Shown: one piece after another, positions 1 through 64,000 of the stretch
How the letters are laid out: every line of letters begins with the position of its first letter
Position numbering within the stretch: position 1 is the stretch's first letter
Source of the DNA: Selaginella moellendorffii
Taxonomy: Eukaryota; Plantae; Lycopodiophyta
Assembly (NCBI RefSeq): GCF_000143415.4
Contig: NW_003314322.1
Coordinates: forward strand, 1-64,000
Direction: 5' to 3'
Length of the DNA: 64,000 nucleotides
Program-made: the position numbers and the translations under genes
Notes under the pieces: model-generated
What the model saw: the letters and a program-made list of their open reading frames with translations, nothing else
The model's database searches: none
What the model was told of the DNA's origin: nothing

Positions 1-41
1 AGTGAGCTTTCGGTTACTTATAGAACTTTGATCTTCATGCA

Positions 42-326
42 GGGTTTCTCAAGTTCTTCTCCAGCTTCCTTTGGAAAAATGTGCCACAGGTAAGAAGAAT
101 TCTCCCAATTATCTGGAAGTTTTTCGTGACTAAAACGTGATTGATCTCTCAGGACGCTGCTACGACGTGCCACACGGCTTTACATCCAAGCCTCAAGGAC
201 ATCACCGGGCAATACTTCGTGGATTTCAACAAATCCAACTGTAGTGCTTATGGCAGAGATCCCGAGCTCGCTCACAAGCTATGGACCTTCTCCCAGGAGC
301 TTATAGACAAGCATTCTCTGTCCTAA
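42..326 (+). pseudogene. Tic32/retinol-dehydrogenase-like SDR, last two exons (captured fragment)
   Basis: GFLKFFSSFLWKNVPQ, GT-AG intron, then AATTCHTALHPSLKDITGQYFVD...LAHKLWTFSQELI. Near-identical copies at 17430-17670 (-) and 35021-35296 (+). Confidence 0.8.
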
Positions 327-436
327 AGGTAAAAGGTTGATGGTGCTAGAGAGCGAGCTAGCAAACGAGGACAACTCGGCAATCATTTGTGGATAGACTG
401 TATTTACTGTTCTCAAAAGCTCGAGCTCGAGCTTGA

Positions 437-1134
437 TCAAAAGTAAGACGCGTTGCCTACATTGTGCATTACTAAAACTTTGGTTTCGAGCATGTCGTCC
501 ATCGCGTACTTGACACCGTCTCGTTGGATTGCAGAGTCTTTGATCCCACCGTATGGCTGGTTATCAACGCGCATGCTTGGCGAATCGTTGAGGCAAACTC
601 CTCCAGCTTGTGAAGATCGAATAATCATCAAACAAACAATCAATACTTTCTATATCTCAAACACAAAGCTACCTCTATGTGCTCAAACACATAGAAGGCC
701 TTGTTTAGATCATGCGTAAAGGCGCTGGCTTGGAGACCGTAATGCGTGTTGTTAGCTTCCTTCACGGCTTCCTTGAAATCACTGTGTCACCACCGTTTTA
801 GTTTAGAGAGAGAAAAAAGAGTAAATAAGAACTTTAGGAGCTAAGAAACTTTGAGAGCTTACTTGTATGAGTAGAGAAGGATCACGGGACCGAGAATCTC
901 TTCCTTCCTTACATCTGTGTCAAAGGGAGCGTCTTCCAGGATCGTTGGCTCCATGAAAGCTCCCCTTTGCTTACTACCAACTAGAAGTTTGGCACCTGCC
1001 TTCACTGCCTCGTTCACGCTCTTCTCCACTATAGCTGCCGACGACTTGGATATCATGGGCCTGATGGACGTGTCATCTTGGCGAGGATCTCCACCTTTGA
1101 GTTTCTTAAAGGCAGCAATAAATGCGGCCTTCAC
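437..1134 (-). pseudogene. Aldehyde dehydrogenase C-terminal exons (ALDH21-like), captured fragment
   Basis: FMEPTILED...EEILGPV, then EAVKEANNTHYGLQ, then GGVCLNDSPSMRVDNQPYGGIKDSAIQRDGVKYAMDDMLETKVLVM. No N-terminal exons; abuts AT-rich Helitron body. Confidence 0.8.
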
Positions 1135-4100
1135 CTACACAATCAGCACCAGATACATTAGATCAAAGCTTGATTTGAGAACAAAGAATACAATAGAATT
1201 TAAATATGAGTGTCAGATACCTCCTTGTAAAGGCCACCTCTCATGTAAAGATGTTGCATGTGAATACACAACTGGCTGCTTTGATAGAATCCCTTGTGGT
1301 GCTTTTGTTATATATGCTAAGTCCATTTACAATATTGACATATTCCCACCTCAACTCCAAGGATGTAGATAGTGGTAATAGAATTTGAGTGTTATAAATG
1401 GGTTTTACAAGATGAGAAATATATAAACCATTACTGAATCGTAAATTTGAGTATCAAAAAAACAATTAATATTTAAAGTATAGATTTTTTTAGTTAAAAA
1501 CCAGATAGTGGAGTATTTGAAACAAGAAAGAAAATAAAAGAGTGCTATTGTTTTGAAATATAAATTACTAATTATGTTATAAACTAATTTATTTTTCTAT
1601 TCAGAGAAATTGTTGATGATATAAATATCCAAAACATGCATATATAGTTGAGTAAATTTAAAAAATGTGATTAGTTTTGGAGGATTTGTATAAGTAAAAT
1701 TAATTTCTTAAATCATATTTAGTCTTCAAGAGTAGAGTTTTCTAACATTCATCTTAAAAAATTCATAATACCTGTAAATATTATTTTTATAAATGTTTTG
1801 ATAAATACTTGTTATACTTGAGTTAAATTTCAATAATATATTTTATATTATTTGAAAAGTATAGTAAATATCAATATATTTTTTGTTAACATAGCAAAAT
1901 GATATCTAACTATACAATTTTAACTTTTAAAAATTCTGTAAAATTTAAGTATCAACAATATAAATTTAAATACAATAAAATGATGAAGTATTGAGAATAA
2001 AATACAATAGTAAGACTTTACTCACAAATGATAAATTTACTACTACAATTTTTTTCTAAAATAAAAATGTAACAATAAATAATTAAATATTTATATTTTT
2101 TAATGACATTATATAGTTTNNNNNNNNNNNNNNNNNNNNNNNNNNNNNNNNNNNNNNNNNNNNNNNNNNNNNNNNNNNNNNNNNNNNNNNNNNNNNNNNN
2201 NNNNNNNNNNNNNNNNNNNNNNNNNNNNNNNNNNNNNNNNNNNNNNNNNNNNNNNNNNNNNNNNNNNNNNNNNNNNNNNNNNNNNNNNNNNNNNNNNNNN
2301 NNNNNNNNNNNNNNNNNNNNNNNNNNNNNNNNNNNNNNNNNNNNNNNNNNNNNNNNNNNNNNNNNNNNNNNNNNNNNNNNNNNNNNNNNNNNNNNNNNNN
2401 NNNNNNNNNNNNNNNNNNNNNNNNNNNNNNNNNNNNNNNNNNNNNNNNNNNNNNNNNNNNNNNNNNNNNNNNNNNNNNNNNNNNNNNNNNNNNNNNNNNN
2501 NNNNNNNNNNNNNNNNNNNNNNNNNNNNNNNNNNNNNNNNNNNNNNNNNNNNNNNNNNNNNNNNNNNNNNNNNNNNNNNNNNNNNNNNNNNNNNNNNNNN
2601 NNNNNNNNNNNNNNNNNNNNNNNNNNNNNNNNNNNNNNNNNNNNNNNNNNNNNNNNNNNNNNNNNNNNNNNNNNNNNNNNNNNNNNNNNNNNNNNNNNNN
2701 NNNNNNNNNNNNNNNNNNNNNNNNNNNNNNNNNNNNNNNNNNNNNNNNNNNNNNNNNNNNNNNNNNNNNNNNNNNNNNNNNNNNNNNNNNNNNNNNNNNN
2801 NNNNNNNNNNNNNNNNNNNNNNNNNNNNNNNNNNNNNNNNNNNNNNNNNNNNNNNNNNNNNNNNNNNNNNNNNNNNNNNNNNNNNNNNNNNNNNNNNNNN
2901 NNNNNNNNNNNNNNNNNNNNNNNNNNNNNNNNNNNNNNNNNNNNNNNNNNNNNNNNNNNNNNNNNNNNNNNNNNNNNNNNNNNNNNNNNNNNNNNNNNNN
3001 NNNNNNNNNNNNNTGCAGTAGACAGAATAGAAAATATACTTAAAATTTAAAAATAAATAAAGTAGTGACTATAGAAAATAATATAATTCTATCATATATA
3101 GAAATATGATAGAAAATAGCTTCAATTCAATTCAATTCAATTCAATTCAATTGAAAAAATATGTGAATTTGTAATTAAAATTGTAATTCTATTCCTCCAG
3201 CCTCAATCAAACCTCTAGCTATTTTATCTTATAAAGTAGGTTTGTTTTTATGAATAATCTTATGATACTTATTACAGATTCATCAATTAATCTATTCACA
3301 TACAGTTGTTGGTTAGCTCATATATACTCTAAGATCTGTGTAAAATCATAAAGTTATAATACGTTTTTTAAGACTAATAATGTGTTCTTTGATACATTGA
3401 AAAAATAAATAAATATAATGACGTATAGAAAAAAATATGATTGAGACAACATTAGACACAATACAAAAGGAAACCATCTAAAAAATGTGATTCCTCATCA
3501 CTTAAACTCTTAATATTATTAAATTACATCTATGAACCATTCTTAAATTTTCTGATATGTTATGGTTTAGGACATAAACGATTATATATCATCAATACCC
3601 TAATATCCAAGTATAACCTTACTTTTGATTGAAACATTTTAGTCTCAATAACATTGTTAAATGCAATAAATTTAAATTTAAAAAAAGAAGCTTTAGAGAT
3701 AATAAACTTAATTCATATTTGCATTCTCTTTATATTAAACTATATCCATAAACAATGATAATGATAAATAATAAAATACCTTAACTTTTAATTAGTACTC
3801 CTAAATGTATAAACATAAATATTATGAATGGGGAGGATGTCAAATACAAATATAAAAAGAACATAAACAAAAAACATGCTATGTACTTATGGAGATTTAA
3901 TTATATATACTTTTTTGAAAACATTTAATTGAAAAAAATATATATTAAAATAGAATATAAAAATTATTGTCTATAACAATATCTTATGTTATAATTGAAA
4001 ATAGAGGACTTAATAGGTACAAAATGTCTTACACACTCTTGATTTATTGGTAGAGCATGTTCTATATTATTGGTGTATTAATAATTTTTATTTTATAAAA

Positions 4101-6917
4101 CAGCTAATAAAAGTTTTTAAAAAAATATTATTTCTATATATTCCCAGAGGAGTTGTATGTTTTTCATAAATGTGACATATAATTTTTCTCTATCAAGAAA
4201 CCATTANNNNNNNNNNNNNNNNNNNNNNNNNNNNNNNNNNNNNNNNNNNNNNNNNNNNNNNNNNNNNNNNNNNNNNNNNNNNNNNNNNNNNNNNNNNNNN
4301 NNNNNNTATGCAGAACAAATCTAGAGCAAGATCAAAAGACTTATGTAAACCATATGGTTTAACTATAGCAAATAAATCATTGTGTCAATATTGAGGCAAA
4401 AGATAAAACTCATGTAAAGTTGCTGGTAGATTAAAGTAAGGTTATGAGCAAGAAGACTAATTAAAAACATAAAAGACTTTGTTAATTTTTTAGATATTAT
4501 TAAGAAATGGATTTGGTATTTGTATGTGTATGAGATATCTTATACCATATTAGATACCATGTCATATATGAGACATGAATTCATAGTTTTATCATTAAGA
4601 TTTAATACAGATTTGTCTTAATACAAACATTATATCTCTGATGTAATTATTATATTTGGATGAAGATAAAAGAATATTAGTCTGATTTAGAATCTAGAAT
4701 GTAAACTATTCTCCACTTTTGGCTTATGAGGTTTAATATAAATATGGTAGCAAGCTAGATACATTTATTTATGTATGTTTAAAAATATAAAACCACAGAT
4801 AATAGAAATTCTATTATTCTTTAGTAAAATATGAATGTTAGAGGCATCATTATAGTTCAGATAAAAAGAATTTAACTCAGTATGCAATCAAAATTAAAAT
4901 TTCTCCAAACTAAGCTATTTTGTTTTTGGTAGTCTATGATTTTTTTGTTTTGTGAAAAGTCAAGTGCTTTTCAAGCAATGCAAAAATCCTGCATGTGTGT
5001 TTAGGGTTGTGCACCTTTTTTATAAAGGCAATGAAACATCAAATTCAAATTTATTGATGATAAAAAATGATATCATCTTCCCCAACACTTGCATTATTAT
5101 CTATTTGCATTATTGTGCATTTCTTTAGACAGAAAATTTTAGATAAATCTAACTTTATATAAAATCCAAATTTCTAAAATTGTAAATTTATAAAAAGAAG
5201 ATTTATTTATCTTGGGTATGCTATATCTCCCAGAGATAAACTATATCAAGCTCTAAAATCAAGCTTTGGATATGAGAGCGTCTCTACCAAGAGTCTCAAA
5301 ATATAATTGAAAGGGGGAATAATGCATGTTATTCATCATTTCTATTGTCACTTGTATATTCACAACAGAATTATAACTTGAAATTTGGTAACACATTAAT
5401 ATATAACTAATTTATAGATACTTTCAGTTTATAATTTATATTTATTTAAAGCTATAATCTAAACCAAAATATTTTTAATCTAAAAATACAAAAAAAATTA
5501 GAACATTAATACAAAAAATTATATATAAATACTACTCAAACCTAAATATACTTAACCCTAAGTATCCTAAGACCTTTAACTAATTGCAAAAACTCTTGTT
5601 TAAAAACCTTTTTCCTTTATTTAAACTTTTTTGTATCATTTAGTGAGTCATTATTTTTGGTTGCATATAATCCACCATTCTTCCTTGGAAACTCACAATG
5701 TAAATTTTATATCACTATATTATAACTCATCTATGATTTATCATTTATCATTTATCTGATAATTTTTTTTATCATTTATCTGATAACAAATTATAATGCA
5801 TCTGATAAATTTAACCTTGTATACAATAAAATTAGAAAAGAAGATTTATTTATCTTAGGTATGCTATATCTCCCAGCGGAGCTGGGGTCTCTTTGCTAGT
5901 ACTCATATATTTAAACGAAAGAGCCTGTATAATAATGGCATATACTGGCGACACTTATTCTGGGCATATGCCAAAATCTAACGGCTGAGATTAAACAATT
6001 GGGAGTCGTGACTTTTGGGATCATAAAAAATTTCAATTCTCTTTTAGGGCGCGTGAGCACGAGGAGAGAGCGTCGATCATAGCTTGCGGGAAGGTACTCT
6101 CTCTCTCTCTCTCTCTGTGTCTATGTGTGCCTCTGTGTATGTGTGTGTGTTTGATGAGGTCTTCATTGCAGAGCACCTCAGTAGTTGATTTCGGATCATA
6201 CTTTCCTGGTGGACCATTCAAAGAACCATGGAACGATTTAGAAGGCTACAGTCAGCTGTACGTGAACTGAAGCTGCCACTGGTTGGTTCATTCTCGAGTT
6301 CAAAAGCACAGGATACCATGGTTAAATATCATCTGGTAAAAGAGTCTTGATCCCCCTATCATCGTCCCTGTGATTCTAACTTGAGATGTTCCAGGATGAC
6401 CAAGATATTCCGGCCAATCGCAGCAACGGTGACATCGAGCCTGGCGAGGGACCAAAAACCTCCTACCAAAAGCCGCAACCTACATTTGTTCCTTATCCAA
6501 CACCTTTGAGTGAGTTCCTTTGATTTAGACACTAGAAAAAACTCTAACGCGTTCGTTTTTGGACAGCTCCGGAAGAAGTCCTGGGAACGGCACTGGATAA
6601 CAATCCTAAGCGGCTGAAAGTCCCAGCCTATTCCAACGAGGTTGTGTTTGTTTCTCCGTTTGCAAAGGTTTGAGAGGCTCACGGCTTTCTCTGTGTCGCC
6701 ATAGTTGTGCTCGATGATCAGCGAGAACAGGCTCGATGCCTTCCAGACTTACGCGGGGAACAAATCCACCGGCATCCGCCTGCGCAGGTGCATTCGGTAG
6801 ATTGACGTGCTCTGCTCGGAAATGCGACGAGGATTGGGAGTGAAAGGCGAAGAGGCTCTGATGGAGCGCACGACAGGGATGACGTCTTGGACAACGAGGG
6901 GATTCACGTTGTCATCG

Positions 6918-7108
6918 ACGACTAGAATCAAGGTTCTTCACTCTCTTGCTCATCGCTATTCTTTTTTCGAGTCTCTCAAGTCCCTGTTTGTTCCAGGTTC
7001 TCGAGGCTGGAACCACGACTAGAATCAAGGTTTTTCACTCTCTTGCTCTTCGCTATTCTCTTTCGAGGCTTAAAGTTCCTGTTTGTTCCAGGTGCTCGAG
7101 GCTGGAAC
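6918..7108 (+). repeat. Two-copy ~95-bp tandem duplication
   Basis: ACGACTAGAATCAAGGTT..CACTCTCTTGCTC..CCTGTTTGTTCCAGGT.CTCGAGGCTGGAACC occurs twice in tandem. Confidence 0.8.
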
Positions 7109-7199
7109 CAAGAGAAAAAATAGAAATTTTCGTCCACGGTTCACTTCCTTGTTCTTCAGTTGTGTTTTTAATGCATTGAGAGGGATTTCTATTTTGCAG

Positions 7200-8690
7200 C
7201 GCTATAAACCCGATCCAGCGATCAGCTCCAGCAGCAGCCGCTGGGGTGCAAATTGGGCCACACCTGCAATGTGGTCAAGAATCTCATCTACATTTTCGGT
7301 GGCTGCGGCTGGGACGAGTGCCAGACCAACGATGTTCACGTCTTTGACATTGGTATAAGTTTCATCTTCTGGGTTTTCCGGAAATATGGTTTTGATCATG
7401 TTTTGGTGGGATCGCGCAGGGACGTACATCTGGAGCAAGCCTGTGATGAAAGGAACGCACCCTTCTCCTCGGGACAGCCACAGCTCCACGGCCGTCGGGT
7501 CTAAGCTCTATGTGTTTGGTGGTACCGATGGAACCAGCCCACTAGACGATCTCTTTGTTTTGGATACTGGTAAGCGAGTTCTATCGATTTTTTTTTTCTT
7601 GTTCTTATCATCCGATGCAGCTACCAACACCTGGGGGAAACCCGACGTTTTTGGTGATGTTCCTGCTCCGAGAGAAGGACATAGTGCATCTCTCATCGGT
7701 GACAACCTGTTCGTGTTTGGGGGATGTGGGAAATCCAGCGATCCCTTAGAGGAGGAGTACTACAACGACCTCCATGTTTTGAACATGAGTTATATCCTGT
7801 TATCTTTCCTGGTTTTCTTCTAAACTCTTTTTTTTCTGTAGATACTTTTGTCTGGAAGAAGATTTCTACCACTGGAGTCTCGCCTATTCCTCGGGATATC
7901 CATACCTGCTCTTCCTATAAGAACTGTTGCATTGTCATGGGTGGCGAGGACGGTGGTAATGCCTATCTATACGACGTTCATATTCTGGCCACAGGTACAT
8001 ACATTGTGCTGGTTTTAAACTTGTGAATTCATTTGTGTTTCCAGAAACAATGGCATGGCGGGAGGTAAAGACGACTGGTGCCGAGCTGATGCCAAGAGCT
8101 GGTGAACGCAGAGCAAGGCATATTATTCTTCTATGGGGGATGTAACGAAGAGCTTGAAGCTCTGGATGACATGTATTTCCTCGACACAGGTTGGCTTCTT
8201 CTTTTATTGACATTGCTGCTGACAATATGGTTGCCGTTTTTCTGTGAAAAGATGTTGGAGGGAGAAAGATCCATCAGAACCAAAACTATCCATGCGTAAG
8301 GAACTTAAGAGAAGGCGGCAAGAGTAACGTGCCACGCCATTCGTGCTAGACAAGCAACGGGATGCGGACAAGAGCTTGGTTTCATCTCACGGAGGTATCT
8401 GCAGAAAACCTTGGACCTCTCCAAATTTTCCCTGTCAAACTCATGCTACAGAGTTTCAAGCTCACGTTCAGCCGCTAGGCGAGAAGATGTTTGAGGCTAG
8501 AGTAAGCGACGTATTCAACTATGGATACACGCTAGAAGCCTCCATCGATGGGAAGCTCTTCCATGGGCTGCTCCTCTCGTACAAGCCTGGCTTTGCTCAG
8601 GCAGTGCAATCTTACATCCTCAGTTACTCTCTAATGCCAGGAAGGAAGACATCACAGGAGGAAACCACAGGACGTCCAAAAAGGCTGTAG
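7200..8690 (+). pseudogene. Kelch-repeat protein, multi-exon, 5'-truncated and disrupted
   Basis: Repeated kelch motifs (GHTCNVVKNLIYIFGG, PSPRDSHS..LYVFGG, PAPREGHSA..LFVFGG) split by ~50-65 nt introns. In-frame TAA at 8325-8327 (KELKRRRQE*); internal deletion near 8101. Confidence 0.8.
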
Positions 8691-9034
8691 TAAAGGCCAA
8701 CCGAGCAAAGAGGAGTTCAAAGAAACCATGGATATCCATACCTGCTCTTCCTATAATTATTAAAGTTTCACAAAGTCTTTATTACNNNNNNNNNNNNNNN
8801 NNNNNNNNNNNNNNNNNNNNNNNNNNNNNNNNNNNNNNNNNNNNNNNNNNNNNNNNNNNNNNNNNNNNNNNNNNNNNNNNNNNNNNNNNNNNNNNNNNNN
8901 NNNNNNNNNNNNNNNNNNNNNNNNNNNNNNNNNNNNNNNNNNNNNNNNNNNNNNNNNNNNNNNNNNNNNNNNNNNNNNNNNNNNNNNNNNNNNNNNNNNN
9001 NNNNNNNNNNNNNNNNNNNNNNNNNNNNNNNNNN

Positions 9035-9503
9035 CACAAAGAGGGGTATAAACTGGTGAAGTGCAATGATTTCCCTCCTCGGAAACGGTAGTGTGGTTGC
9101 TCTAGGATCTGACTGGCCTGTAAGCCTGTCAAATACTTTTTCTTCGGCGTTACATGAATGGTTTGTCTCAGGTGGTAGCAGTGAATCCACTTGGAGGAAT
9201 CCGCACAGCCATGGAGAGAACACTTCAGGCTGGAGTCATCCCGAGGAAAGGATATCTGCATGGGACGTAGTGGCAGGGTAAGAGATAACAGATGAGAAAC
9301 TGAAATGCAGTTTTTGTTTTTGGATTCACAGGTACACATCCTCGGCTGTGTATGCAGCTGCATTGGAGGATTTGGTTGGGTCGCTGACGCCAGGAAAGTT
9401 TGCTGACTTTGTGGTGTTGTCTGAGTCTCCTTTTGGACAGGGCACGGGCATTTTTCCTCCAGTGGTTGTGTTCGTTGGTGGAAATTTTGCCTTCCCTTCT
9501 TAA
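9035..9503 (+). pseudogene. Amidohydrolase-3 family (LAF3/YtcJ-like) C-terminal exons
   Basis: VALGSDWPV, intron, VAVNPLGGIRTAMER..PEERISAWDVVAG, intron, YTSSAVYAAALEDLVGSLTPGKFADFVVLS...FVGG; stop at 9501-9503. 5' part lies in an N-gap. Confidence 0.75.
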
Positions 9504-9544
9504 GGCGTTATTCCATAATTATTTGGTCCTTTAAATATAGCATA

Positions 9545-9995
9545 TTTGCGAGAAGATTGGTGAGGAGAAAGCAGCCAGAATCATCAAGCAGCTGGTAAAG
9601 ACCTTCAAAGAGATTTATTTGAGGGGCGTGGTTCACCAGAATCTCAAGCTCGACAACATTCTTTCCAAGCTAAACATGCATGACAAGTGGTGATCAGCAC
9701 CTTTAGGAGATATCACAACAGCGAAGTACATGGCAGCTGAGGTGGTGGAGAACAAGGATTGGAGCTCTACATGGCAGCCATCGAAATGTGGGGGCTAGGA
9801 GCAATTTTATACAAGACGCTGGGAAAGGGAGGATACCAGCCAATGGAAGCATTTGATCTCGTGTGACAGGGGGCGACCTCTGTTTCGGATCCACGGCCAA
9901 CATCTTAGAAAAGGAGATCCTCCACTGCAAACAAGCAAGGACCAATCAGGTTCAGGTTCGATCAGGTTCTGCAACACCCATGGATTTGTCAAAAA
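9545..9995 (+). pseudogene. Degenerate Ser/Thr protein kinase fragment (CAMK/PPCK-like C-lobe)
   Basis: EEKAARIIKQLV..GVVHQNLKLDNIL (VIb), YMAAEVV (VIII), EMWGLGAILY (IX), RFDQVLQHPWI (XI), spread across frameshifts and stops. Confidence 0.7.
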
Positions 9996-10477
9996 TTGCA
10001 GCATTAAGACCGACAAGCTGTGAAGGAGTGGTGTGAAAAGGAGTGCTCCCGGCCTTGAGAACAACTTGGGCATGAAGAAAGTTCGAGTGGCTTAAAAGTA
10101 TATGGCCAGCAGTAAGTTCCTATTTCCTTTTCACCAGTACTAACTTCATTTGCTTGCGTTTTTCTTTTTTGTATTCTCCGGACATCAACATCTCTTATGT
10201 CTATGGCTGGAAAACATTTTCAGTGGCTGCCGAGAACAACTGCAGAATGAAAACAAGTTGGAACGAAAAGGAAAACGAGGGAGTTGAAATGTAAAGAAAG
10301 AATTGTAAAACGTTTATTGATATATAAATAAAGATCAAAGTTGAATCGAGATCTTTCACTAATCATCCAATATATTAAACGAAAGAGCCTCATTGATCAT
10401 TGCAGTAGGTGGCTCTAATGTTGTATATATATATATAAAATTATGGAAGTTTCAAACAAAATAATGTAAAATATGCA

Positions 10478-10757
10478 GCTTATTCACAATGAAATATTTT
10501 AGATACTGCTCAAGCAACAGAGATAAAAATCAGAAAACAAACACAATTCTAAATGCAATGAGCAACTAATGGGTGGTCTTGATAAATTATTAAAAGAGAT
10601 AAATCCCTATGCTAATGCATTCACAATATTGTAAGAAATAGAGAATGAAGTGTTAAAATTAACAAATTTTCAAAGAGGCATAAGTGATATTGTAATACAT
10701 ATAAAAGGCAATTAGACAACTGATCCAAGATAATATAATGCACTAGGTTCAAATGAT
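10478..10757 (+). pseudogene. Decayed Helitron RepHel coding remnant (region N-terminal to Rep motifs)
   Basis: AYSQ*NILDTAQATEI, frameshift, NSKCNEQLMGGLDKLLKEINPYANAFTIL*EIENE...IVIHIKGN*TTDPR*YNALGSND. Matches the Helitron pattern YAQLYI.D...NPY...DPRRYN.PT.NE. Confidence 0.7.
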
Positions 10758-13255
10758 TTTAAACATTTAGTTGAACAAAGATGGTATTCATTGATGAATT
10801 TTTTTATTATGTCTACTATGTACGATATATTTAAAACAAAAAATATGTTCAATATGTTTAAACATGTATTATCAAATCAATCATATACTCTTTCTTCTAT
10901 AGAATAAAAACTTTATAGAACAAAGAGTATCTGATTAATTCAATGCTACATTATTAAAATTAAACATAATTTTTTTTACAAAGATGGTATATAGTACACA
11001 CAATAAAAGATATACTATAAAGTTAAAAGTAAATAAAGTAGTGACTATAGAAATGATATATTTTATAACTTAAAATAGAAGAGTTGAATAGCTCCAGCTA
11101 TTATATCTTGTAAATAAGTTAAAAATTTATCATAATCTTATGATTTTTAACTTTATGATATTGCACAAATATGAGACTATATCTGAGCTAATAGACAACT
11201 CAATATGAGTAGATTCATTGATGAATGTGTAATAAGTCTGTTATTTACACTAATAATTTGTGCATTGATACATGGAAAACAGATACATAAAATATCATTG
11301 AGACAATATTAGACACAATACAAAAGGCTACCATCTTAAAAAATGTGATTCATCACCACTTAAAATTTTAATTTTAATAAAGCAATCAATGGACCATTTT
11401 TTTATTTTCTGATATGTTATGGTTTTAGGAACAAAAAAATATTATGAATCATCAATACCATAATATCAGGATAAAAACATAACTTTCATTGAAAGATTTT
11501 AGCCTCAATGTAAATTTATATAAAAATAAATTAAACATAAAGGTAATAATCTTAATTCATTTTAGCATTCTCTCTATATAAAAACATATACACAAAGAAT
11601 CTTAATGATATAAAATATAATACCTTAACCTTTAGATAGTACTTCTAAAAAGCATAAATGTAAATATTATGAAGGGAGAGGATATCAAATACAAATATGG
11701 AAAAAATAATTCTAAAAAAACTATATTGTAATTTTAAGGAATCTCTTTAAATAAATTTTAAAAATTACTAAATATAATAAAAGAAAAAATAAAGTATCTA
11801 AATTAGAATATAAAAAAAGTAATTTCTATAAAAATATGATATTTTCTAATTTAAAATAGAGGAGTTAATAGTTCTAGATATTTGTTGTGTAAAATATTTT
11901 CTTATTAGTAAACTTATGGTTGGCTAAGATGTAGTCTAAGATTTATATAATATCATAAATTTTCTACCACTTTATCCTACATTGCATTTATACATGAAAA
12001 ACATAATAAGGTATAAATATGACTGAGACAACATTAGTACATGGACCATATACAGAATTTTAATTATATGATATTAAACCTATCTATATACCATTCATGA
12101 ATTTTCTGATATATTATAGCTCTAGCATAAAGAAAAGATTATATATCATCAAACCCTACTCTACCCCAGTATAGAGTAAAAAATTACCATTCATTTATCA
12201 TCATAAAGTTTCAGCATTCATAACAGTGTTATAAAGACTTAATTTTAAATATGAAAACATGAATATAAATAAATAATAATATTATTGCAGATTTATAAAA
12301 ATAAATACAGAAATAATGTTTATGATATATAATAGAATACTTTCTATTTTAAATATTACTCTCAAAATACATGAATATAAATATTAGGTAAAAAGGGAAT
12401 ATCAATGATAAATACGTAAAATATTAAAAGTTTTTAAAAGAAAATATAACACATAAAGCTAACGTCTTTCACTTATAATTTTGCAATTCAAAAACTTTCA
12501 GTCTAAAATGCTGAAAAGAGAAACTCCATAACAATGTTTATATTTTTTAAATTTAAAAGATGTATGCACTTTAAGTGAGTTTTTTAATATATATTAAATA
12601 TATTTTTAACATCATTATAAATGAGTGTACCTATGTAATACATACTTTATTAAGAGGAAAAATTATATAGTTTAATAAATCATCAAATAATAAGATTTTT
12701 ATCAATTATATAGAGATTTCAAATAAAAGAAAATATTAGTTAATAAAAAATGACTCATCTGGCCATGGGATCCCACAGTGAGAAATTCGATTTATAGAAT
12801 ATCCAAGACTTCAGTCAGCAATCAGAATTTTAAATATAATATAATGTACTGAGTTATATTTATTATGTTATGATGTTTGTTGGTGATGGAGTCAATTGTA
12901 GAAGATATTCTTAATATGTTTTGTTTAACTATATATCTTATAATTATGATTATCTTAAAAATTACAAATACGCTTACAACTCTTTGAAATTATTAAAATA
13001 TCAGAAATAAACACAATGCTCCCAGCGTAGCTGGGACTTTTGCTATTTAAAATGTGCTATTGGCATATGGCATCTGGCGTCTTTTATTCCATTTTTAGAA
13101 TATTATTTCTGAATATACTTATAATCTAACGGTTCAAATTCAAAAACTTCAAATAGATGGCATAGATCAAGTGCCAAAGGGGTGGCAACTCTTCAATTTT
13201 TTAATGACGATCCAAATCAACAGAAAAAATTTAGGGTGATTGGGCAGATTGTGAG

Positions 13256-13290
<35 letters not shown>

Positions 13291-13308
13291 TGTGTGCTGA
13301 AATTTTCT

Positions 13309-13883
13309 ATTTGCTGCGTTTGATTGGACTGGCTGGGGACTGACGAGCCGGCTGTGCAAAAAAAGTGGCCGTGACAAAGATGGTCTTCCCAATCCTTACG
13401 AGCACCAGTCCCAAGTGAGTGTTCTATTCATTGTCGTCTAGAAAAAAAAATTGAGTTTTTTCTGTTGTTCTTGCTTGTTTGATTTCTCTGATTAGAGCTC
13501 ACAGGTGGATTTGCTGCTGAGCTTTTGCCAGCAACTAAAATTCTCATCGGTCGTGCTTGTTGGTCACGACGATGGTGAATTGCTCCCTCTTATGGCAGCT
13601 GCCAAGATCTTGAAATCTCTAAGCTCAACACAGGTAAGCTCCAAGCCACTATAGTTGGATCATCTCATGGATTTTCATTTCTGTGATGAAGGTGGTGATC
13701 GAAGGTGTGGTTTTGATCGTGGTGAGCTCCTCCAGAGAGGTGATATCACCATTTGCTCGAGTTTTGCTCCACACTTCTTTGGGACGGCACATACTCCGGC
13801 CATTGCTGTGCCCGGAGATGGCAAGTTGCCATGCCTGGCACAATGCTTCCAAGCTCACCTCCAAAATGATGGAACTTTACAAG
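13309..13883 (+). pseudogene. Alpha/beta-hydrolase fragment (captured)
   Basis: AAFDWTGWGLTSR..LPNPY, QVDLLLSFCQQLKFSSVVLVGHDDG, VVIEGVVLIVVSSSREVISPFARVLLHTSLGRHILRPLLCPE. A longer copy is at 33640-34433. Confidence 0.75.
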
Positions 13884-13957
13884 GTATGAGGAAAAATTCG
13901 AACTTGATCAAAAGAAATCCATGATTTTCCGTGTATACATACGTATCTTATGTCTAG

Positions 13958-14367
13958 GCCATTTTCTTCTCACAAACTTGCTACTGGACAAATGAAGGAG
14001 ACCGCTAAGAAAAGTGTTTGTCAATCTCTCCTCCGTCGCACATATCGCCTCTTACAGCGGTGGAATCCAGTTCTCACACCTTAATGACTAAACCTGGTAC
14101 GCCAAACAACTCTCTTTTCTCGTGAGCTTACATTCTTCCTTTTTTCTTCCAAAAGGTACTCCGACACTAGAGCATACAGTCAATCCAAGCTTGCAAACTT
14201 TTTCCAAAGAATTGGCAATAAGATTCAAGGTATTCGTCTAATGCTTTGAAATCTCTCCCACCTTTCACTTTTGCCAATGCTTTCTCTTTCGCTGATTAGG
14301 CCCAAGGAGTTGACATCACAGCCAATGCTGTTCATCTAGAGTTTATAATGACACCTTTGATGTGGTA
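13958..14367 (+). pseudogene. SDR internal exons (captured)
   Basis: GHFLLTNLLLD..VNLSSVAH, then YSDTRAYSQSK (YxxxK), then GVDITANAVHLEFIMTPLM. Contains frameshifts. Confidence 0.75.
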
Positions 14368-15059
14368 CAAGAACATTGAAGAGTAAATATGATAAAAGGT
14401 GGGCTTAATTTAGCAACTTATGAGAACTATTTAAGTTTGTTGCTTTGTTGTTCTAGGTAGAGATGGCTAGGGCTAAGCGGACAATCAGGAGGACTCCACC
14501 ACAGTACCTTTTTTTTAACAAACGAATCACAAATGTTCGGGTTCGCTCAATTTAAGCAGCTGGAGGTGAAAACCACAAGCTCTCAACACTGCCATTAGGT
14601 ACTTGTTGACCTGACTGTAGACCTGAAGCCCCGCCTGGGACAAGCTCTGTAATGAGTGGAAAGTAAGCTCAATACGTTATAGCAGCAGCTCTCATATACC
14701 AGCCAGCTGTAGCACACATGCAGCCAATAGCAAGCACGCCAAACAACTCCACGAAAATGATTTCTTTGATCCAATCAGGTGACCACCAACAAGGGAAAGA
14801 GAAACTGCAAAACAAAGAAAAGGAGATAGGCAATAAAAACACACAGCAGACAGACACACCTTCATTTAGGTACTATACTTTCCCTTTCCCTTTTTCACTA
14901 TGCTGTTGCAAAATTGAGATAACAAGAGCTCAGCTCAATCACTAAGAGCTTAACTGATGGATGAAAGCTGACTCACCCTTGTTTTACATGTACACTGTAG
15001 TGCCGATTTTGTTTTGTTGTGTGGATCAACTGCTAAGGCGTTCTTAAGGGGGCAGAGGA

Positions 15060-15810
15060 TGATTATTCAGTGAGCGTGAGACAGATGAGCAAGAAAAACG
15101 CAAGCGCCTTCACAAGCATTGGATCCAAGAGCAGACACACCAAAAAAATATTCTCTGGCATTTACATTATCTGGAGATGAGGTCAGACACACACCTACAG
15201 CTTACCTCCTGCATTTGCAAAAGCCCCATTGGAAATGGCGACAAGAAATGTGTCAAATAGCACAAGAGAACTATACAGCTAACTTCCAAAACACTCATTC
15301 ATTCATATGTAGGCCTTTGATTTTCAGGTAAATTGGAAATAGATGTTTTGAAAAATGAGAGATGAAAACAAGAATAGAAAGAAAGAAAGAAAGAAAAAAC
15401 AAACCAAGTTTTGAAAAGCTGTGTCTTTAAAGCTTCCACTCCTTTTAAAGAAATACACACTCAAATATATCAAAACATTCTCCCAATTTTACAAAACACT
15501 TCAAAAACTTAACTGCCACCTTTTGCAAGCATTATATATGAAAAAAAGATCCTTGTTACAACCACGAAACTCCTGTGCCATCTGCAAGGCAGTGCTTAGA
15601 TCCCAGTACATTCGACAAGCTCCCAGCAGACTCTCTCACTCCTCTTGCCCAGCATCCCCTTGGAATCCTTCAGCTTCCCGGCCCTTGCAAACACATGCTG
15701 CTGAAGCAACCTGCAGTGAGATTCAAGCCATGGTTGCAGACTCCAAGTACTGCCACACGTTCACGAAAGTGATCTCCTCCTATTTCAAGGCCATGGCATG
15801 GAAGAGCCAT
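15060..15810 (+). repeat. Cargo segment duplicated in inverted orientation at 42490-43230
   Basis: Both copies give near-identical translations (SVRQMSKKN..., PSARQCLDPSTF.KLP.DSLTPLAQHPLGILQLPGPCKHMLLK). Confidence 0.8.
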
Positions 15811-15814
15811 GGGA

Positions 15815-16102
15815 ACGTTGCCTACATTGCACATGACTAAAACTTTGGTTTCAAGCATGTCATCCATCACGTACTTGACACCCTCTCGTTGGATTCCAGA
15901 GTCTTTGATCCCACCGTATGGCTGGCTATCAACGCGCATGCTTGGCGAATCGTTGAGGCAAACTCCTCCAGCCTGTGAGGATCAAGTAATCATCAAACAA
16001 TCGATCAATACTTTCTATATCTCAAACGCAAAGCTACCTCTATGTTCTCAAACGCATAGAAGGCCTTGTTTAGATCATGCATAAAGACGCTGGCCTGGAG
16101 AC
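15815..16102 (-). pseudogene. Second copy of ALDH C-terminal exons
   Basis: Matches 450-737; QPYGGIKDSGIQREGVKYVMDDMLETKVLVM. Confidence 0.8.
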
Positions 16103-17398
16103 TAAAAAAAGAATAATATTTTAGTTTGGGAAAATTATAATTTTTATTGCATATTGAGCTAAATTGTTTTTAATTGAACTGTCATGACACCTGTAACTTT
16201 CATAGTTTACTAAAGAATAATACAATTTCTATAATATGTCTGGTTTTACATTTAAAAATATACATAAGTATAAGTCTACTTACAATATCAACATGTTCCC
16301 AACTTCTTGAAATATATGTATAAATTTTTTTTCATAAAACAAATCAAATGATATTCCTAGAGGTGTGCACTCGAAACTCTTGGACAAGGTATATTATTTA
16401 AAATTATTATTTCTTAACTGCAAAGGATGTAGATAGTGGGAATAAAATTTAAATGTTATCGATGGGTTTTACAAGATGACAAAAAGTATTGAGAAGTAAA
16501 TTCGATTATTATAAAATAGATAAATTAGAGTATAAATTTTTTAATTTAAAAACCAGATAAAGGAGTATTTGATGCAAAAAATAAATAAAACAGTGCTATT
16601 ATTTTTTAAATATAAATTACCAATTATATAAATAACTATTTTAAATTTTAAATTTGGAGAAATTGTTGATGATATAAATATCAAAAATATGTACATACTT
16701 GAAGAAATTTAAAAAACATCATTTGTTTTGGAGGATTTTTATTTGTACATCTAATTTTATAAATCATATTGAGTCTACAAGAGAAGAGTTTTCTACAATA
16801 TTCATCTTAAAATTAATATAAATCATAGTTGTAAATACTTCTTTGATAAATGTTTTTATGTTTTAAGATTAATAGTAGTAAAATTAAGATAAAATAAAAA
16901 TAAACATGCCTAGAGAAAGCAAAAAAAGAAATAGATTGAACAATTATAATTACAAGTACATTTTTTCAAATTGAAAATATTCTCTACTACTCTAAGCAGA
17001 GCTGGGATCCTTGCTGACTAATTAGTTCTATAATGACTAGGTCGTCTATATAGAATGACTGTATATAAAGACAACAGGCCATTCTATACCAAAAATCCCT
17101 TTACCATGCCATTCCATTAACTGCTCTTACCTCTGGAATGCCCAAATAATGTACCAAATTGAGGAATATGATTAAGCCACCTCTTCATGTGTTGAATAAT
17201 TCTTTTAAGCTTTGAGTCCAAGCTTGTATTATTCTATTCCAGTAAACCATTGAAGAAATAGTGTTTGGTTGCAATCACTACGTAAAAACTAAATAAACTA
17301 AGTGCTTGTTACATATTGAACTTAAGCCAGTTTTAATAAATTATTCTCTTTTTAGAATTAGCATCTAACTATCCAAGTGGAGCTGGGTTCCCTGCTAG

Positions 17399-20300
17399 TC
17401 ATCATCCTTCTATATTTAAAAGAGTAAGGGAGAAGGTCCTGGGAGAAGGTCCATAGCTTGTGAGCGAGCTCAGGATCTCTGCCATAAGCGCTACAGCTGG
17501 ATTTGTTGGAATCCACGAAGTATTGCCCAGTGACGTCCTTGAGGCTTGGATGTAAAGCCGTGTAGCATGTTGTAGCAGCGTCCTGAGAGATCAATCACGT
17601 AGTAGCCACGAAAAACTTCCAGATAATTGGGAGAATTCTTCTTACCTGTGGCATATTTTTCCAAAGGAAGTGGAGTTGCACAATATGTGCAATGCAAGGT
17701 GTTAGAGACACTTAGGCAATTGACTTCAAGGAGTTAAAAGTAAAAGTTCCAAAGTGCAAAGGTTATATAGATGGAAATTAAGACTACTCGAGAAGGAGTC
17801 ATGGGATTGAGATAGAGACGGTGTCTCTAACAGGAGACACCACAGGAGCTTCCACTTTCGCCAAATTGGAGCAATTGAGAATCCATCATTAGAAACACCT
17901 TGCTTTTCCCACAAATCGTTAGACCTTAACACATTAGTGTTCTTAGCCTAACTTTGCCTTTTGGATTCTTTCTTATGGTTTCCATGGCTCTTTTCTTAGC
18001 CATTAGTCTTTTGCTCCTATCTTTTGATAGTTGCACTCAACAACATAGGATTGTTACTTCCATTCTCAAGGTATCCTTTTGGTTCTATAGCAAAGACTTT
18101 GCTTGCCAAGTCTAGAGGGTGTTTACCCCTAGTGTGTTTCTTTAGCATTTTCTGCTATGGGGATTTTTTCTTTTTTAATTACAGAAGTTTTGAAACTCTT
18201 ACAGAATAGTCTGGATGTGGCCTAAAGAAGAAATTTTGTATGAAGGAAAGTTTGTATGAAATTGGAAATGTCTATCTTCACTTTCTCAAGCACATCATGG
18301 ACTTTTCTTTAGGAAATCATCAGCCACATAATGACATGAGCCGTTGAGTCATGACCAGCATTCATGTACATGTTGAGCATGTCTATGATATGAGCGTCTT
18401 CCAGCACCTCTTTTTTGTCATCCGGCTGATCCATGAGCAACGAAAGAATGCTTGTTTCCTGCGGCTTTCCAGAAGCGTTGGTTGATCACGTCCTGGATAA
18501 GCCAGCAGGATGTGGTAGCTTGCATCCCTATATATGGTCACAGCCTACATGATCATGATAACACTGAAGCAGCGAAAGAGCTCCTGCTCAATTGGTAAGC
18601 ATTGAGTTTTTCAAAGGGATTGATTGTGGTTTAATGCAGAGACCATTCTTGTTGTCAATTTATGATCGGTGCACCTTCTGCTGGACACGGACGACCATTC
18701 CACCTTGGTGTCTCCTGATGTTATGTGTGTGGCAATAGATCCGAATGTACAGGTTTCCTGCGTGCTTGGGTTCAACACGTACAATGAGTTAGATGAGTGT
18801 GATTGAATATATTGCCAATAGCAGTAATTTTAGCATGTAGGGTTTGTTTCAGATATCTCTATTGACCATGCATTCTAGGGTTTCTAGATCACAAGTTTCT
18901 GTGACAACTCATGTTAATCACTACAAGTAGTCGGTACCTTTCTCTTTGTTAGTCAATTATCAGATTCTTTGTTAATTTTTCTTTTTCTCTCTTGGCAGGA
19001 TTTCTGGAAATAGCATAATCTAGCATATAATACAATCTACATTGATTTTATTCAATCAGGTAATGATATTTCCAAATCATTATTGCACTATTATATAGTT
19101 TCAGACAATGATAATATATTAATAAATACTTTATAATTTATGAGTAATTAAGTATAATTGGTGTAAGCTTTTAATTTTGTTGATGTTTCTTGTAAAAAAA
19201 ATTATAAATTGAGCTAAAGGACAAAAGAAAATGTAATTCAAAATAAAGATATTACATAAACAATCAAAAATTAAAAAAATATTTTAGAAGAAACTAAATT
19301 TTCTTTTCAAGATAAGAGCTTCAAATAGACTTGTTACATAGTTAGAGAAATTTTTCTGAGAGTTCATATCCACTTTCTTTCTAAGCATTAAACTCCATGG
19401 AACAGAACAGGCAGCTCCTCCCTGAAAGTCTTGATGGCATAGCCTACATTGACATGGTAATCCAGACTTCCTTCCTTCACACCATCTTGTCAAGTTTGCT
19501 GCAAACTGAATATTGTCTTCCTCAGTCAAGCTGATTTTTTCCAGTTCTTCATGCCAAACAATGGTATGGCACTCTTAAGTTTGAGGTAAAAAGCTTTCAC
19601 ATTTTGTTTGTCAAGCTACCTTGGTTGACTTGCACAGGCTTAACCTCAGCGAGTCCATCTATCCACTGGCAAGTTCTCAGTGTTGAGAATAGTGAGCCAA
19701 GTGGCAGTCCTTCATATACCCTTGAGCTTCCCTTTGACCGATGTTGACCATGTGGTCAAAGCTGGTGCCTAACAAGTTGAGGGATGTGAGGCCAATGCTA
19801 GTGGTGTAGGCACCAAAGAAAAGGACAAACAACTAGCTGCTGCCAATGTCATTGGCCTCGACTCTGCCTACCAGCATTTGTTTTACATGGCTTCGATCTT
19901 ACAGCTAGAAAAGGAAGTTAAAGTTCTGTTGTGCTTGCTGAAAGAAGCCAGGTTATTATATTGGGGACCACCATCTTCTGATTCACGGAGCCCAACTTAA
20001 CATACACACTGACAGTAAAGCTGTATGATCAAAGTATGACATCCTATGGTGCAATAAAGGTCTATTCATTCCTTGGCTTGGGATGGAAAAGAAAAGCATG
20101 TAAAAGGGAGAGGCAATCTTAGGAAGATCTCATTTTGGTAGTTTTTGAAGGAAATGATAGTTCATGGGCATTTGCATATTTCCATTGCATCACTCCACCA
20201 AGCAAGATAATAGTAATACAGTTACTCATTAGCATTTAGACCCCAGCTCTATTGGGCAAACAAATATAAATTTTCAATGAGCAGTATACAAACATCCACT

Positions 20301-20806
20301 TTTTGCTATCAAATTGGCAGCAACAGTGAATTCCTGAAGTATCATTATACTCTTTCTTTTGGTTTTGAAGTTTTACTTAATCAACTTAGCCGCAAAGACT
20401 CCTCATTGTCATTGGATAAATTGCTAGAAGACTTGCTAGCAGGGAGAGAATTAATGGCAATGCTGCTATATTTCCTCCTTTTCCCCTCTTCCCTTTATTT
20501 TTTGATAAACTGTGGCCTACCAGCCTTAGAAAAGGACAAACCCAGGATCTTTGCCAGTAATTCTTCCCCTCTTCTAGACGGCAAGAGTGGATGCAAGTGC
20601 TTAGCACTTGCATCATGCACCTACAAAGTTACTATGACTAGCTTGTACCACCAAAAGCTGTAAATGACTATTAACACTTTTTTAGACATGGCTATCTCTT
20701 TTTATTTTTTTCAGACTTACACGTTGTTCTGCTCCAAAGTATATATAACAACATCTTTTCATTTTACTTTCTCTACTTTTCCCAGCGGAGCTGGGAGCCC
20801 TGCTAG
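17399..20806 (+). mobile_element. Helitron unit ending the first array
   Basis: Exact CTAG|TC head-to-tail start (TCATCATCCTTCTATATTTAAAAG). Perfect TCCCAGCGGAGCTGGGA at 20780-20796, CTAG at 20803-20806 followed by T, then host DNA. Confidence 0.7.
17430..17670 (-). pseudogene. Inverted copy of SDR terminal exons
   Basis: AATTCYTALHPSLKDVTGQYFVDSNKS..LAHKLWTFSQD, with the same intron as 90-152. Confidence 0.8.
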
Positions 20807-21191
20807 TTTCTAGTGTTATACATGTTTTTCTTCATTATGCAGATTATTAAATGTGTCTCAAGATTTTAACATAGGGTCCATGTTTTTTCCAGAAATTAAA
20901 ATGTTAGCTCCTCTATACATCCTGTATATGCAAAAAAAGAAACAAAAGCCAACAGAAGAACCGACAAGTATTTTGCTGCAGCTTAACTTGTGCAAGGAGG
21001 AAGATACGTTGAGGGACTCTATTCGATTTTTTGGATCTTTCTGCATCACGACCTCGTCAAGAGGAGTGTTCCCTTGAACTTTACTAAATGCAGGAAAACA
21101 GAAACACCACTATTGTGACAAAGGACGCGTGGCGTGCCCTCATTTAACACAAAGAGTGCGCTGTTTGAGTGCGCTGTTCTTGGACGCTACC

Positions 21192-22268
21192 ATGGCGATG
21201 CTTGTTCTTCTCGTCCTGTTGGTCGTGGGTGCGTCGTCAGGTAAACTTAGCTACCATTGCGGCAATAACCATCAGAAAATTGCAGCAGGAGCGGAAAGAT
21301 TTGGCATTAACTACGGACGAGTTGCTGATGATCTTCCATCTCCACTCCAGGTCGCAGCGCTAGCAAAACGGGAGAATATTACACACATAAAGATTTTTGA
21401 TGCCGATCCTGTTGTTCTTCAAGCATTCAGGGGCACAGATGTTGGCGTTGTCGTCACAGTACCCAACGACGAAATACCTGCGGTAGCTGCAAACCTGCCT
21501 GGCGCACGGTTCTGGTTTGATGCATATGCTTCGCCCTTTATTGCGGAGATCACAACCATTTTGGTGGGCAACGAGGTCCTTAAATTCAGCCCACATATGT
21601 CGACAATCCTCGTTCCGGCGATGCAGAATCTCTACCAGATTTTGAGAGCCCACGATCTGGCAGATAAGATCAAGATCTCGACGCCGCATGCCATGGACGT
21701 TCTTGAAAAGAACTCGTCCTCTCCGCCATCAAATGGAATGTTCCGCCAGCAACACGTCAGCACAATGCAAAATCTTCTAGAATTTTTGTCCATCAGCCGC
21801 TCGTTCTTTGTACTCAATGTCTATCCTTACTTCGCCTTTAGGGAGGACAAGGGCGCCACACTCTCCGCCGAATTCGCTCTGCTCCAGTCCCCTAAAAACT
21901 CAGTCACGGATCCGAACACCAGCTTTCGGTACAGCAATCTGCTAGACGCTCAGCTAGATGCAGTGTATGCCGCCATAGAGAAACTGGGATATATGAATCT
22001 ACGGATTGTGATTGGGGAAACGGGATGGCCAACGGCTGGGGGCTTCGGAGCAACAATGCAGAATGCAGCCATTTTTATGAGGAACATAATATGCCGTACC
22101 CAGGACGTAGAAGGGACACCAGCAAGGCCGGCTTATACCATTCAGGCGTTTGTGTTTTCAATGTTCAACGAGGATCTGAAGCACAACCTCATGGAACAGA
22201 ACTTTGGTTTGTTTTATCCAAACATGACAAAAGTGTATCCTCTTAAATTTTCGTCTGACTGTAAATGA
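21192..22268 (+). CDS. Glucan endo-1,3-beta-glucosidase (GH17), secreted
   Basis: Signal peptide MAMLVLLVLLVVGASS; likely 45-48 nt intron from 21241 (GTAAAC..TGCAG); GINYGRVADDLP, VGNE (acid/base), NVYPYF, IGETGWPT (nucleophile), FSMFNE, EQNFGLF. ORF intact. Confidence 0.92.
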   Translation: MAMLVLLVLLVVGASSGKLSYHCGNNHQKIAAGAERFGINYGRVADDLPSPLQVAALAKRENITHIKIFDADPVVLQAFRGTDVGVVVTVPNDEIPAVAANLPGARFWFDAYASPFIAEITTILVGNEVLKFSPHMSTILVPAMQNLYQILRAHDLADKIKISTPHAMDVLEKNSSSPPSNGMFRQQHVSTMQNLLEFLSISRSFFVLNVYPYFAFREDKGATLSAEFALLQSPKNSVTDPNTSFRYSNLLDAQLDAVYAAIEKLGYMNLRIVIGETGWPTAGGFGATMQNAAIFMRNIICRTQDVEGTPARPAYTIQAFVFSMFNEDLKHNLMEQNFGLFYPNMTKVYPLKFSSDCK

Positions 22269-22781
22269 GAGGATGGATTATTTTGAGATGAGAAGAAATA
22301 ATAAATACTGCAGGCCTTTACCATAGGTCAGGCAGCAACTGACTACATTCATTTTTTGTTGTGTCACGTGTATCTTTATGCAACTCTTCCAAAGGCTCCA
22401 GTTTCCTGTTTTTCGTTGCAAGATTACATCTAAAGGGAGCACTCGAGCCAACAATACTCCAATGTAAAGTTTAGTTCCGCATGGCAATGAAAAATTCAGT
22501 GTTTAACCTTGTTTTGCAGAGCCTCTGCCTGCTGCGAATCTTCTGCGCTTGATAACCCGCCTGTGCATTATCGGTCCAAGACAGAAATTTAAGCAGGAGT
22601 GTGGCGGTTTTTGTTACATTGTCATTTGCTAGCCTTTCCGAAACGGGAACCACAGAAGGAACCCTGCAGGCTCTCTTGATTTTGGATCTCTAAAACCAGC
22701 AGAATGGGCAAAAGAAAAAGAACAGAAAGCAGCACTTGAATTTCAGCGGTGGAAATGGACGTTTCACAAGGATTAATTCAT

Positions 22782-23231
22782 TTAGTATACCTTTGACTCA
22801 GCGTCCTCCTGCTCCAATTGATCATCGCATGCAGCTGCATCCAGCTCCGCTTTCTCTACGGCAGCAGACGCATCCATTGATTGTGCATATGCTAAGAAAT
22901 AGGCCTTATATGCATTTGCAGCGGCTGATGTGAGTGCTTCCGTATTCTTCTCGGCAGCCTCGGCAATGTCCTTTAATCTCGCAAATTCGTCAGTACCAAC
23001 TGCTGCAGATGCAGCAAGGTAAGCGTCCGCTGCTTCTTCTGCCGCAACTGCTGCCAGACGTTCTGCTTCAGTCGCTGCTTCTGCTGCCAAAACCGATCGA
23101 TCTGCTGCTGCCGACAATGTGTCCAGGAGATCATCTACCGATGGCAACCGCTTGTCCAAAAGTTTCTCACTGCAGGACGAAGAAATGCCTGCGGTAGTTG
23201 ACAACTGCTGAAGAGGAAATGCACTTTCCAT
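22782..23231 (-). CDS. Ala/Glu-rich helical hypothetical protein (149 aa)
   Basis: Open, compositionally biased ORF with a splice acceptor ~20 nt upstream of the ATG. No family recognised. Confidence 0.5.
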   Translation of the reverse strand: MESAFPLQQLSTTAGISSSCSEKLLDKRLPSVDDLLDTLSAAADRSVLAAEAATEAERLAAVAAEEAADAYLAASAAVGTDEFARLKDIAEAAEKNTEALTSAAANAYKAYFLAYAQSMDASAAVEKAELDAAACDDQLEQEDAESKVY

Positions 23232-26200
23232 GTTTATTGGCAGAATGACAACCTGGAACCAAAAAGAATTGCAACGAACGGTTGCACCCCAGTTTGAAAA
23301 GCAGAATGATCTGAACCGCTAGATACAACAAGTGTGCAGATACTGATTTATGCTGACGTTGTCAGGGACGTGGCACAACCCGACTGTTCATCCAGTTTGG
23401 TTCAAACGCATAAACTTTGTGGTTGCCAACAAAAAATCATACTCACAGACAACCGAATTAGACGCCCTCTAATGGTGAAGCTTGAGACAGACAAATGTGC
23501 TGCTTCGTTTGCATCATATTTTCAGTCATCTTGAGTGCATTATTAAGCATATCAACGACTAAAACAGTCGATCACAGGGTAAGTACCTTGATTTTCTTGC
23601 AAAGAAAAAAAGGAGCTACCCGGTCAGATTATAAATCGAACTTGCCACCAAGCGCAAACATAGGTCCCTCTTTGAGAATGGTGAAGAATAATCTAGCCGA
23701 ACTTAGTGCTTTGCATCAATCTATCCCTGCGCTTCAAGAGCTTTGTGATCCACGGAGACCAAGATTTAGTTTACTTAGTTGAGAATGTCCTTCATTGCAG
23801 CAATGACAAAAATGGTGCCACCAGGATCCCATCAATGCTGCTCGTGGTGGAGCTTTTCCCACGGACGGGGATCCAGGATGGCTTATTTGTTTGAGGCTTA
23901 ATCTGATTTACATAACCTTGCCGTATAAAGTTACATGTTTAAGTTTGCGAAGAGGCTAGCAGCCTTAACGTTAATGATTAGGTGGGACACCGAAAAATAG
24001 AAGTTTTGATTGAAAGAAAAGTTTGACCACAAATGCATATTTATGAATGAAAGAATTTTCTGGGAAAAAATATTGCATTGACCAAATAAGATGTGGCTCA
24101 GAGTGATACTAAAGGGAACGGTCTAATGATATTGAAACATTCCTTGGTAGAAACATGCGTCACCATGCCTTCACGATAAGCTTGAGAATGATCCTCCCGT
24201 TATCTGTGATAACATATGTAGAAATCTACCTAATAGGTAGATTTACTGATCCTGCCAAGTCAATTATAATATTTTGCTTCTTCAAAGAACTGATGTACTG
24301 CCAAAACTCAGTTTCGAAATGGACACAATGGTCTTCCTTCCGGTCTTATGATTCATTTCGTTTATGTGGCCGTTGAAACTATGAAGTGGTGATGACTCTG
24401 CAAGCATAAGAAGTGTTAAGCAAGCAGACACTATATGCGAGCTTCAAATTAACATTTACTTACATTGAAGGAGAGAAGAAAAGAGCATAGTCAAATGAGT
24501 GTAATTCCTTTTGTCTCATTGTGGAGCTGAACATGTAAATATAAAGACATAGACTTTACTCCATGGATAAGTGATATCTGGTCCATGTTTCCAAAGACTC
24601 TAGCTTGATTGCTTATGGAGCATTCCTTACCTGGAATTCACAGCAGCAAGCACATGAATTTGCAGTACTGAGTCAGCGTCGTAAGAACTCTCAAGAACCA
24701 AGAGAGATATAATAAAATAGTTTAAAGAGTGAAGACGTCCAACTTACAAAACAATCGTCGTGGAAAGGAGTCCGAAATGGAATAAGAGAGCCTGCCAACC
24801 GTCTTCCATTCCCCAGTAGCCCTGCTGAGCACCATAACCCACCACCTATGCTGCTGCTACTCATGGAACCAAGAATTACTGTAAAGCTGTGATTGGAGAA
24901 TGCTTTCCAGGACGAGGAGCTATTGAAGGCCTTCCGCTATAGTGCCAACTTTCAATTGCTGTGATACAGATTGGAACGCCAATTATGGTATTGTCGATGC
25001 CCTACAGTTGCACGCCAATAGGGCAGGATGACCATGCTAGGAGCAAGAATCTAATGTCCTGGTAACTCCTTGATATTTCTATCTTCTCTCTGTTGGATGC
25101 CTACAGCTAGCGTATTTTAAGTAGCTCATAAATAGGCTCATTTCAGATCGTCTAGATTCAAGTATACAATTATTGTGGATGTTCATTTGAGTAGCTCAAA
25201 TGAACTAAAGACTTCGAGGAAGTCTTTAGTTATGCTTTTGGGTTTGGGTCTGTCGTTGATAATGGCCACCTTGCAAATCTATCTAAAACACACATACAAA
25301 TGAAATGTATGAGAAAGCACTACAATGAGGCTAGAAAGGTTATGGACACCAGCGCCAAGTTTCTGCGTTTACATGCAATTCCCCCTTAGTGTGCTATTTT
25401 CACGGTAAATAGTTTCTGCAGCACCTAGTGTGTTACACCATAAACGAAGTAATCAAATACGAAGAAAAGTGTTTAGAATTTCTCATTATTCTAGATATAC
25501 CCTTCCTTTGTCTGTTGATGATTGCCTTGGAAACCAAACCTTAGTAGCAAATGCTTTGTGTACTAGCTTATTTCTTCAGTAATGTATGATCCAGCATCTT
25601 TTGCAGATGTGCGATATGATGTATGTGCACTAAGAGTTAGTAAGTCTTAAGAATACTTGATCCATGAGCTTTGTTTAATCCATATTTGTTTCCTAAGCTG
25701 CGAATAAAGATTTTTTGCACCAGGTTTCTCTCGAGTTTCTTTTGGAAGTAAATGCGATGCTTCCTGGATTTAATGGTGCAGCCAGCTTAAAAAGGTGTGC
25801 TCAAGAATAGGCCTGGCTTCTTGGAGTCTGTCTCGACACTAAACACAAGCTCTATTACAATGTCATGCTGGATTGTTTTGGATTACCATTGCTGTTGATG
25901 ACTGGATCCTGGAAACTAAAGCTGTAATCCGAGATAATGGGACGGAACAATACCACTTCAAAATTGGCAAAAGAGGAAAGCTTTGATCAACTTTACCGAG
26001 GTCTAATGACAAGTGCTTGGAAAGAAGGTGCCAATGCACAAGACATGAGACTTTCAGAAAAGTCTGTACATGTGACAACAGCAAGAAGCTGCTTCAGAGC
26101 CTTGAGAACTTGATGTTTGTTTGCAAGTCACCTCCTGAAACAAGATGGTCGATTGGAAGTTTCTCTTGTAAACTTATAGTTTATGGAAGCATGCATGAAT

Positions 26201-26380
26201 ATCCCAGAGAACACACATATTTAAGAGAAAACACATTTCAGTGCTTTACCTTTAGTACGTAAGTGTTGTTTATGTCAACCAGGTTGTCGACTATCTTATA
26301 GTAGGTTATCCACTCTACGCAATGTGTATTGTGTTTTTTCTTGCTATCTCGCAATATGAGAGCTCATGTTTCTGTGCATA

Positions 26381-27260
26381 GGGGAGAATATCATCCAGCC
26401 ATGTGGGCTGGGAAGTATGTGAATAGCTGGCAGACATCACTTGATGTGAAAGACAGATGGCCACAGTAAAGTTCTTCTTTTTCCCTTTTCTGACCAGTTT
26501 TGCTTGCAGCATAGACTTGCTAGCGGATGACAACAATTTGTGGGCATCTCATGCTGGTCCCAGAGGATGGAACGGTGAGATCAGTGGTTGGCTTTGCATA
26601 AATTTCTCAAGTTTCTCTCTTTCAGATCCCGACATGCTCCAAGTGGGGAATGGTTGAATGTCCTTAGCTGAGTATCCTTCACATTTCAGCATTTGGTCTA
26701 TCATGAAGGTTTGTATGCTCATTTCTCATTAATCTAGACTAGAGTGCCTTGCCTCAAGCACCTCTCATCATTGGCTGTGAGTTGAGAACAATCACGAAAA
26801 TACACCTCAAAATTTACAAGAACATCCAGATAATAGTGGTAAACCAAGGTAAGTTCTTGAAGATTTGAGCCACTGCTTTCTCAGTATCTTTCTTTTGACA
26901 TGTAGATTCACTAGGAATACGGATGCAAAGTGAGTTGGATAGGACAGTTTGAGGTAATTACTTCTTGTAAGCATTGTGTGATCACGTAGGTGTGGGCTGA
27001 TCGTCTGCGATAGAATTGTCATGGTAGCATAGAACAGAGGGTGGAACTAAGCATTAATCAGGAACAATTCTAGATTGGAACCAAGTGTGACAGCAAGTGT
27101 GAGAGATTTGTGGAAGGTATGCAATACATTACACAGCTCACAATTGATATACATCTTTTTTTCTGTGTGGGTTATAGCACGAAGATTGGACTTCAAGGCA
27201 GGAGGATGGTTTTAAATAGATTCCCATGACTGTGGTATCTTGTCCAACATTTCCATGGCA
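26381..27260 (+). pseudogene. Alpha-galactosidase (GH27) 3' exons, disrupted
   Basis: GEYHPAMWAGKYVNSWQTSLDVKDRW, IDLLADDNNLWASHAGPRGWN, DPDMLQVGNG*MSLAEYPSHFSIWSIMK, IIVVNQ, DSLGI, VWA..SVRDLWK. Confidence 0.8.
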
Positions 27261-27619
27261 GAACTGTACTTTAATAGTGGAAGATGAACATGGGATGCCA
27301 ATACCACTGATTTGTAGTTAGAAAGTGGATTTTAATCTATTTTCTTTACTTCTTCAATCTAATATGTGTTTTGGCAAGGTTTTTGCAAATCTTACGTAAA
27401 ATGCCTCAATGATTGGAGAGCATAAAATTTATGTTGTTAAGGGTCGCATTTATACAGCAACCATGTCGCAAATCTACATCAAGCAGAAAAACCTCTGGCC
27501 TTTAACGGTTTCTTTGGAAAAAACGAGTCTCAAAGCATACCCCTTGCGCATTTGATTGAGCCCCCCATTGGCAGTCACTGAAAGGTAACCATTCGTCACT
27601 GCTGTGGGATCCAGGAGCG

Positions 27620-27818
27620 CTGGGGAATCTGAATTGGAAAGATGAACAATTTCGGCAGGCAGAGAGCTTTCCTCTGCCGCTGGGAATGTCGTGCTACTCC
27701 AATATTTTCTTCAGCAACAAGAGCTTCAGCGGATTTCTCTCAAAGGTGAAATCCTCGCTCCTGGACATTTCATGGACATTGTTTTTGGGCGGCCAGAGGA
27801 GGAGGCACTGGAGGTGAT
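27620..27818 (+). pseudogene. Short RanGAP fragment (duplicate of 28512-28710)
   Basis: SNIFFSNKSFS and DIVFGRPEEEALEV; near-identical to 28512-28710. Confidence 0.65.
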
Positions 27819-27819
27819 A

Positions 27820-28310
27820 GGCATTCATGAAAGAACACCTCGAAATTTACAAGAACACCGAGATAATAACAGTAAATCAAGGTAAGTTCTTGAAGATTGG
27901 AGCCACTGCTTTCTCAGTATCTTTCTTTTGACATGTAAATTCACTAGGAATACAGGGACACAAAGTGAGCCAGATAGGACAGTCAGAGGTAATTACTTCT
28001 TGTTTGACATTGACAAAGCATTGTGTGATCACGTAGGTGTGGGCTGGTCCTCTGCAATAGAATTGTCATGGCAGCATAGAACAGAGGGTGGAAGCGTGCA
28101 TTAATCAGGAACAACTCTAGATTGGAACCGAGTGTGACAGCAAGTGTGAGAGATTTGTGGAAGGTACATAATACATTACACAGTTCACAATTGATATACA
28201 TTTTTTGTTCTGTGTGGGTTATAGCATGAAGATTGGACTTCAAGGCAGGAGGATGGGTTTGAATAGATTCCCATGACTGTGGGGTGTATATCTTGTCCAA
28301 CATTTCCATG
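27820..28310 (+). pseudogene. Duplicated GH27 alpha-galactosidase C-terminal exons
   Basis: Direct repeat of ~26805-27363: DSLGIQGHKVSQIGQSE, VWAGPL, NRGWKRALI, SVRDLWK, DSHDCGVYIL. Confidence 0.75.
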
Positions 28311-28417
28311 GCAGAACTGTACTTAAGAGTGGAAGATGAACATGGGATGCCAATACCACTGATTTGTACTTAAAAAGTGGATTTTAAATCTATTTTCCTT
28401 ACTTCTTCAATCTAATA

Positions 28418-29070
28418 GGATCCAGGCTGCTTTCCAGGCTTCGCTAGCGGCAATCCTGTGGTAGTGGTGAAGATCTATGCTCGAGAGGTGAGCTGGATGA
28501 TGCTAGAAGTGCTGGGGGAATCTGAATTGGAAAGATGAACAATTTTTGCCGGGCAGAGAGCTTTCCTCTGCTGCTGGGAACGTCGTGCTACTCCAATATT
28601 TTCTTCAGCAACAAGAGCTTCAGCGGATTTCTCTCGAAGGTGAAATCCTCACTCCTGAACATTTCTCGGACATTGTTGCTGGGCAGCCAGAGGAGGAGGC
28701 ACTGGAGGTGATGCCTACGCTTGGGCAGGCGTTCTAAACCTCTTGGACAATCAGAAGGGTGTGAGGCGCTGCTAAAGTCCCAGGAATTGCTCAAGGAGCT
28801 CTCTTTCATGAACGATGGGATCTCCATTGTGCTGTATGCGAGATCGTCACCACACCACCGCCAGCTCTCTCAAGCTCTTCCACTTCCACAACAACATGAC
28901 TGGTGATCAAGGAGTCAGATCTCTCACCAGGCTTGTCGAGAAGGTTGTCCAGCTCGAGAACTTTCGCTTCTCGTCGACTAGAGTTGGGGTGGCACTGGCT
29001 TTGGCCATCGCTGGTGGATCCACCCTCAAAGTTCTCGACTTGAGAGACAACAGGTCCTGGAGGTGGTGCT
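28418..29070 (+). pseudogene. Plant RanGAP fragment (end of WPP domain plus LRRs), heavily deleted
   Basis: VKIYAREVSWMMLEVL, FSDIVAGQPEEEALEVM, KELSFMNDGIS, LKLFHFHNNMTGDQG, LENFRFSSTRVG, LKVLDLRDN. Confidence 0.8.
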
Positions 29071-29358
29071 GTGCTTAAATTGAGTGATTTTTTGTTCTCT
29101 CCCATGGTCCCGAGTGACAAGGCGCAAGATTTAGAGGCGGCCAAGGCCACAATCTCCATGACACCGCAGCTCCAAGAATGGACATCGTGTACCTGTTGAT
29201 CTCCGATTCATGCTCTTCATGGCAAGCCACCGTGTATGAGAGATACATTGGGAATGGGTTCGAGGGCGTGGTTTTCATCCCAGTCTCCAGGAGGAGGATA
29301 GCGAGAGCATGAGCTATCTGGCCTCTCTGCTGCTGGACAATGGCGTCATGACCAGAGA

Positions 29359-29860
29359 TTGTCTTTTGGAGTCCTTCACCTCAGACACACCTCAAGAGGT
29401 GGACGGCCATCACCTTCCAAGGTTGTGGACACCATTGAGAAGAATTACATCCATTTCCAAAGCACGATCAGTGGTTCACCGCATCAGAGGCTTGCGGACA
29501 AGGTGAGGTGCCACGTCGCAAGGAATGTTCCACTCGAGTTTGTCTTGCCGGCATTTCCAGTCGACTCGTGCAATCCCGACAAGACTCTGGGAAAGTGCGC
29601 GGACTAGGCCGAGGAGCTGGCCATCCATTCCATGAAGATTGTTGCGGATCTCATCATGCTCCAGGCATGCACTACAACGTCGCCTCGGATGGCCATGTCT
29701 TCTCTGATCTCGTCGGCTCCGATGATGCTGCTGTGGATTCTTATGGAAAGATGTTTTGGGAGATGGCACACAATTTGTATCTCGGCTTGGTCAGTTTCTT
29801 TAGCCTGGACGAGTGTCTGCTGGACAACCACAGTGAGGACAAAATTGCCAACCTTTTATC
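29359..29860 (+). pseudogene. Isocyanide (isonitrile) synthase PvcA/IsnA/Dit1-family N-terminal fragment
   Basis: PLEFVLPAFPVDSCNPDKTLGKCAD*AEELAIHSM, frameshift, PGMHYNVASDGHVFSDLVGSDDAAVDSYG. Matches the family motifs LPAFPxKS.N..K.LG..PD..E.LAL and PG....SDG.VF.DL.G..D..V..Y. TAG at 29605-29607. Confidence 0.75.
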
Positions 29861-30081
29861 CAACACGGCAGTGGAACATCCAGTTGTGAAATTATTTACG
29901 TGGAAAATTTCAACCATGTTGAATCTACATACCGTGCCATGAAAAAACTTTCCCGGATTTTGTACATAAGTTAAAGAGCGCTCTACATTTCCCTGGCGCT
30001 GCTGTTGTTTTCACATATGCAACCAGGAAACGGGCTGGCAAAGAAAAAGTCTTCGTGCATTGGGACGGGAGCGGGAACTCT

Positions 30082-31075
30082 TAGCGCTGGACCTGCAGTC
30101 CTCACTTCGTGCAGCATTTTCACTTGAAACGCAAATTCATCCCAAGACATATTCCCAGCTCCATAGCTACCGAATAAGCTTTCGCCTGGAGGAGAGTGGA
30201 ACGAACGTTAGAGAACTGGAGAAAATAAACGTAGCATGAAGCCATGTGTCCATCATGCGTGAACACGAAGACATCGCTCTCAAGTGCCACTGCGTAATCC
30301 ACAGCCGAGAGCCTCTTTTGGTACCCGGCGATCGTTGATAGCTCCTCATAAGTTGCCAACGTTGAATGCGAGTACACGTCTGGAAAGATCTTCTTCAGCG
30401 ACGCCATGCTGCCATTCCCATAAGTTTCCCTGGTGACAATGTAGATGGCCGTGGTAAGGGCTTTGAGAAAAAGCCCAGTCTCGTAAGGGGTTAGAGGACA
30501 ACCACCTTGCCTGCGTTTCTCCTCGCTTTCAATTTCCTTCTCTTTCCAATGCCCCACGTCGTATCTCATGCGCTTCAGTTCTCGTGCTTCCTCGGTGGGC
30601 AAACCGTGTGTACGTCCAGTAAAAGACAGCATATTTTTTTCGTATCTGCAACGAGCAATTAGAGAAAGAAACACAACCTCAAGTTTTTCACAACCTGAAT
30701 GCAGCGCAATGAACGGGCCTATACTTTTCATTCTCTTGATCAGCGCGTCTGCTACTCTTTGCAAAGGTTCTGTAATCTTGAGTGCATGATAATTTGCACG
30801 GCATCTCAGCCTCTGGATCTCATCCGGAAGGCCGTTGTTGGCAAGCCTCGATTCTGCATGCGTCAGGTGCAAAACCTTGTGCTCTTTGAGCAATACCGTC
30901 ATGTTGTTTCTATAGTATGATTCCTGGAACTGTACAAAGATAAAGCAACCATTTGCATAGACAAAAACTAAAAGCTTACATTGGACCAGGATACAGGAGC
31001 CTTGCGGAAAGGAACGACATCCTGCAGAGAGGGAGATAGCGCTTCAATAATAGACACGTCTTTGTCAAAAATAGT
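30082..31075 (-). pseudogene. O-fucosyltransferase-family (GT106/RRT-like) glycosyltransferase, 5'-truncated
   Basis: SRLANNGLPDEIQRLRCRANYHALK, GPFIALH|RYEKNML, RRQGGCPLTPYETGLFLKAL, AVDYAVALESDVFV. The called ORF reads through introns and has internal deletions. Confidence 0.8.
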
Positions 31076-31149
31076 TTACGGAAATCGCTGAGAAGAAACA
31101 GTAAGTTGAAACGACAAACTTTGATTCTAGAGCTTCACAAGGAAACAAT

Positions 31150-31720
31150 TCTACGGAGATAATCACCAAGATTTTTACAGTGATCCAGAAGAGTTACAAC
31201 GATACTTATAGAGAAGAGACTCCCAAGATATATGATACATGGTCTGTGACACCCTGGATTCCCTGGAAGTCAGGTTGCTGTCTGATGATAGCGTGAATCC
31301 ATTCAAGCTCACCAAGTCTCGGTGCTTGATGTGGCCAAGAACTGCAAGCTCCATCTCAAACTCGTGTATTTTGAGAGTGGTGATTGTAAAGCCACTTGGT
31401 CACTGCTTTCTTGCCGTAATTCAGGCGGGAGCAATGATCAACTGCCGAGTTGAGCATCATCTGGTCCTCTAAAGCTTCAACAAGCTGCTTAGAGCTATGG
31501 ATTACAGTGAAAGAACTTTCTGTGGAGGCTTTTCCATCGTCCCAAAAATGAAATAGAGAGAAGCCAAGCTCGAGGAAAACCGCACTGGGAAAGAATGATG
31601 GATCAAATGCATTCACTCGAGAAACACCACACACAAAAGAAGCCTCGAAACTTGATTGCATGCTTTTCTAGAGAAAGCTCTGCCAGGATTCATCATCCAT
31701 GCTTTTTGTTGTTTTTTTTG
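31150..31720 (-). pseudogene. Possible degenerate microbial-type class I terpene synthase (MTPSL-like)
   Basis: LFHFWDD (Asp-rich motif-like), RV*DGA, IRQQPDFQGIQGVTDHVSYI..LFS (NSE-region-like), HCKNL. Intronless, with many stops and frameshifts. Confidence 0.35.
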
Positions 31721-32654
31721 AACATACGATTCTCTTTCTTTGCGGGTTTCTTTGCTGAGTTTTCTGGCTCATAGCCACTTCTCAGACACGGCCACAGTCA
31801 TCCATTTCCTCCTGTTTGAACATGCATTTTCTGTGGTTTCCATCCCATTGTTTCCGTGAATGATGTTACTGATGATAATAGTTTCAGAAAAGAACTCTAC
31901 CAAAGAAAAAAGAACATTTAGAAGAAAAGATATTCAGAAATTGTACATTCTCCTTTTTGTAACATGCTCCCTTTTCAACTTCATGGACTCCACAGCAAGT
32001 TCTTTTTTGTACAAAATAAAGTTCTCATAATCTTGTGGAAACGATGATGCTCGACTGGGATGTGCGCATGAATTGCTTGCTTTCGGCTTATGTCCAGTAT
32101 GGGTAATATCATGTACAATGTCTGGGCGAGACCGCCGTGTCCGAGAACTATGCTCTGGTTACGGTGCAATTAGAAAATGTGTAATCCTGGTGGCCATCAC
32201 TCCCGGGAAGGTAAACCCATCATGTAACTGTTTTCAAAGAAACAGATATGTACGGTTTAGTGTTTTTTTATTTTCGAAAAGTGTTTAGGTTAAACTGTAT
32301 GATTATACGAAAAAAATGTCTGCACGTCATTCCAATTCACAAACCTAAGAAAACTAGAACATTCATTGTGGATTTTGCATCAAGAAATGTTCAAGAAGAA
32401 ACAATTCAAATACAACGAATCTCTATCACCATCATCATACTCCCTTATTTAAACGTGCTATTGGCATATGGCATCCGGCGTCTTTTATTCCATTTTTAGA
32501 ATATTATTTCTGAATATGCTTATAATCTAACGGTTCAAATTCAAAAACTTCAAATAGATGGTATAGATCAAGTGCCAAAGGGGTGGCAACTCTTCAATTT
32601 TTTAATGACGATCCAAATCAAGAGAAAAAATTTAGGGCGATCGGGCAGATTGTG

Positions 32655-32656
<2 letters not shown>

Positions 32657-32727
<71 letters not shown>

Positions 32728-32733
32728 TGTGTG
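32657..32733 (+). repeat. Compound (CT)n(GT)n microsatellite in Helitron 5' region
   Basis: Directly visible. Shorter versions at 6097-6150, 13256-13296 and 44236-44258. Confidence 0.9.
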
Positions 32734-33007
32734 CATCTGTGTGGTGAAATTTTCTATTTGCTGCGTTTGATCGGACTGGCTGAGACTGACGAGCCAGCCG
32801 TGCAAAAAAAGTGGCCGTGACAAAGATGGTCTTCCCAATCCTTACGAGCACCAGTCCCAAGTGAGTGTTCTATTCATTGTCGTTTAGAGAAAAAAAAAAA
32901 AAAACTTTTTCCTGTTGTTCTTGCTTGTTTGATTTCTCTGATTAGAGCTCGCAGGTGGATTTGCTGCTGAGCTTTTGCCAGCAACTAAAATTCTCATCGG
33001 TCGTGCT

Positions 33008-33536
33008 TAGGGCGATCGGGCAAATTCATACAGGACAAGCTGCCAGGCAAAGAAAAAATCATTTCCCCAGGGAGATGAAGAATCTGTAAGTTTTCTGTTG
33101 ATCACATCTTCCTCTTTTTCCAGCTTTTCTCCAATTTCTCTTTCTGCATAATCTAAAGTTCTTTCCTTGACCCTGGCAGAATTTCTTTTATAAATATATC
33201 GTCAAGCTCAGGTGTGGCAAGTGCTTTCGATCCACAGCAATCTTCCTAAGGGTGGCAACGCTTCAATTAATGACGCTCCAAGTCAAGTGAAATTTTTTAG
33301 TGCGATCAGGCAAATTCATACAGGACAAGCTGCCAGGCAAAGAAAAAATCATTTCCCCAGGGAGATGAAGAATCTGTAAGTTTTCTGTTGATCACATCTT
33401 CCCCTTTTTCCAGCTTTTCTCCAATTTCTCTTTCTGCATAATCTAAAGTTCTTTCCTTGATCCTGGCAGAATTTCTTTTATAAATATATCGTCAAGCTCA
33501 AGTGCGGCAAGTGCTTTCATCCACAGCGATCTTCCT
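33008..33536 (+). repeat. Two-copy ~290-bp-period tandem duplication
   Basis: GGCAAATTCATACAGGACAAGCTGCC...CCACAGC.ATCTTCCT occurs twice; the spacer is Helitron 5'-region sequence (AAGGGTGGCAACGCTTCAAT). Confidence 0.85.
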
Positions 33537-33639
33537 CTGGAAGAGCGACAAGGATGATGAGCAGTTGCCACTGCTTGTTAACAGCAAGTTCATGCTCTGC
33601 AAAGGTTGCGAGGGATGGCTGACAGACCAGAGAAGTTTT

Positions 33640-34433
33640 GGAACTTGCTGTCGAGGAGTGCAAGCTCACCATTTCCAGGATCAAAGCACTGTTTCTAAGC
33701 TCTTCGTTGCGCCTGCCATCCAAAGTTTCTGGATGGTGTGATCAAGGAGGAGAAGAACATATTGTGGACATTGATCCAGGATATTCGAGCTCCAAAGGAA
33801 TAGTTTTGGTGCATGGTTTTGTCTTCTCTTGGAGGCATGTAATGGCTCCGCTAGCTCAACAAACGGGCCACAGTGTTGCTGCGTTTGATTGGCCTGGCTG
33901 GGGACTGACGAGCCGGCCAGGCAACAATGGTGGCCGTGACAGAGATGGTCTTCCCAATCCTTACAAGCTCCATTCACAAGTGAATGTTCTATTCATCGTC
34001 GTCTAGAAAAAAAATGAGTTTTTTCTGTTGTTCTTGCTTGTTTGATTTCTCTGATTAGAGCTCGCAGGTGGATTTGCTGCTGAGTTTTTGCCAGCAACTA
34101 ACATTCTCATCGGTCGTGCTCGTTGGTCACGACGACGGTGGATTGCTTGCTCTTATGGCAGCTGCCAGAGCTTGAAATCTCTAAGCTCAATGCAGGTAAG
34201 CTCCAAGCCACTATAGTCATGGATTTTCATTTCTGTGATGAAGGTGGTGATCAAAGGTGTGGTTTTGATCGCGGTGAGCTCCTCCAGAGAGGTGATATTG
34301 CCATTTGCTCGAGTTTTGCTCCACACTTCTTTGGGACGCACATACTCCGGCCATTGCTGTGCCTGGAGATGGTGAGTCGCCATGCCTGGCACGATGCTTC
34401 CAAGCTCACCTCCAAAGTGATGGAACTTTACAA
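33640..34433 (+). pseudogene. Alpha/beta-hydrolase internal exons (captured)
   Basis: GIVLVHGFVFSWRHVMAPLAQQTGHSVAAFDWPGWGLTSRP..LPNPY, VVLVGHDDGGLLALMAA, ..WHDASKLTSKVMELYK. Confidence 0.8.
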
Positions 34434-34529
34434 GGTATGAGGAAAAATTCGAACTTGATCAAAAGATTTCCATGATTTTCCGTGTATACATCGATCCAGG
34501 TATCTTTTCTATCTTGTTGTGATGTCTAG

Positions 34530-35296
34530 GCCATTTTCTTCTCACAAACTTGCTCCTGGACAAAATGAAGGAGACCGCTAAGGAAAGTGTTTGTCAATCT
34601 CTCCTCCATCGTGCATATTGCCTCTTACAGCGGTGGAATCCAATTCTCACACCTTAATGACAAAGCCTGGTACACCAAACAACTCTCTTTTCTCGTGAGC
34701 TTACATTATTCCTTTTTTCTTGCAAAAGGTACTCCAACACTAGAGCATACAGTCAATCCAAGCTCACGAACATCTTCCACGCCAAAGAACTGGCAATGAG
34801 ATTCAAGGTATTCATCTAATGCTTTGAAATCTCTCCCACCTTTCTCTTTCGTCAATGCTTTCTCTTTCGCTGATTAGGCCGAAGGAGTTGACAGCACAGC
34901 CAACGCTGTTCATCTAGGGTTTATAATGACACCTTTGATGCGGTACACATTCTACATAATGAGTTTGTCTCTTTGCCTTGTTTGTTTTAGGTTACTTATG
35001 GAACTTTGATCTTCATGCAGGGGTTCTCAAGTTCTTCTCCAGCTTCCTTTGGAAAAAAGTCCCACAGGTAAGAAGAATTCTCCCAATTATCTGGAAGTTT
35101 TTTGTGACTAATACGTGATCAGGGTGCTGCTACGACGTGCTACGCAACTTTACATCCAAGCCTCAAGGATGTCACTGGGCAATACTTTGTGGATTCCAAC
35201 AAATCCAACTGTAGCACTTATGGCAGAGATCCCAAGCTCACTCACAAGCTATGGACCTTCTCCCAGAAGCTTATAGACAAGCATTCTCCGTCCTAA
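34530..35296 (+). pseudogene. Tic32-like SDR, last five exons (captured)
   Basis: GHFLLTNLLLDKMKETAKES, YSNTRAYSQSKLTNIFHAKELAMRFK, EGVDSTANAVHLGFIMTPLMR, FLWKKVPQ, GAATTCYATLHPSL. Confidence 0.82.
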
Positions 35297-38200
35297 AGGT
35301 AAAAGGTTGATTTATATATTAATATGATACCTAATTATATAATTTGAACTTTTATATTCTCTGAAATATAAGTATCAACAATGTTATTTTTAGAAAATAA
35401 CATGAAGAACTATTGAGAGTAAAATGCAATAGTAACACTTTACCCACAAATGATAAGCTTAATATGACAAAAAATTTCTCAAAAAAGTATTAGATAATTA
35501 AAAATTGATATTATTTTTATATGACTTTAAATAATGTATAATATACAAAATTTTATAATATTAATATTTACATAATAATGTGTTAGATCCATGTTTACAA
35601 TTAAAACATGAATACTTTCATAATCTAGGTTAATCTGTAATCATGTTCAGCTTTATATAATTTCTGAATAGTAACTAGTGTTAAATATTTTAATATAAAT
35701 TTATTTTTAACTTGGAATCCATAGTTTTATCATAAAGCATTAGTACCTGTTTGCCTTTATGCAAATATTATATCTTTAATATAATAAATAATTTTGGTTG
35801 TACCTCTTTTCAAACACCTCTAATGTAGTGTGAATATCTAGGTAGATTTACTTATGTATATTTTTAAATGTGAAATCAGATACATAATAGAAATTTTATT
35901 ATTCTTTAGTAAACTATTAAAGTTAGAGGCATCAGATAAAAATAGTTTAGCTCAATATGCAATCAAGATTATAATTTTAAAAAAAAAACCTATTGATTTT
36001 TAAGTATATATAATTCTTTAGTTTTATGAAAACCCAATTTCTTTAGTAAAATTAGTAAACTTTCACATTATTTTGTTGTACAAAGATTGTATATAGTAGA
36101 CACAATATGAAATTTACTATAAAGTAAAAAATGAAATAAAGTTGTGATTATAGAAAATGATATATTTCATAACTTCAAATATAAGAGTTGAATGGCTCCA
36201 GCTATTTTATCTTATAAATTATTTTTAGGTTTATCAATAATCTTATGATACTTATTACACACTCATCAATGAATCTAATCACATTAAGTTGTTGGATAGC
36301 TCAGATATAGTCTAAGATTTATGTAATATCATAAAATGATAATACTGTTTTTAAGACTAATAATTTATGCATTGATACATGGGAAACATATAAATAAATA
36401 TAATGACATACAGGTAAAAATATGATTGAGATAACATTAGACACAATACAAAAGGCTACAATCTAAAAAAATGTTATTCCAGGGAAAAAATGATTATGCA
36501 TCATCAATACCCTAATATCAGAGTAAAACCTTACCTTTCACTGAAAACTTTCAGCCTCAAAAAAAAATTTTAAATGCCATAAATTTAAATAATAATAAAT
36601 GAAAGATAAACATAATAATCTTAATTTTTATAAGCATTATCTCTATATAAAAACATATACAGAAATGATTTTAATTATATTCAAAATACTTCAAATTTTA
36701 ATTATTACTAAACTCCATAACAATGTTTATAATTTTTAAATTTATAAGATATATGTAGTTTAAGTAAGTTTTAAATTTTTTTAACATTATTATATTTTAG
36801 TGTAACTAAAGTAACACTTTATTAAATAAAAAATTTGTACTTTTGAATGAATGATCAAGTGTTGATATTTTTTATCAATTATATAGCTTTCAAATAAAGG
36901 AAAAAATTAGTTACCAAAACTCAAACTCTAAATGACTCATCTGGCCATGGGATTCCAAAGTTAGCAATTCCATTTATAGAAGATCCTAGACTTCACTCAA
37001 CAATCAGATTTTTAAATGTGATATAATGTTATTAATTATATTTATTATAATCTGATGTCTGTTGGTGATATAGTCAATTGTAGAAGGGTTTTCTAATATA
37101 AATATTATATTATGTTTAACTATGTATGTTATCATTATGATTATGTTAAAAATTACATTTATGATTACAACTCTTTGAAATTACTAAAACATCAGAAATA
37201 AACATGATACTCCCAGTGTAGCTCAGACTTTAGTCACTAATTTTCATTGCTCCCAGAACTGATATTGTTATTATACTATATTAAATCAAGTAGAATAAAC
37301 AAATATAATAATATTTTTATTTAGGTGCACCATCTAAATTCTAAATTTTGAAGTCATAACTTCCATAAAATTTTATAATCATAACTTCTAGCATGTTATC
37401 ACCTAATTATAATCCTGATGAAGCATAGTTTATTATTTTTAACTTTATTCCTAACAATATATATATATTTAATTGGAAGTTTTCTTACTACTTTGTAACC
37501 TGAATCTCTTTTCATGAGAAGTTCAATTTGGCCACTCATTTTAACATTTTGAATTCTTATTTCTATAAAATTTCCTTCTTATTTTATGTTTTTTCTTCTC
37601 AAATATTTTGTCTTTTAATCATTTGAATTTCATAGTAGTTATCTTTTATATTATAAGTTACAAATGTCTTACACACTTTTGATATATTGGTAAAGTATAT
37701 TCTGTATTATAGGTGTATTAATATTTTTATTTTTTAATATATTATTAAGAAATGGATTTGATATTTGTATGTGTATGAGATAGCTTATACCTATTACATA
37801 CCAAGAATCATTCTCTATTGTCATGATTTTTAATATAAATGTGGTAGCAATTAGGACAAAATTTACTTAGTGGGTTTAATAGTAATGCAGAGCTCAGATA
37901 GTGAATTTGAATATTAAAATAGAAGAGTTTAATATTAGGCTTATAGAAGTTTATTGGTTAAAAACCAGATATTAGATTTTGTATTTGAAGCAAGAAAGAA
38001 AATATAAAGATGTTGCTACTCTTTTGAAATACATTAGTATTAATATTAAAAATATATTTTATTTTTAATAATTAGAGAAATATTTGGTGTTATATACATC
38101 TGAAAAAATAAATTATTAAGGATATCTCAAAATATTAGTAGTTTTATTAGTAAAAATAATTTTCCAAATCATTTTTAGTCTTCAAGATTAATATTTCTTA

Positions 38201-38889
38201 CAGCATCCATCATAAAATTAATATAACTCATTTGATGTTGTCAAGATTGCATGGAGTTATGCATCCAGGTTGACTGTGAGAATTGCTCATCCCTTGCTGA
38301 GTGTGGCAAAGTTTCTTAAGTCAGAGTTCTCCTTGTTTGATATCTCCTACCTGGCTGTAAATTCCTTGGCACAATGCTCCTGGCTGCCATGGAATCAAAG
38401 ACGTGCTGGTTGTGTTCTTTGCTCTCCACACACAGATATCGAGAAACTCGCTGTTGGTTTGGGCAAATCCCATTTCCATCAGAATGGAACCAGCTCATTG
38501 CTGCTGATCCAAAACCAGTTTTTCATGTTCAACAGCATCACCACCATCACAAGGATCACTTTGCAAAGCCACCATCGCTAAAATCCCAGCAGGGCAAAAG
38601 TAGAATCTGGGATGCAAAGGATGAGGCTGGGAATCCTGAAATCCCATGCTCTTGTTGCGGCAGGTTGAAGGTAGGGACTTTGTTCTTTGTGTCATCTAAG
38701 AATTCTAAGCGAGTTTCTGGCTCTTTCTCATTTTTTTTCTCTCTTTTGTGTTTGGTAGTATGCTCATCAAAAGTGTGTGTAGCACTGGTGCAATGAAAAA
38801 GAGGACACCATCTGTGAGATTTTTCAGCAGGTACATCATCTATTGTCATGTTTGCTGATTTCAATCATTCTTTAGTTTTGAATGAAGCC

Positions 38890-39662
38890 GAGGTAGAGCT
38901 CCATTCCTAAGAGTTATGACACAACACTTAAGAACTTAACTACAAATGTGGATTTCTGCACAAGGGTCACCAACTTGTTGCTGCTTCCGCCACTGCATGA
39001 TGTTTGTGATTTTCTTGCTCAAGCTGGTCATGAGAAAAAACAAAAGCCATAAAAGGCACAGGTTAGAATCAAAGCTGTAAGTCTCAGTAGCAACCAGTAG
39101 TAGTAACAAGGTAAGGAATTTTTTTGTTCATGCCGCTGAGGTTTCTAAGCAAGTTTCTGGCTTACCTTGCTCGTGTTCAATCATTCTTTCGATCATTTTT
39201 TTGTTTCTTTTTCTTTTTCTTGATGTCTGGTGCCTCACTTATGTTTTGCAGCCTTTTAAATGCTACACAGCACCAATCCAATCTCCTGCTGCTCTTATTG
39301 CTCTCTACCTGATGACCACTTGAGGTATGTGTAGTCTTTTCCTTGACGTGCTCGCTAGATTCCTCATAATTTCGTTTATAAAGTTTTTCGGTAGTGCTGC
39401 TTTTTTCATTGAGCAAATTCTGTAAAGCTGAGGTAGAGCTCCATTCCTGAGAATTGTGCTTAAGAACTTTCATAGAAGGGTCACCAAACTGTCACTATTG
39501 ACATTGCTGCATGATGTCTGTGATTTTGTGGCTCAAACTTGTCTTGAGAAAAACCAGTTAAGGCAGGAAAAAAATGACTAAAAAGGCATGAAGGACTTAC
39601 AAACCTGGTAAAGCTGTAGAATACACAGATTGGAATCAAAGCTGTCAGTCTCAGTAGCAACC
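38890..39662 (+). repeat. Diverged direct duplication (~38890-39095 vs ~39430-39662)
   Basis: GAGGTAGAGCTCCATTCCT...AATCAAAGCTGT.AGTCTCAGTAGCAACC is present twice. Confidence 0.7.
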
Positions 39663-39786
39663 TATAAAATAAACATGCCAAGAGAAAGCAAAAAAAGAAA
39701 TAGATTGAACAATTATAATTACAACTACATTTTTTCAAATTGAAAATATTCTCTACTACTCCCAGCGGAGCTGGGATCCCTGCTAG

Positions 39787-40162
39787 TACTCATATATTTA
39801 AATGAAAGAGCCCGTATAATAATAGCATATACTGGCGACACTTATTTTGGGCATATGCTGAGATCTAACGGCCAAGATCTAATTGTCGAAGGTCATGTCG
39901 TTTCAACTCAGAGAAAAATTCAATGTGGCTTTTTAGGGCTGGAAAAAAGCCATTCAGCAACGGGAGAGGCAGCGGGCAGATGTACTCCCTCCTGGATTCT
40001 GTTCTTGCAGACTACTCATATTTTCCACTGGAGGTATGAATTCGATGCCCGATTCTTCGCGGATTGGCATTTTCTCTTTGTTTTCTCAAACAAGTTTTAA
40101 TAAATTGTTCTCTTTTTAGAATTAGCATCTAACCATCCCAGCGGAGCTGGGTTCCCTGCTAG
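39787..40162 (+). mobile_element. 376-bp minimal Helitron unit
   Basis: TACTCATATATTTAAATGAAAGAGCC start; hairpin at 40137-40151; CTAG at 40159-40162. Confidence 0.8.
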
Positions 40163-40820
40163 TACTCATATATTTAAACGAAAGAGCCCGTATAATAATA
40201 GCATATACTGGCGACACTTATTCTGGGCNNNNNNNNNNNNNNNNNNNNNNNNNNNNNNNNNNNNNNNNNNNNNNNNNNNNNNNNNNNNNNNNNNNNNNNN
40301 NNNNNNNNNNNNNNNNNNNNNNNNNNNNATGCTGAGATCTAACGGCCAAGATCTAATTGTCGAAGGTCATGTCGTTTCAAATCAGAGAAAAATTTCATGT
40401 GGCTTTTTAGGGCTGGAAAAAATGCATTCAACGACAGGAGAGGCAGCGGGCAGATGTACTCTCTCCTGGATTCTGTTCTTGCAGACTACTTATATTTTCC
40501 ACTGGAGGTCAGAATCATACTCATATATTTAAATGAAAGAGCCCGTATAATAATAGCATATACTGGCGACACTTATTTTGGGCATATGCTGAGATCTAAC
40601 GGCCAAGATCTAATTGTCGAAGGTCATGTCGTTTCAAATCAGAGAAAAATTTCATGTGGCTTTTTAGGGCTGGAAAAAATGCATTCAGCGACGGGAGAGG
40701 CAGCGGGCAGATGTACTCTCTCCTGGATTCTGTTCTTGCAGACTACTTATATTTTCCACTGGAGGTCAGAATTCGATGCCCGATTCTTCGCGGATTGGCA
40801 TTTTCTCTTTGTTTTTCTCA
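40163..40820 (+). repeat. Two further tandem copies of the Helitron 5' module
   Basis: Copies start at 40163 (spans an N-gap) and 40515 (TCATACTCATATATTTAAATG). Near-identical to 39787-40088. Confidence 0.8.
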
Positions 40821-42489
40821 ATTTATATTTTTCTCTGCCTTCCACGGATTGGTAGGTAAATCTGGAATTATGAATGCTTCTTTTCTTAGCACCTCCAGCC
40901 AAGAGCAAGGAGAAGAAGAAGATGGTGCTGCATCCTCCGGTTATTATCCTCCAGTGATTCTCAAGGAGCCACACCAAAACTCTGGAAGAGGTTAGCAGTA
41001 GAACTTCTCATCGATTAATGGGAGGCAACTCAATATACCTGACTATAAACCATGGAGGCACTCTTCTCGTAGCCCAGAAAAAATTCCAGAGAAGTGAAGA
41101 ACCAATCTGGAACGACAACCAGCTCCAGCATCTGAGTCATCTCCTCTGGTTCCTCAGACGATGAGCTGCTCAAGGTCTTGTTGCTCATTCTCGTCAGGTA
41201 ATGTGCAGGTGTGCTACAATCTTGAAAACTCATGTAGAAAAGGTTTTGTGGACAGTGAGGGTGTGAAGAGTCTTAATATTTCTGTGGAAGGTCTAAGTCA
41301 AGCTACTATACTATGTAGCACTAACTCTGTGACGAAGAGCGTGTCTATGAAACTAAGATGGGTACGACTTCTTGTTTGGAGGTAAATCATTTTTTTTAAT
41401 TAATCACGTATGTTACTAATCAAGTGGCATGGCAGGGTGCTGGAAAGACCTCCATATTATGCACTGTGGTGGCATAGCATGAACACTGATATCAACAATT
41501 TTTTTTTCCAGACATCAAGTGTCATGAAAGCGTTTCATGCAGTGTAGGATACATAGATTCAGTAGGCGTTAACTTTCAGGTAAAAATTTCTTCCTTACTC
41601 TGCTTTGATTGGTTTACCAATTGGTTCTATATAGGACCTATCATATGAAGAAGAGCAGCTGAAGAATGGTTTGTTGAGAGCAGATCCATATAAAGCCTTG
41701 ACTTGGTAATTATCGTGCACAATCTGGCTCACAAGAGTCCCAGGCTGCGACAACAGGCTGCCGATCACTCTCGACCAGCTCTTGGCACCCTCCTGGACGA
41801 GATCACTACTGCTGAGGTCCCTTTTGTTTTAGATCTTGCCATAAGTGCCGACTGGCATCAGCTTTCAAGCGTTACAGCCATGGACGTGTACAAGTCCACT
41901 CCCGACTTGACAAAGTCCCAGGAACTGCAGAGACTGGGACATCGTTGGAGGAAGGTCTCTTTTTTATATCGATTTTTTGTTTTCACCATTTTTGCAGAAA
42001 AAATTATTGGAGATTTAAAATCTCCTACAGATCAATGGGTGGCAAAAGAAAGAGGAAAACATGTGATCTAATTTTACATGAAGGCTGTATAATAAAAAAA
42101 AGTTCAACAACTTTGAATTCATCTCTATATATGAATAGAAGCATGGATGTAAGTGTGAGAAACCTGGTATCCTTTGAAGAACCCCCAACAATTCCAAGAT
42201 TGATACCCTCTCGAAAAGCCTTTTACCACAGCTTTTTCTGTCATTCATTTCTTCACTTGGGGCAGAGTCATTGCACTTGAGGATAAAAAATTACAGAGTC
42301 ATACCGATATGATAGCCCGGGTTAAAAGATTACAGAGGGTGAATCTCTTTTGGCAAGATGGCCGGGGAAAAACTCAGTATCATGGCTCTCTATGATGGCA
42401 CGATGGCAAGCTTGAGCAGGCAAAGTACAAGAGGCCCATGTAAATGATGTGAAACTCCATGGTGGTGGGCTTTGCTCTCTAGACAAGGA

Positions 42490-43230
42490 CGGGAAGCTCT
42501 AGAGCTCTTCCATGCCATGGCCTTGAAATAGGAGGAGATCGCTTTCGTGAACGTGTGGCAGTCCTTGGAGTCTTTGGAGTCTGCAGCCATGGCTTGAATC
42601 TCACTGCAGATCACTTCAGCAGCATGTGTTTGCAAGGGCCGGGAAGCTGAAGGATTCCAAGGGGATGCTGGGCAAGAGGAGTGAGAGAGTCTGTTGGGAG
42701 CTTGTTGAATGTACTGGGATCTAAGCACTGCCTTGCAGACGGCACAGGAGTTTGGTGGTTGTAACAAGGATCTTTTTTCATATATAATGCTTGCAAAAGG
42801 TGGCAGTTAAGTTTTTTGAAGTGTTTTGTNNNNNNNNNNNNNNNNNNNNNNNNNNNNNNNNNNNNNNNNNNNNNNNNNNNNNNNNNNNNNNNNNNNNNNN
42901 NNNNNNNNNNNNNNNNNNNNNNNNNNNNNNNNNNNNNNNNNNNNNNNNNNNNNNNNNNNNNNNNNNNNNNNNNNNNNNNNNNNNNNNNNNNNNNNNNNNN
43001 NNNNNNNNNNNNNNNNNNNNNNNNNNNNNNNNNNNNNNNNNNNNNNNNNNNNNNNNNNNNNNNNNNNNNNNNNNNNNNNNNNNNNNNNNNNNNNNNNNNN
43101 NNNNNNNNNNNNCTGACCTCATCTCCAGATAATGTAAATGCCAGAGAATATTTTTTTTGGTGTGTCTGCTCTTTTGTGAAGGCGCTTCCGTTTTTCTTGC
43201 TCATCTGTCTCACGCTCACTGAATAATCAA
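42490..43230 (-). repeat. Inverted copy of cargo 15060-15810
   Basis: Reverse-complement identity on both sides of the N-gap. Confidence 0.8.
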
Positions 43231-43985
43231 ACTAAATGTGCCTAGAGGCAATGTGATCCCAGAGCCAGCCAACACATATCCTAGGCTCTGCCCTTGATGC
43301 TCATGGCAATCCGCTGCAATTGGAGGGAAAAGAGAAAAAACTCAGTTAAAACTGGATCTTACAAGTACAAAACAAAACAAAGAAAAATGCTACCTGTACA
43401 CTGGTTGGAGAGCTTGATCAACGTATTTTAGTGGTTGTTTCTCCATTTGAAGAGTTCCCCTTGCAGGATAAAAGTCTATTGCTAAGCAAACATGAGTCGC
43501 AATCTACAAGGAAAAAGTCAATTTAGAAAGCAAGATCAATCCCGGAATCTCTCTTTCAGCACATGCGCAATTAACCTGTTCAAAAGATCAGTGCAAGTTT
43601 TAAGTCAGAAATATCACATTGTTTCTGCTGATTATGACGCTCTTATGCATGCTCTTCATGGCAAAATACTGGCAGGAACCTTTCAACTCTACTAAATTTA
43701 CACTTGCATCACAAAAAGGCTTTTTAATCCCATATATAAGAAACGACTATGAAAAAACTCACCTTCATGTGTCACCAAAATCTAGAGATTTGACAGACTG
43801 AAAATGGTGGAGTCAGTTTCTCACCACTAGTTTGAATCTGCATTTAAAACAAACAAGAAAACTGGAGAAGTCATCAGACTAAACATGCGCTCATGAATCT
43901 TTCTAATAGCACCCCAAGAGTTTAGATAAACAGCTTTAAAGTGTTTAGCCCAAAGGTCGTTGGTTGTCTTGTCTGGACACGCGAA

Positions 43986-44592
43986 TCTCTATCACCATAC
44001 TCCCTTCTTTAAACGTGCTATTGGCATAAGGCATATGGCATCCGGCGTCTTTTATTCCATTTTTAGAATATTATTTGTGAATATGCTTATAATCTAACGG
44101 TTCAAATTCAAAAACTTCAAATAGATGGCATAGATCAAGTGCCAAAAAGGGGTGGCAACGCTTCAATGTGATTTTAGTGATGCTCCAAATCAAGTGAAAT
44201 TTTTTAGGGCGATTAGGCAGATTGTGAGCTACAATCTCTGTGTGTGTGTGTGTGTGTGTTAATATTTCCTTTAGTTGGAGCAAGGTTTTGGAAATGAAGA
44301 TCGTGTGCCCAGATGAGACAAGCCATTTGCTAGGGAGAAAAGCTGAGAAAATTGGTGAAATGGCTTTATATTTTTTCATTTTTGTGTTAGAACTAAAACT
44401 TTGCAGCTTTCTTTCAGCCTATGCAAGACAATGATTTAAATCCAAGCCTTCAGGAGGAGTACATCCCTGCTGTAAACAACTCTCCTCCATCCCCCTTGCT
44501 GCCATCAGCAAATGGTGGGCTTTCCAAGGAGATAAACATGGAAGAAAGTGATGTCAAGTGCTGCACGATTATGGAGAGATTGATGTTCCAAA
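43986..44592 (+). mobile_element. Helitron 5' portion truncated at the LTR element
   Basis: A|TCTCTATCACCATACTCCCTTCTTTAAACGTGCTATTGGC matches the 32420 start; no 3' end before the LTR. Confidence 0.7.
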
Positions 44593-45167
44593 CCGGCACC
44601 AACCAAGTCCATGCTCACTCCCACCCAAGGCCCCTCGGTCCCAGTCTCAACCTCAAATCGGTTTGGAAGCCCCACTGGAGAGTCTCTTCAAAACTGGTTC
44701 CTGGACCTCACTATCCCTACTATACTTTTGGAACCCTCTGCAGCCCCCCCCCCCTGGGAGACGCATGCTTTGGGCTTTCACCCCTTGACCTATATTAGTA
44801 TTTGGACTTAGTCTCTGGCTCAATCTCGGACCCAATTTCGAATCCGACTTCGGATTCGGTCTCGGACTCGGTCTCGGACTCGATCTTGGACCCGATCTCG
44901 GACCCGACCTCGGACTCGACCTCGGACTCGGTCTCGGACCCGATTTCGGATCTCGGACTCCGTCTCGAACTCGGTCTCGAACTCGGACTCGAACTCAGTC
45001 CCCGAGTCGGTCTCCGACTTGATTCCGGACTCTATCTCGAACTCGGTTCTAGAGTCGGTCTTGGACTCGATCCTCGACTTGGTCCCATCCGATGAACTCT
45101 TTGTCATTTTGGTCATGCTTTCGGGGTTCCTTTAGCCTACGACATCTCGGCGAGTTGGTTCCTTACA
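44593..45167 (-). repeat. 3' LTR, distal ~570 bp missing
   Basis: Near-identical to 50948-51524; contains a 6/12-bp-period (TCGGAC)n tandem array. Confidence 0.9.
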
Positions 45168-45952
45168 ACTCCACCACCCATAGAAGTTCGATGCCCACAT
45201 CGAACGTCTCGTTTTATCCTACGACTTGTTGACCATGTCTCCGGGGGCATCCCCCCACTTAGCGGTGTGCCTAAGTTAGCCTCCCCGGCCAAGAGCCCAT
45301 GACAACGGAATATAGGTGTCCCTATATTCCTCACCTCACCACACCCTAGTATGGGGTCGGGACTTGAACCCAGCCTTGCTTTACTAGGGGGTTGGGACTC
45401 GAACCCAACCTCCGTAGAATATGTCTACGGATTCGACATCCCCGCAGGGAGTCGGGCGTAGCTCCCTACGCCTGGTCGACCTAGCTAACCCATGCTAATT
45501 AGCTTACCTTCGGCGCGCCTTCAGGTCCCAACATATGCCACTTGCTCAACTTTGCAAATTGATATTTTTAATTGAACTTTGCATAAGTACATAGAGTTCT
45601 GCCTTGCAGAAATTCCTCCACTAGATCTCGCGTGTTCGCTAGGTTCTCCTTCGGTTCCCATGTTGCTTCGCAGTGTGGAAATCCTTTCCACTTCATATGG
45701 AACTCTCTCACCTCGCGTCCTTGTCGCTTGCTCTTGCGCGCATTGAGGATGGCCTCGACTTTGTATTCCTCTTCCCCTTGGATAACCTTAGGTAAAGGTC
45801 TTACTTGGTCCTTGCGAAGCAGATCCTCAAAGTACGGCTTGAGTAAGTTCACGTGGAACACTAGGTGCATCTTCCCCATCTCTTGAGGACGTCGGAGTCG
45901 GTAAGCCACTTTACCGATTCGTGCCTCAATCTCGTAAGGCCCCGCGAACTTG

Positions 45953-46001
45953 CTTAAGGAACTCAAGATCAATTCATTTATAGGAATACATGCATTTTTA
46001 C
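45953..46001 (-). other. 49-nt GT-AG intron-like insert in integrase C-terminal GPY/F region
   Basis: AAAG|GTAAAA...CCTTAAG|C. Removal joins RKLTQ to SKFAGPYEI; this needs a separate 1-nt frameshift ~15 nt upstream. Confidence 0.6.
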
Positions 46002-46418
46002 CTTTGGGTCAACTTTCGGCTGTCCCACTTGGTAGCCTGAGGTTCTTGGTGTTCAGCCACACCTTCTCCCCAGCTTGGAACTCTACATCCCGGCGCTTTA
46101 GGTTCACGTACTTGGTTTGCCTTTGTTGAGCCCGTTCCAAGGAATCCCTCACTAGATTCCAAATGTTGAGTCTTTCCGCCGTGAATGCCTCCACTGCGGG
46201 TAGCTCTCCATGATACTTGGCCACGCCGAGTTCCACAGGACCTTCAATAGCTCGCCCATTGATGACTTCCCATGGACTCACCCCGATACTCGAATGTGGT
46301 GAGTTGTTATAACACATTTCCGCAAGTCCCAAATGACTTACCCAATCGGTCTGGTCTCCCGAGACATAGCATCGCAAATAATCCTCCAGCTGCCTATTCA
46401 CCCTTTCTGTTTGTCCAT

Positions 46419-46465
46419 CTGTTAAGAAGTGTTAGTGTCACCAAACTTGACTTAATACCCCATAC
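46419..46465 (-). other. 47-nt GT-AG spliceosomal-intron-like insert in integrase core
   Basis: ACAG|GTATGG...CACTAAC...TTAACAG|AT. Removal gives in-frame NTAYHPQTDGQTERVNR. Confidence 0.8.
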
Positions 46466-49400
46466 CTGTCTGTGGGTGATAGGCGGTGTTGAATTTCAAC
46501 TTGGTGCAATACTATTCTAGGAGAGTCCTCCAGAACCTACTAGTGAAGATCTTATCTCGATCTGAGATGATCTCTTCTAGCCTTCCCCGCACTCGAACCA
46601 CTTGTTCAAAGAACAGCTTCGCCACACCTTTCGCATCCACTTCCGTTGTGGTGGGTATGAAATGTGCCATTTTCGAAAATCGGTCCACCACCACGAATAT
46701 CGCATCAAACCCCTCGCTTGGGGGAAGTCCCGTGATGAAGTCCATCGTAAGACATTTCCACGAACGATCTGGAATTGGGATGCTTTGCAACAAGCCCCCA
46801 CTAGCCTTAGTCACGGCTTTGACCTGCTGACATGTTGGACATGTCTTTACATAGTCTTGGACGTCCTTAGCCATATCTGGCCAATGGTACTTCCTCTTGA
46901 GTAAGCCCATCGTCTTGGGCACTCCGCCGTGTCCCACAAGAGGTCCGTCATGACACTCTTCTAAGGCTACCTTTCTTAGTTCCCCTTCTGGAACATACAC
47001 CCTCGTTTGCTTGTAATAGATGAGTCCGTTGCGTTCCGCATAGCCCGTTTTCTCTTCCGTTGGCAGCTCACCTCTCTGGTGAGCTTCCCGCGCCTCTAGA
47101 TTCCTCAGCAACACTTCTTGTGCTAGACCATCGTTCTCATATGCTATCCGCACATCGTCCCAGAAGGTTGCTGTTGCGCTGGATATCGCTAACCTCAAGC
47201 TCACTTTTCGACTTAGCGCATCTGCCACGATGTTGCTCTTCCCAGGCTTGTACAGAATCTCGCAATCAAACTCGGCTTGTTTCCCTCTCAGGTCGGGCTG
47301 TGACAAGAAGTGTTTCGTTGCCACATTGTCCGTGTAAACCTTGAAGTGTCTCCCAAGGTAGTGTCGCCACTCCTTGAGCGCCTTGACCACCGCAAACAAT
47401 TCCTTCTCGTGAGCAGGCCACTTCCGTTGAGCCTTGTCCAACTTCTTCGAGAAGAACGCTATTGGATGGTTGTCTTGCTTCAAAACTGCGCCCAACGCAA
47501 AGTCCGAAGCATCCGTGTCTACCTCAAAGTCCTTACCAAAATCTGGTAATGCCAACACGGGAGCCTTCCTCAACTTCCCCTTGAGGTGGACGAATGCTGC
47601 CTCACATTCTGCTGTCCATACCATCTTCCCTTTTCCTATTTGGTCCATTAAGGGTAGGGCTACTCTCGAATAGTGTCTGATAAACTTTCGATAGTAGTTA
47701 CATATCCCCAAGAATGCCCTTAACTCGTGTACATTCGATGGTCGCTCCCATTCCTGGATCGCTTGGACCTTCTCCGGGTCCACCTTGAGCCCGTCTTGGC
47801 CCACCACATGCCCGAGAAACTTTACCTCTTGTTGAGCAAAGTCACATTTGCTCTCTTTAGCATACAGTTTGTGTTCCCTTAGTTTCTCAAACACCTTCGC
47901 CAAATGTTCGGCATGCTCCTCTAGCGTCTCGCTATAGATCAGGATGTCGTCGATATAGACGACCACGAAGTGATCCAGATAGGGTACAAAGATGTGGTTC
48001 ATCAGCGCCAAAAACGTTGCCGGCGTATTGCATAGCCCGAAGGGCATCACCAGAAACTCAAAGCTCCCATACCTCGTTTGACAGGTTGTCTTCTCGACAT
48101 CTTCCTCGGCTACCCTGATCTGGTAGTATCCTGACCTTAGGTCAATCCTCAAGAAGTATTTTGCCTTTCCCAACCTATCGAACAGGTCCTCAATTCTTGG
48201 CAAAGGGTACTTGTTCTTCTTTGTATACTTGTTGAGCAACCGGTAGTCTATGCACATGCGCATAGAACCATCTTTCTTTTTCACAAATAACACCGGCGCC
48301 CCATACGGCGACTTGCTCAACCTAACATACCCTTTGTCCACCAACTCCTCTAGTTGGCACTTGAGCTCCTTGAGTTCTTTTTCGTTCAAACGATAGGGGA
48401 GACGAACCACTGCCTCAGCACCCTCGACCAGCTCAATCTTATGTTCTATCGGTCGTGCGGGGGGCAACCCCGCCGGTAGCTCCTCTGGCATGGTATCCTG
48501 GAATTGGTCCAACACCCGCTGGATCACCAAAGGTACTTCTTCCTTTCCTGTCTTTTTGTCACTCTTCACCGAGAGTAAGCACAAAAAAGCTGCCTTAGTT
48601 CCTTTGGTGAGTTGTCCTCTCGTGGACACCAGGTTTAAGTAGGAATCTTTGGCCTTACTTTGCCCTACCTTTAGATCCTGGGCCTCCACCCTAGATCTTC
48701 TTCCTTGGGCATTCGCCAGTACCACAAGGTTCCTACCTTGTCCATGCAGGGCTACCACGAACCGATTAAATCAATCCATTCCGAAGATCACGTCAAATCC
48801 CGCCATGTCCAACACGGTGAAATCCCTGTCTACTTTCCATGTCCCTACTTCGACTCTCGCTTGTCGAAGTACCTCATCGGTGCTTTGGCTACCTTGAACA
48901 CACTCTATAGTCCTTGGTTCGCCTAGCCGCTGCACCGTTAGTCCGGCTTGCCGGACTATGTCTGCAGCCACAAAATTATCCGAAGCACCCGTGTCAATAA
49001 GGATCTTAACAAAGCTACCTCCGAGCTTCCCTCGGAGGGCTAGTAGATGTCGCGAACGACTCTCTACCAAAGTTGCTCGTGTAATGAGTAACTTTGAGTT
49101 AGGGACTGGATCACATACCTCAGTTTGGACTTCACCCGACTTGATGGCCATATTGGCTCTAGCCTTCTTCGGGTAGGGACATTCCCTCGAAAAGTGTCCC
49201 GCTTCACCGCAGTTGTAGCATACGTTGTTTCCCACGCGGCTATACGACTTGACCTTTTTATCCGTGGGTTTGTCTTTTTACGCTTGACTCCCCCACGTAT
49301 TCGCTTGCTGGCCACCGGATTTGCCTTTTTGGAACCCCGAGGACTCATTCTTAGAGAAACTCTTCTTGAATTTCCCCCTGCTATACGTTCCCTTTGGTTT

Positions 49401-50362
49401 GGCCCCTTTGCTAAACGTGGATCCCGACCCCGTCGTGTTCCCCTTTCGCAGATTATCGTTAAAATGCACCTTGATGGCCGCATCCAACGCTTCCTTGTAG
49501 TTGGTCGGGTTCCACCACATCACCTCACCGCGAGCCCAGGTTTGCAAATGTGATATGAAGGCATGGAATGCATCCATATCCCCCATGTCCGTTACCAGTA
49601 TCCTCTTTGCCATAAACCCATTCACATATTCTTGGATGGTTCCAGTCTGCTTCAGCCTACTCAGCTCATCTCTCAGATGTAGAGTGGCATTCAGAGGAAC
49701 GTATGTTGCGCGGATCCTCGCCTTCATCATGTCCCAAGTGGCCACCGGTCCTTCGTTGGCCTCTGTCGTTCTCCACCAAGACTTGGCATTATCTGCCAAG
49801 TATGGTTTTGCACATGGGACCTTCTCCGAGCTCGGTAATCGCAACGCTCGGAAGTAGTCCTCCATATCGTAAAACCAATCCTCCACCACCTTATAGTCAT
49901 TCACTCCCTTGAAGACCGGTGGGGGCTTTGGTTTGTACTTGGGAACTGCCTGAGGGACTGATTCTACTTCAGTCTATTCGACCTTGTCTGGTTTTACCTC
50001 AGTCCCGGCCGAAAGGTCCGCACCTTCTGCACTGCCAGCATCTGCAGTCTTTCTCTTTTTCTTCCGCCTCTCGTCACGCTTTAGCTTGCGTACAAGAGTT
50101 TCCAGCAGGGCATTGGTCTGTGCCAACTGTCCTTCTCGCACGTCCAATCGAGCTTTGGACGACCGAACCTCGCCACCGGACTCCTGTTTGGAAGTTTCCT
50201 CACTAGAGTCCTCCTCATGCAAGGATTCCTCATCCATAGCCTCTTGTTCAACCGGAGGCTCCAGCTCCGGCAGAGGTTTTGTCTCCGCCTGGGTTCGCTT
50301 ACGCCCTGCCCTTGCCATCTCCCAGCAATCCACCTCTATCCTTTGCTAGAACTGAGGAAAAT

Positions 50363-50374
50363 GCTCCGATACCA
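50363..50374 (-). promoter_or_regulatory. Primer binding site (tRNA-Met type)
   Basis: Minus strand TGGTATCGGAGC, 3 nt after the LTR end. Confidence 0.85.
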
Positions 50375-50377
50375 AAT

Positions 50378-51524
50378 TGTAAGCCACAAATTTTTCCTTT
50401 CCAATTTGCTAGCTTACCTCGTCTATCCGTCCGACACTGCCTTGGCTTTTGCTAAGTTCCCTCGCCAAGGTTCTCGCCTATGGTACCAACTCCTACTTGG
50501 TCCTACTTGCTTTCAGCTACTCACTGCACGAGCAACGGAGCATTAGCCATCCATCCACGGATTCCCAATCTTTCCTAATCCCCCGCCCCGAGTTAGATTG
50601 GACTTAAGGTTCGGCTACACTCCCCACAAGCACAAGCAGCCAAGCACACCAAGCTTCCAGGTTCCTAACATCCCTTGGTACCACAAGACTTGATAAATCC
50701 CAAGTTTTGAGTGCAACACTTGCTTCAGGACGCCGGGGCGAAACACCGTGGCCTAGCGGCCCGGTATGGGTACCTCTACCCCCCCACTTCCATCCCGAAG
50801 GGAAGGTCCAAGCCCCTAGGAAGGGCGAGGACCAATGAGCCGCGTGGTACTCAAGTGGGGCACCACTTCACATGAGCCGGGAGCACCGCAATCGGTTTCC
50901 CTTTCGGGAGTGGGAGCTGCTCTTGAGCACTTCCTTGGATGGCCCCTCCGGCACCAACCAAGTCCATGCTCACTCCCACCCAAGGCCCCTCGGTCCCAGT
51001 CTCAACCTCAAGTCGGTTTGGAAGCCCCACTGGAGAGTCCCTTCAAAACTGGTTCCTGGACCTCACTATCCCTACTATACTTTTGGAACCCCCTGCAGCC
51101 CCCCCCCCCCCTGGGAGACGCACGCTTTGGGCTTTCACCCCTTGACCCGTATTAGTATTTGGACTTAGTCTCTGGCTCGATCTCGGACCCGACTTCAGAT
51201 TCGGTCTCGGACTCGATCTCGGACTCGATCTCGGACTCGATCTCGGACCTGATCTCGGACTCGACCTCGGACTCGACCTCGGACTCGGTCTCGGACCCGA
51301 TTTCGGATCTCGGACTCCGTCTCGAACTCGGTCTCGAACTCGGACTCGAACTCGGTCCCCGAGTCGGTCTCGGACTCGATTCCGAACTCTATCTCGAACT
51401 CGGTCCTAGAGTCGGTCTTGGACTCGATCCTCGACTTGGTCTTATCCGATGAACTCTTTGTCATTTTGGTCATGCTTTCGGGGTTCCTTTAGCCTACGAC
51501 ACCTCGGCGAGTTGGTTCCTTACA
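50378..51524 (-). repeat. Full 5' LTR (1147 bp)
   Basis: TGTAAG/CTTACA termini; internal (TCGGAC)n array at ~51170-51445. Confidence 0.92.
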
Positions 51525-52750
51525 CACCTATACTCCATCATCATAAGCTCTTGGTTGGGGAGGTTAACTTAGGCACATTGCTAAGTAAGGGAATGCCCCT
51601 GGAGATATGGTCAACAAGTTGTATGATTAAAAATGAGACATTCGATGTAGGCATCAAGCTTCTTCTATGGGTGGTGAAGTTGTAAGGAACCAACTCCCAA
51701 AGGTGTTGTAGATTAAAGGATCCTCGAAAGCACGACCAAAAAGATAAAGAGTTCATTAGATGAGATTAAGTTCGAGATTGAGTCTGAGACCAAGTTCGAG
51801 AATGAGTCCAAGATAAAGTTTGAGACCGAGTCCAAGACCGAGTTTGAGACCAAGTCCGAGACTGAATTCAAGACTGAGTCTAAAACCGAGTTTGAGACTG
51901 AGTCCAAGAACCGAGATCGGGTCTAATACCAAGTCCGAGATAAAGTTTGACGTTGGGTCTGAGATCAAGTCCGAATACTAATACAAGTCGTGGGGTGAAA
52001 GCCCAAACGTGTGTCTCCCAAAGGCTGTAAGGGGTTCCAAAAGTATAGTAGGGATAGTGAGGTCCAAGAACTAGTCTTGAAGGAATTCTTTAGTGGTGCT
52101 TCTAAACTGATTTGAGGTTGAGACTGGGGCTTAGAGGCCTTGGTTGGGAGTGAGCATGGACTCGGTGGTGCCAGAGGGGCCACCCAAGGAAGTGCTTAAG
52201 AGCAGCTCCCACTTTTGGAAGGGAAACTAATTGTAGTGCTCCTGGCTTATATGGAGTGGTTCCCCACTTGAGTACCTTGCGTCTCATTAGTCCTCACCCT
52301 TTCTAAATGCTTGGGCCTTTCCTTTGGGATGGAAGTGGGGGAGTAGGGGTACCCATACTGGGCCGTTAGACCACAGTGTTTCCTCCTAGTGTCCCGAAGC
52401 AAATGTTGCACTCAAGGCTTGGGATTTAGAGGGTCATATAATCAAGTTTTGTTGTATGAAAGAATGTTAGAAACCTGGAGGCTTGGTGTGTTTGGCTGCT
52501 TATGTTTGCAAGGAGTGTAGCCAAACCTTAAGTCCAAAGGAGGGGAATTGGGAGAGAATTTGGGAATCCGTGGATAGATGGTTAACACTTTGTTGTTTGT
52601 GCAGTGAGTTGTTAAAACCAAGTAAGACCAAGTAAAAGTTGGTACAATAGGTGGGAACCTTGGCAAGAAAACATAACTAAGGCCAAGGCTATGGTGGTCA
52701 AATAAACAAGGTAAGCTAACAAATTGGAAAGAAAAAATTTATGGCTTACA
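51525..52750 (+). mobile_element. Older, diverged copy of the same family: 3' internal region, PPT and 3' LTR (51681-52750), opposite orientation
   Basis: 51525-51680 matches the reverse complement of 45168-45318. GGGTGGTGAAGT|TGTAAGG start and GGCTTACA end; many C>T/G>A changes. Confidence 0.88.
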
Positions 52751-54189
52751 TCCACTTCCTTTGCTTCTAGGCTCTATGCTTGGGAGTTTAGCTTTGTTCC
52801 TTTCATTCAGTGGCTTAAGGCTTTGAAACTCAGGTTCCATTCCACTATCCTTAGACACGTGGCATATAATATGTAGCACATAAAGGGTTTAAGTTTTGCT
52901 TCATGGTTATTCCACGGTGACAGTATATCCAAATCTCATCCCATAATCACATGCACTACACTCACCCCCCTTTTAGAGATGTCAATGTCCTCATTGAGGT
53001 TGTTAGTAAATCACTATAGTAAATCACTATCAGTGGGGTTCCATGCTCCCCCACCTGGAAAGTTCTTCCCCCCCCCCTCCAAAAAAATCCCCTCCCCCTT
53101 TTTTTAATGGTTACATGTAACCCCTTTTTTTATATGCCACGTAGGGTTACACATCAGTTTTTTTTTTCCAAGAACTACAAAATTTCATATTTACATGAGT
53201 TTGAGCTATTGGTGAACTAGAATAAGAGCCCAATTGCAACCATGGATGAGGTAAGGGTGAGTGATTCTTCATTTCTTACAAACTTCCTTCTCAAATCATT
53301 GCAAAAATCCCCCCCCACCCCCCAAAACCATCCAAGAACTCGCATGCTCACACGATGACAAATGACTTTGAAGCTTTTAAGAGGAGATTATCTGCAAATG
53401 AATAGGTAAACTAAGCATGTGAATTAGGTGGTAAGGGGTATGCTATACAGTAGTATTGGTTGAAGGCAAGAACAATGGAATCTATATCTTCCATTGGCAT
53501 AATTCACTTAACATACCTTATCATCAATACTCTTTATTTAAAGTTGCTATTTTGGCATTTTGGCATTGATGTCATATATTCTGTGTTAAGAATATTCAAT
53601 TTTACTTATGGTAGATGCTCTCAATCGGACGGACTAGAATTCTAATGCTCCAAACAAATGGTGAAGATCATTATATGGTGGCAAAAATGGTGGCAACTCT
53701 TGAATTCTAGATTCATAGTTTCAAAAATTTTAGGTTTAAGAATTTATCGAGCAATATCCTGCAGTTCTTTGCAGACCCTGGGTTTTCAAATATGAAGCCA
53801 GGTATGATGAAATTATAACCACTTTTCTTCTTCTCTTGTGCATGAATTTCATGTTGTTCTGTTGTAGAATTTCTATCATTACAGAATTGGAAGGCAGAGA
53901 ATTTATCAGTGCAGTATTCTTGCAATGATCTACAATCCTAAAATTTTGTGTTTTATAACTGTTTTACAGTTCTGCAGCCTATCAAAATACCCAGTCTTTG
54001 CTCGAAATTTCCCAGCAAGAAGAGCACTGCCGATGCAGCAGCTTTGTGCTCTGGCACTCTCAAGTTATCATCACTGCAGCCACTGATATGAATGTGACTG
54101 GCCACTCAATCAATTAGTGCAGGAGTTCTTAAAGGTAGACATTTCCCACGTTCTAATGAAAAACAGTTTGGTGTTTTTCCGGCCTCTTG

Positions 54190-54689
54190 ACCATCTACAA
54201 CCTTTGGAATTTTTCAGACCTGGGGGATCCAGACGGATCTAAGATGATGATGTGATGGCTCCAGTGATACATCACATACCATATCGCTGCTAACAACCTA
54301 CTCTGCTTAGTGAGCAAAGCGCTGGCCACCAAGACATTCTCGCTACTGAGCCAATGAGTCATGCTGCGAAGGACATCCGCTGTCCCACTTTCTTCCGAGA
54401 CTGTGGAAACCGACCTACCGACTCTAACACCGGACTCATTCCCTGCAACCACACACATAAGGGCGTGCAACAAAGTGCAGAGGCTAACTCACCACACTCA
54501 CATTGTTGAGATTGCTATCCTCCAAAAGGTCCGAGACATAAGAGATGGGCAGCAAGGCTTTAGGGACATCCTTCCAAGACGGGGAAATGTAAGCAGAGAG
54601 TCACTGTGGCAGGGAAAATGGATTACCTTGGACACCAGAGGGATGAGATCCTTTGAGCTGCCTCCCGCGACCACCACCACTTCGCCCAT
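54190..54689 (-). pseudogene. eIF2B gamma subunit N-terminal exons, degenerate
   Basis: MGEVVVVAGGSSKDLIPLVSK, DVPKALLPI..YVSDLLEDSNL, VVAGNESG..EESGTADVLRSMTHWLSSENVLVAS. Internal deletions. Confidence 0.7.
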
Positions 54690-54767
54690 TCTAATTCTAT
54701 GGCCTTCTCTCCGATGCTAAGGCAACAACCATAAATTGTTTTTTCAAAGTCTCAAACAAAACCAATC

Positions 54768-55122
54768 CTAGTCTCTGTGAATGGTGTAGCGCTCCCACTT
54801 CTTTGTGGGATCATAGATCTCCCACCTCGAGGTAGGAAAGGAAAAATATGTGCTTGTTCTTCTCATATCAGTGCCACTCCACAACCTTACCAGCGTGGGA
54901 ATGAGCAAAGCACAAGTGTCACCAACCGGCATACAAAACTGATATACACAAGGTACATCGTCCTTCTCAATTGTGGTGTCAGCGATTGTGCGTATGTCCT
55001 CATGAACATCAAAATGAAAGAGCTATCATCCAAACAGACAAATGGGCATCAAGTCATGACAGGCACCCATGGGTTTACCGGGCTGCTATTTCCTCTGGCC
55101 TTGGCTCATAGAAGCTGCGTTG
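54768..55122 (-). pseudogene. XCT: XAP5/FAM50 (XAP5 CIRCADIAN TIMEKEEPER) C-terminal fragment
   Basis: QRSFYE, LFHFDVHEDIRTIADTTIEKDD, SHAGKVVEWH*YEKNKHIF..SRWEIYDPTKKWERYTIHRD*. Premature TGA plus frameshift. Confidence 0.85.
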
Positions 55123-56199
55123 CTGTAAAACAAGCAGATCAGATTTGTCCTGAAATTATAATTGAAATTACATCTTTACTTGTTCGTTTGGGCAAGAAGA
55201 TTGGATAGTGAGGGACAGACATACTCAACTCTATCAGACTCTTTTGTTTACTTTCTCAAAAGCTGCATTGCTCTCTTGGATTTCTCTTGGATTTACTATC
55301 TTTCTCTGTTTGTAAATAGTCATTAATGCTAGAAAAGATCTGCCATTGTTTTGCTTTCCAAGTGGTGTCAAAGTACGTTTGTATAGTATACCCAGGTGTG
55401 ACTGAACAACCTTTTTGACTGTGGAGATATACACAGGACTATGTTCAAACAGTCATATATAGTGATATATTATGTGCTACACTTTGTGATGTGTATATCA
55501 TGTTAAAAATGCATGAACTTAGTTCAATCAAGATGTCAAATACCCTCATAGAACCACTAATAGTAATAGTTCTATTGTATAACTATATCTTTTTGGATAG
55601 TGCCTCTATGCAAAGTGCGACACTGTGGAGTGAATACAGTAACGCTATATTTTGAATGTGACAGTTCACCAGAAAGGAAATAGTATGACCAATTTCCAAG
55701 GACAGTGGAGGTTGCAAAATCAGAGGTAGCTACTTGTCCGTGGAACTCTATGCCTCATTTCAAGTGGCAGTGGCTTTGAAGATCCAGGTTCAAAAGACTA
55801 TTAGTGGCTTTTTTGTGCATAATTAAACAGTCATATATAGTGAATATATGCATATAACTCTTTGACTGTAGAGATATAGCATACCCAAGAATGACATCCA
55901 AATGCCTCTTTTTTACTGCCATCTTGCAGCTCAAATACTTACGGTTTTACACTAAGCATTACATGGACCAGTAGGAAGGGAAATTTGCTGTGGCTGCCTC
56001 TTAACAGTGCTTAAAAGGCATTTTCCATTACCTGAGAAGAAACAAGGAGGCAGTTTCCATTACCCGATAAGAAACATGGAAGAATACAGCAGATTTTTTA
56101 AAAATATTTAGAATGATAATGAGCAGCTAAGTCTTACCACTAGAAACAGCATGTTTAATTAGGTAGGGAGGCTGGACAGCAATAAGTGTATAGAGCTGT

Positions 56200-59100
56200 T
56201 TACTGTGCTGTCTGTATCTGCCGCACTGGCGTAAATGGAACCTGAAGGCGATGTGTGTACTCAACAAGCAACTCCTCATAGTGCTTGCAAATCTACAATA
56301 ATCACATATTCAGACTAAAATGGTGTCTGAATAATTTACCTCTGCAAGATTATGGTGCTTCAGTCTGAGCTCGTCAATCTCATCAACAATACTGGCATCA
56401 AATGTTTGAATGGCGCTTCTTGCAATACAATCTCCAGGCATTACCTCAAAACATCCATTATTTATCACTGTTGTAGCATGGGATTTAAGCTCTGGTGGAT
56501 TATGGGATTTATTAAGGTCCTTCCTAACTCCCTCAACGCCAACAACACTTTGGACATATAGTTTACCATGAACCAGATCTAGTTCGTCCTCTCTTTTTGC
56601 GATCTGATAAATCAAGTCATTGTTTAGCTGAATTGCTTTGCCCAGCTCGTCCTGAAGCCTTTCAATTTCGCCCTTTTGTTTGAGTAGAATTCTCTTTTTC
56701 TTCGCTTTATTGACAAAATAGTGGTTCGCCAAATTTGCAGCTCCTGCCTTGCAACGTATCTGCTGCATAAATACTAAGCGGTTTGAATACACACAAATAA
56801 ACTTAACCTCGTTTCTAACATTCGGATATTTATCCTCAACTTGTCGTAAAACGTGTATTAGTTCAGCATTCACATCCGTTAAGGTCTCTACATCTTCAGT
56901 CAGCCCTTTATAGCATATGAACCAAAAGTAAACGAGGTAAAACAAGATAAATCTCATAGCCATACCTTTCACTGTTTGTTCTAAAACCGGCAGCTGCATG
57001 TGCGGACTGACTTTGACATAGTTTGCTATTTTAAAATTTAAAATATCAATAGTGTTCTTGAGCTCTTTGTTCGCTTTGAGGAGCTTTTGATACCGGGTCT
57101 CACCCAATCCAGATTTTCTAAGCCTTGAATTTTCTCTTCTGAGCTTGTCGACAACTCTTTTTAGTGTAAAAACAAAAAGCTGCAACTCATTTTCTTTCTT
57201 TATGCTATCAATTTCCGCTATTTTTGAGCCCTGTGCCTTTTTGGAAGTCTTCTGGGGTGTTCCAAAAATTGGTTTCGACACTTCAGGTTTCCGAGAATTT
57301 TCCTCCACCCATTCCTTAAACAAAATATCAAATTTTGTTTCAATTTCTAACATTTTTCGCTTTGCTTCGTCCTTTTCGAATCTTAACTGGAGAATTTGTT
57401 TATTTTTGTCAGCTATAATGGTCTCCAGCTCGGTCAATTTATTTTCTTGACTAGTAGAAGAACCGGAATCAGAACCTGGAAGGATGGGCTTCTTATTTGC
57501 GATGGTTCTTAGTTTCTTCAGCTCGTTTTCTAGTTTCATAATATGTTCCTCCTTGTCTACGGCTATATCATGCCGAAGATCACGATTCTCGCATTGAAGC
57601 TCTTCCAGATGGCGGACAAGTTCTTGGACTCTGAGGCATTCTTCTAGAGGAGATGGTTGCTTTGAGTTTTTTAATTTTTCTGTAAGGTCTGCCATAGCGT
57701 GCCCTGCTAAGCGTCTGTCCATTTCACTTGCTGCTAAGTCATGTTCATACTGCCTAAGTTTTGATTTGAGGCTTTCCAAGCCCTGTTGAGCTTTTAGTTT
57801 ACCTTCATCAGTGAGAGCAAGAGAACTGTTTCTTTTGGTGTTTTTTGTACTATCTATACTTGTATTTGTGTCAGCGCAGTCTTTTGTAGTCAATGTATTT
57901 GTAGCATCCAAACTGTTGCTGATGCTATTACTTTCAAGACTTTGCAGAAAAGCGCTCTCAATGTCTGTAACTTTGTCACGAACGTCCTTCTTACTAATTT
58001 CTTTCACTTGCTGTTCTACCTTGGCGAGTTTCGCATTTAAATGACTGGTGTGAATTTCAAGTTCAGCTTTGGAACGTTCTCTAGACGAGGACGACGAGCT
58101 TTCAGTGCTCCCATGAGCTCTTTCTCTTTCATATTTTTTGAGCTGTTTTAACACCTTTTTCATCCTGTCACGTTCCCGTTGAAGCTGATCTTGTATCTCT
58201 TTTATCTGTTATTTTTAACATGTGGTTAGACGTGCATAGATTTATTTGGAACACCTGCAAGGTGCTTGCAGACTTCAGCTCCCGGCACCTGGATATCTCA
58301 GACAGCAGCTGATGTTTTTGTTGCTTCAGAGCTGTTATTTCTTCTTGTAGTAGTTTATTTTGCTGTTTAAGTTGCTGATAATTTAATGCCTGCCGTTCTT
58401 CTAAAGAGTTCATTTTTGTGAGGGATGCTATTTTTTTTTCCAGCTGATGAACAACGTTGTTCAGCTTTTGTAATTTAATGTTTTTAGCTCCTGTAACCAG
58501 CTCGTTACACTTCTGTTCATGGGTGCTGAGATAATATTACCCAGCTGTTTGTGTAGTTTTGCCACAAAAGTGCTCATAGTCTCTTCTTGTTCCTCCTGAA
58601 ATTAGAACATAAATATGCTAGCATCATTTCCTGAATGAAAAAGCGCACCTTCTTGCTGTCTCCGTTTTTCAGTTCCTCACACCTGGTTTTAATTCGAATG
58701 TGAAAAGTATCACAAATGCAAAGACGGAATGATAATACTGTTGCATCCAGCTGGCAAGATTGGTTTGCAGCTCCTGTACGTGAAGTTCATGCTTAGAAAT
58801 CAACTCTTGCAACTGTTTCTGGAAAAACCCGGCTAAAGCACCAGCCATACTTTTCCCTTCTTCCTTTTGAGAATAAATTTTCTGACAATGAAACGAGAAA
58901 GATTCTGGCATAAGCTTTGTGATATTTTATACCTTGAGCACGTTCTTCATGTCATCTGAATTTTGATTAGTAAACATAAGGATTACTTCCTCTAGAGCGG
59001 CCATTTCCTGCCTATCTTGTTGTTGCTGTTCAGTAGCAGCTTCGTATGCCTCGTGCAATGTCTTGATAAATTCGACGCTTTCTTGTTCTTCCAGTCTCTC

Positions 59101-59440
59101 AAAATGCCTTTCAATATCTTTCTGCATTTGGAAAAAGTCAGATAGTATAAAATTGGAAATTTTGCACAAAGAGGTCAACCTCGTGGTATTCATCTGATGC
59201 AGATGATTCAGGGGGAACTCTGACAATTTTAAACTCTCCAACTTTCTGTACTTGCGGCCTAATATAATCGTAGTAATATTCAAAAGGGGACTATACCTCA
59301 CTTTCATGTGATATCCCAACAGATTCATCATTATTGCGGCAGCTTGTTACAGGTGTATAGGTACTAGTTTTGATTGGTTTCTTGAACACATCAACCCTCC
59401 AAACTCTCACTTTTTCGTTCTCAGACTGCAATGCAACCAT
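56200..59440 (-). CDS. Multi-exon coiled-coil protein, CEP290 C-terminal-like (ciliary transition zone)
   Basis: Long coiled-coil exons with ~50-nt introns. LKRVVDKLRRENSRLRKSG and IQTFDASIVDEIDELRLKH resemble CEP290 C-terminal motifs. Last exon ICKHYEELL..AQ* (stop 56200-56202); start inferred. Confidence 0.6.
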
Positions 59441-60236
59441 ACATATCGCTAGAACTCATTGCTACTGAGTGGAACAGATCAGAGTTTGGCTGATGTTAAT
59501 GAAGTTTGATCGTGGAAGAAAGAGGCACACCTCTTGGCAATTACACTGGTTGTCAAAGTCGTCAGGCTCCATTCTTCTTTAGCCAAATTGTTTCCTGCTT
59601 TCTAATAAGGCTATTGCAAAACAAAAAAAATCTAAGCATTCACGATTTGAAATTTCCATGGATCAGATTAGACTGCAGCGTCCTCGCATGTTGTGTGTTA
59701 CACAGCTCAAAAGCTCCAGCATGGTACATCATAAAGAGGTTAAGGGGCTGTGCAAGTCCATTACCGCCAGGAACATGGTGAGCCGGGCGCAAGCCCAGTG
59801 CGTATGTTCATGCGGTCAACGGGGGCACACATGCCCCTTGACTGTCCGAGGGCAGGTACAAGCCTGTTAAGTGACACGTGGCACATTTTTATTAGATTAG
59901 TACACCTGGAGAATTTGTTTGTACCACATAAGCAATAACACAGGCCACATCAGCCACGTAGATGTCACAATAAAATTCTTGCTAGGAACTAATCTAGATC
60001 CAACCATTAGCAACCGTGAGATCAACTTAACTGGCCGTGAAGGGCCAGGCTCTTCTTATCTTCTTCCTTTTTCTCACAAATTCTTTCTAAGGCTATAAAT
60101 CATTTTAAGGGCCAATGTAATTTTTCTTTTCAAAAATCCTTCCAGCTGAGCAGCTATTTGGTAGTTTTCAGGTAGTTATGAGTATTCAAACAATGGAATA
60201 TACTGGATTGATGCTAGGGCATTACATCCGAACAGA

Positions 60237-62063
60237 ATGGGTTTTGATATGACTCCAGAGTCTTTAAAAAAGCTCTGTAGGGATCTCAGATTGTAAGCGA
60301 GCTTTTCTCTGTGACGCTTGTGCTAATGACTGTGTTATGTAGGTATTCGAGCTGTCCAGAGTTAAATGACGTGCTCCATTTACAACAAAAGGTTTCAATG
60401 ATATTCTACGAACAATTGTGATAATTGTTTTCTAGCTTTACAGGGCATAATAGAAATAAAGAGCCTGGAAAAGTACACCGGTTTAAAAACCTTATATCTG
60501 GAATCAAACGGTAGCATTTGCAGCCTTGTTGTTCCTTAACGAGTTCAAAAGAATGCAGCTATTTCAAGGATTGAAGGATTAGAAAACTTGAAAGAACTTC
60601 GATGCCTCTATATAAATCAAGTACCATTTGTGCTACTTTAATTGATGGTCTTTCTGGTTTATGAATAAATAGAATCTGGTAGATCATGTGTCCGGTTTGG
60701 ACAGTCTCAGGCTGCTTGAGACATTGGATTTGGCTGACAATCAGGTCAATCTATCTTTGGATAAACTGTTTACACATAATGGTAGTCTTCCGTTTGCAGA
60801 TTAAGACAGTTCAAGGTCTCTCCTGCTGCATATCTCTACGCCAGCTCAATCTTTCTGGGAATCGAATTCAGAGCAAGGCAGACGTTGAGCATCTTCTAGT
60901 AAGGATGCCTGATAAATATTTGTCATCAATTATTAGGTCGCAGGGGTGTCCCACTTTAACGTCTTTGGACATATCGAAGAACAAAATTGAAGATGAAGAA
61001 GCAATTAAGGTTTTCTTTCATTTCAAATGCACCATGGAGAAAAAAACAATGTTTTAACCTGTAGGCATTAAGATCGATGCCCCTAAATCTTTTGAGACTT
61101 TGCGGAAACCCTGTAATGACTAAAATATGGTGCTATAGAAAGTCGACAATAGCATGCATGCCATCAGTAAGCTTTGAAGTCAAAAAATACTTTATATTAG
61201 ACAAACTTAAATTTGGACAGCTAAACTATTTCGACGACTCTCCTGTGTTTGAAAGAGAGCGCCGCTTGGCATATGCATGGCTGGAAGGTGGTGCAGAGGT
61301 GCACTGCGTTTGGTAATGTTTTCAACTTTAATAAATTATTGCAGGGAGAGACGATGATGCGTGAAATGATTAAGAAAGAGGAAGCTGATCAAAGAGCTTA
61401 TCACCATCAAGGCATGATTATCTGAAGTCTCACAAGGCTTTACTTTAGATACCTTCATGCATAGCTTTCCAGGAAATGATTCGAAGGGCACGCACTGGAG
61501 CAGCCGCAGAACACCAGCAACTAGATGACGCTTGCAAGATTGAGAAAGAAACAGATGCGTGGATTAATGAAGGGCAAGCATGTAAGAAAAAAAGAATCGA
61601 CCTGGAAAGCCCCGCTGCAGATGTAGGATATTTGAAGAGAGACTATGCCAACACTGATCTGGATGACATCATGAGCCAAACTACGAATTCATCGCAATGC
61701 GACATAATGGATATGGACATTAAGGAAAGCCCTTTAAGCTTGGGAGTCTCTGCACCTTGTCCAATAAAGGAGGCTAGAAACGAAAAAGATCCAGAATTGG
61801 AGGCAAAAGTGCATAAACAAACTTTGCGAGAGCTCAAGTCACAAGGGGCTGAAAAGGAACGAGCTTTCAAGATGCAACTGCAGATGAAAATGCTAGAACG
61901 CGCTGCTAGTGGCATTGAAGAAACAAGCTCCCTGGCTAGGACAACAAGACCCGTCATATGGGGTACAAAAGCATACAGGCAATTGTGGACAGTTGCAAAG
62001 AGTATAAACAGTGGTAAAGAATACGAGGGCATGGAGCTGGATGACTGTTCACAGCGTGAATAG
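60237..62063 (+). CDS. DNAAF1: Dynein axonemal assembly factor 1 (LRRC50/ODA7) homolog, multi-exon
   Basis: MTPESLKKLCRDLRL|YSSCPELNDVLHLQQK|GIIEIKSLEKYTGLKTLYLESN; SDS22-like LRRs; LRRcap GNPV..YRK..LNYFDDSPVFERERRLAYAW. Confidence 0.85.
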
Positions 62064-62410
62064 CAGCAGCTCCCAGACAGTCTCTATCTGGCGTCATATA
62101 GTTTACAATGTTACTCTGACTGGATGCCATTGTAGAACCAACTCATTTTAAGAAACAACTAGCATTTAAAATCACATGAACCGCTCACCTAGATACAAGA
62201 GACAAGACAAGAAAAACCGGATGGAATTCCGTTCTTTGACTTTAAGTTCCGCTTTCAATGCAGCTGTTCTACATTGGCAAAGTGATTTCACTCCTGAGTA
62301 GACACGTGTATGTGCCAGGTGGAGCGACGTGGCAGTTCGGCCGGCTCGCTTCGTACGGGCACTCGATGGTTTGTTTTTGGGATGCTGGTGTTGGCATTCA
62401 TTAGGAAGCC

Positions 62411-63203
62411 ATGGGTGACATAGTAGAACGACCAAAATCATCGGGCTTGCCGCATTCCAAAACCGGTGGAAAGAAGAAGGAACATGTCTTTCAGAGGTTT
62501 CCTACCAACATTGACGAAGTAGCGCAGAATGCAGTGTGGAGAGAGTTCTGTAAGAAATTGGATTCTAATGAAGTCAACGTTGGAGAGTTCACAATCAACC
62601 CTTTAACAAGTACGTTGCATATCTTACTCATTGCATGGTTAAATTGATAATGCATGTGCAGCTGTACCCATTACCGAGAAACCAACACGAGTCGTTCCTT
62701 CTGTGCGGGGTACCACTCCTCAACCTCCATCTCAAAAAGTCAAAGTGGCGTTTGACCGTGCTAGTTACAGCTTAATCGGTGATTGTGATCAGTTTCCAAA
62801 GAGGAGTTTAAGGATGCAAAGCAGCTGCTTGAGGACTTGTATCCCATTAAGAATCTGGACCTGGTTCCTCCAGAAAAATATGAAGTCCCACTTACTTATG
62901 CTCAAGAGTATGGGTGGGCCAACATGCCATTGGTACTGATATATTAGATATAGTTTTTGTTTTGTCAATAGATAATTTCATCAGGTGAAGCCAAAGACAG
63001 CTTTCGAGTTTCCGAGGCGAACTTGTGAACTTACGCAGTTTGCTGCTGCCTATCTGGAAGCTATGCACACAACTCCATTCTCAAAGAAAGGCTTTGTTCC
63101 TCGTTATATTCTTAAACAGCAAGCAGCACTAAGGGCGGCTGATGCTGCTGCCACTGCCGACACCACTGCTCCTGCTGCTGTTGTTCCACCTCAACCTGGT
63201 TGA
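62411..63203 (+). CDS. FAM183 (CFAP144)-like ciliary protein, ~4 exons
   Basis: AQNAVWRE..FTINP|PITEKP|PPEKYEVPLTYAQEYGW|FPRRTCELTQFAAAY..PFSK. Confidence 0.75.
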
Positions 63204-64000
63204 TACATCTATGTCTTTGATTATAAAAGAAAACATTTTTGGAGTTTCGTAAATGTCATAGGTGATGTTTGTGGCTGCTCTCTTTTGAGATGCTGAGACA
63301 AATTCCTGAAGGCACTTTCGATTTTGTGTAGCGAGAAAAGCCTTGCAGCCTAGCCACCTGCTTTGACAAAGAGCTATGCACTGTGAGCCTAGGTTCTATT
63401 CTTGTTAAGTTAAGCTCCCCAGTTAAATGAGGCACCCCAGAACCTTAACATAAGACTAGCAAGGAATCCAGCTCTGCTGGCTTAGATAGAAACTAAATAT
63501 TTAATTATCATGTTTGATGAGGTCTTCATTGCAGAGCAATGTTTCTGTGGAACCAGTCAACCACACAGATCCATAAAGTACTGACATCTCTCTCTGTCCT
63601 CTTGATTTTTTCCCTTCCCTGCAGGCATTGAGATCTTGCAATTGCATATAGATTAGCTGTAAACAAGAATTCAAGAAACCCCATATTGTATTTCTTCTAT
63701 TTTCTTCCCCCTAGATATGATGCTGTTTCTGCAGCCATTGCTTGAGTGGCACTTTAATTTTATGGACGAAAGTTTCATTTATTGCATCGTATGATACTTT
63801 TTTCCTACAGTTGATGTTCAAGGATATCCATGGCTCAACACCAAGCTTCATGCCCTTGCACATGTTCTGGTGGATACAAAATGCAAGAACTGAGAGTAAA
63901 TGACTGGAGCTCAAAATGTGCCTTTGTGATGGTTTTGTTTTAGGAAGAATTTAAGTTTCGCCTAAAAGGTAGAAGGTGAAGCATCTAGCCATGGTGCTGA

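What the first reader, a model, noticed from the sequence alone, without database searches (positions are those of the whole stretch)
29359..29860. Microbial isocyanide-synthase (PvcA/IsnA/Dit1) relic in a land-plant genome
Seen: FVLPAFPVDSCNPDKTLGKCAD*AEELA and PGMHYNVASDGHVFSDLVGSDDAAVDSYG, intronless, with one stop and one frameshift, embedded among plant gene fragments. Established: these motifs mark the DIT1/PvcA family, which makes isocyanides from amino acids in bacteria and fungi and is not a standard plant enzyme family. Inference: the other fragments here are copies of host genes, so an intact parent may exist elsewhere in this genome. That would imply horizontal acquisition and possibly unrecognised isocyanide chemistry in a seed-free plant.
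Basis: partly seen in the sequence, partly recalled or inferred. Interest (0 to 1): 0.8.

Follow-up and report, generated by a model that had tools for sequence, protein, structure and literature searches.

The report
Dead isocyanide-synthase gene scrap in Selaginella
This is a broken, half-length leftover copy of one of the spikemoss Selaginella moellendorffii's own fungal-type isocyanide synthase (DIT1/PvcA) genes; the intact, conserved gene family elsewhere in the genome is unusual for a plant but is already catalogued, so this locus is an ordinary pseudogene.

Summary
Window 29084-29887 (+) is an 805-base copy of the 5' part of a DIT1/PvcA (PF05141) gene. Both quoted peptides pass Pfam's threshold.

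The window is Selaginella moellendorffii scaffold GL377626.1, bases 1-64000.

The scrap keeps the usual start codon (29348) and residues 1-184 of about 386. It has one stop codon, five frame-breaking indels and a 39-base micro-inversion, and it lacks the whole 3' half.

A second copy on scaffold GL377566.1 has the same junctions and the same lesions. It is annotated as the chimeric "hypothetical protein SELMODRAFT_403268". This argues against an assembly error or contamination.

The inferred intact parents exist. The NCBI records hold more than 20 gene models of this family; four intact ones compared here have dN/dS of 0.06-0.09. Their nearest non-plant relatives are chytrid fungi. The scrap nests inside the plant clade, so it is an internal duplicate and not a separate transfer.

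The family was already listed by Lim et al. 2018 and named by RefSeq. This scan has also reported intact copies and two other scraps on other DNA of this genome.

How the piece got here is unresolved. The candidates are a repair-type patch and transposon capture in a Helitron-rich area.

Interest is low.

The parts
29084..29887 (+). DIT1/PvcA (PF05141) pseudogene fragment. It copies gene bases ~110-943 of an intact ~1548-base family gene (P0020 codons 37-313 of 515).
   Evidence: blastn to seven intact gene loci, 74-84% identity with gaps and 84-88% counting substitutions only in the core clade; alignment; Pfam hits
29348..29350 (+). Retained ATG of the shorter (386-394 aa) family gene models (MTRDCLL...). 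About 264 bases of parental upstream sequence precede it.
   Evidence: Projection onto P0020: MTRDC is residue 130 and maps to window 29348. Pfam domain starts at residue 55 in the 386-aa model P0145 and at 51 by Table S1.
29167..29205 (.). 39-base micro-inversion relative to all intact paralogs, shared with the GL377566.1 copy
   Evidence: Reverse-strand blastn matches to L002, L005 and L006; 'opposite strands' joint at 29164/29205 in run X1
29404..29491 (+). Cluster of four frame-breaking indels: +1 after 29404, +1 after 29420, -1 after 29453, net -8 at 29479-29491
   Evidence: Pairwise alignment to the P0020 gene; multiple alignment; loose ends of paralog contigs carry the intact letters
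29605..29607 (+). Premature stop TAG where the three intact paralogs shown in the alignment have AAG (Lys); shared with the GL377566.1 copy
29650..29660 (+). Site of a 10-base deletion after 29655.
   Evidence: the loose end behind 29656 in run X10 reads the parental letters
28505..29076 (+). Left neighbour: decayed RI-type LRR gene fragment. RanGAP-like from my own recall only. It ends where the DIT1 scrap begins.
   Evidence: PDB phmmer best hit is a ribonuclease-inhibitor-type LRR, E 3.8e-4; no Pfam hit; a contig of run X10 (guessed RNA) matches only 28881-29052 with unlike sequence on both sides
29897..31063 (-). Right neighbour: 3' half of an O-fucosyltransferase gene copy that keeps short introns. 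It is truncated upstream.
   Evidence: Pfam O-FucT profile 185-317 of 326. A 1370-nt X10 contig lies on it at about 95% identity and skips 30923-30978, which reads GT..AG on the minus strand; its first 340 nt find no match.

Best explanation
Window 29084-29887 is a non-functional partial DNA copy of one of Selaginella moellendorffii's own DIT1-type isocyanide synthase genes. It holds about 264 bases of upstream sequence plus codons 1-184 of about 386.

Shown: the copy has sharp ends. It sits between a decayed LRR gene fragment and a truncated O-fucosyltransferase copy. It lacks the C-terminal 55-60% of the PF05141 domain and is broken by one stop codon, five frame-breaking indels and a micro-inversion. 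It was already dead before the two assembled copies of this locus diverged, and it shows relaxed constraint.

Inferred: it encodes no enzyme and does nothing. It arose by copying a stretch of a family gene into this site, either as a templated patch during double-strand-break repair or as a small ectopic duplication.

The biology of interest lies in the intact paralogs elsewhere in the genome. They are fungal-like and under strong purifying selection.
For: - Family: Pfam hits on both pieces.
- Extent: alignment to intact genes L002-L008 has identical end points in every comparison.
- Damage: lesion list.
- Completeness: intact paralogs cover profile positions 1-266/269 at about 278 bits, against 1-34 and 54-118 here.
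- Second copy: L001 (GL377566.1) is collinear with window 22233-32394, with the same junctions and the same lesions. It is 97.4% identical in aligned bases.
- Source: the window is GL377626.1:1-64000 of GCA_000143415.2.
- Origin within the plant: in the DNA tree the two relic copies (100% support) nest inside the core Selaginella clade, next to P0020 (77% support).
- Selection: dN/dS is 0.06-0.09 among intact genes, 0.16-0.26 for relic versus intact genes, and 1.37 between the two relic copies (2 synonymous and 10 non-synonymous changes).
- Flanks: they match nothing in seven DIT1 loci.
- Transcription: contigs of run X10 (guessed RNA) that lie on 29485-29656 are about 92% identical and carry the undeleted parental letters, so they come from intact paralogs and not from this copy.
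Against: - The copying mechanism is not shown.
- No sampled family member is closer than about 87% at protein level or 88% at DNA level, so the actual parent is unidentified or lost.
- The between-copy dN/dS rests on only 12 differences.
- Absence of transcription rests on Logan contigs of a few runs, which cannot prove absence.
- The neighbourhood is rich in Helitron-like ends, so transposon capture is a live alternative for how the piece arrived.
Confidence: 0.9

Rival explanations
1. The scrap is cargo of a Helitron or other fragment-capturing transposon. The whole mosaic (LRR piece, DIT1 piece, O-FucT piece, Melibiase piece) would have been assembled and moved by the element.
For: - Four fragments of unrelated genes lie side by side on both strands.
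- Helitron-like 3' ends (a 7-bp GC-rich hairpin, 6 bases, then CTAG|T) end at 17399, 20807, 39787 and 40163, with none expected by chance.
- An earlier scan note reports Helitron capture of a gene fragment in this genome.
- Summed depth of similar contigs is high across 28-32 kb.
Against: - The scrap lies between the end at 20807 and the repeat block that starts near 32400. No element end brackets it.
- No inverted repeat of 30 bases or more exists in 20-40 kb, which argues against Pack-MULE or CACTA.
- The high depth is expected from the gene families themselves.
- Only two copies of the composite are known, and they look like the two haplotypes.
Confidence: 0.25
2. The scrap is a processed (retro-copied) pseudogene made from a DIT1 mRNA.
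For: It has no introns.
Against: - The parents are intronless too, so lack of introns says nothing.
- The copy keeps the 5' end and lacks the 3' half. This is the opposite of typical retrocopies, which are truncated at the 5' end (established knowledge).
- The right end (29887-29903) has no poly-A tract, and no clear target-site duplication is visible.
Confidence: 0.03
3. It is an assembly chimera, fungal contamination, or a separate second transfer from a microbe.
For: The family is otherwise fungal or bacterial.
Against: - The same junctions occur in two independently assembled scaffolds, each collinear for about 10 kb with plant genes (GH17, and an O-FucT copy with a short intron).
- The scrap nests inside the Selaginella clade at 84-88% DNA identity, whereas the intact plant proteins are only 37-44% identical in protein to the nearest fungi.
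Confidence: 0.01
4. The LRR fragment and DIT1 scrap together form a young functional chimeric gene, as the annotated model SELMODRAFT_403268 suggests.
For: A 322-aa gene model was called over the sister copy.
Against: - That model reads much of the DIT1 part out of frame and scores only 25.9 bits, below Pfam's cut-off.
- The two copies differ by extra indels (24 and 2 bases deleted in L001) and show dN/dS of about 1.4.
- No contig of the run guessed to be RNA matches this copy itself.
Confidence: 0.02

Closest known systems
Intact DIT1-family genes of Selaginella moellendorffii (e.g. XP_002973595.2 = P0021; also P0019, P0020; the SELMODRAFT_99xxx/103xxx models)
   Same: The scrap shares 84-88% DNA identity over 29084-29887, gene order, start codon and motifs (FVLPAFP..., SDGHVFSDLVGSDD). 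It nests in their clade.
   Different: The intact genes are 386-521 codons long, carry the complete PF05141 domain (about 278 bits) and have dN/dS of 0.06-0.09. The scrap has 47% of the canonical ORF, one stop and five frameshifts, and Lys changed to Asp in the FPVKS motif.
Fungal Dit1 / isocyanide synthases (S. cerevisiae Dit1, A. fumigatus ICS proteins; chytrid homologs)
   Same: They belong to the same Pfam family. Chytrid proteins are the nearest non-plant relatives of the plant family at 37-44% identity, and Sel+chytrid form a clade with 93/93 support.
   Different: Those are working enzymes, often paired with a Dit2 P450 or fused to dioxygenase or NRPS modules (PMC5974471). The locus here is a dead fragment with no partner genes.
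Bacterial isonitrile synthases PvcA/IsnA (PDB 3e59, 9dhm, 9dh4)
   Same: The two pieces align in the same order to residues about 46-79 and 99-168 of these 315-330-aa enzymes.
   Different: The matches are weak (E 3e-4 to 2e-2). About half of the fold is missing here.
Other DIT1 scraps noted by this scan in the same genome (s1-353427, s1-394639)
   Same: They are also broken partial copies of the same gene family, lying among unrelated DNA.
   Different: They are at different places and have different extents. I did not inspect their sequences.

Membership tests
DIT1_PvcA (PF05141) isocyanide synthase family: sequence descent | Significant match to the family HMM above the gathering score | tested here: met
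   29.5 and 46.9 bits against a 26.4-bit cut-off for the two pieces
DIT1_PvcA (PF05141): functional member | Complete domain (profile about 1-270 of 273) | tested here: not met
   Only profile positions 1-34 and 54-118 are present. Intact paralogs cover 1-266/269. Homology stops at 29887.
DIT1_PvcA (PF05141): functional member | Uninterrupted reading frame | tested here: not met
   TAG at 29605-29607 and indels of +1, +1, -1, -8 and -10 after the ATG at 29348
DIT1_PvcA (PF05141): functional member | Purifying selection | tested here: inconclusive
   Relic versus its sister copy gives dN/dS 1.37, but from only 2 synonymous and 10 non-synonymous changes. The relic lineage shows excess dN compared with intact pairs (0.065-0.074 against about 0.03).
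DIT1_PvcA (PF05141): functional member | Isonitrile or N-formyl-tyrosine forming activity | not testable with these tools
   Needs an enzyme assay. It is only meaningful for the intact paralogs.
Processed pseudogene (retrocopy) | Loss of parental introns, a 3' poly-A tract, and a target-site duplication | tested here: not met
   The parents have no introns to lose. There is no poly-A at 29887-29903, and the 3' half is missing rather than the 5' half.
Pack-MULE / CACTA-type captured fragment | Terminal inverted repeats that bracket the cargo | tested here: not met
   No inverted repeat of 30 nt or more in 20000-40000. The self-blast shows no bracketing inverted pair.
Helitron-captured fragment | The fragment lies between a 5' TC end and a 3' hairpin+CTRR end of one element, with further copies elsewhere | tested here: inconclusive
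   Helitron-like 3' ends lie at 17399, 20807, 39787 and 40163. No 5' end was defined, the scrap lies outside the recognisable repeat block 32416-39787, and a genome-wide copy count is not possible with these tools.
Horizontally acquired gene family (applies to the family, not the scrap) | The nearest relatives lie outside plants, while the genes are embedded in true plant DNA | tested here: met
   Among named hits only Selaginella and fungi appear. Sel+chytrid clade 93/93 and Sel monophyly 100/100. The loci lie on megabase plant scaffolds among plant genes. The tree is unrooted, so the direction of transfer is inferred from distribution.

The most novel reading that the evidence does not exclude
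The scrap could be transcribed as part of a chimeric non-coding RNA. It keeps about 264 bases of parental upstream sequence and is 84-88% identical to 20 or more active paralogs. Such an RNA could act as a source of small RNAs or a decoy that tunes the DIT1 family. My data neither show nor exclude transcription of this copy.
Probability: 0.03. Interest if true: 0.4.

Novelty: new member of a known kind. Interest (0 to 1): 0.15.

Why it matters
This locus matters little by itself: it is one more dead fragment of a multi-copy gene family. Its value is as a pointer and a control.

It independently confirms that a fungal-type isocyanide synthase family has been resident in true Selaginella DNA long enough to duplicate, scatter fragments and decay. 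That argues against contamination.

The intact paralogs are the real target. They are under strong purifying selection (dN/dS 0.06-0.09), they are already named in RefSeq and listed in Lim et al. 2018, and my paper searches found no study of them. They could give a land plant isonitrile or N-formyl-tyrosine chemistry.

Tried and rejected
- **Word search.** The 144-aa piece found nothing. This is a length-filter blank, not evidence of absence, and the exhaustive search then found the family.
- **Pfam on the LRR pieces.** No hits. The 'RanGAP-like' label rests on my recall; the only test was a PDB hit to a ribonuclease-inhibitor-type LRR.
- **Read evidence.** Only Logan contigs were available. 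The best runs held at most 0.21 of the sampled words, and no listed contig bridges the junctions. Junction support therefore comes from the two scaffolds instead.
- **Possible empty site.** One run X1 contig joins 29076 to 29904 and so skips 827 bases, almost exactly the scrap. It has only 29 bases on its shorter side, a depth of 11, and it lacks about 5 bases of the O-FucT flank. It could be an empty site or a later deletion, and I give it little weight.
- **Search for a recent parent.** No sampled member exceeds about 87% protein identity.
- **Helitron scan.** It found real-looking 3' ends, but none brackets the scrap.
- **Earlier scan notes by sequence.** Two look-ups on the flanks were blank.
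- **Paper searches.** Selaginella combined with isocyanide, DIT1, 'dityrosine biosynthesis' or 'spore wall maturation protein' found nothing relevant.
- **Restrictions.** The frame-corrected peptide, with X at each break, was used only inside a script for identity counts.

Full report
**Observation.** One lies in frame 1 and ends at the TAG at 29605-29607. The other lies in frame 3 from about 29652.

Pfam's DIT1_PvcA model (PF05141) hits both pieces above its 26.4-bit gathering score. The first scores 29.5 bits (E 6.7e-7, profile positions 1-34). The second scores 46.9 bits (E 3.3e-12, profile positions 54-118 of 273). Both pieces also align, in the right order, to solved isonitrile synthases: PvcA 3e59 residues 49-79 and 103-157, and 9dhm/9dh4 residues 46-78 and 99-168.

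**Source of the window.** A GH17 glucanase encoded at 21192-22265 is found exactly, at the same coordinates, on scaffold GL377626.1 of assembly GCA_000143415.2. The proteins of that assembly carry NCBI names of Selaginella moellendorffii. So the window is GL377626.1:1-64000. The surroundings are plant DNA:
- the GH17 gene;
- an O-fucosyltransferase copy with a short GT-AG intron;
- an alpha/beta-hydrolase exon;
- a Ty3/gypsy retrotransposon.

**Intact relatives.** The word search with the 144-aa piece was blank because of its length filter. The exhaustive representative search returned 18 hits.

The best hit, P0001, is 322 aa and 93% identical. It is EFJ36672.1, 'hypothetical protein SELMODRAFT_403268'. 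This is a chimeric gene model laid over a second copy of this very locus on scaffold GL377566.1 (L001).

The next hit, P0002, is an intact 520-aa protein. Searching with it found P0019-P0023 (498-521 aa), all named 'spore wall maturation protein DIT1 [Selaginella moellendorffii]', plus partial and chimeric models. The 90%-identity cluster of P0021 alone holds 22 member sequences. Two of these proteins (P0019, P0020) and the 386-aa model P0145 were scanned: they cover PF05141 positions 1-266/269 at about 278 bits. Four of the genes (P0002, P0019, P0020, P0021) are intronless. Pairwise dN/dS over the canonical ORF is 0.06-0.09, so the family is under strong purifying selection.

**Anatomy of the scrap.** blastn of 28400-30600 against seven family gene loci gives the same end points each time. 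Window 29082/29093-29884/29889 aligns to gene bases ~110-949, and the flanks match nothing in those loci. Projected onto the P0020 gene, the scrap covers codons 37-313 of 515.

The ATG of the shorter (386-394 aa) gene models (MTRDCLL...) is kept at 29348. The scrap therefore holds about 264 bases of parental upstream sequence plus residues 1-184 of about 386.

Lesions after the ATG:
- +1 base after 29404
- +1 base after 29420
- -1 base after 29453
- net -8 bases at 29479-29491
- AAG changed to TAG at 29605-29607
- -10 bases after 29655

Lesions upstream of the ATG:
- a 39-base micro-inversion at 29167-29205
- further indels of 1-8 bases between 29145 and 29291, among them a 3-base deletion after 29145 and about 13 bases net lost at 29278-29291

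In addition, the Lys of the conserved FPVKS motif is Asp here. Everything 3' of gene base ~943 is absent, which removes about 55-60% of the Pfam domain.

**The second copy.** L001 is collinear with window 22233-32394. The differences are a ~1-kb tandem duplication present only in the window (26789-27818 against 27822-28712) and an inversion at 31272-31966. Within the scrap the two copies are 97.4% identical in aligned bases. They share both outer junctions and every lesion listed above. L001 has extra deletions of 24 and 2 bases.

The assembly is known, from my own knowledge of Banks et al. 2011, to hold both haplotypes, so these are most likely alleles. In either case the piece was already dead before the copies diverged, and the junctions have been assembled twice. 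This argues against a chimera or a contaminant.

**Origin.** In a DNA tree of the homologous ~750 columns, the two scrap copies (100% support) nest within the core Selaginella clade, next to P0020 (77% support). They branch after P0022 and P0023. Substitution identity to core members is 84-88%, similar to the identity among the core members themselves (86-91%). No listed family member exceeds about 87% protein identity to the frame-corrected scrap. The scrap is thus an old internal duplicate of a plant-resident gene, not a separate transfer.

The relic lineage carries excess non-synonymous change: dN is 0.065-0.074 against about 0.03 among intact pairs. The two relic copies differ by 2 synonymous and 10 non-synonymous changes, giving dN/dS 1.37. 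This fits neutral decay, though the numbers are small.

**Transcription.** Contigs of a run guessed to be RNA (X10) lie on 29485-29656 at about 92% identity. They carry the parental letters at the -8 and -10 deletion sites and match P0019 exactly there. They therefore come from intact paralogs. No contig specific to the scrap was listed. Contigs cannot prove absence.

**How it got here (inferred).** The scrap abuts a decayed RI-type LRR fragment that ends at 29076. On the other side it abuts the 3' flank of a truncated O-FucT copy, whose homology to its paralog begins at 29897. By the L001 annotation a Melibiase_2 fragment lies further left.

- **Terminal inverted repeats.** No inverted repeats of 30 nt or more exist in 20-40 kb, so Pack-MULE or CACTA capture is not supported.
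- **Retrocopy.** A retrocopy is unlikely, because the copy keeps the 5' end, lacks the 3' half and has no poly-A.
- **Helitron.** Helitron-like 3' ends (hairpin TCCCAGC-GGA-GCTGGGA, 6 bases, then CTAG|T) end at 17399, 20807, 39787 and 40163, with none expected by chance. Two related blocks, 10950-17015 and 32416-39787, end in such termini. But the scrap lies between these elements, not demonstrably inside one.
- **Possible empty site.** One X1 contig joins 29076 to 29904 and skips almost exactly the scrap. Its short side is only 29 bases and it lacks a few bases of the O-FucT flank, so it may be an empty site or a later deletion.

I favour a templated repair patch or a small ectopic duplication at about 45%. 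I put Helitron-type capture at about 25-30%. This step is inference.

**Comparison with what is known.** The plant family's nearest named relatives are chytrid fungi: Blyttiomyces and Zopfochytrium at 44%, Powellomyces at 37%, and Geranomyces. In a 29-protein tree Selaginella is monophyletic (100/100). It groups with chytrids (93/93) and is separated from Ascomycota Dit1 (100/100). The tree is unrooted, so the direction of transfer is inferred from distribution.

The family is not new:
- Lim et al. 2018 (PMC5974471) state that eukaryotic ICS proteins occur in fungi, ten oomycetes, one amoebozoan and 'one species of moss'.
- Their Table S1 lists about 23 SELMODRAFT models with PF05141.
- RefSeq names the proteins.

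My paper searches found no study of their function in Selaginella. This scan has already reported intact arrays (s1-422936, s1-358600, s1-431087) and two other scraps (s1-353427, s1-394639) on other DNA of this genome. I re-tested the core claims myself: organism, intact family, chytrid affinity and purifying selection.

**Verdict.** Interest is low for this locus. The intact paralogs remain a worthwhile biochemical target.

Noticed in passing
window 17373-17399, 20781-20807, 39761-39787, 40137-40163 (+); degenerate copies near 5900 and 17015: Helitron-like 3' termini: a 7-bp GC-rich hairpin (TCCCAGC-GGA-GCTGGGA), 6 bases, then CTAG|T. There are four copies against none expected by chance. The sequence downstream differs at 17399 and 20807, and is shared in tandem-like units at 39787, 40163 and 5900.
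   Followed up: partly
window 10950-17015 vs 32416-39787: Two related 6-7 kb repeat blocks at 68-95% identity, with their internal order rearranged. Both end in a Helitron-like terminus and both carry an alpha/beta-hydrolase fragment (33638-34440 and 13311-14369). AT-rich parts recur at 3213-4016.
   Followed up: partly
window 26789-27818 vs 27822-28712; 31272-31966: A ~1.03-kb tandem duplication at about 90% identity, covering Melibiase and LRR fragment pieces, is present here but single-copy in the GL377566.1 copy. A ~700-base segment is inverted between the two copies.
   Followed up: partly
L002 2346-4027 and L008 1-239 (loci of intact DIT1 genes): Two different intact DIT1 loci each have a PF02458 'Transferase' (BAHD-type) gene within about 4 kb. 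L002 also has a FabA-like dehydratase next door. This may be chance, or a hint of a metabolic gene cluster.
   Followed up: no
L005 4806-5781; proteins P0003, P0004: A DIT1 gene sits next to a GT22 mannosyltransferase fragment. Two annotated chimeric models fuse decayed DIT1 pieces to mannosyltransferase sequence. This suggests that a DIT1+GT22 unit was duplicated and decayed at further sites.
   Followed up: no
L002-L006, first ~129 codons of the RefSeq DIT1 models: The N-terminal extension in the RefSeq models (absent from the older SELMODRAFT models) shows dN/dS of 0.23-0.53, against 0.06-0.09 for the canonical ORF. It may be a weakly constrained leader or may not be coding at all.
   Followed up: partly
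window 44593-51524 (-): A Ty3/gypsy LTR retrotransposon. It has gag, RT, RNase H and integrase ORFs, and its LTRs (44593-45167 and 50948-51524) are 94.6% identical.
   Followed up: partly
window 56310-58163 (-): A 617-aa open reading frame that looks like a coiled-coil protein and has no Pfam hit.
   Followed up: no
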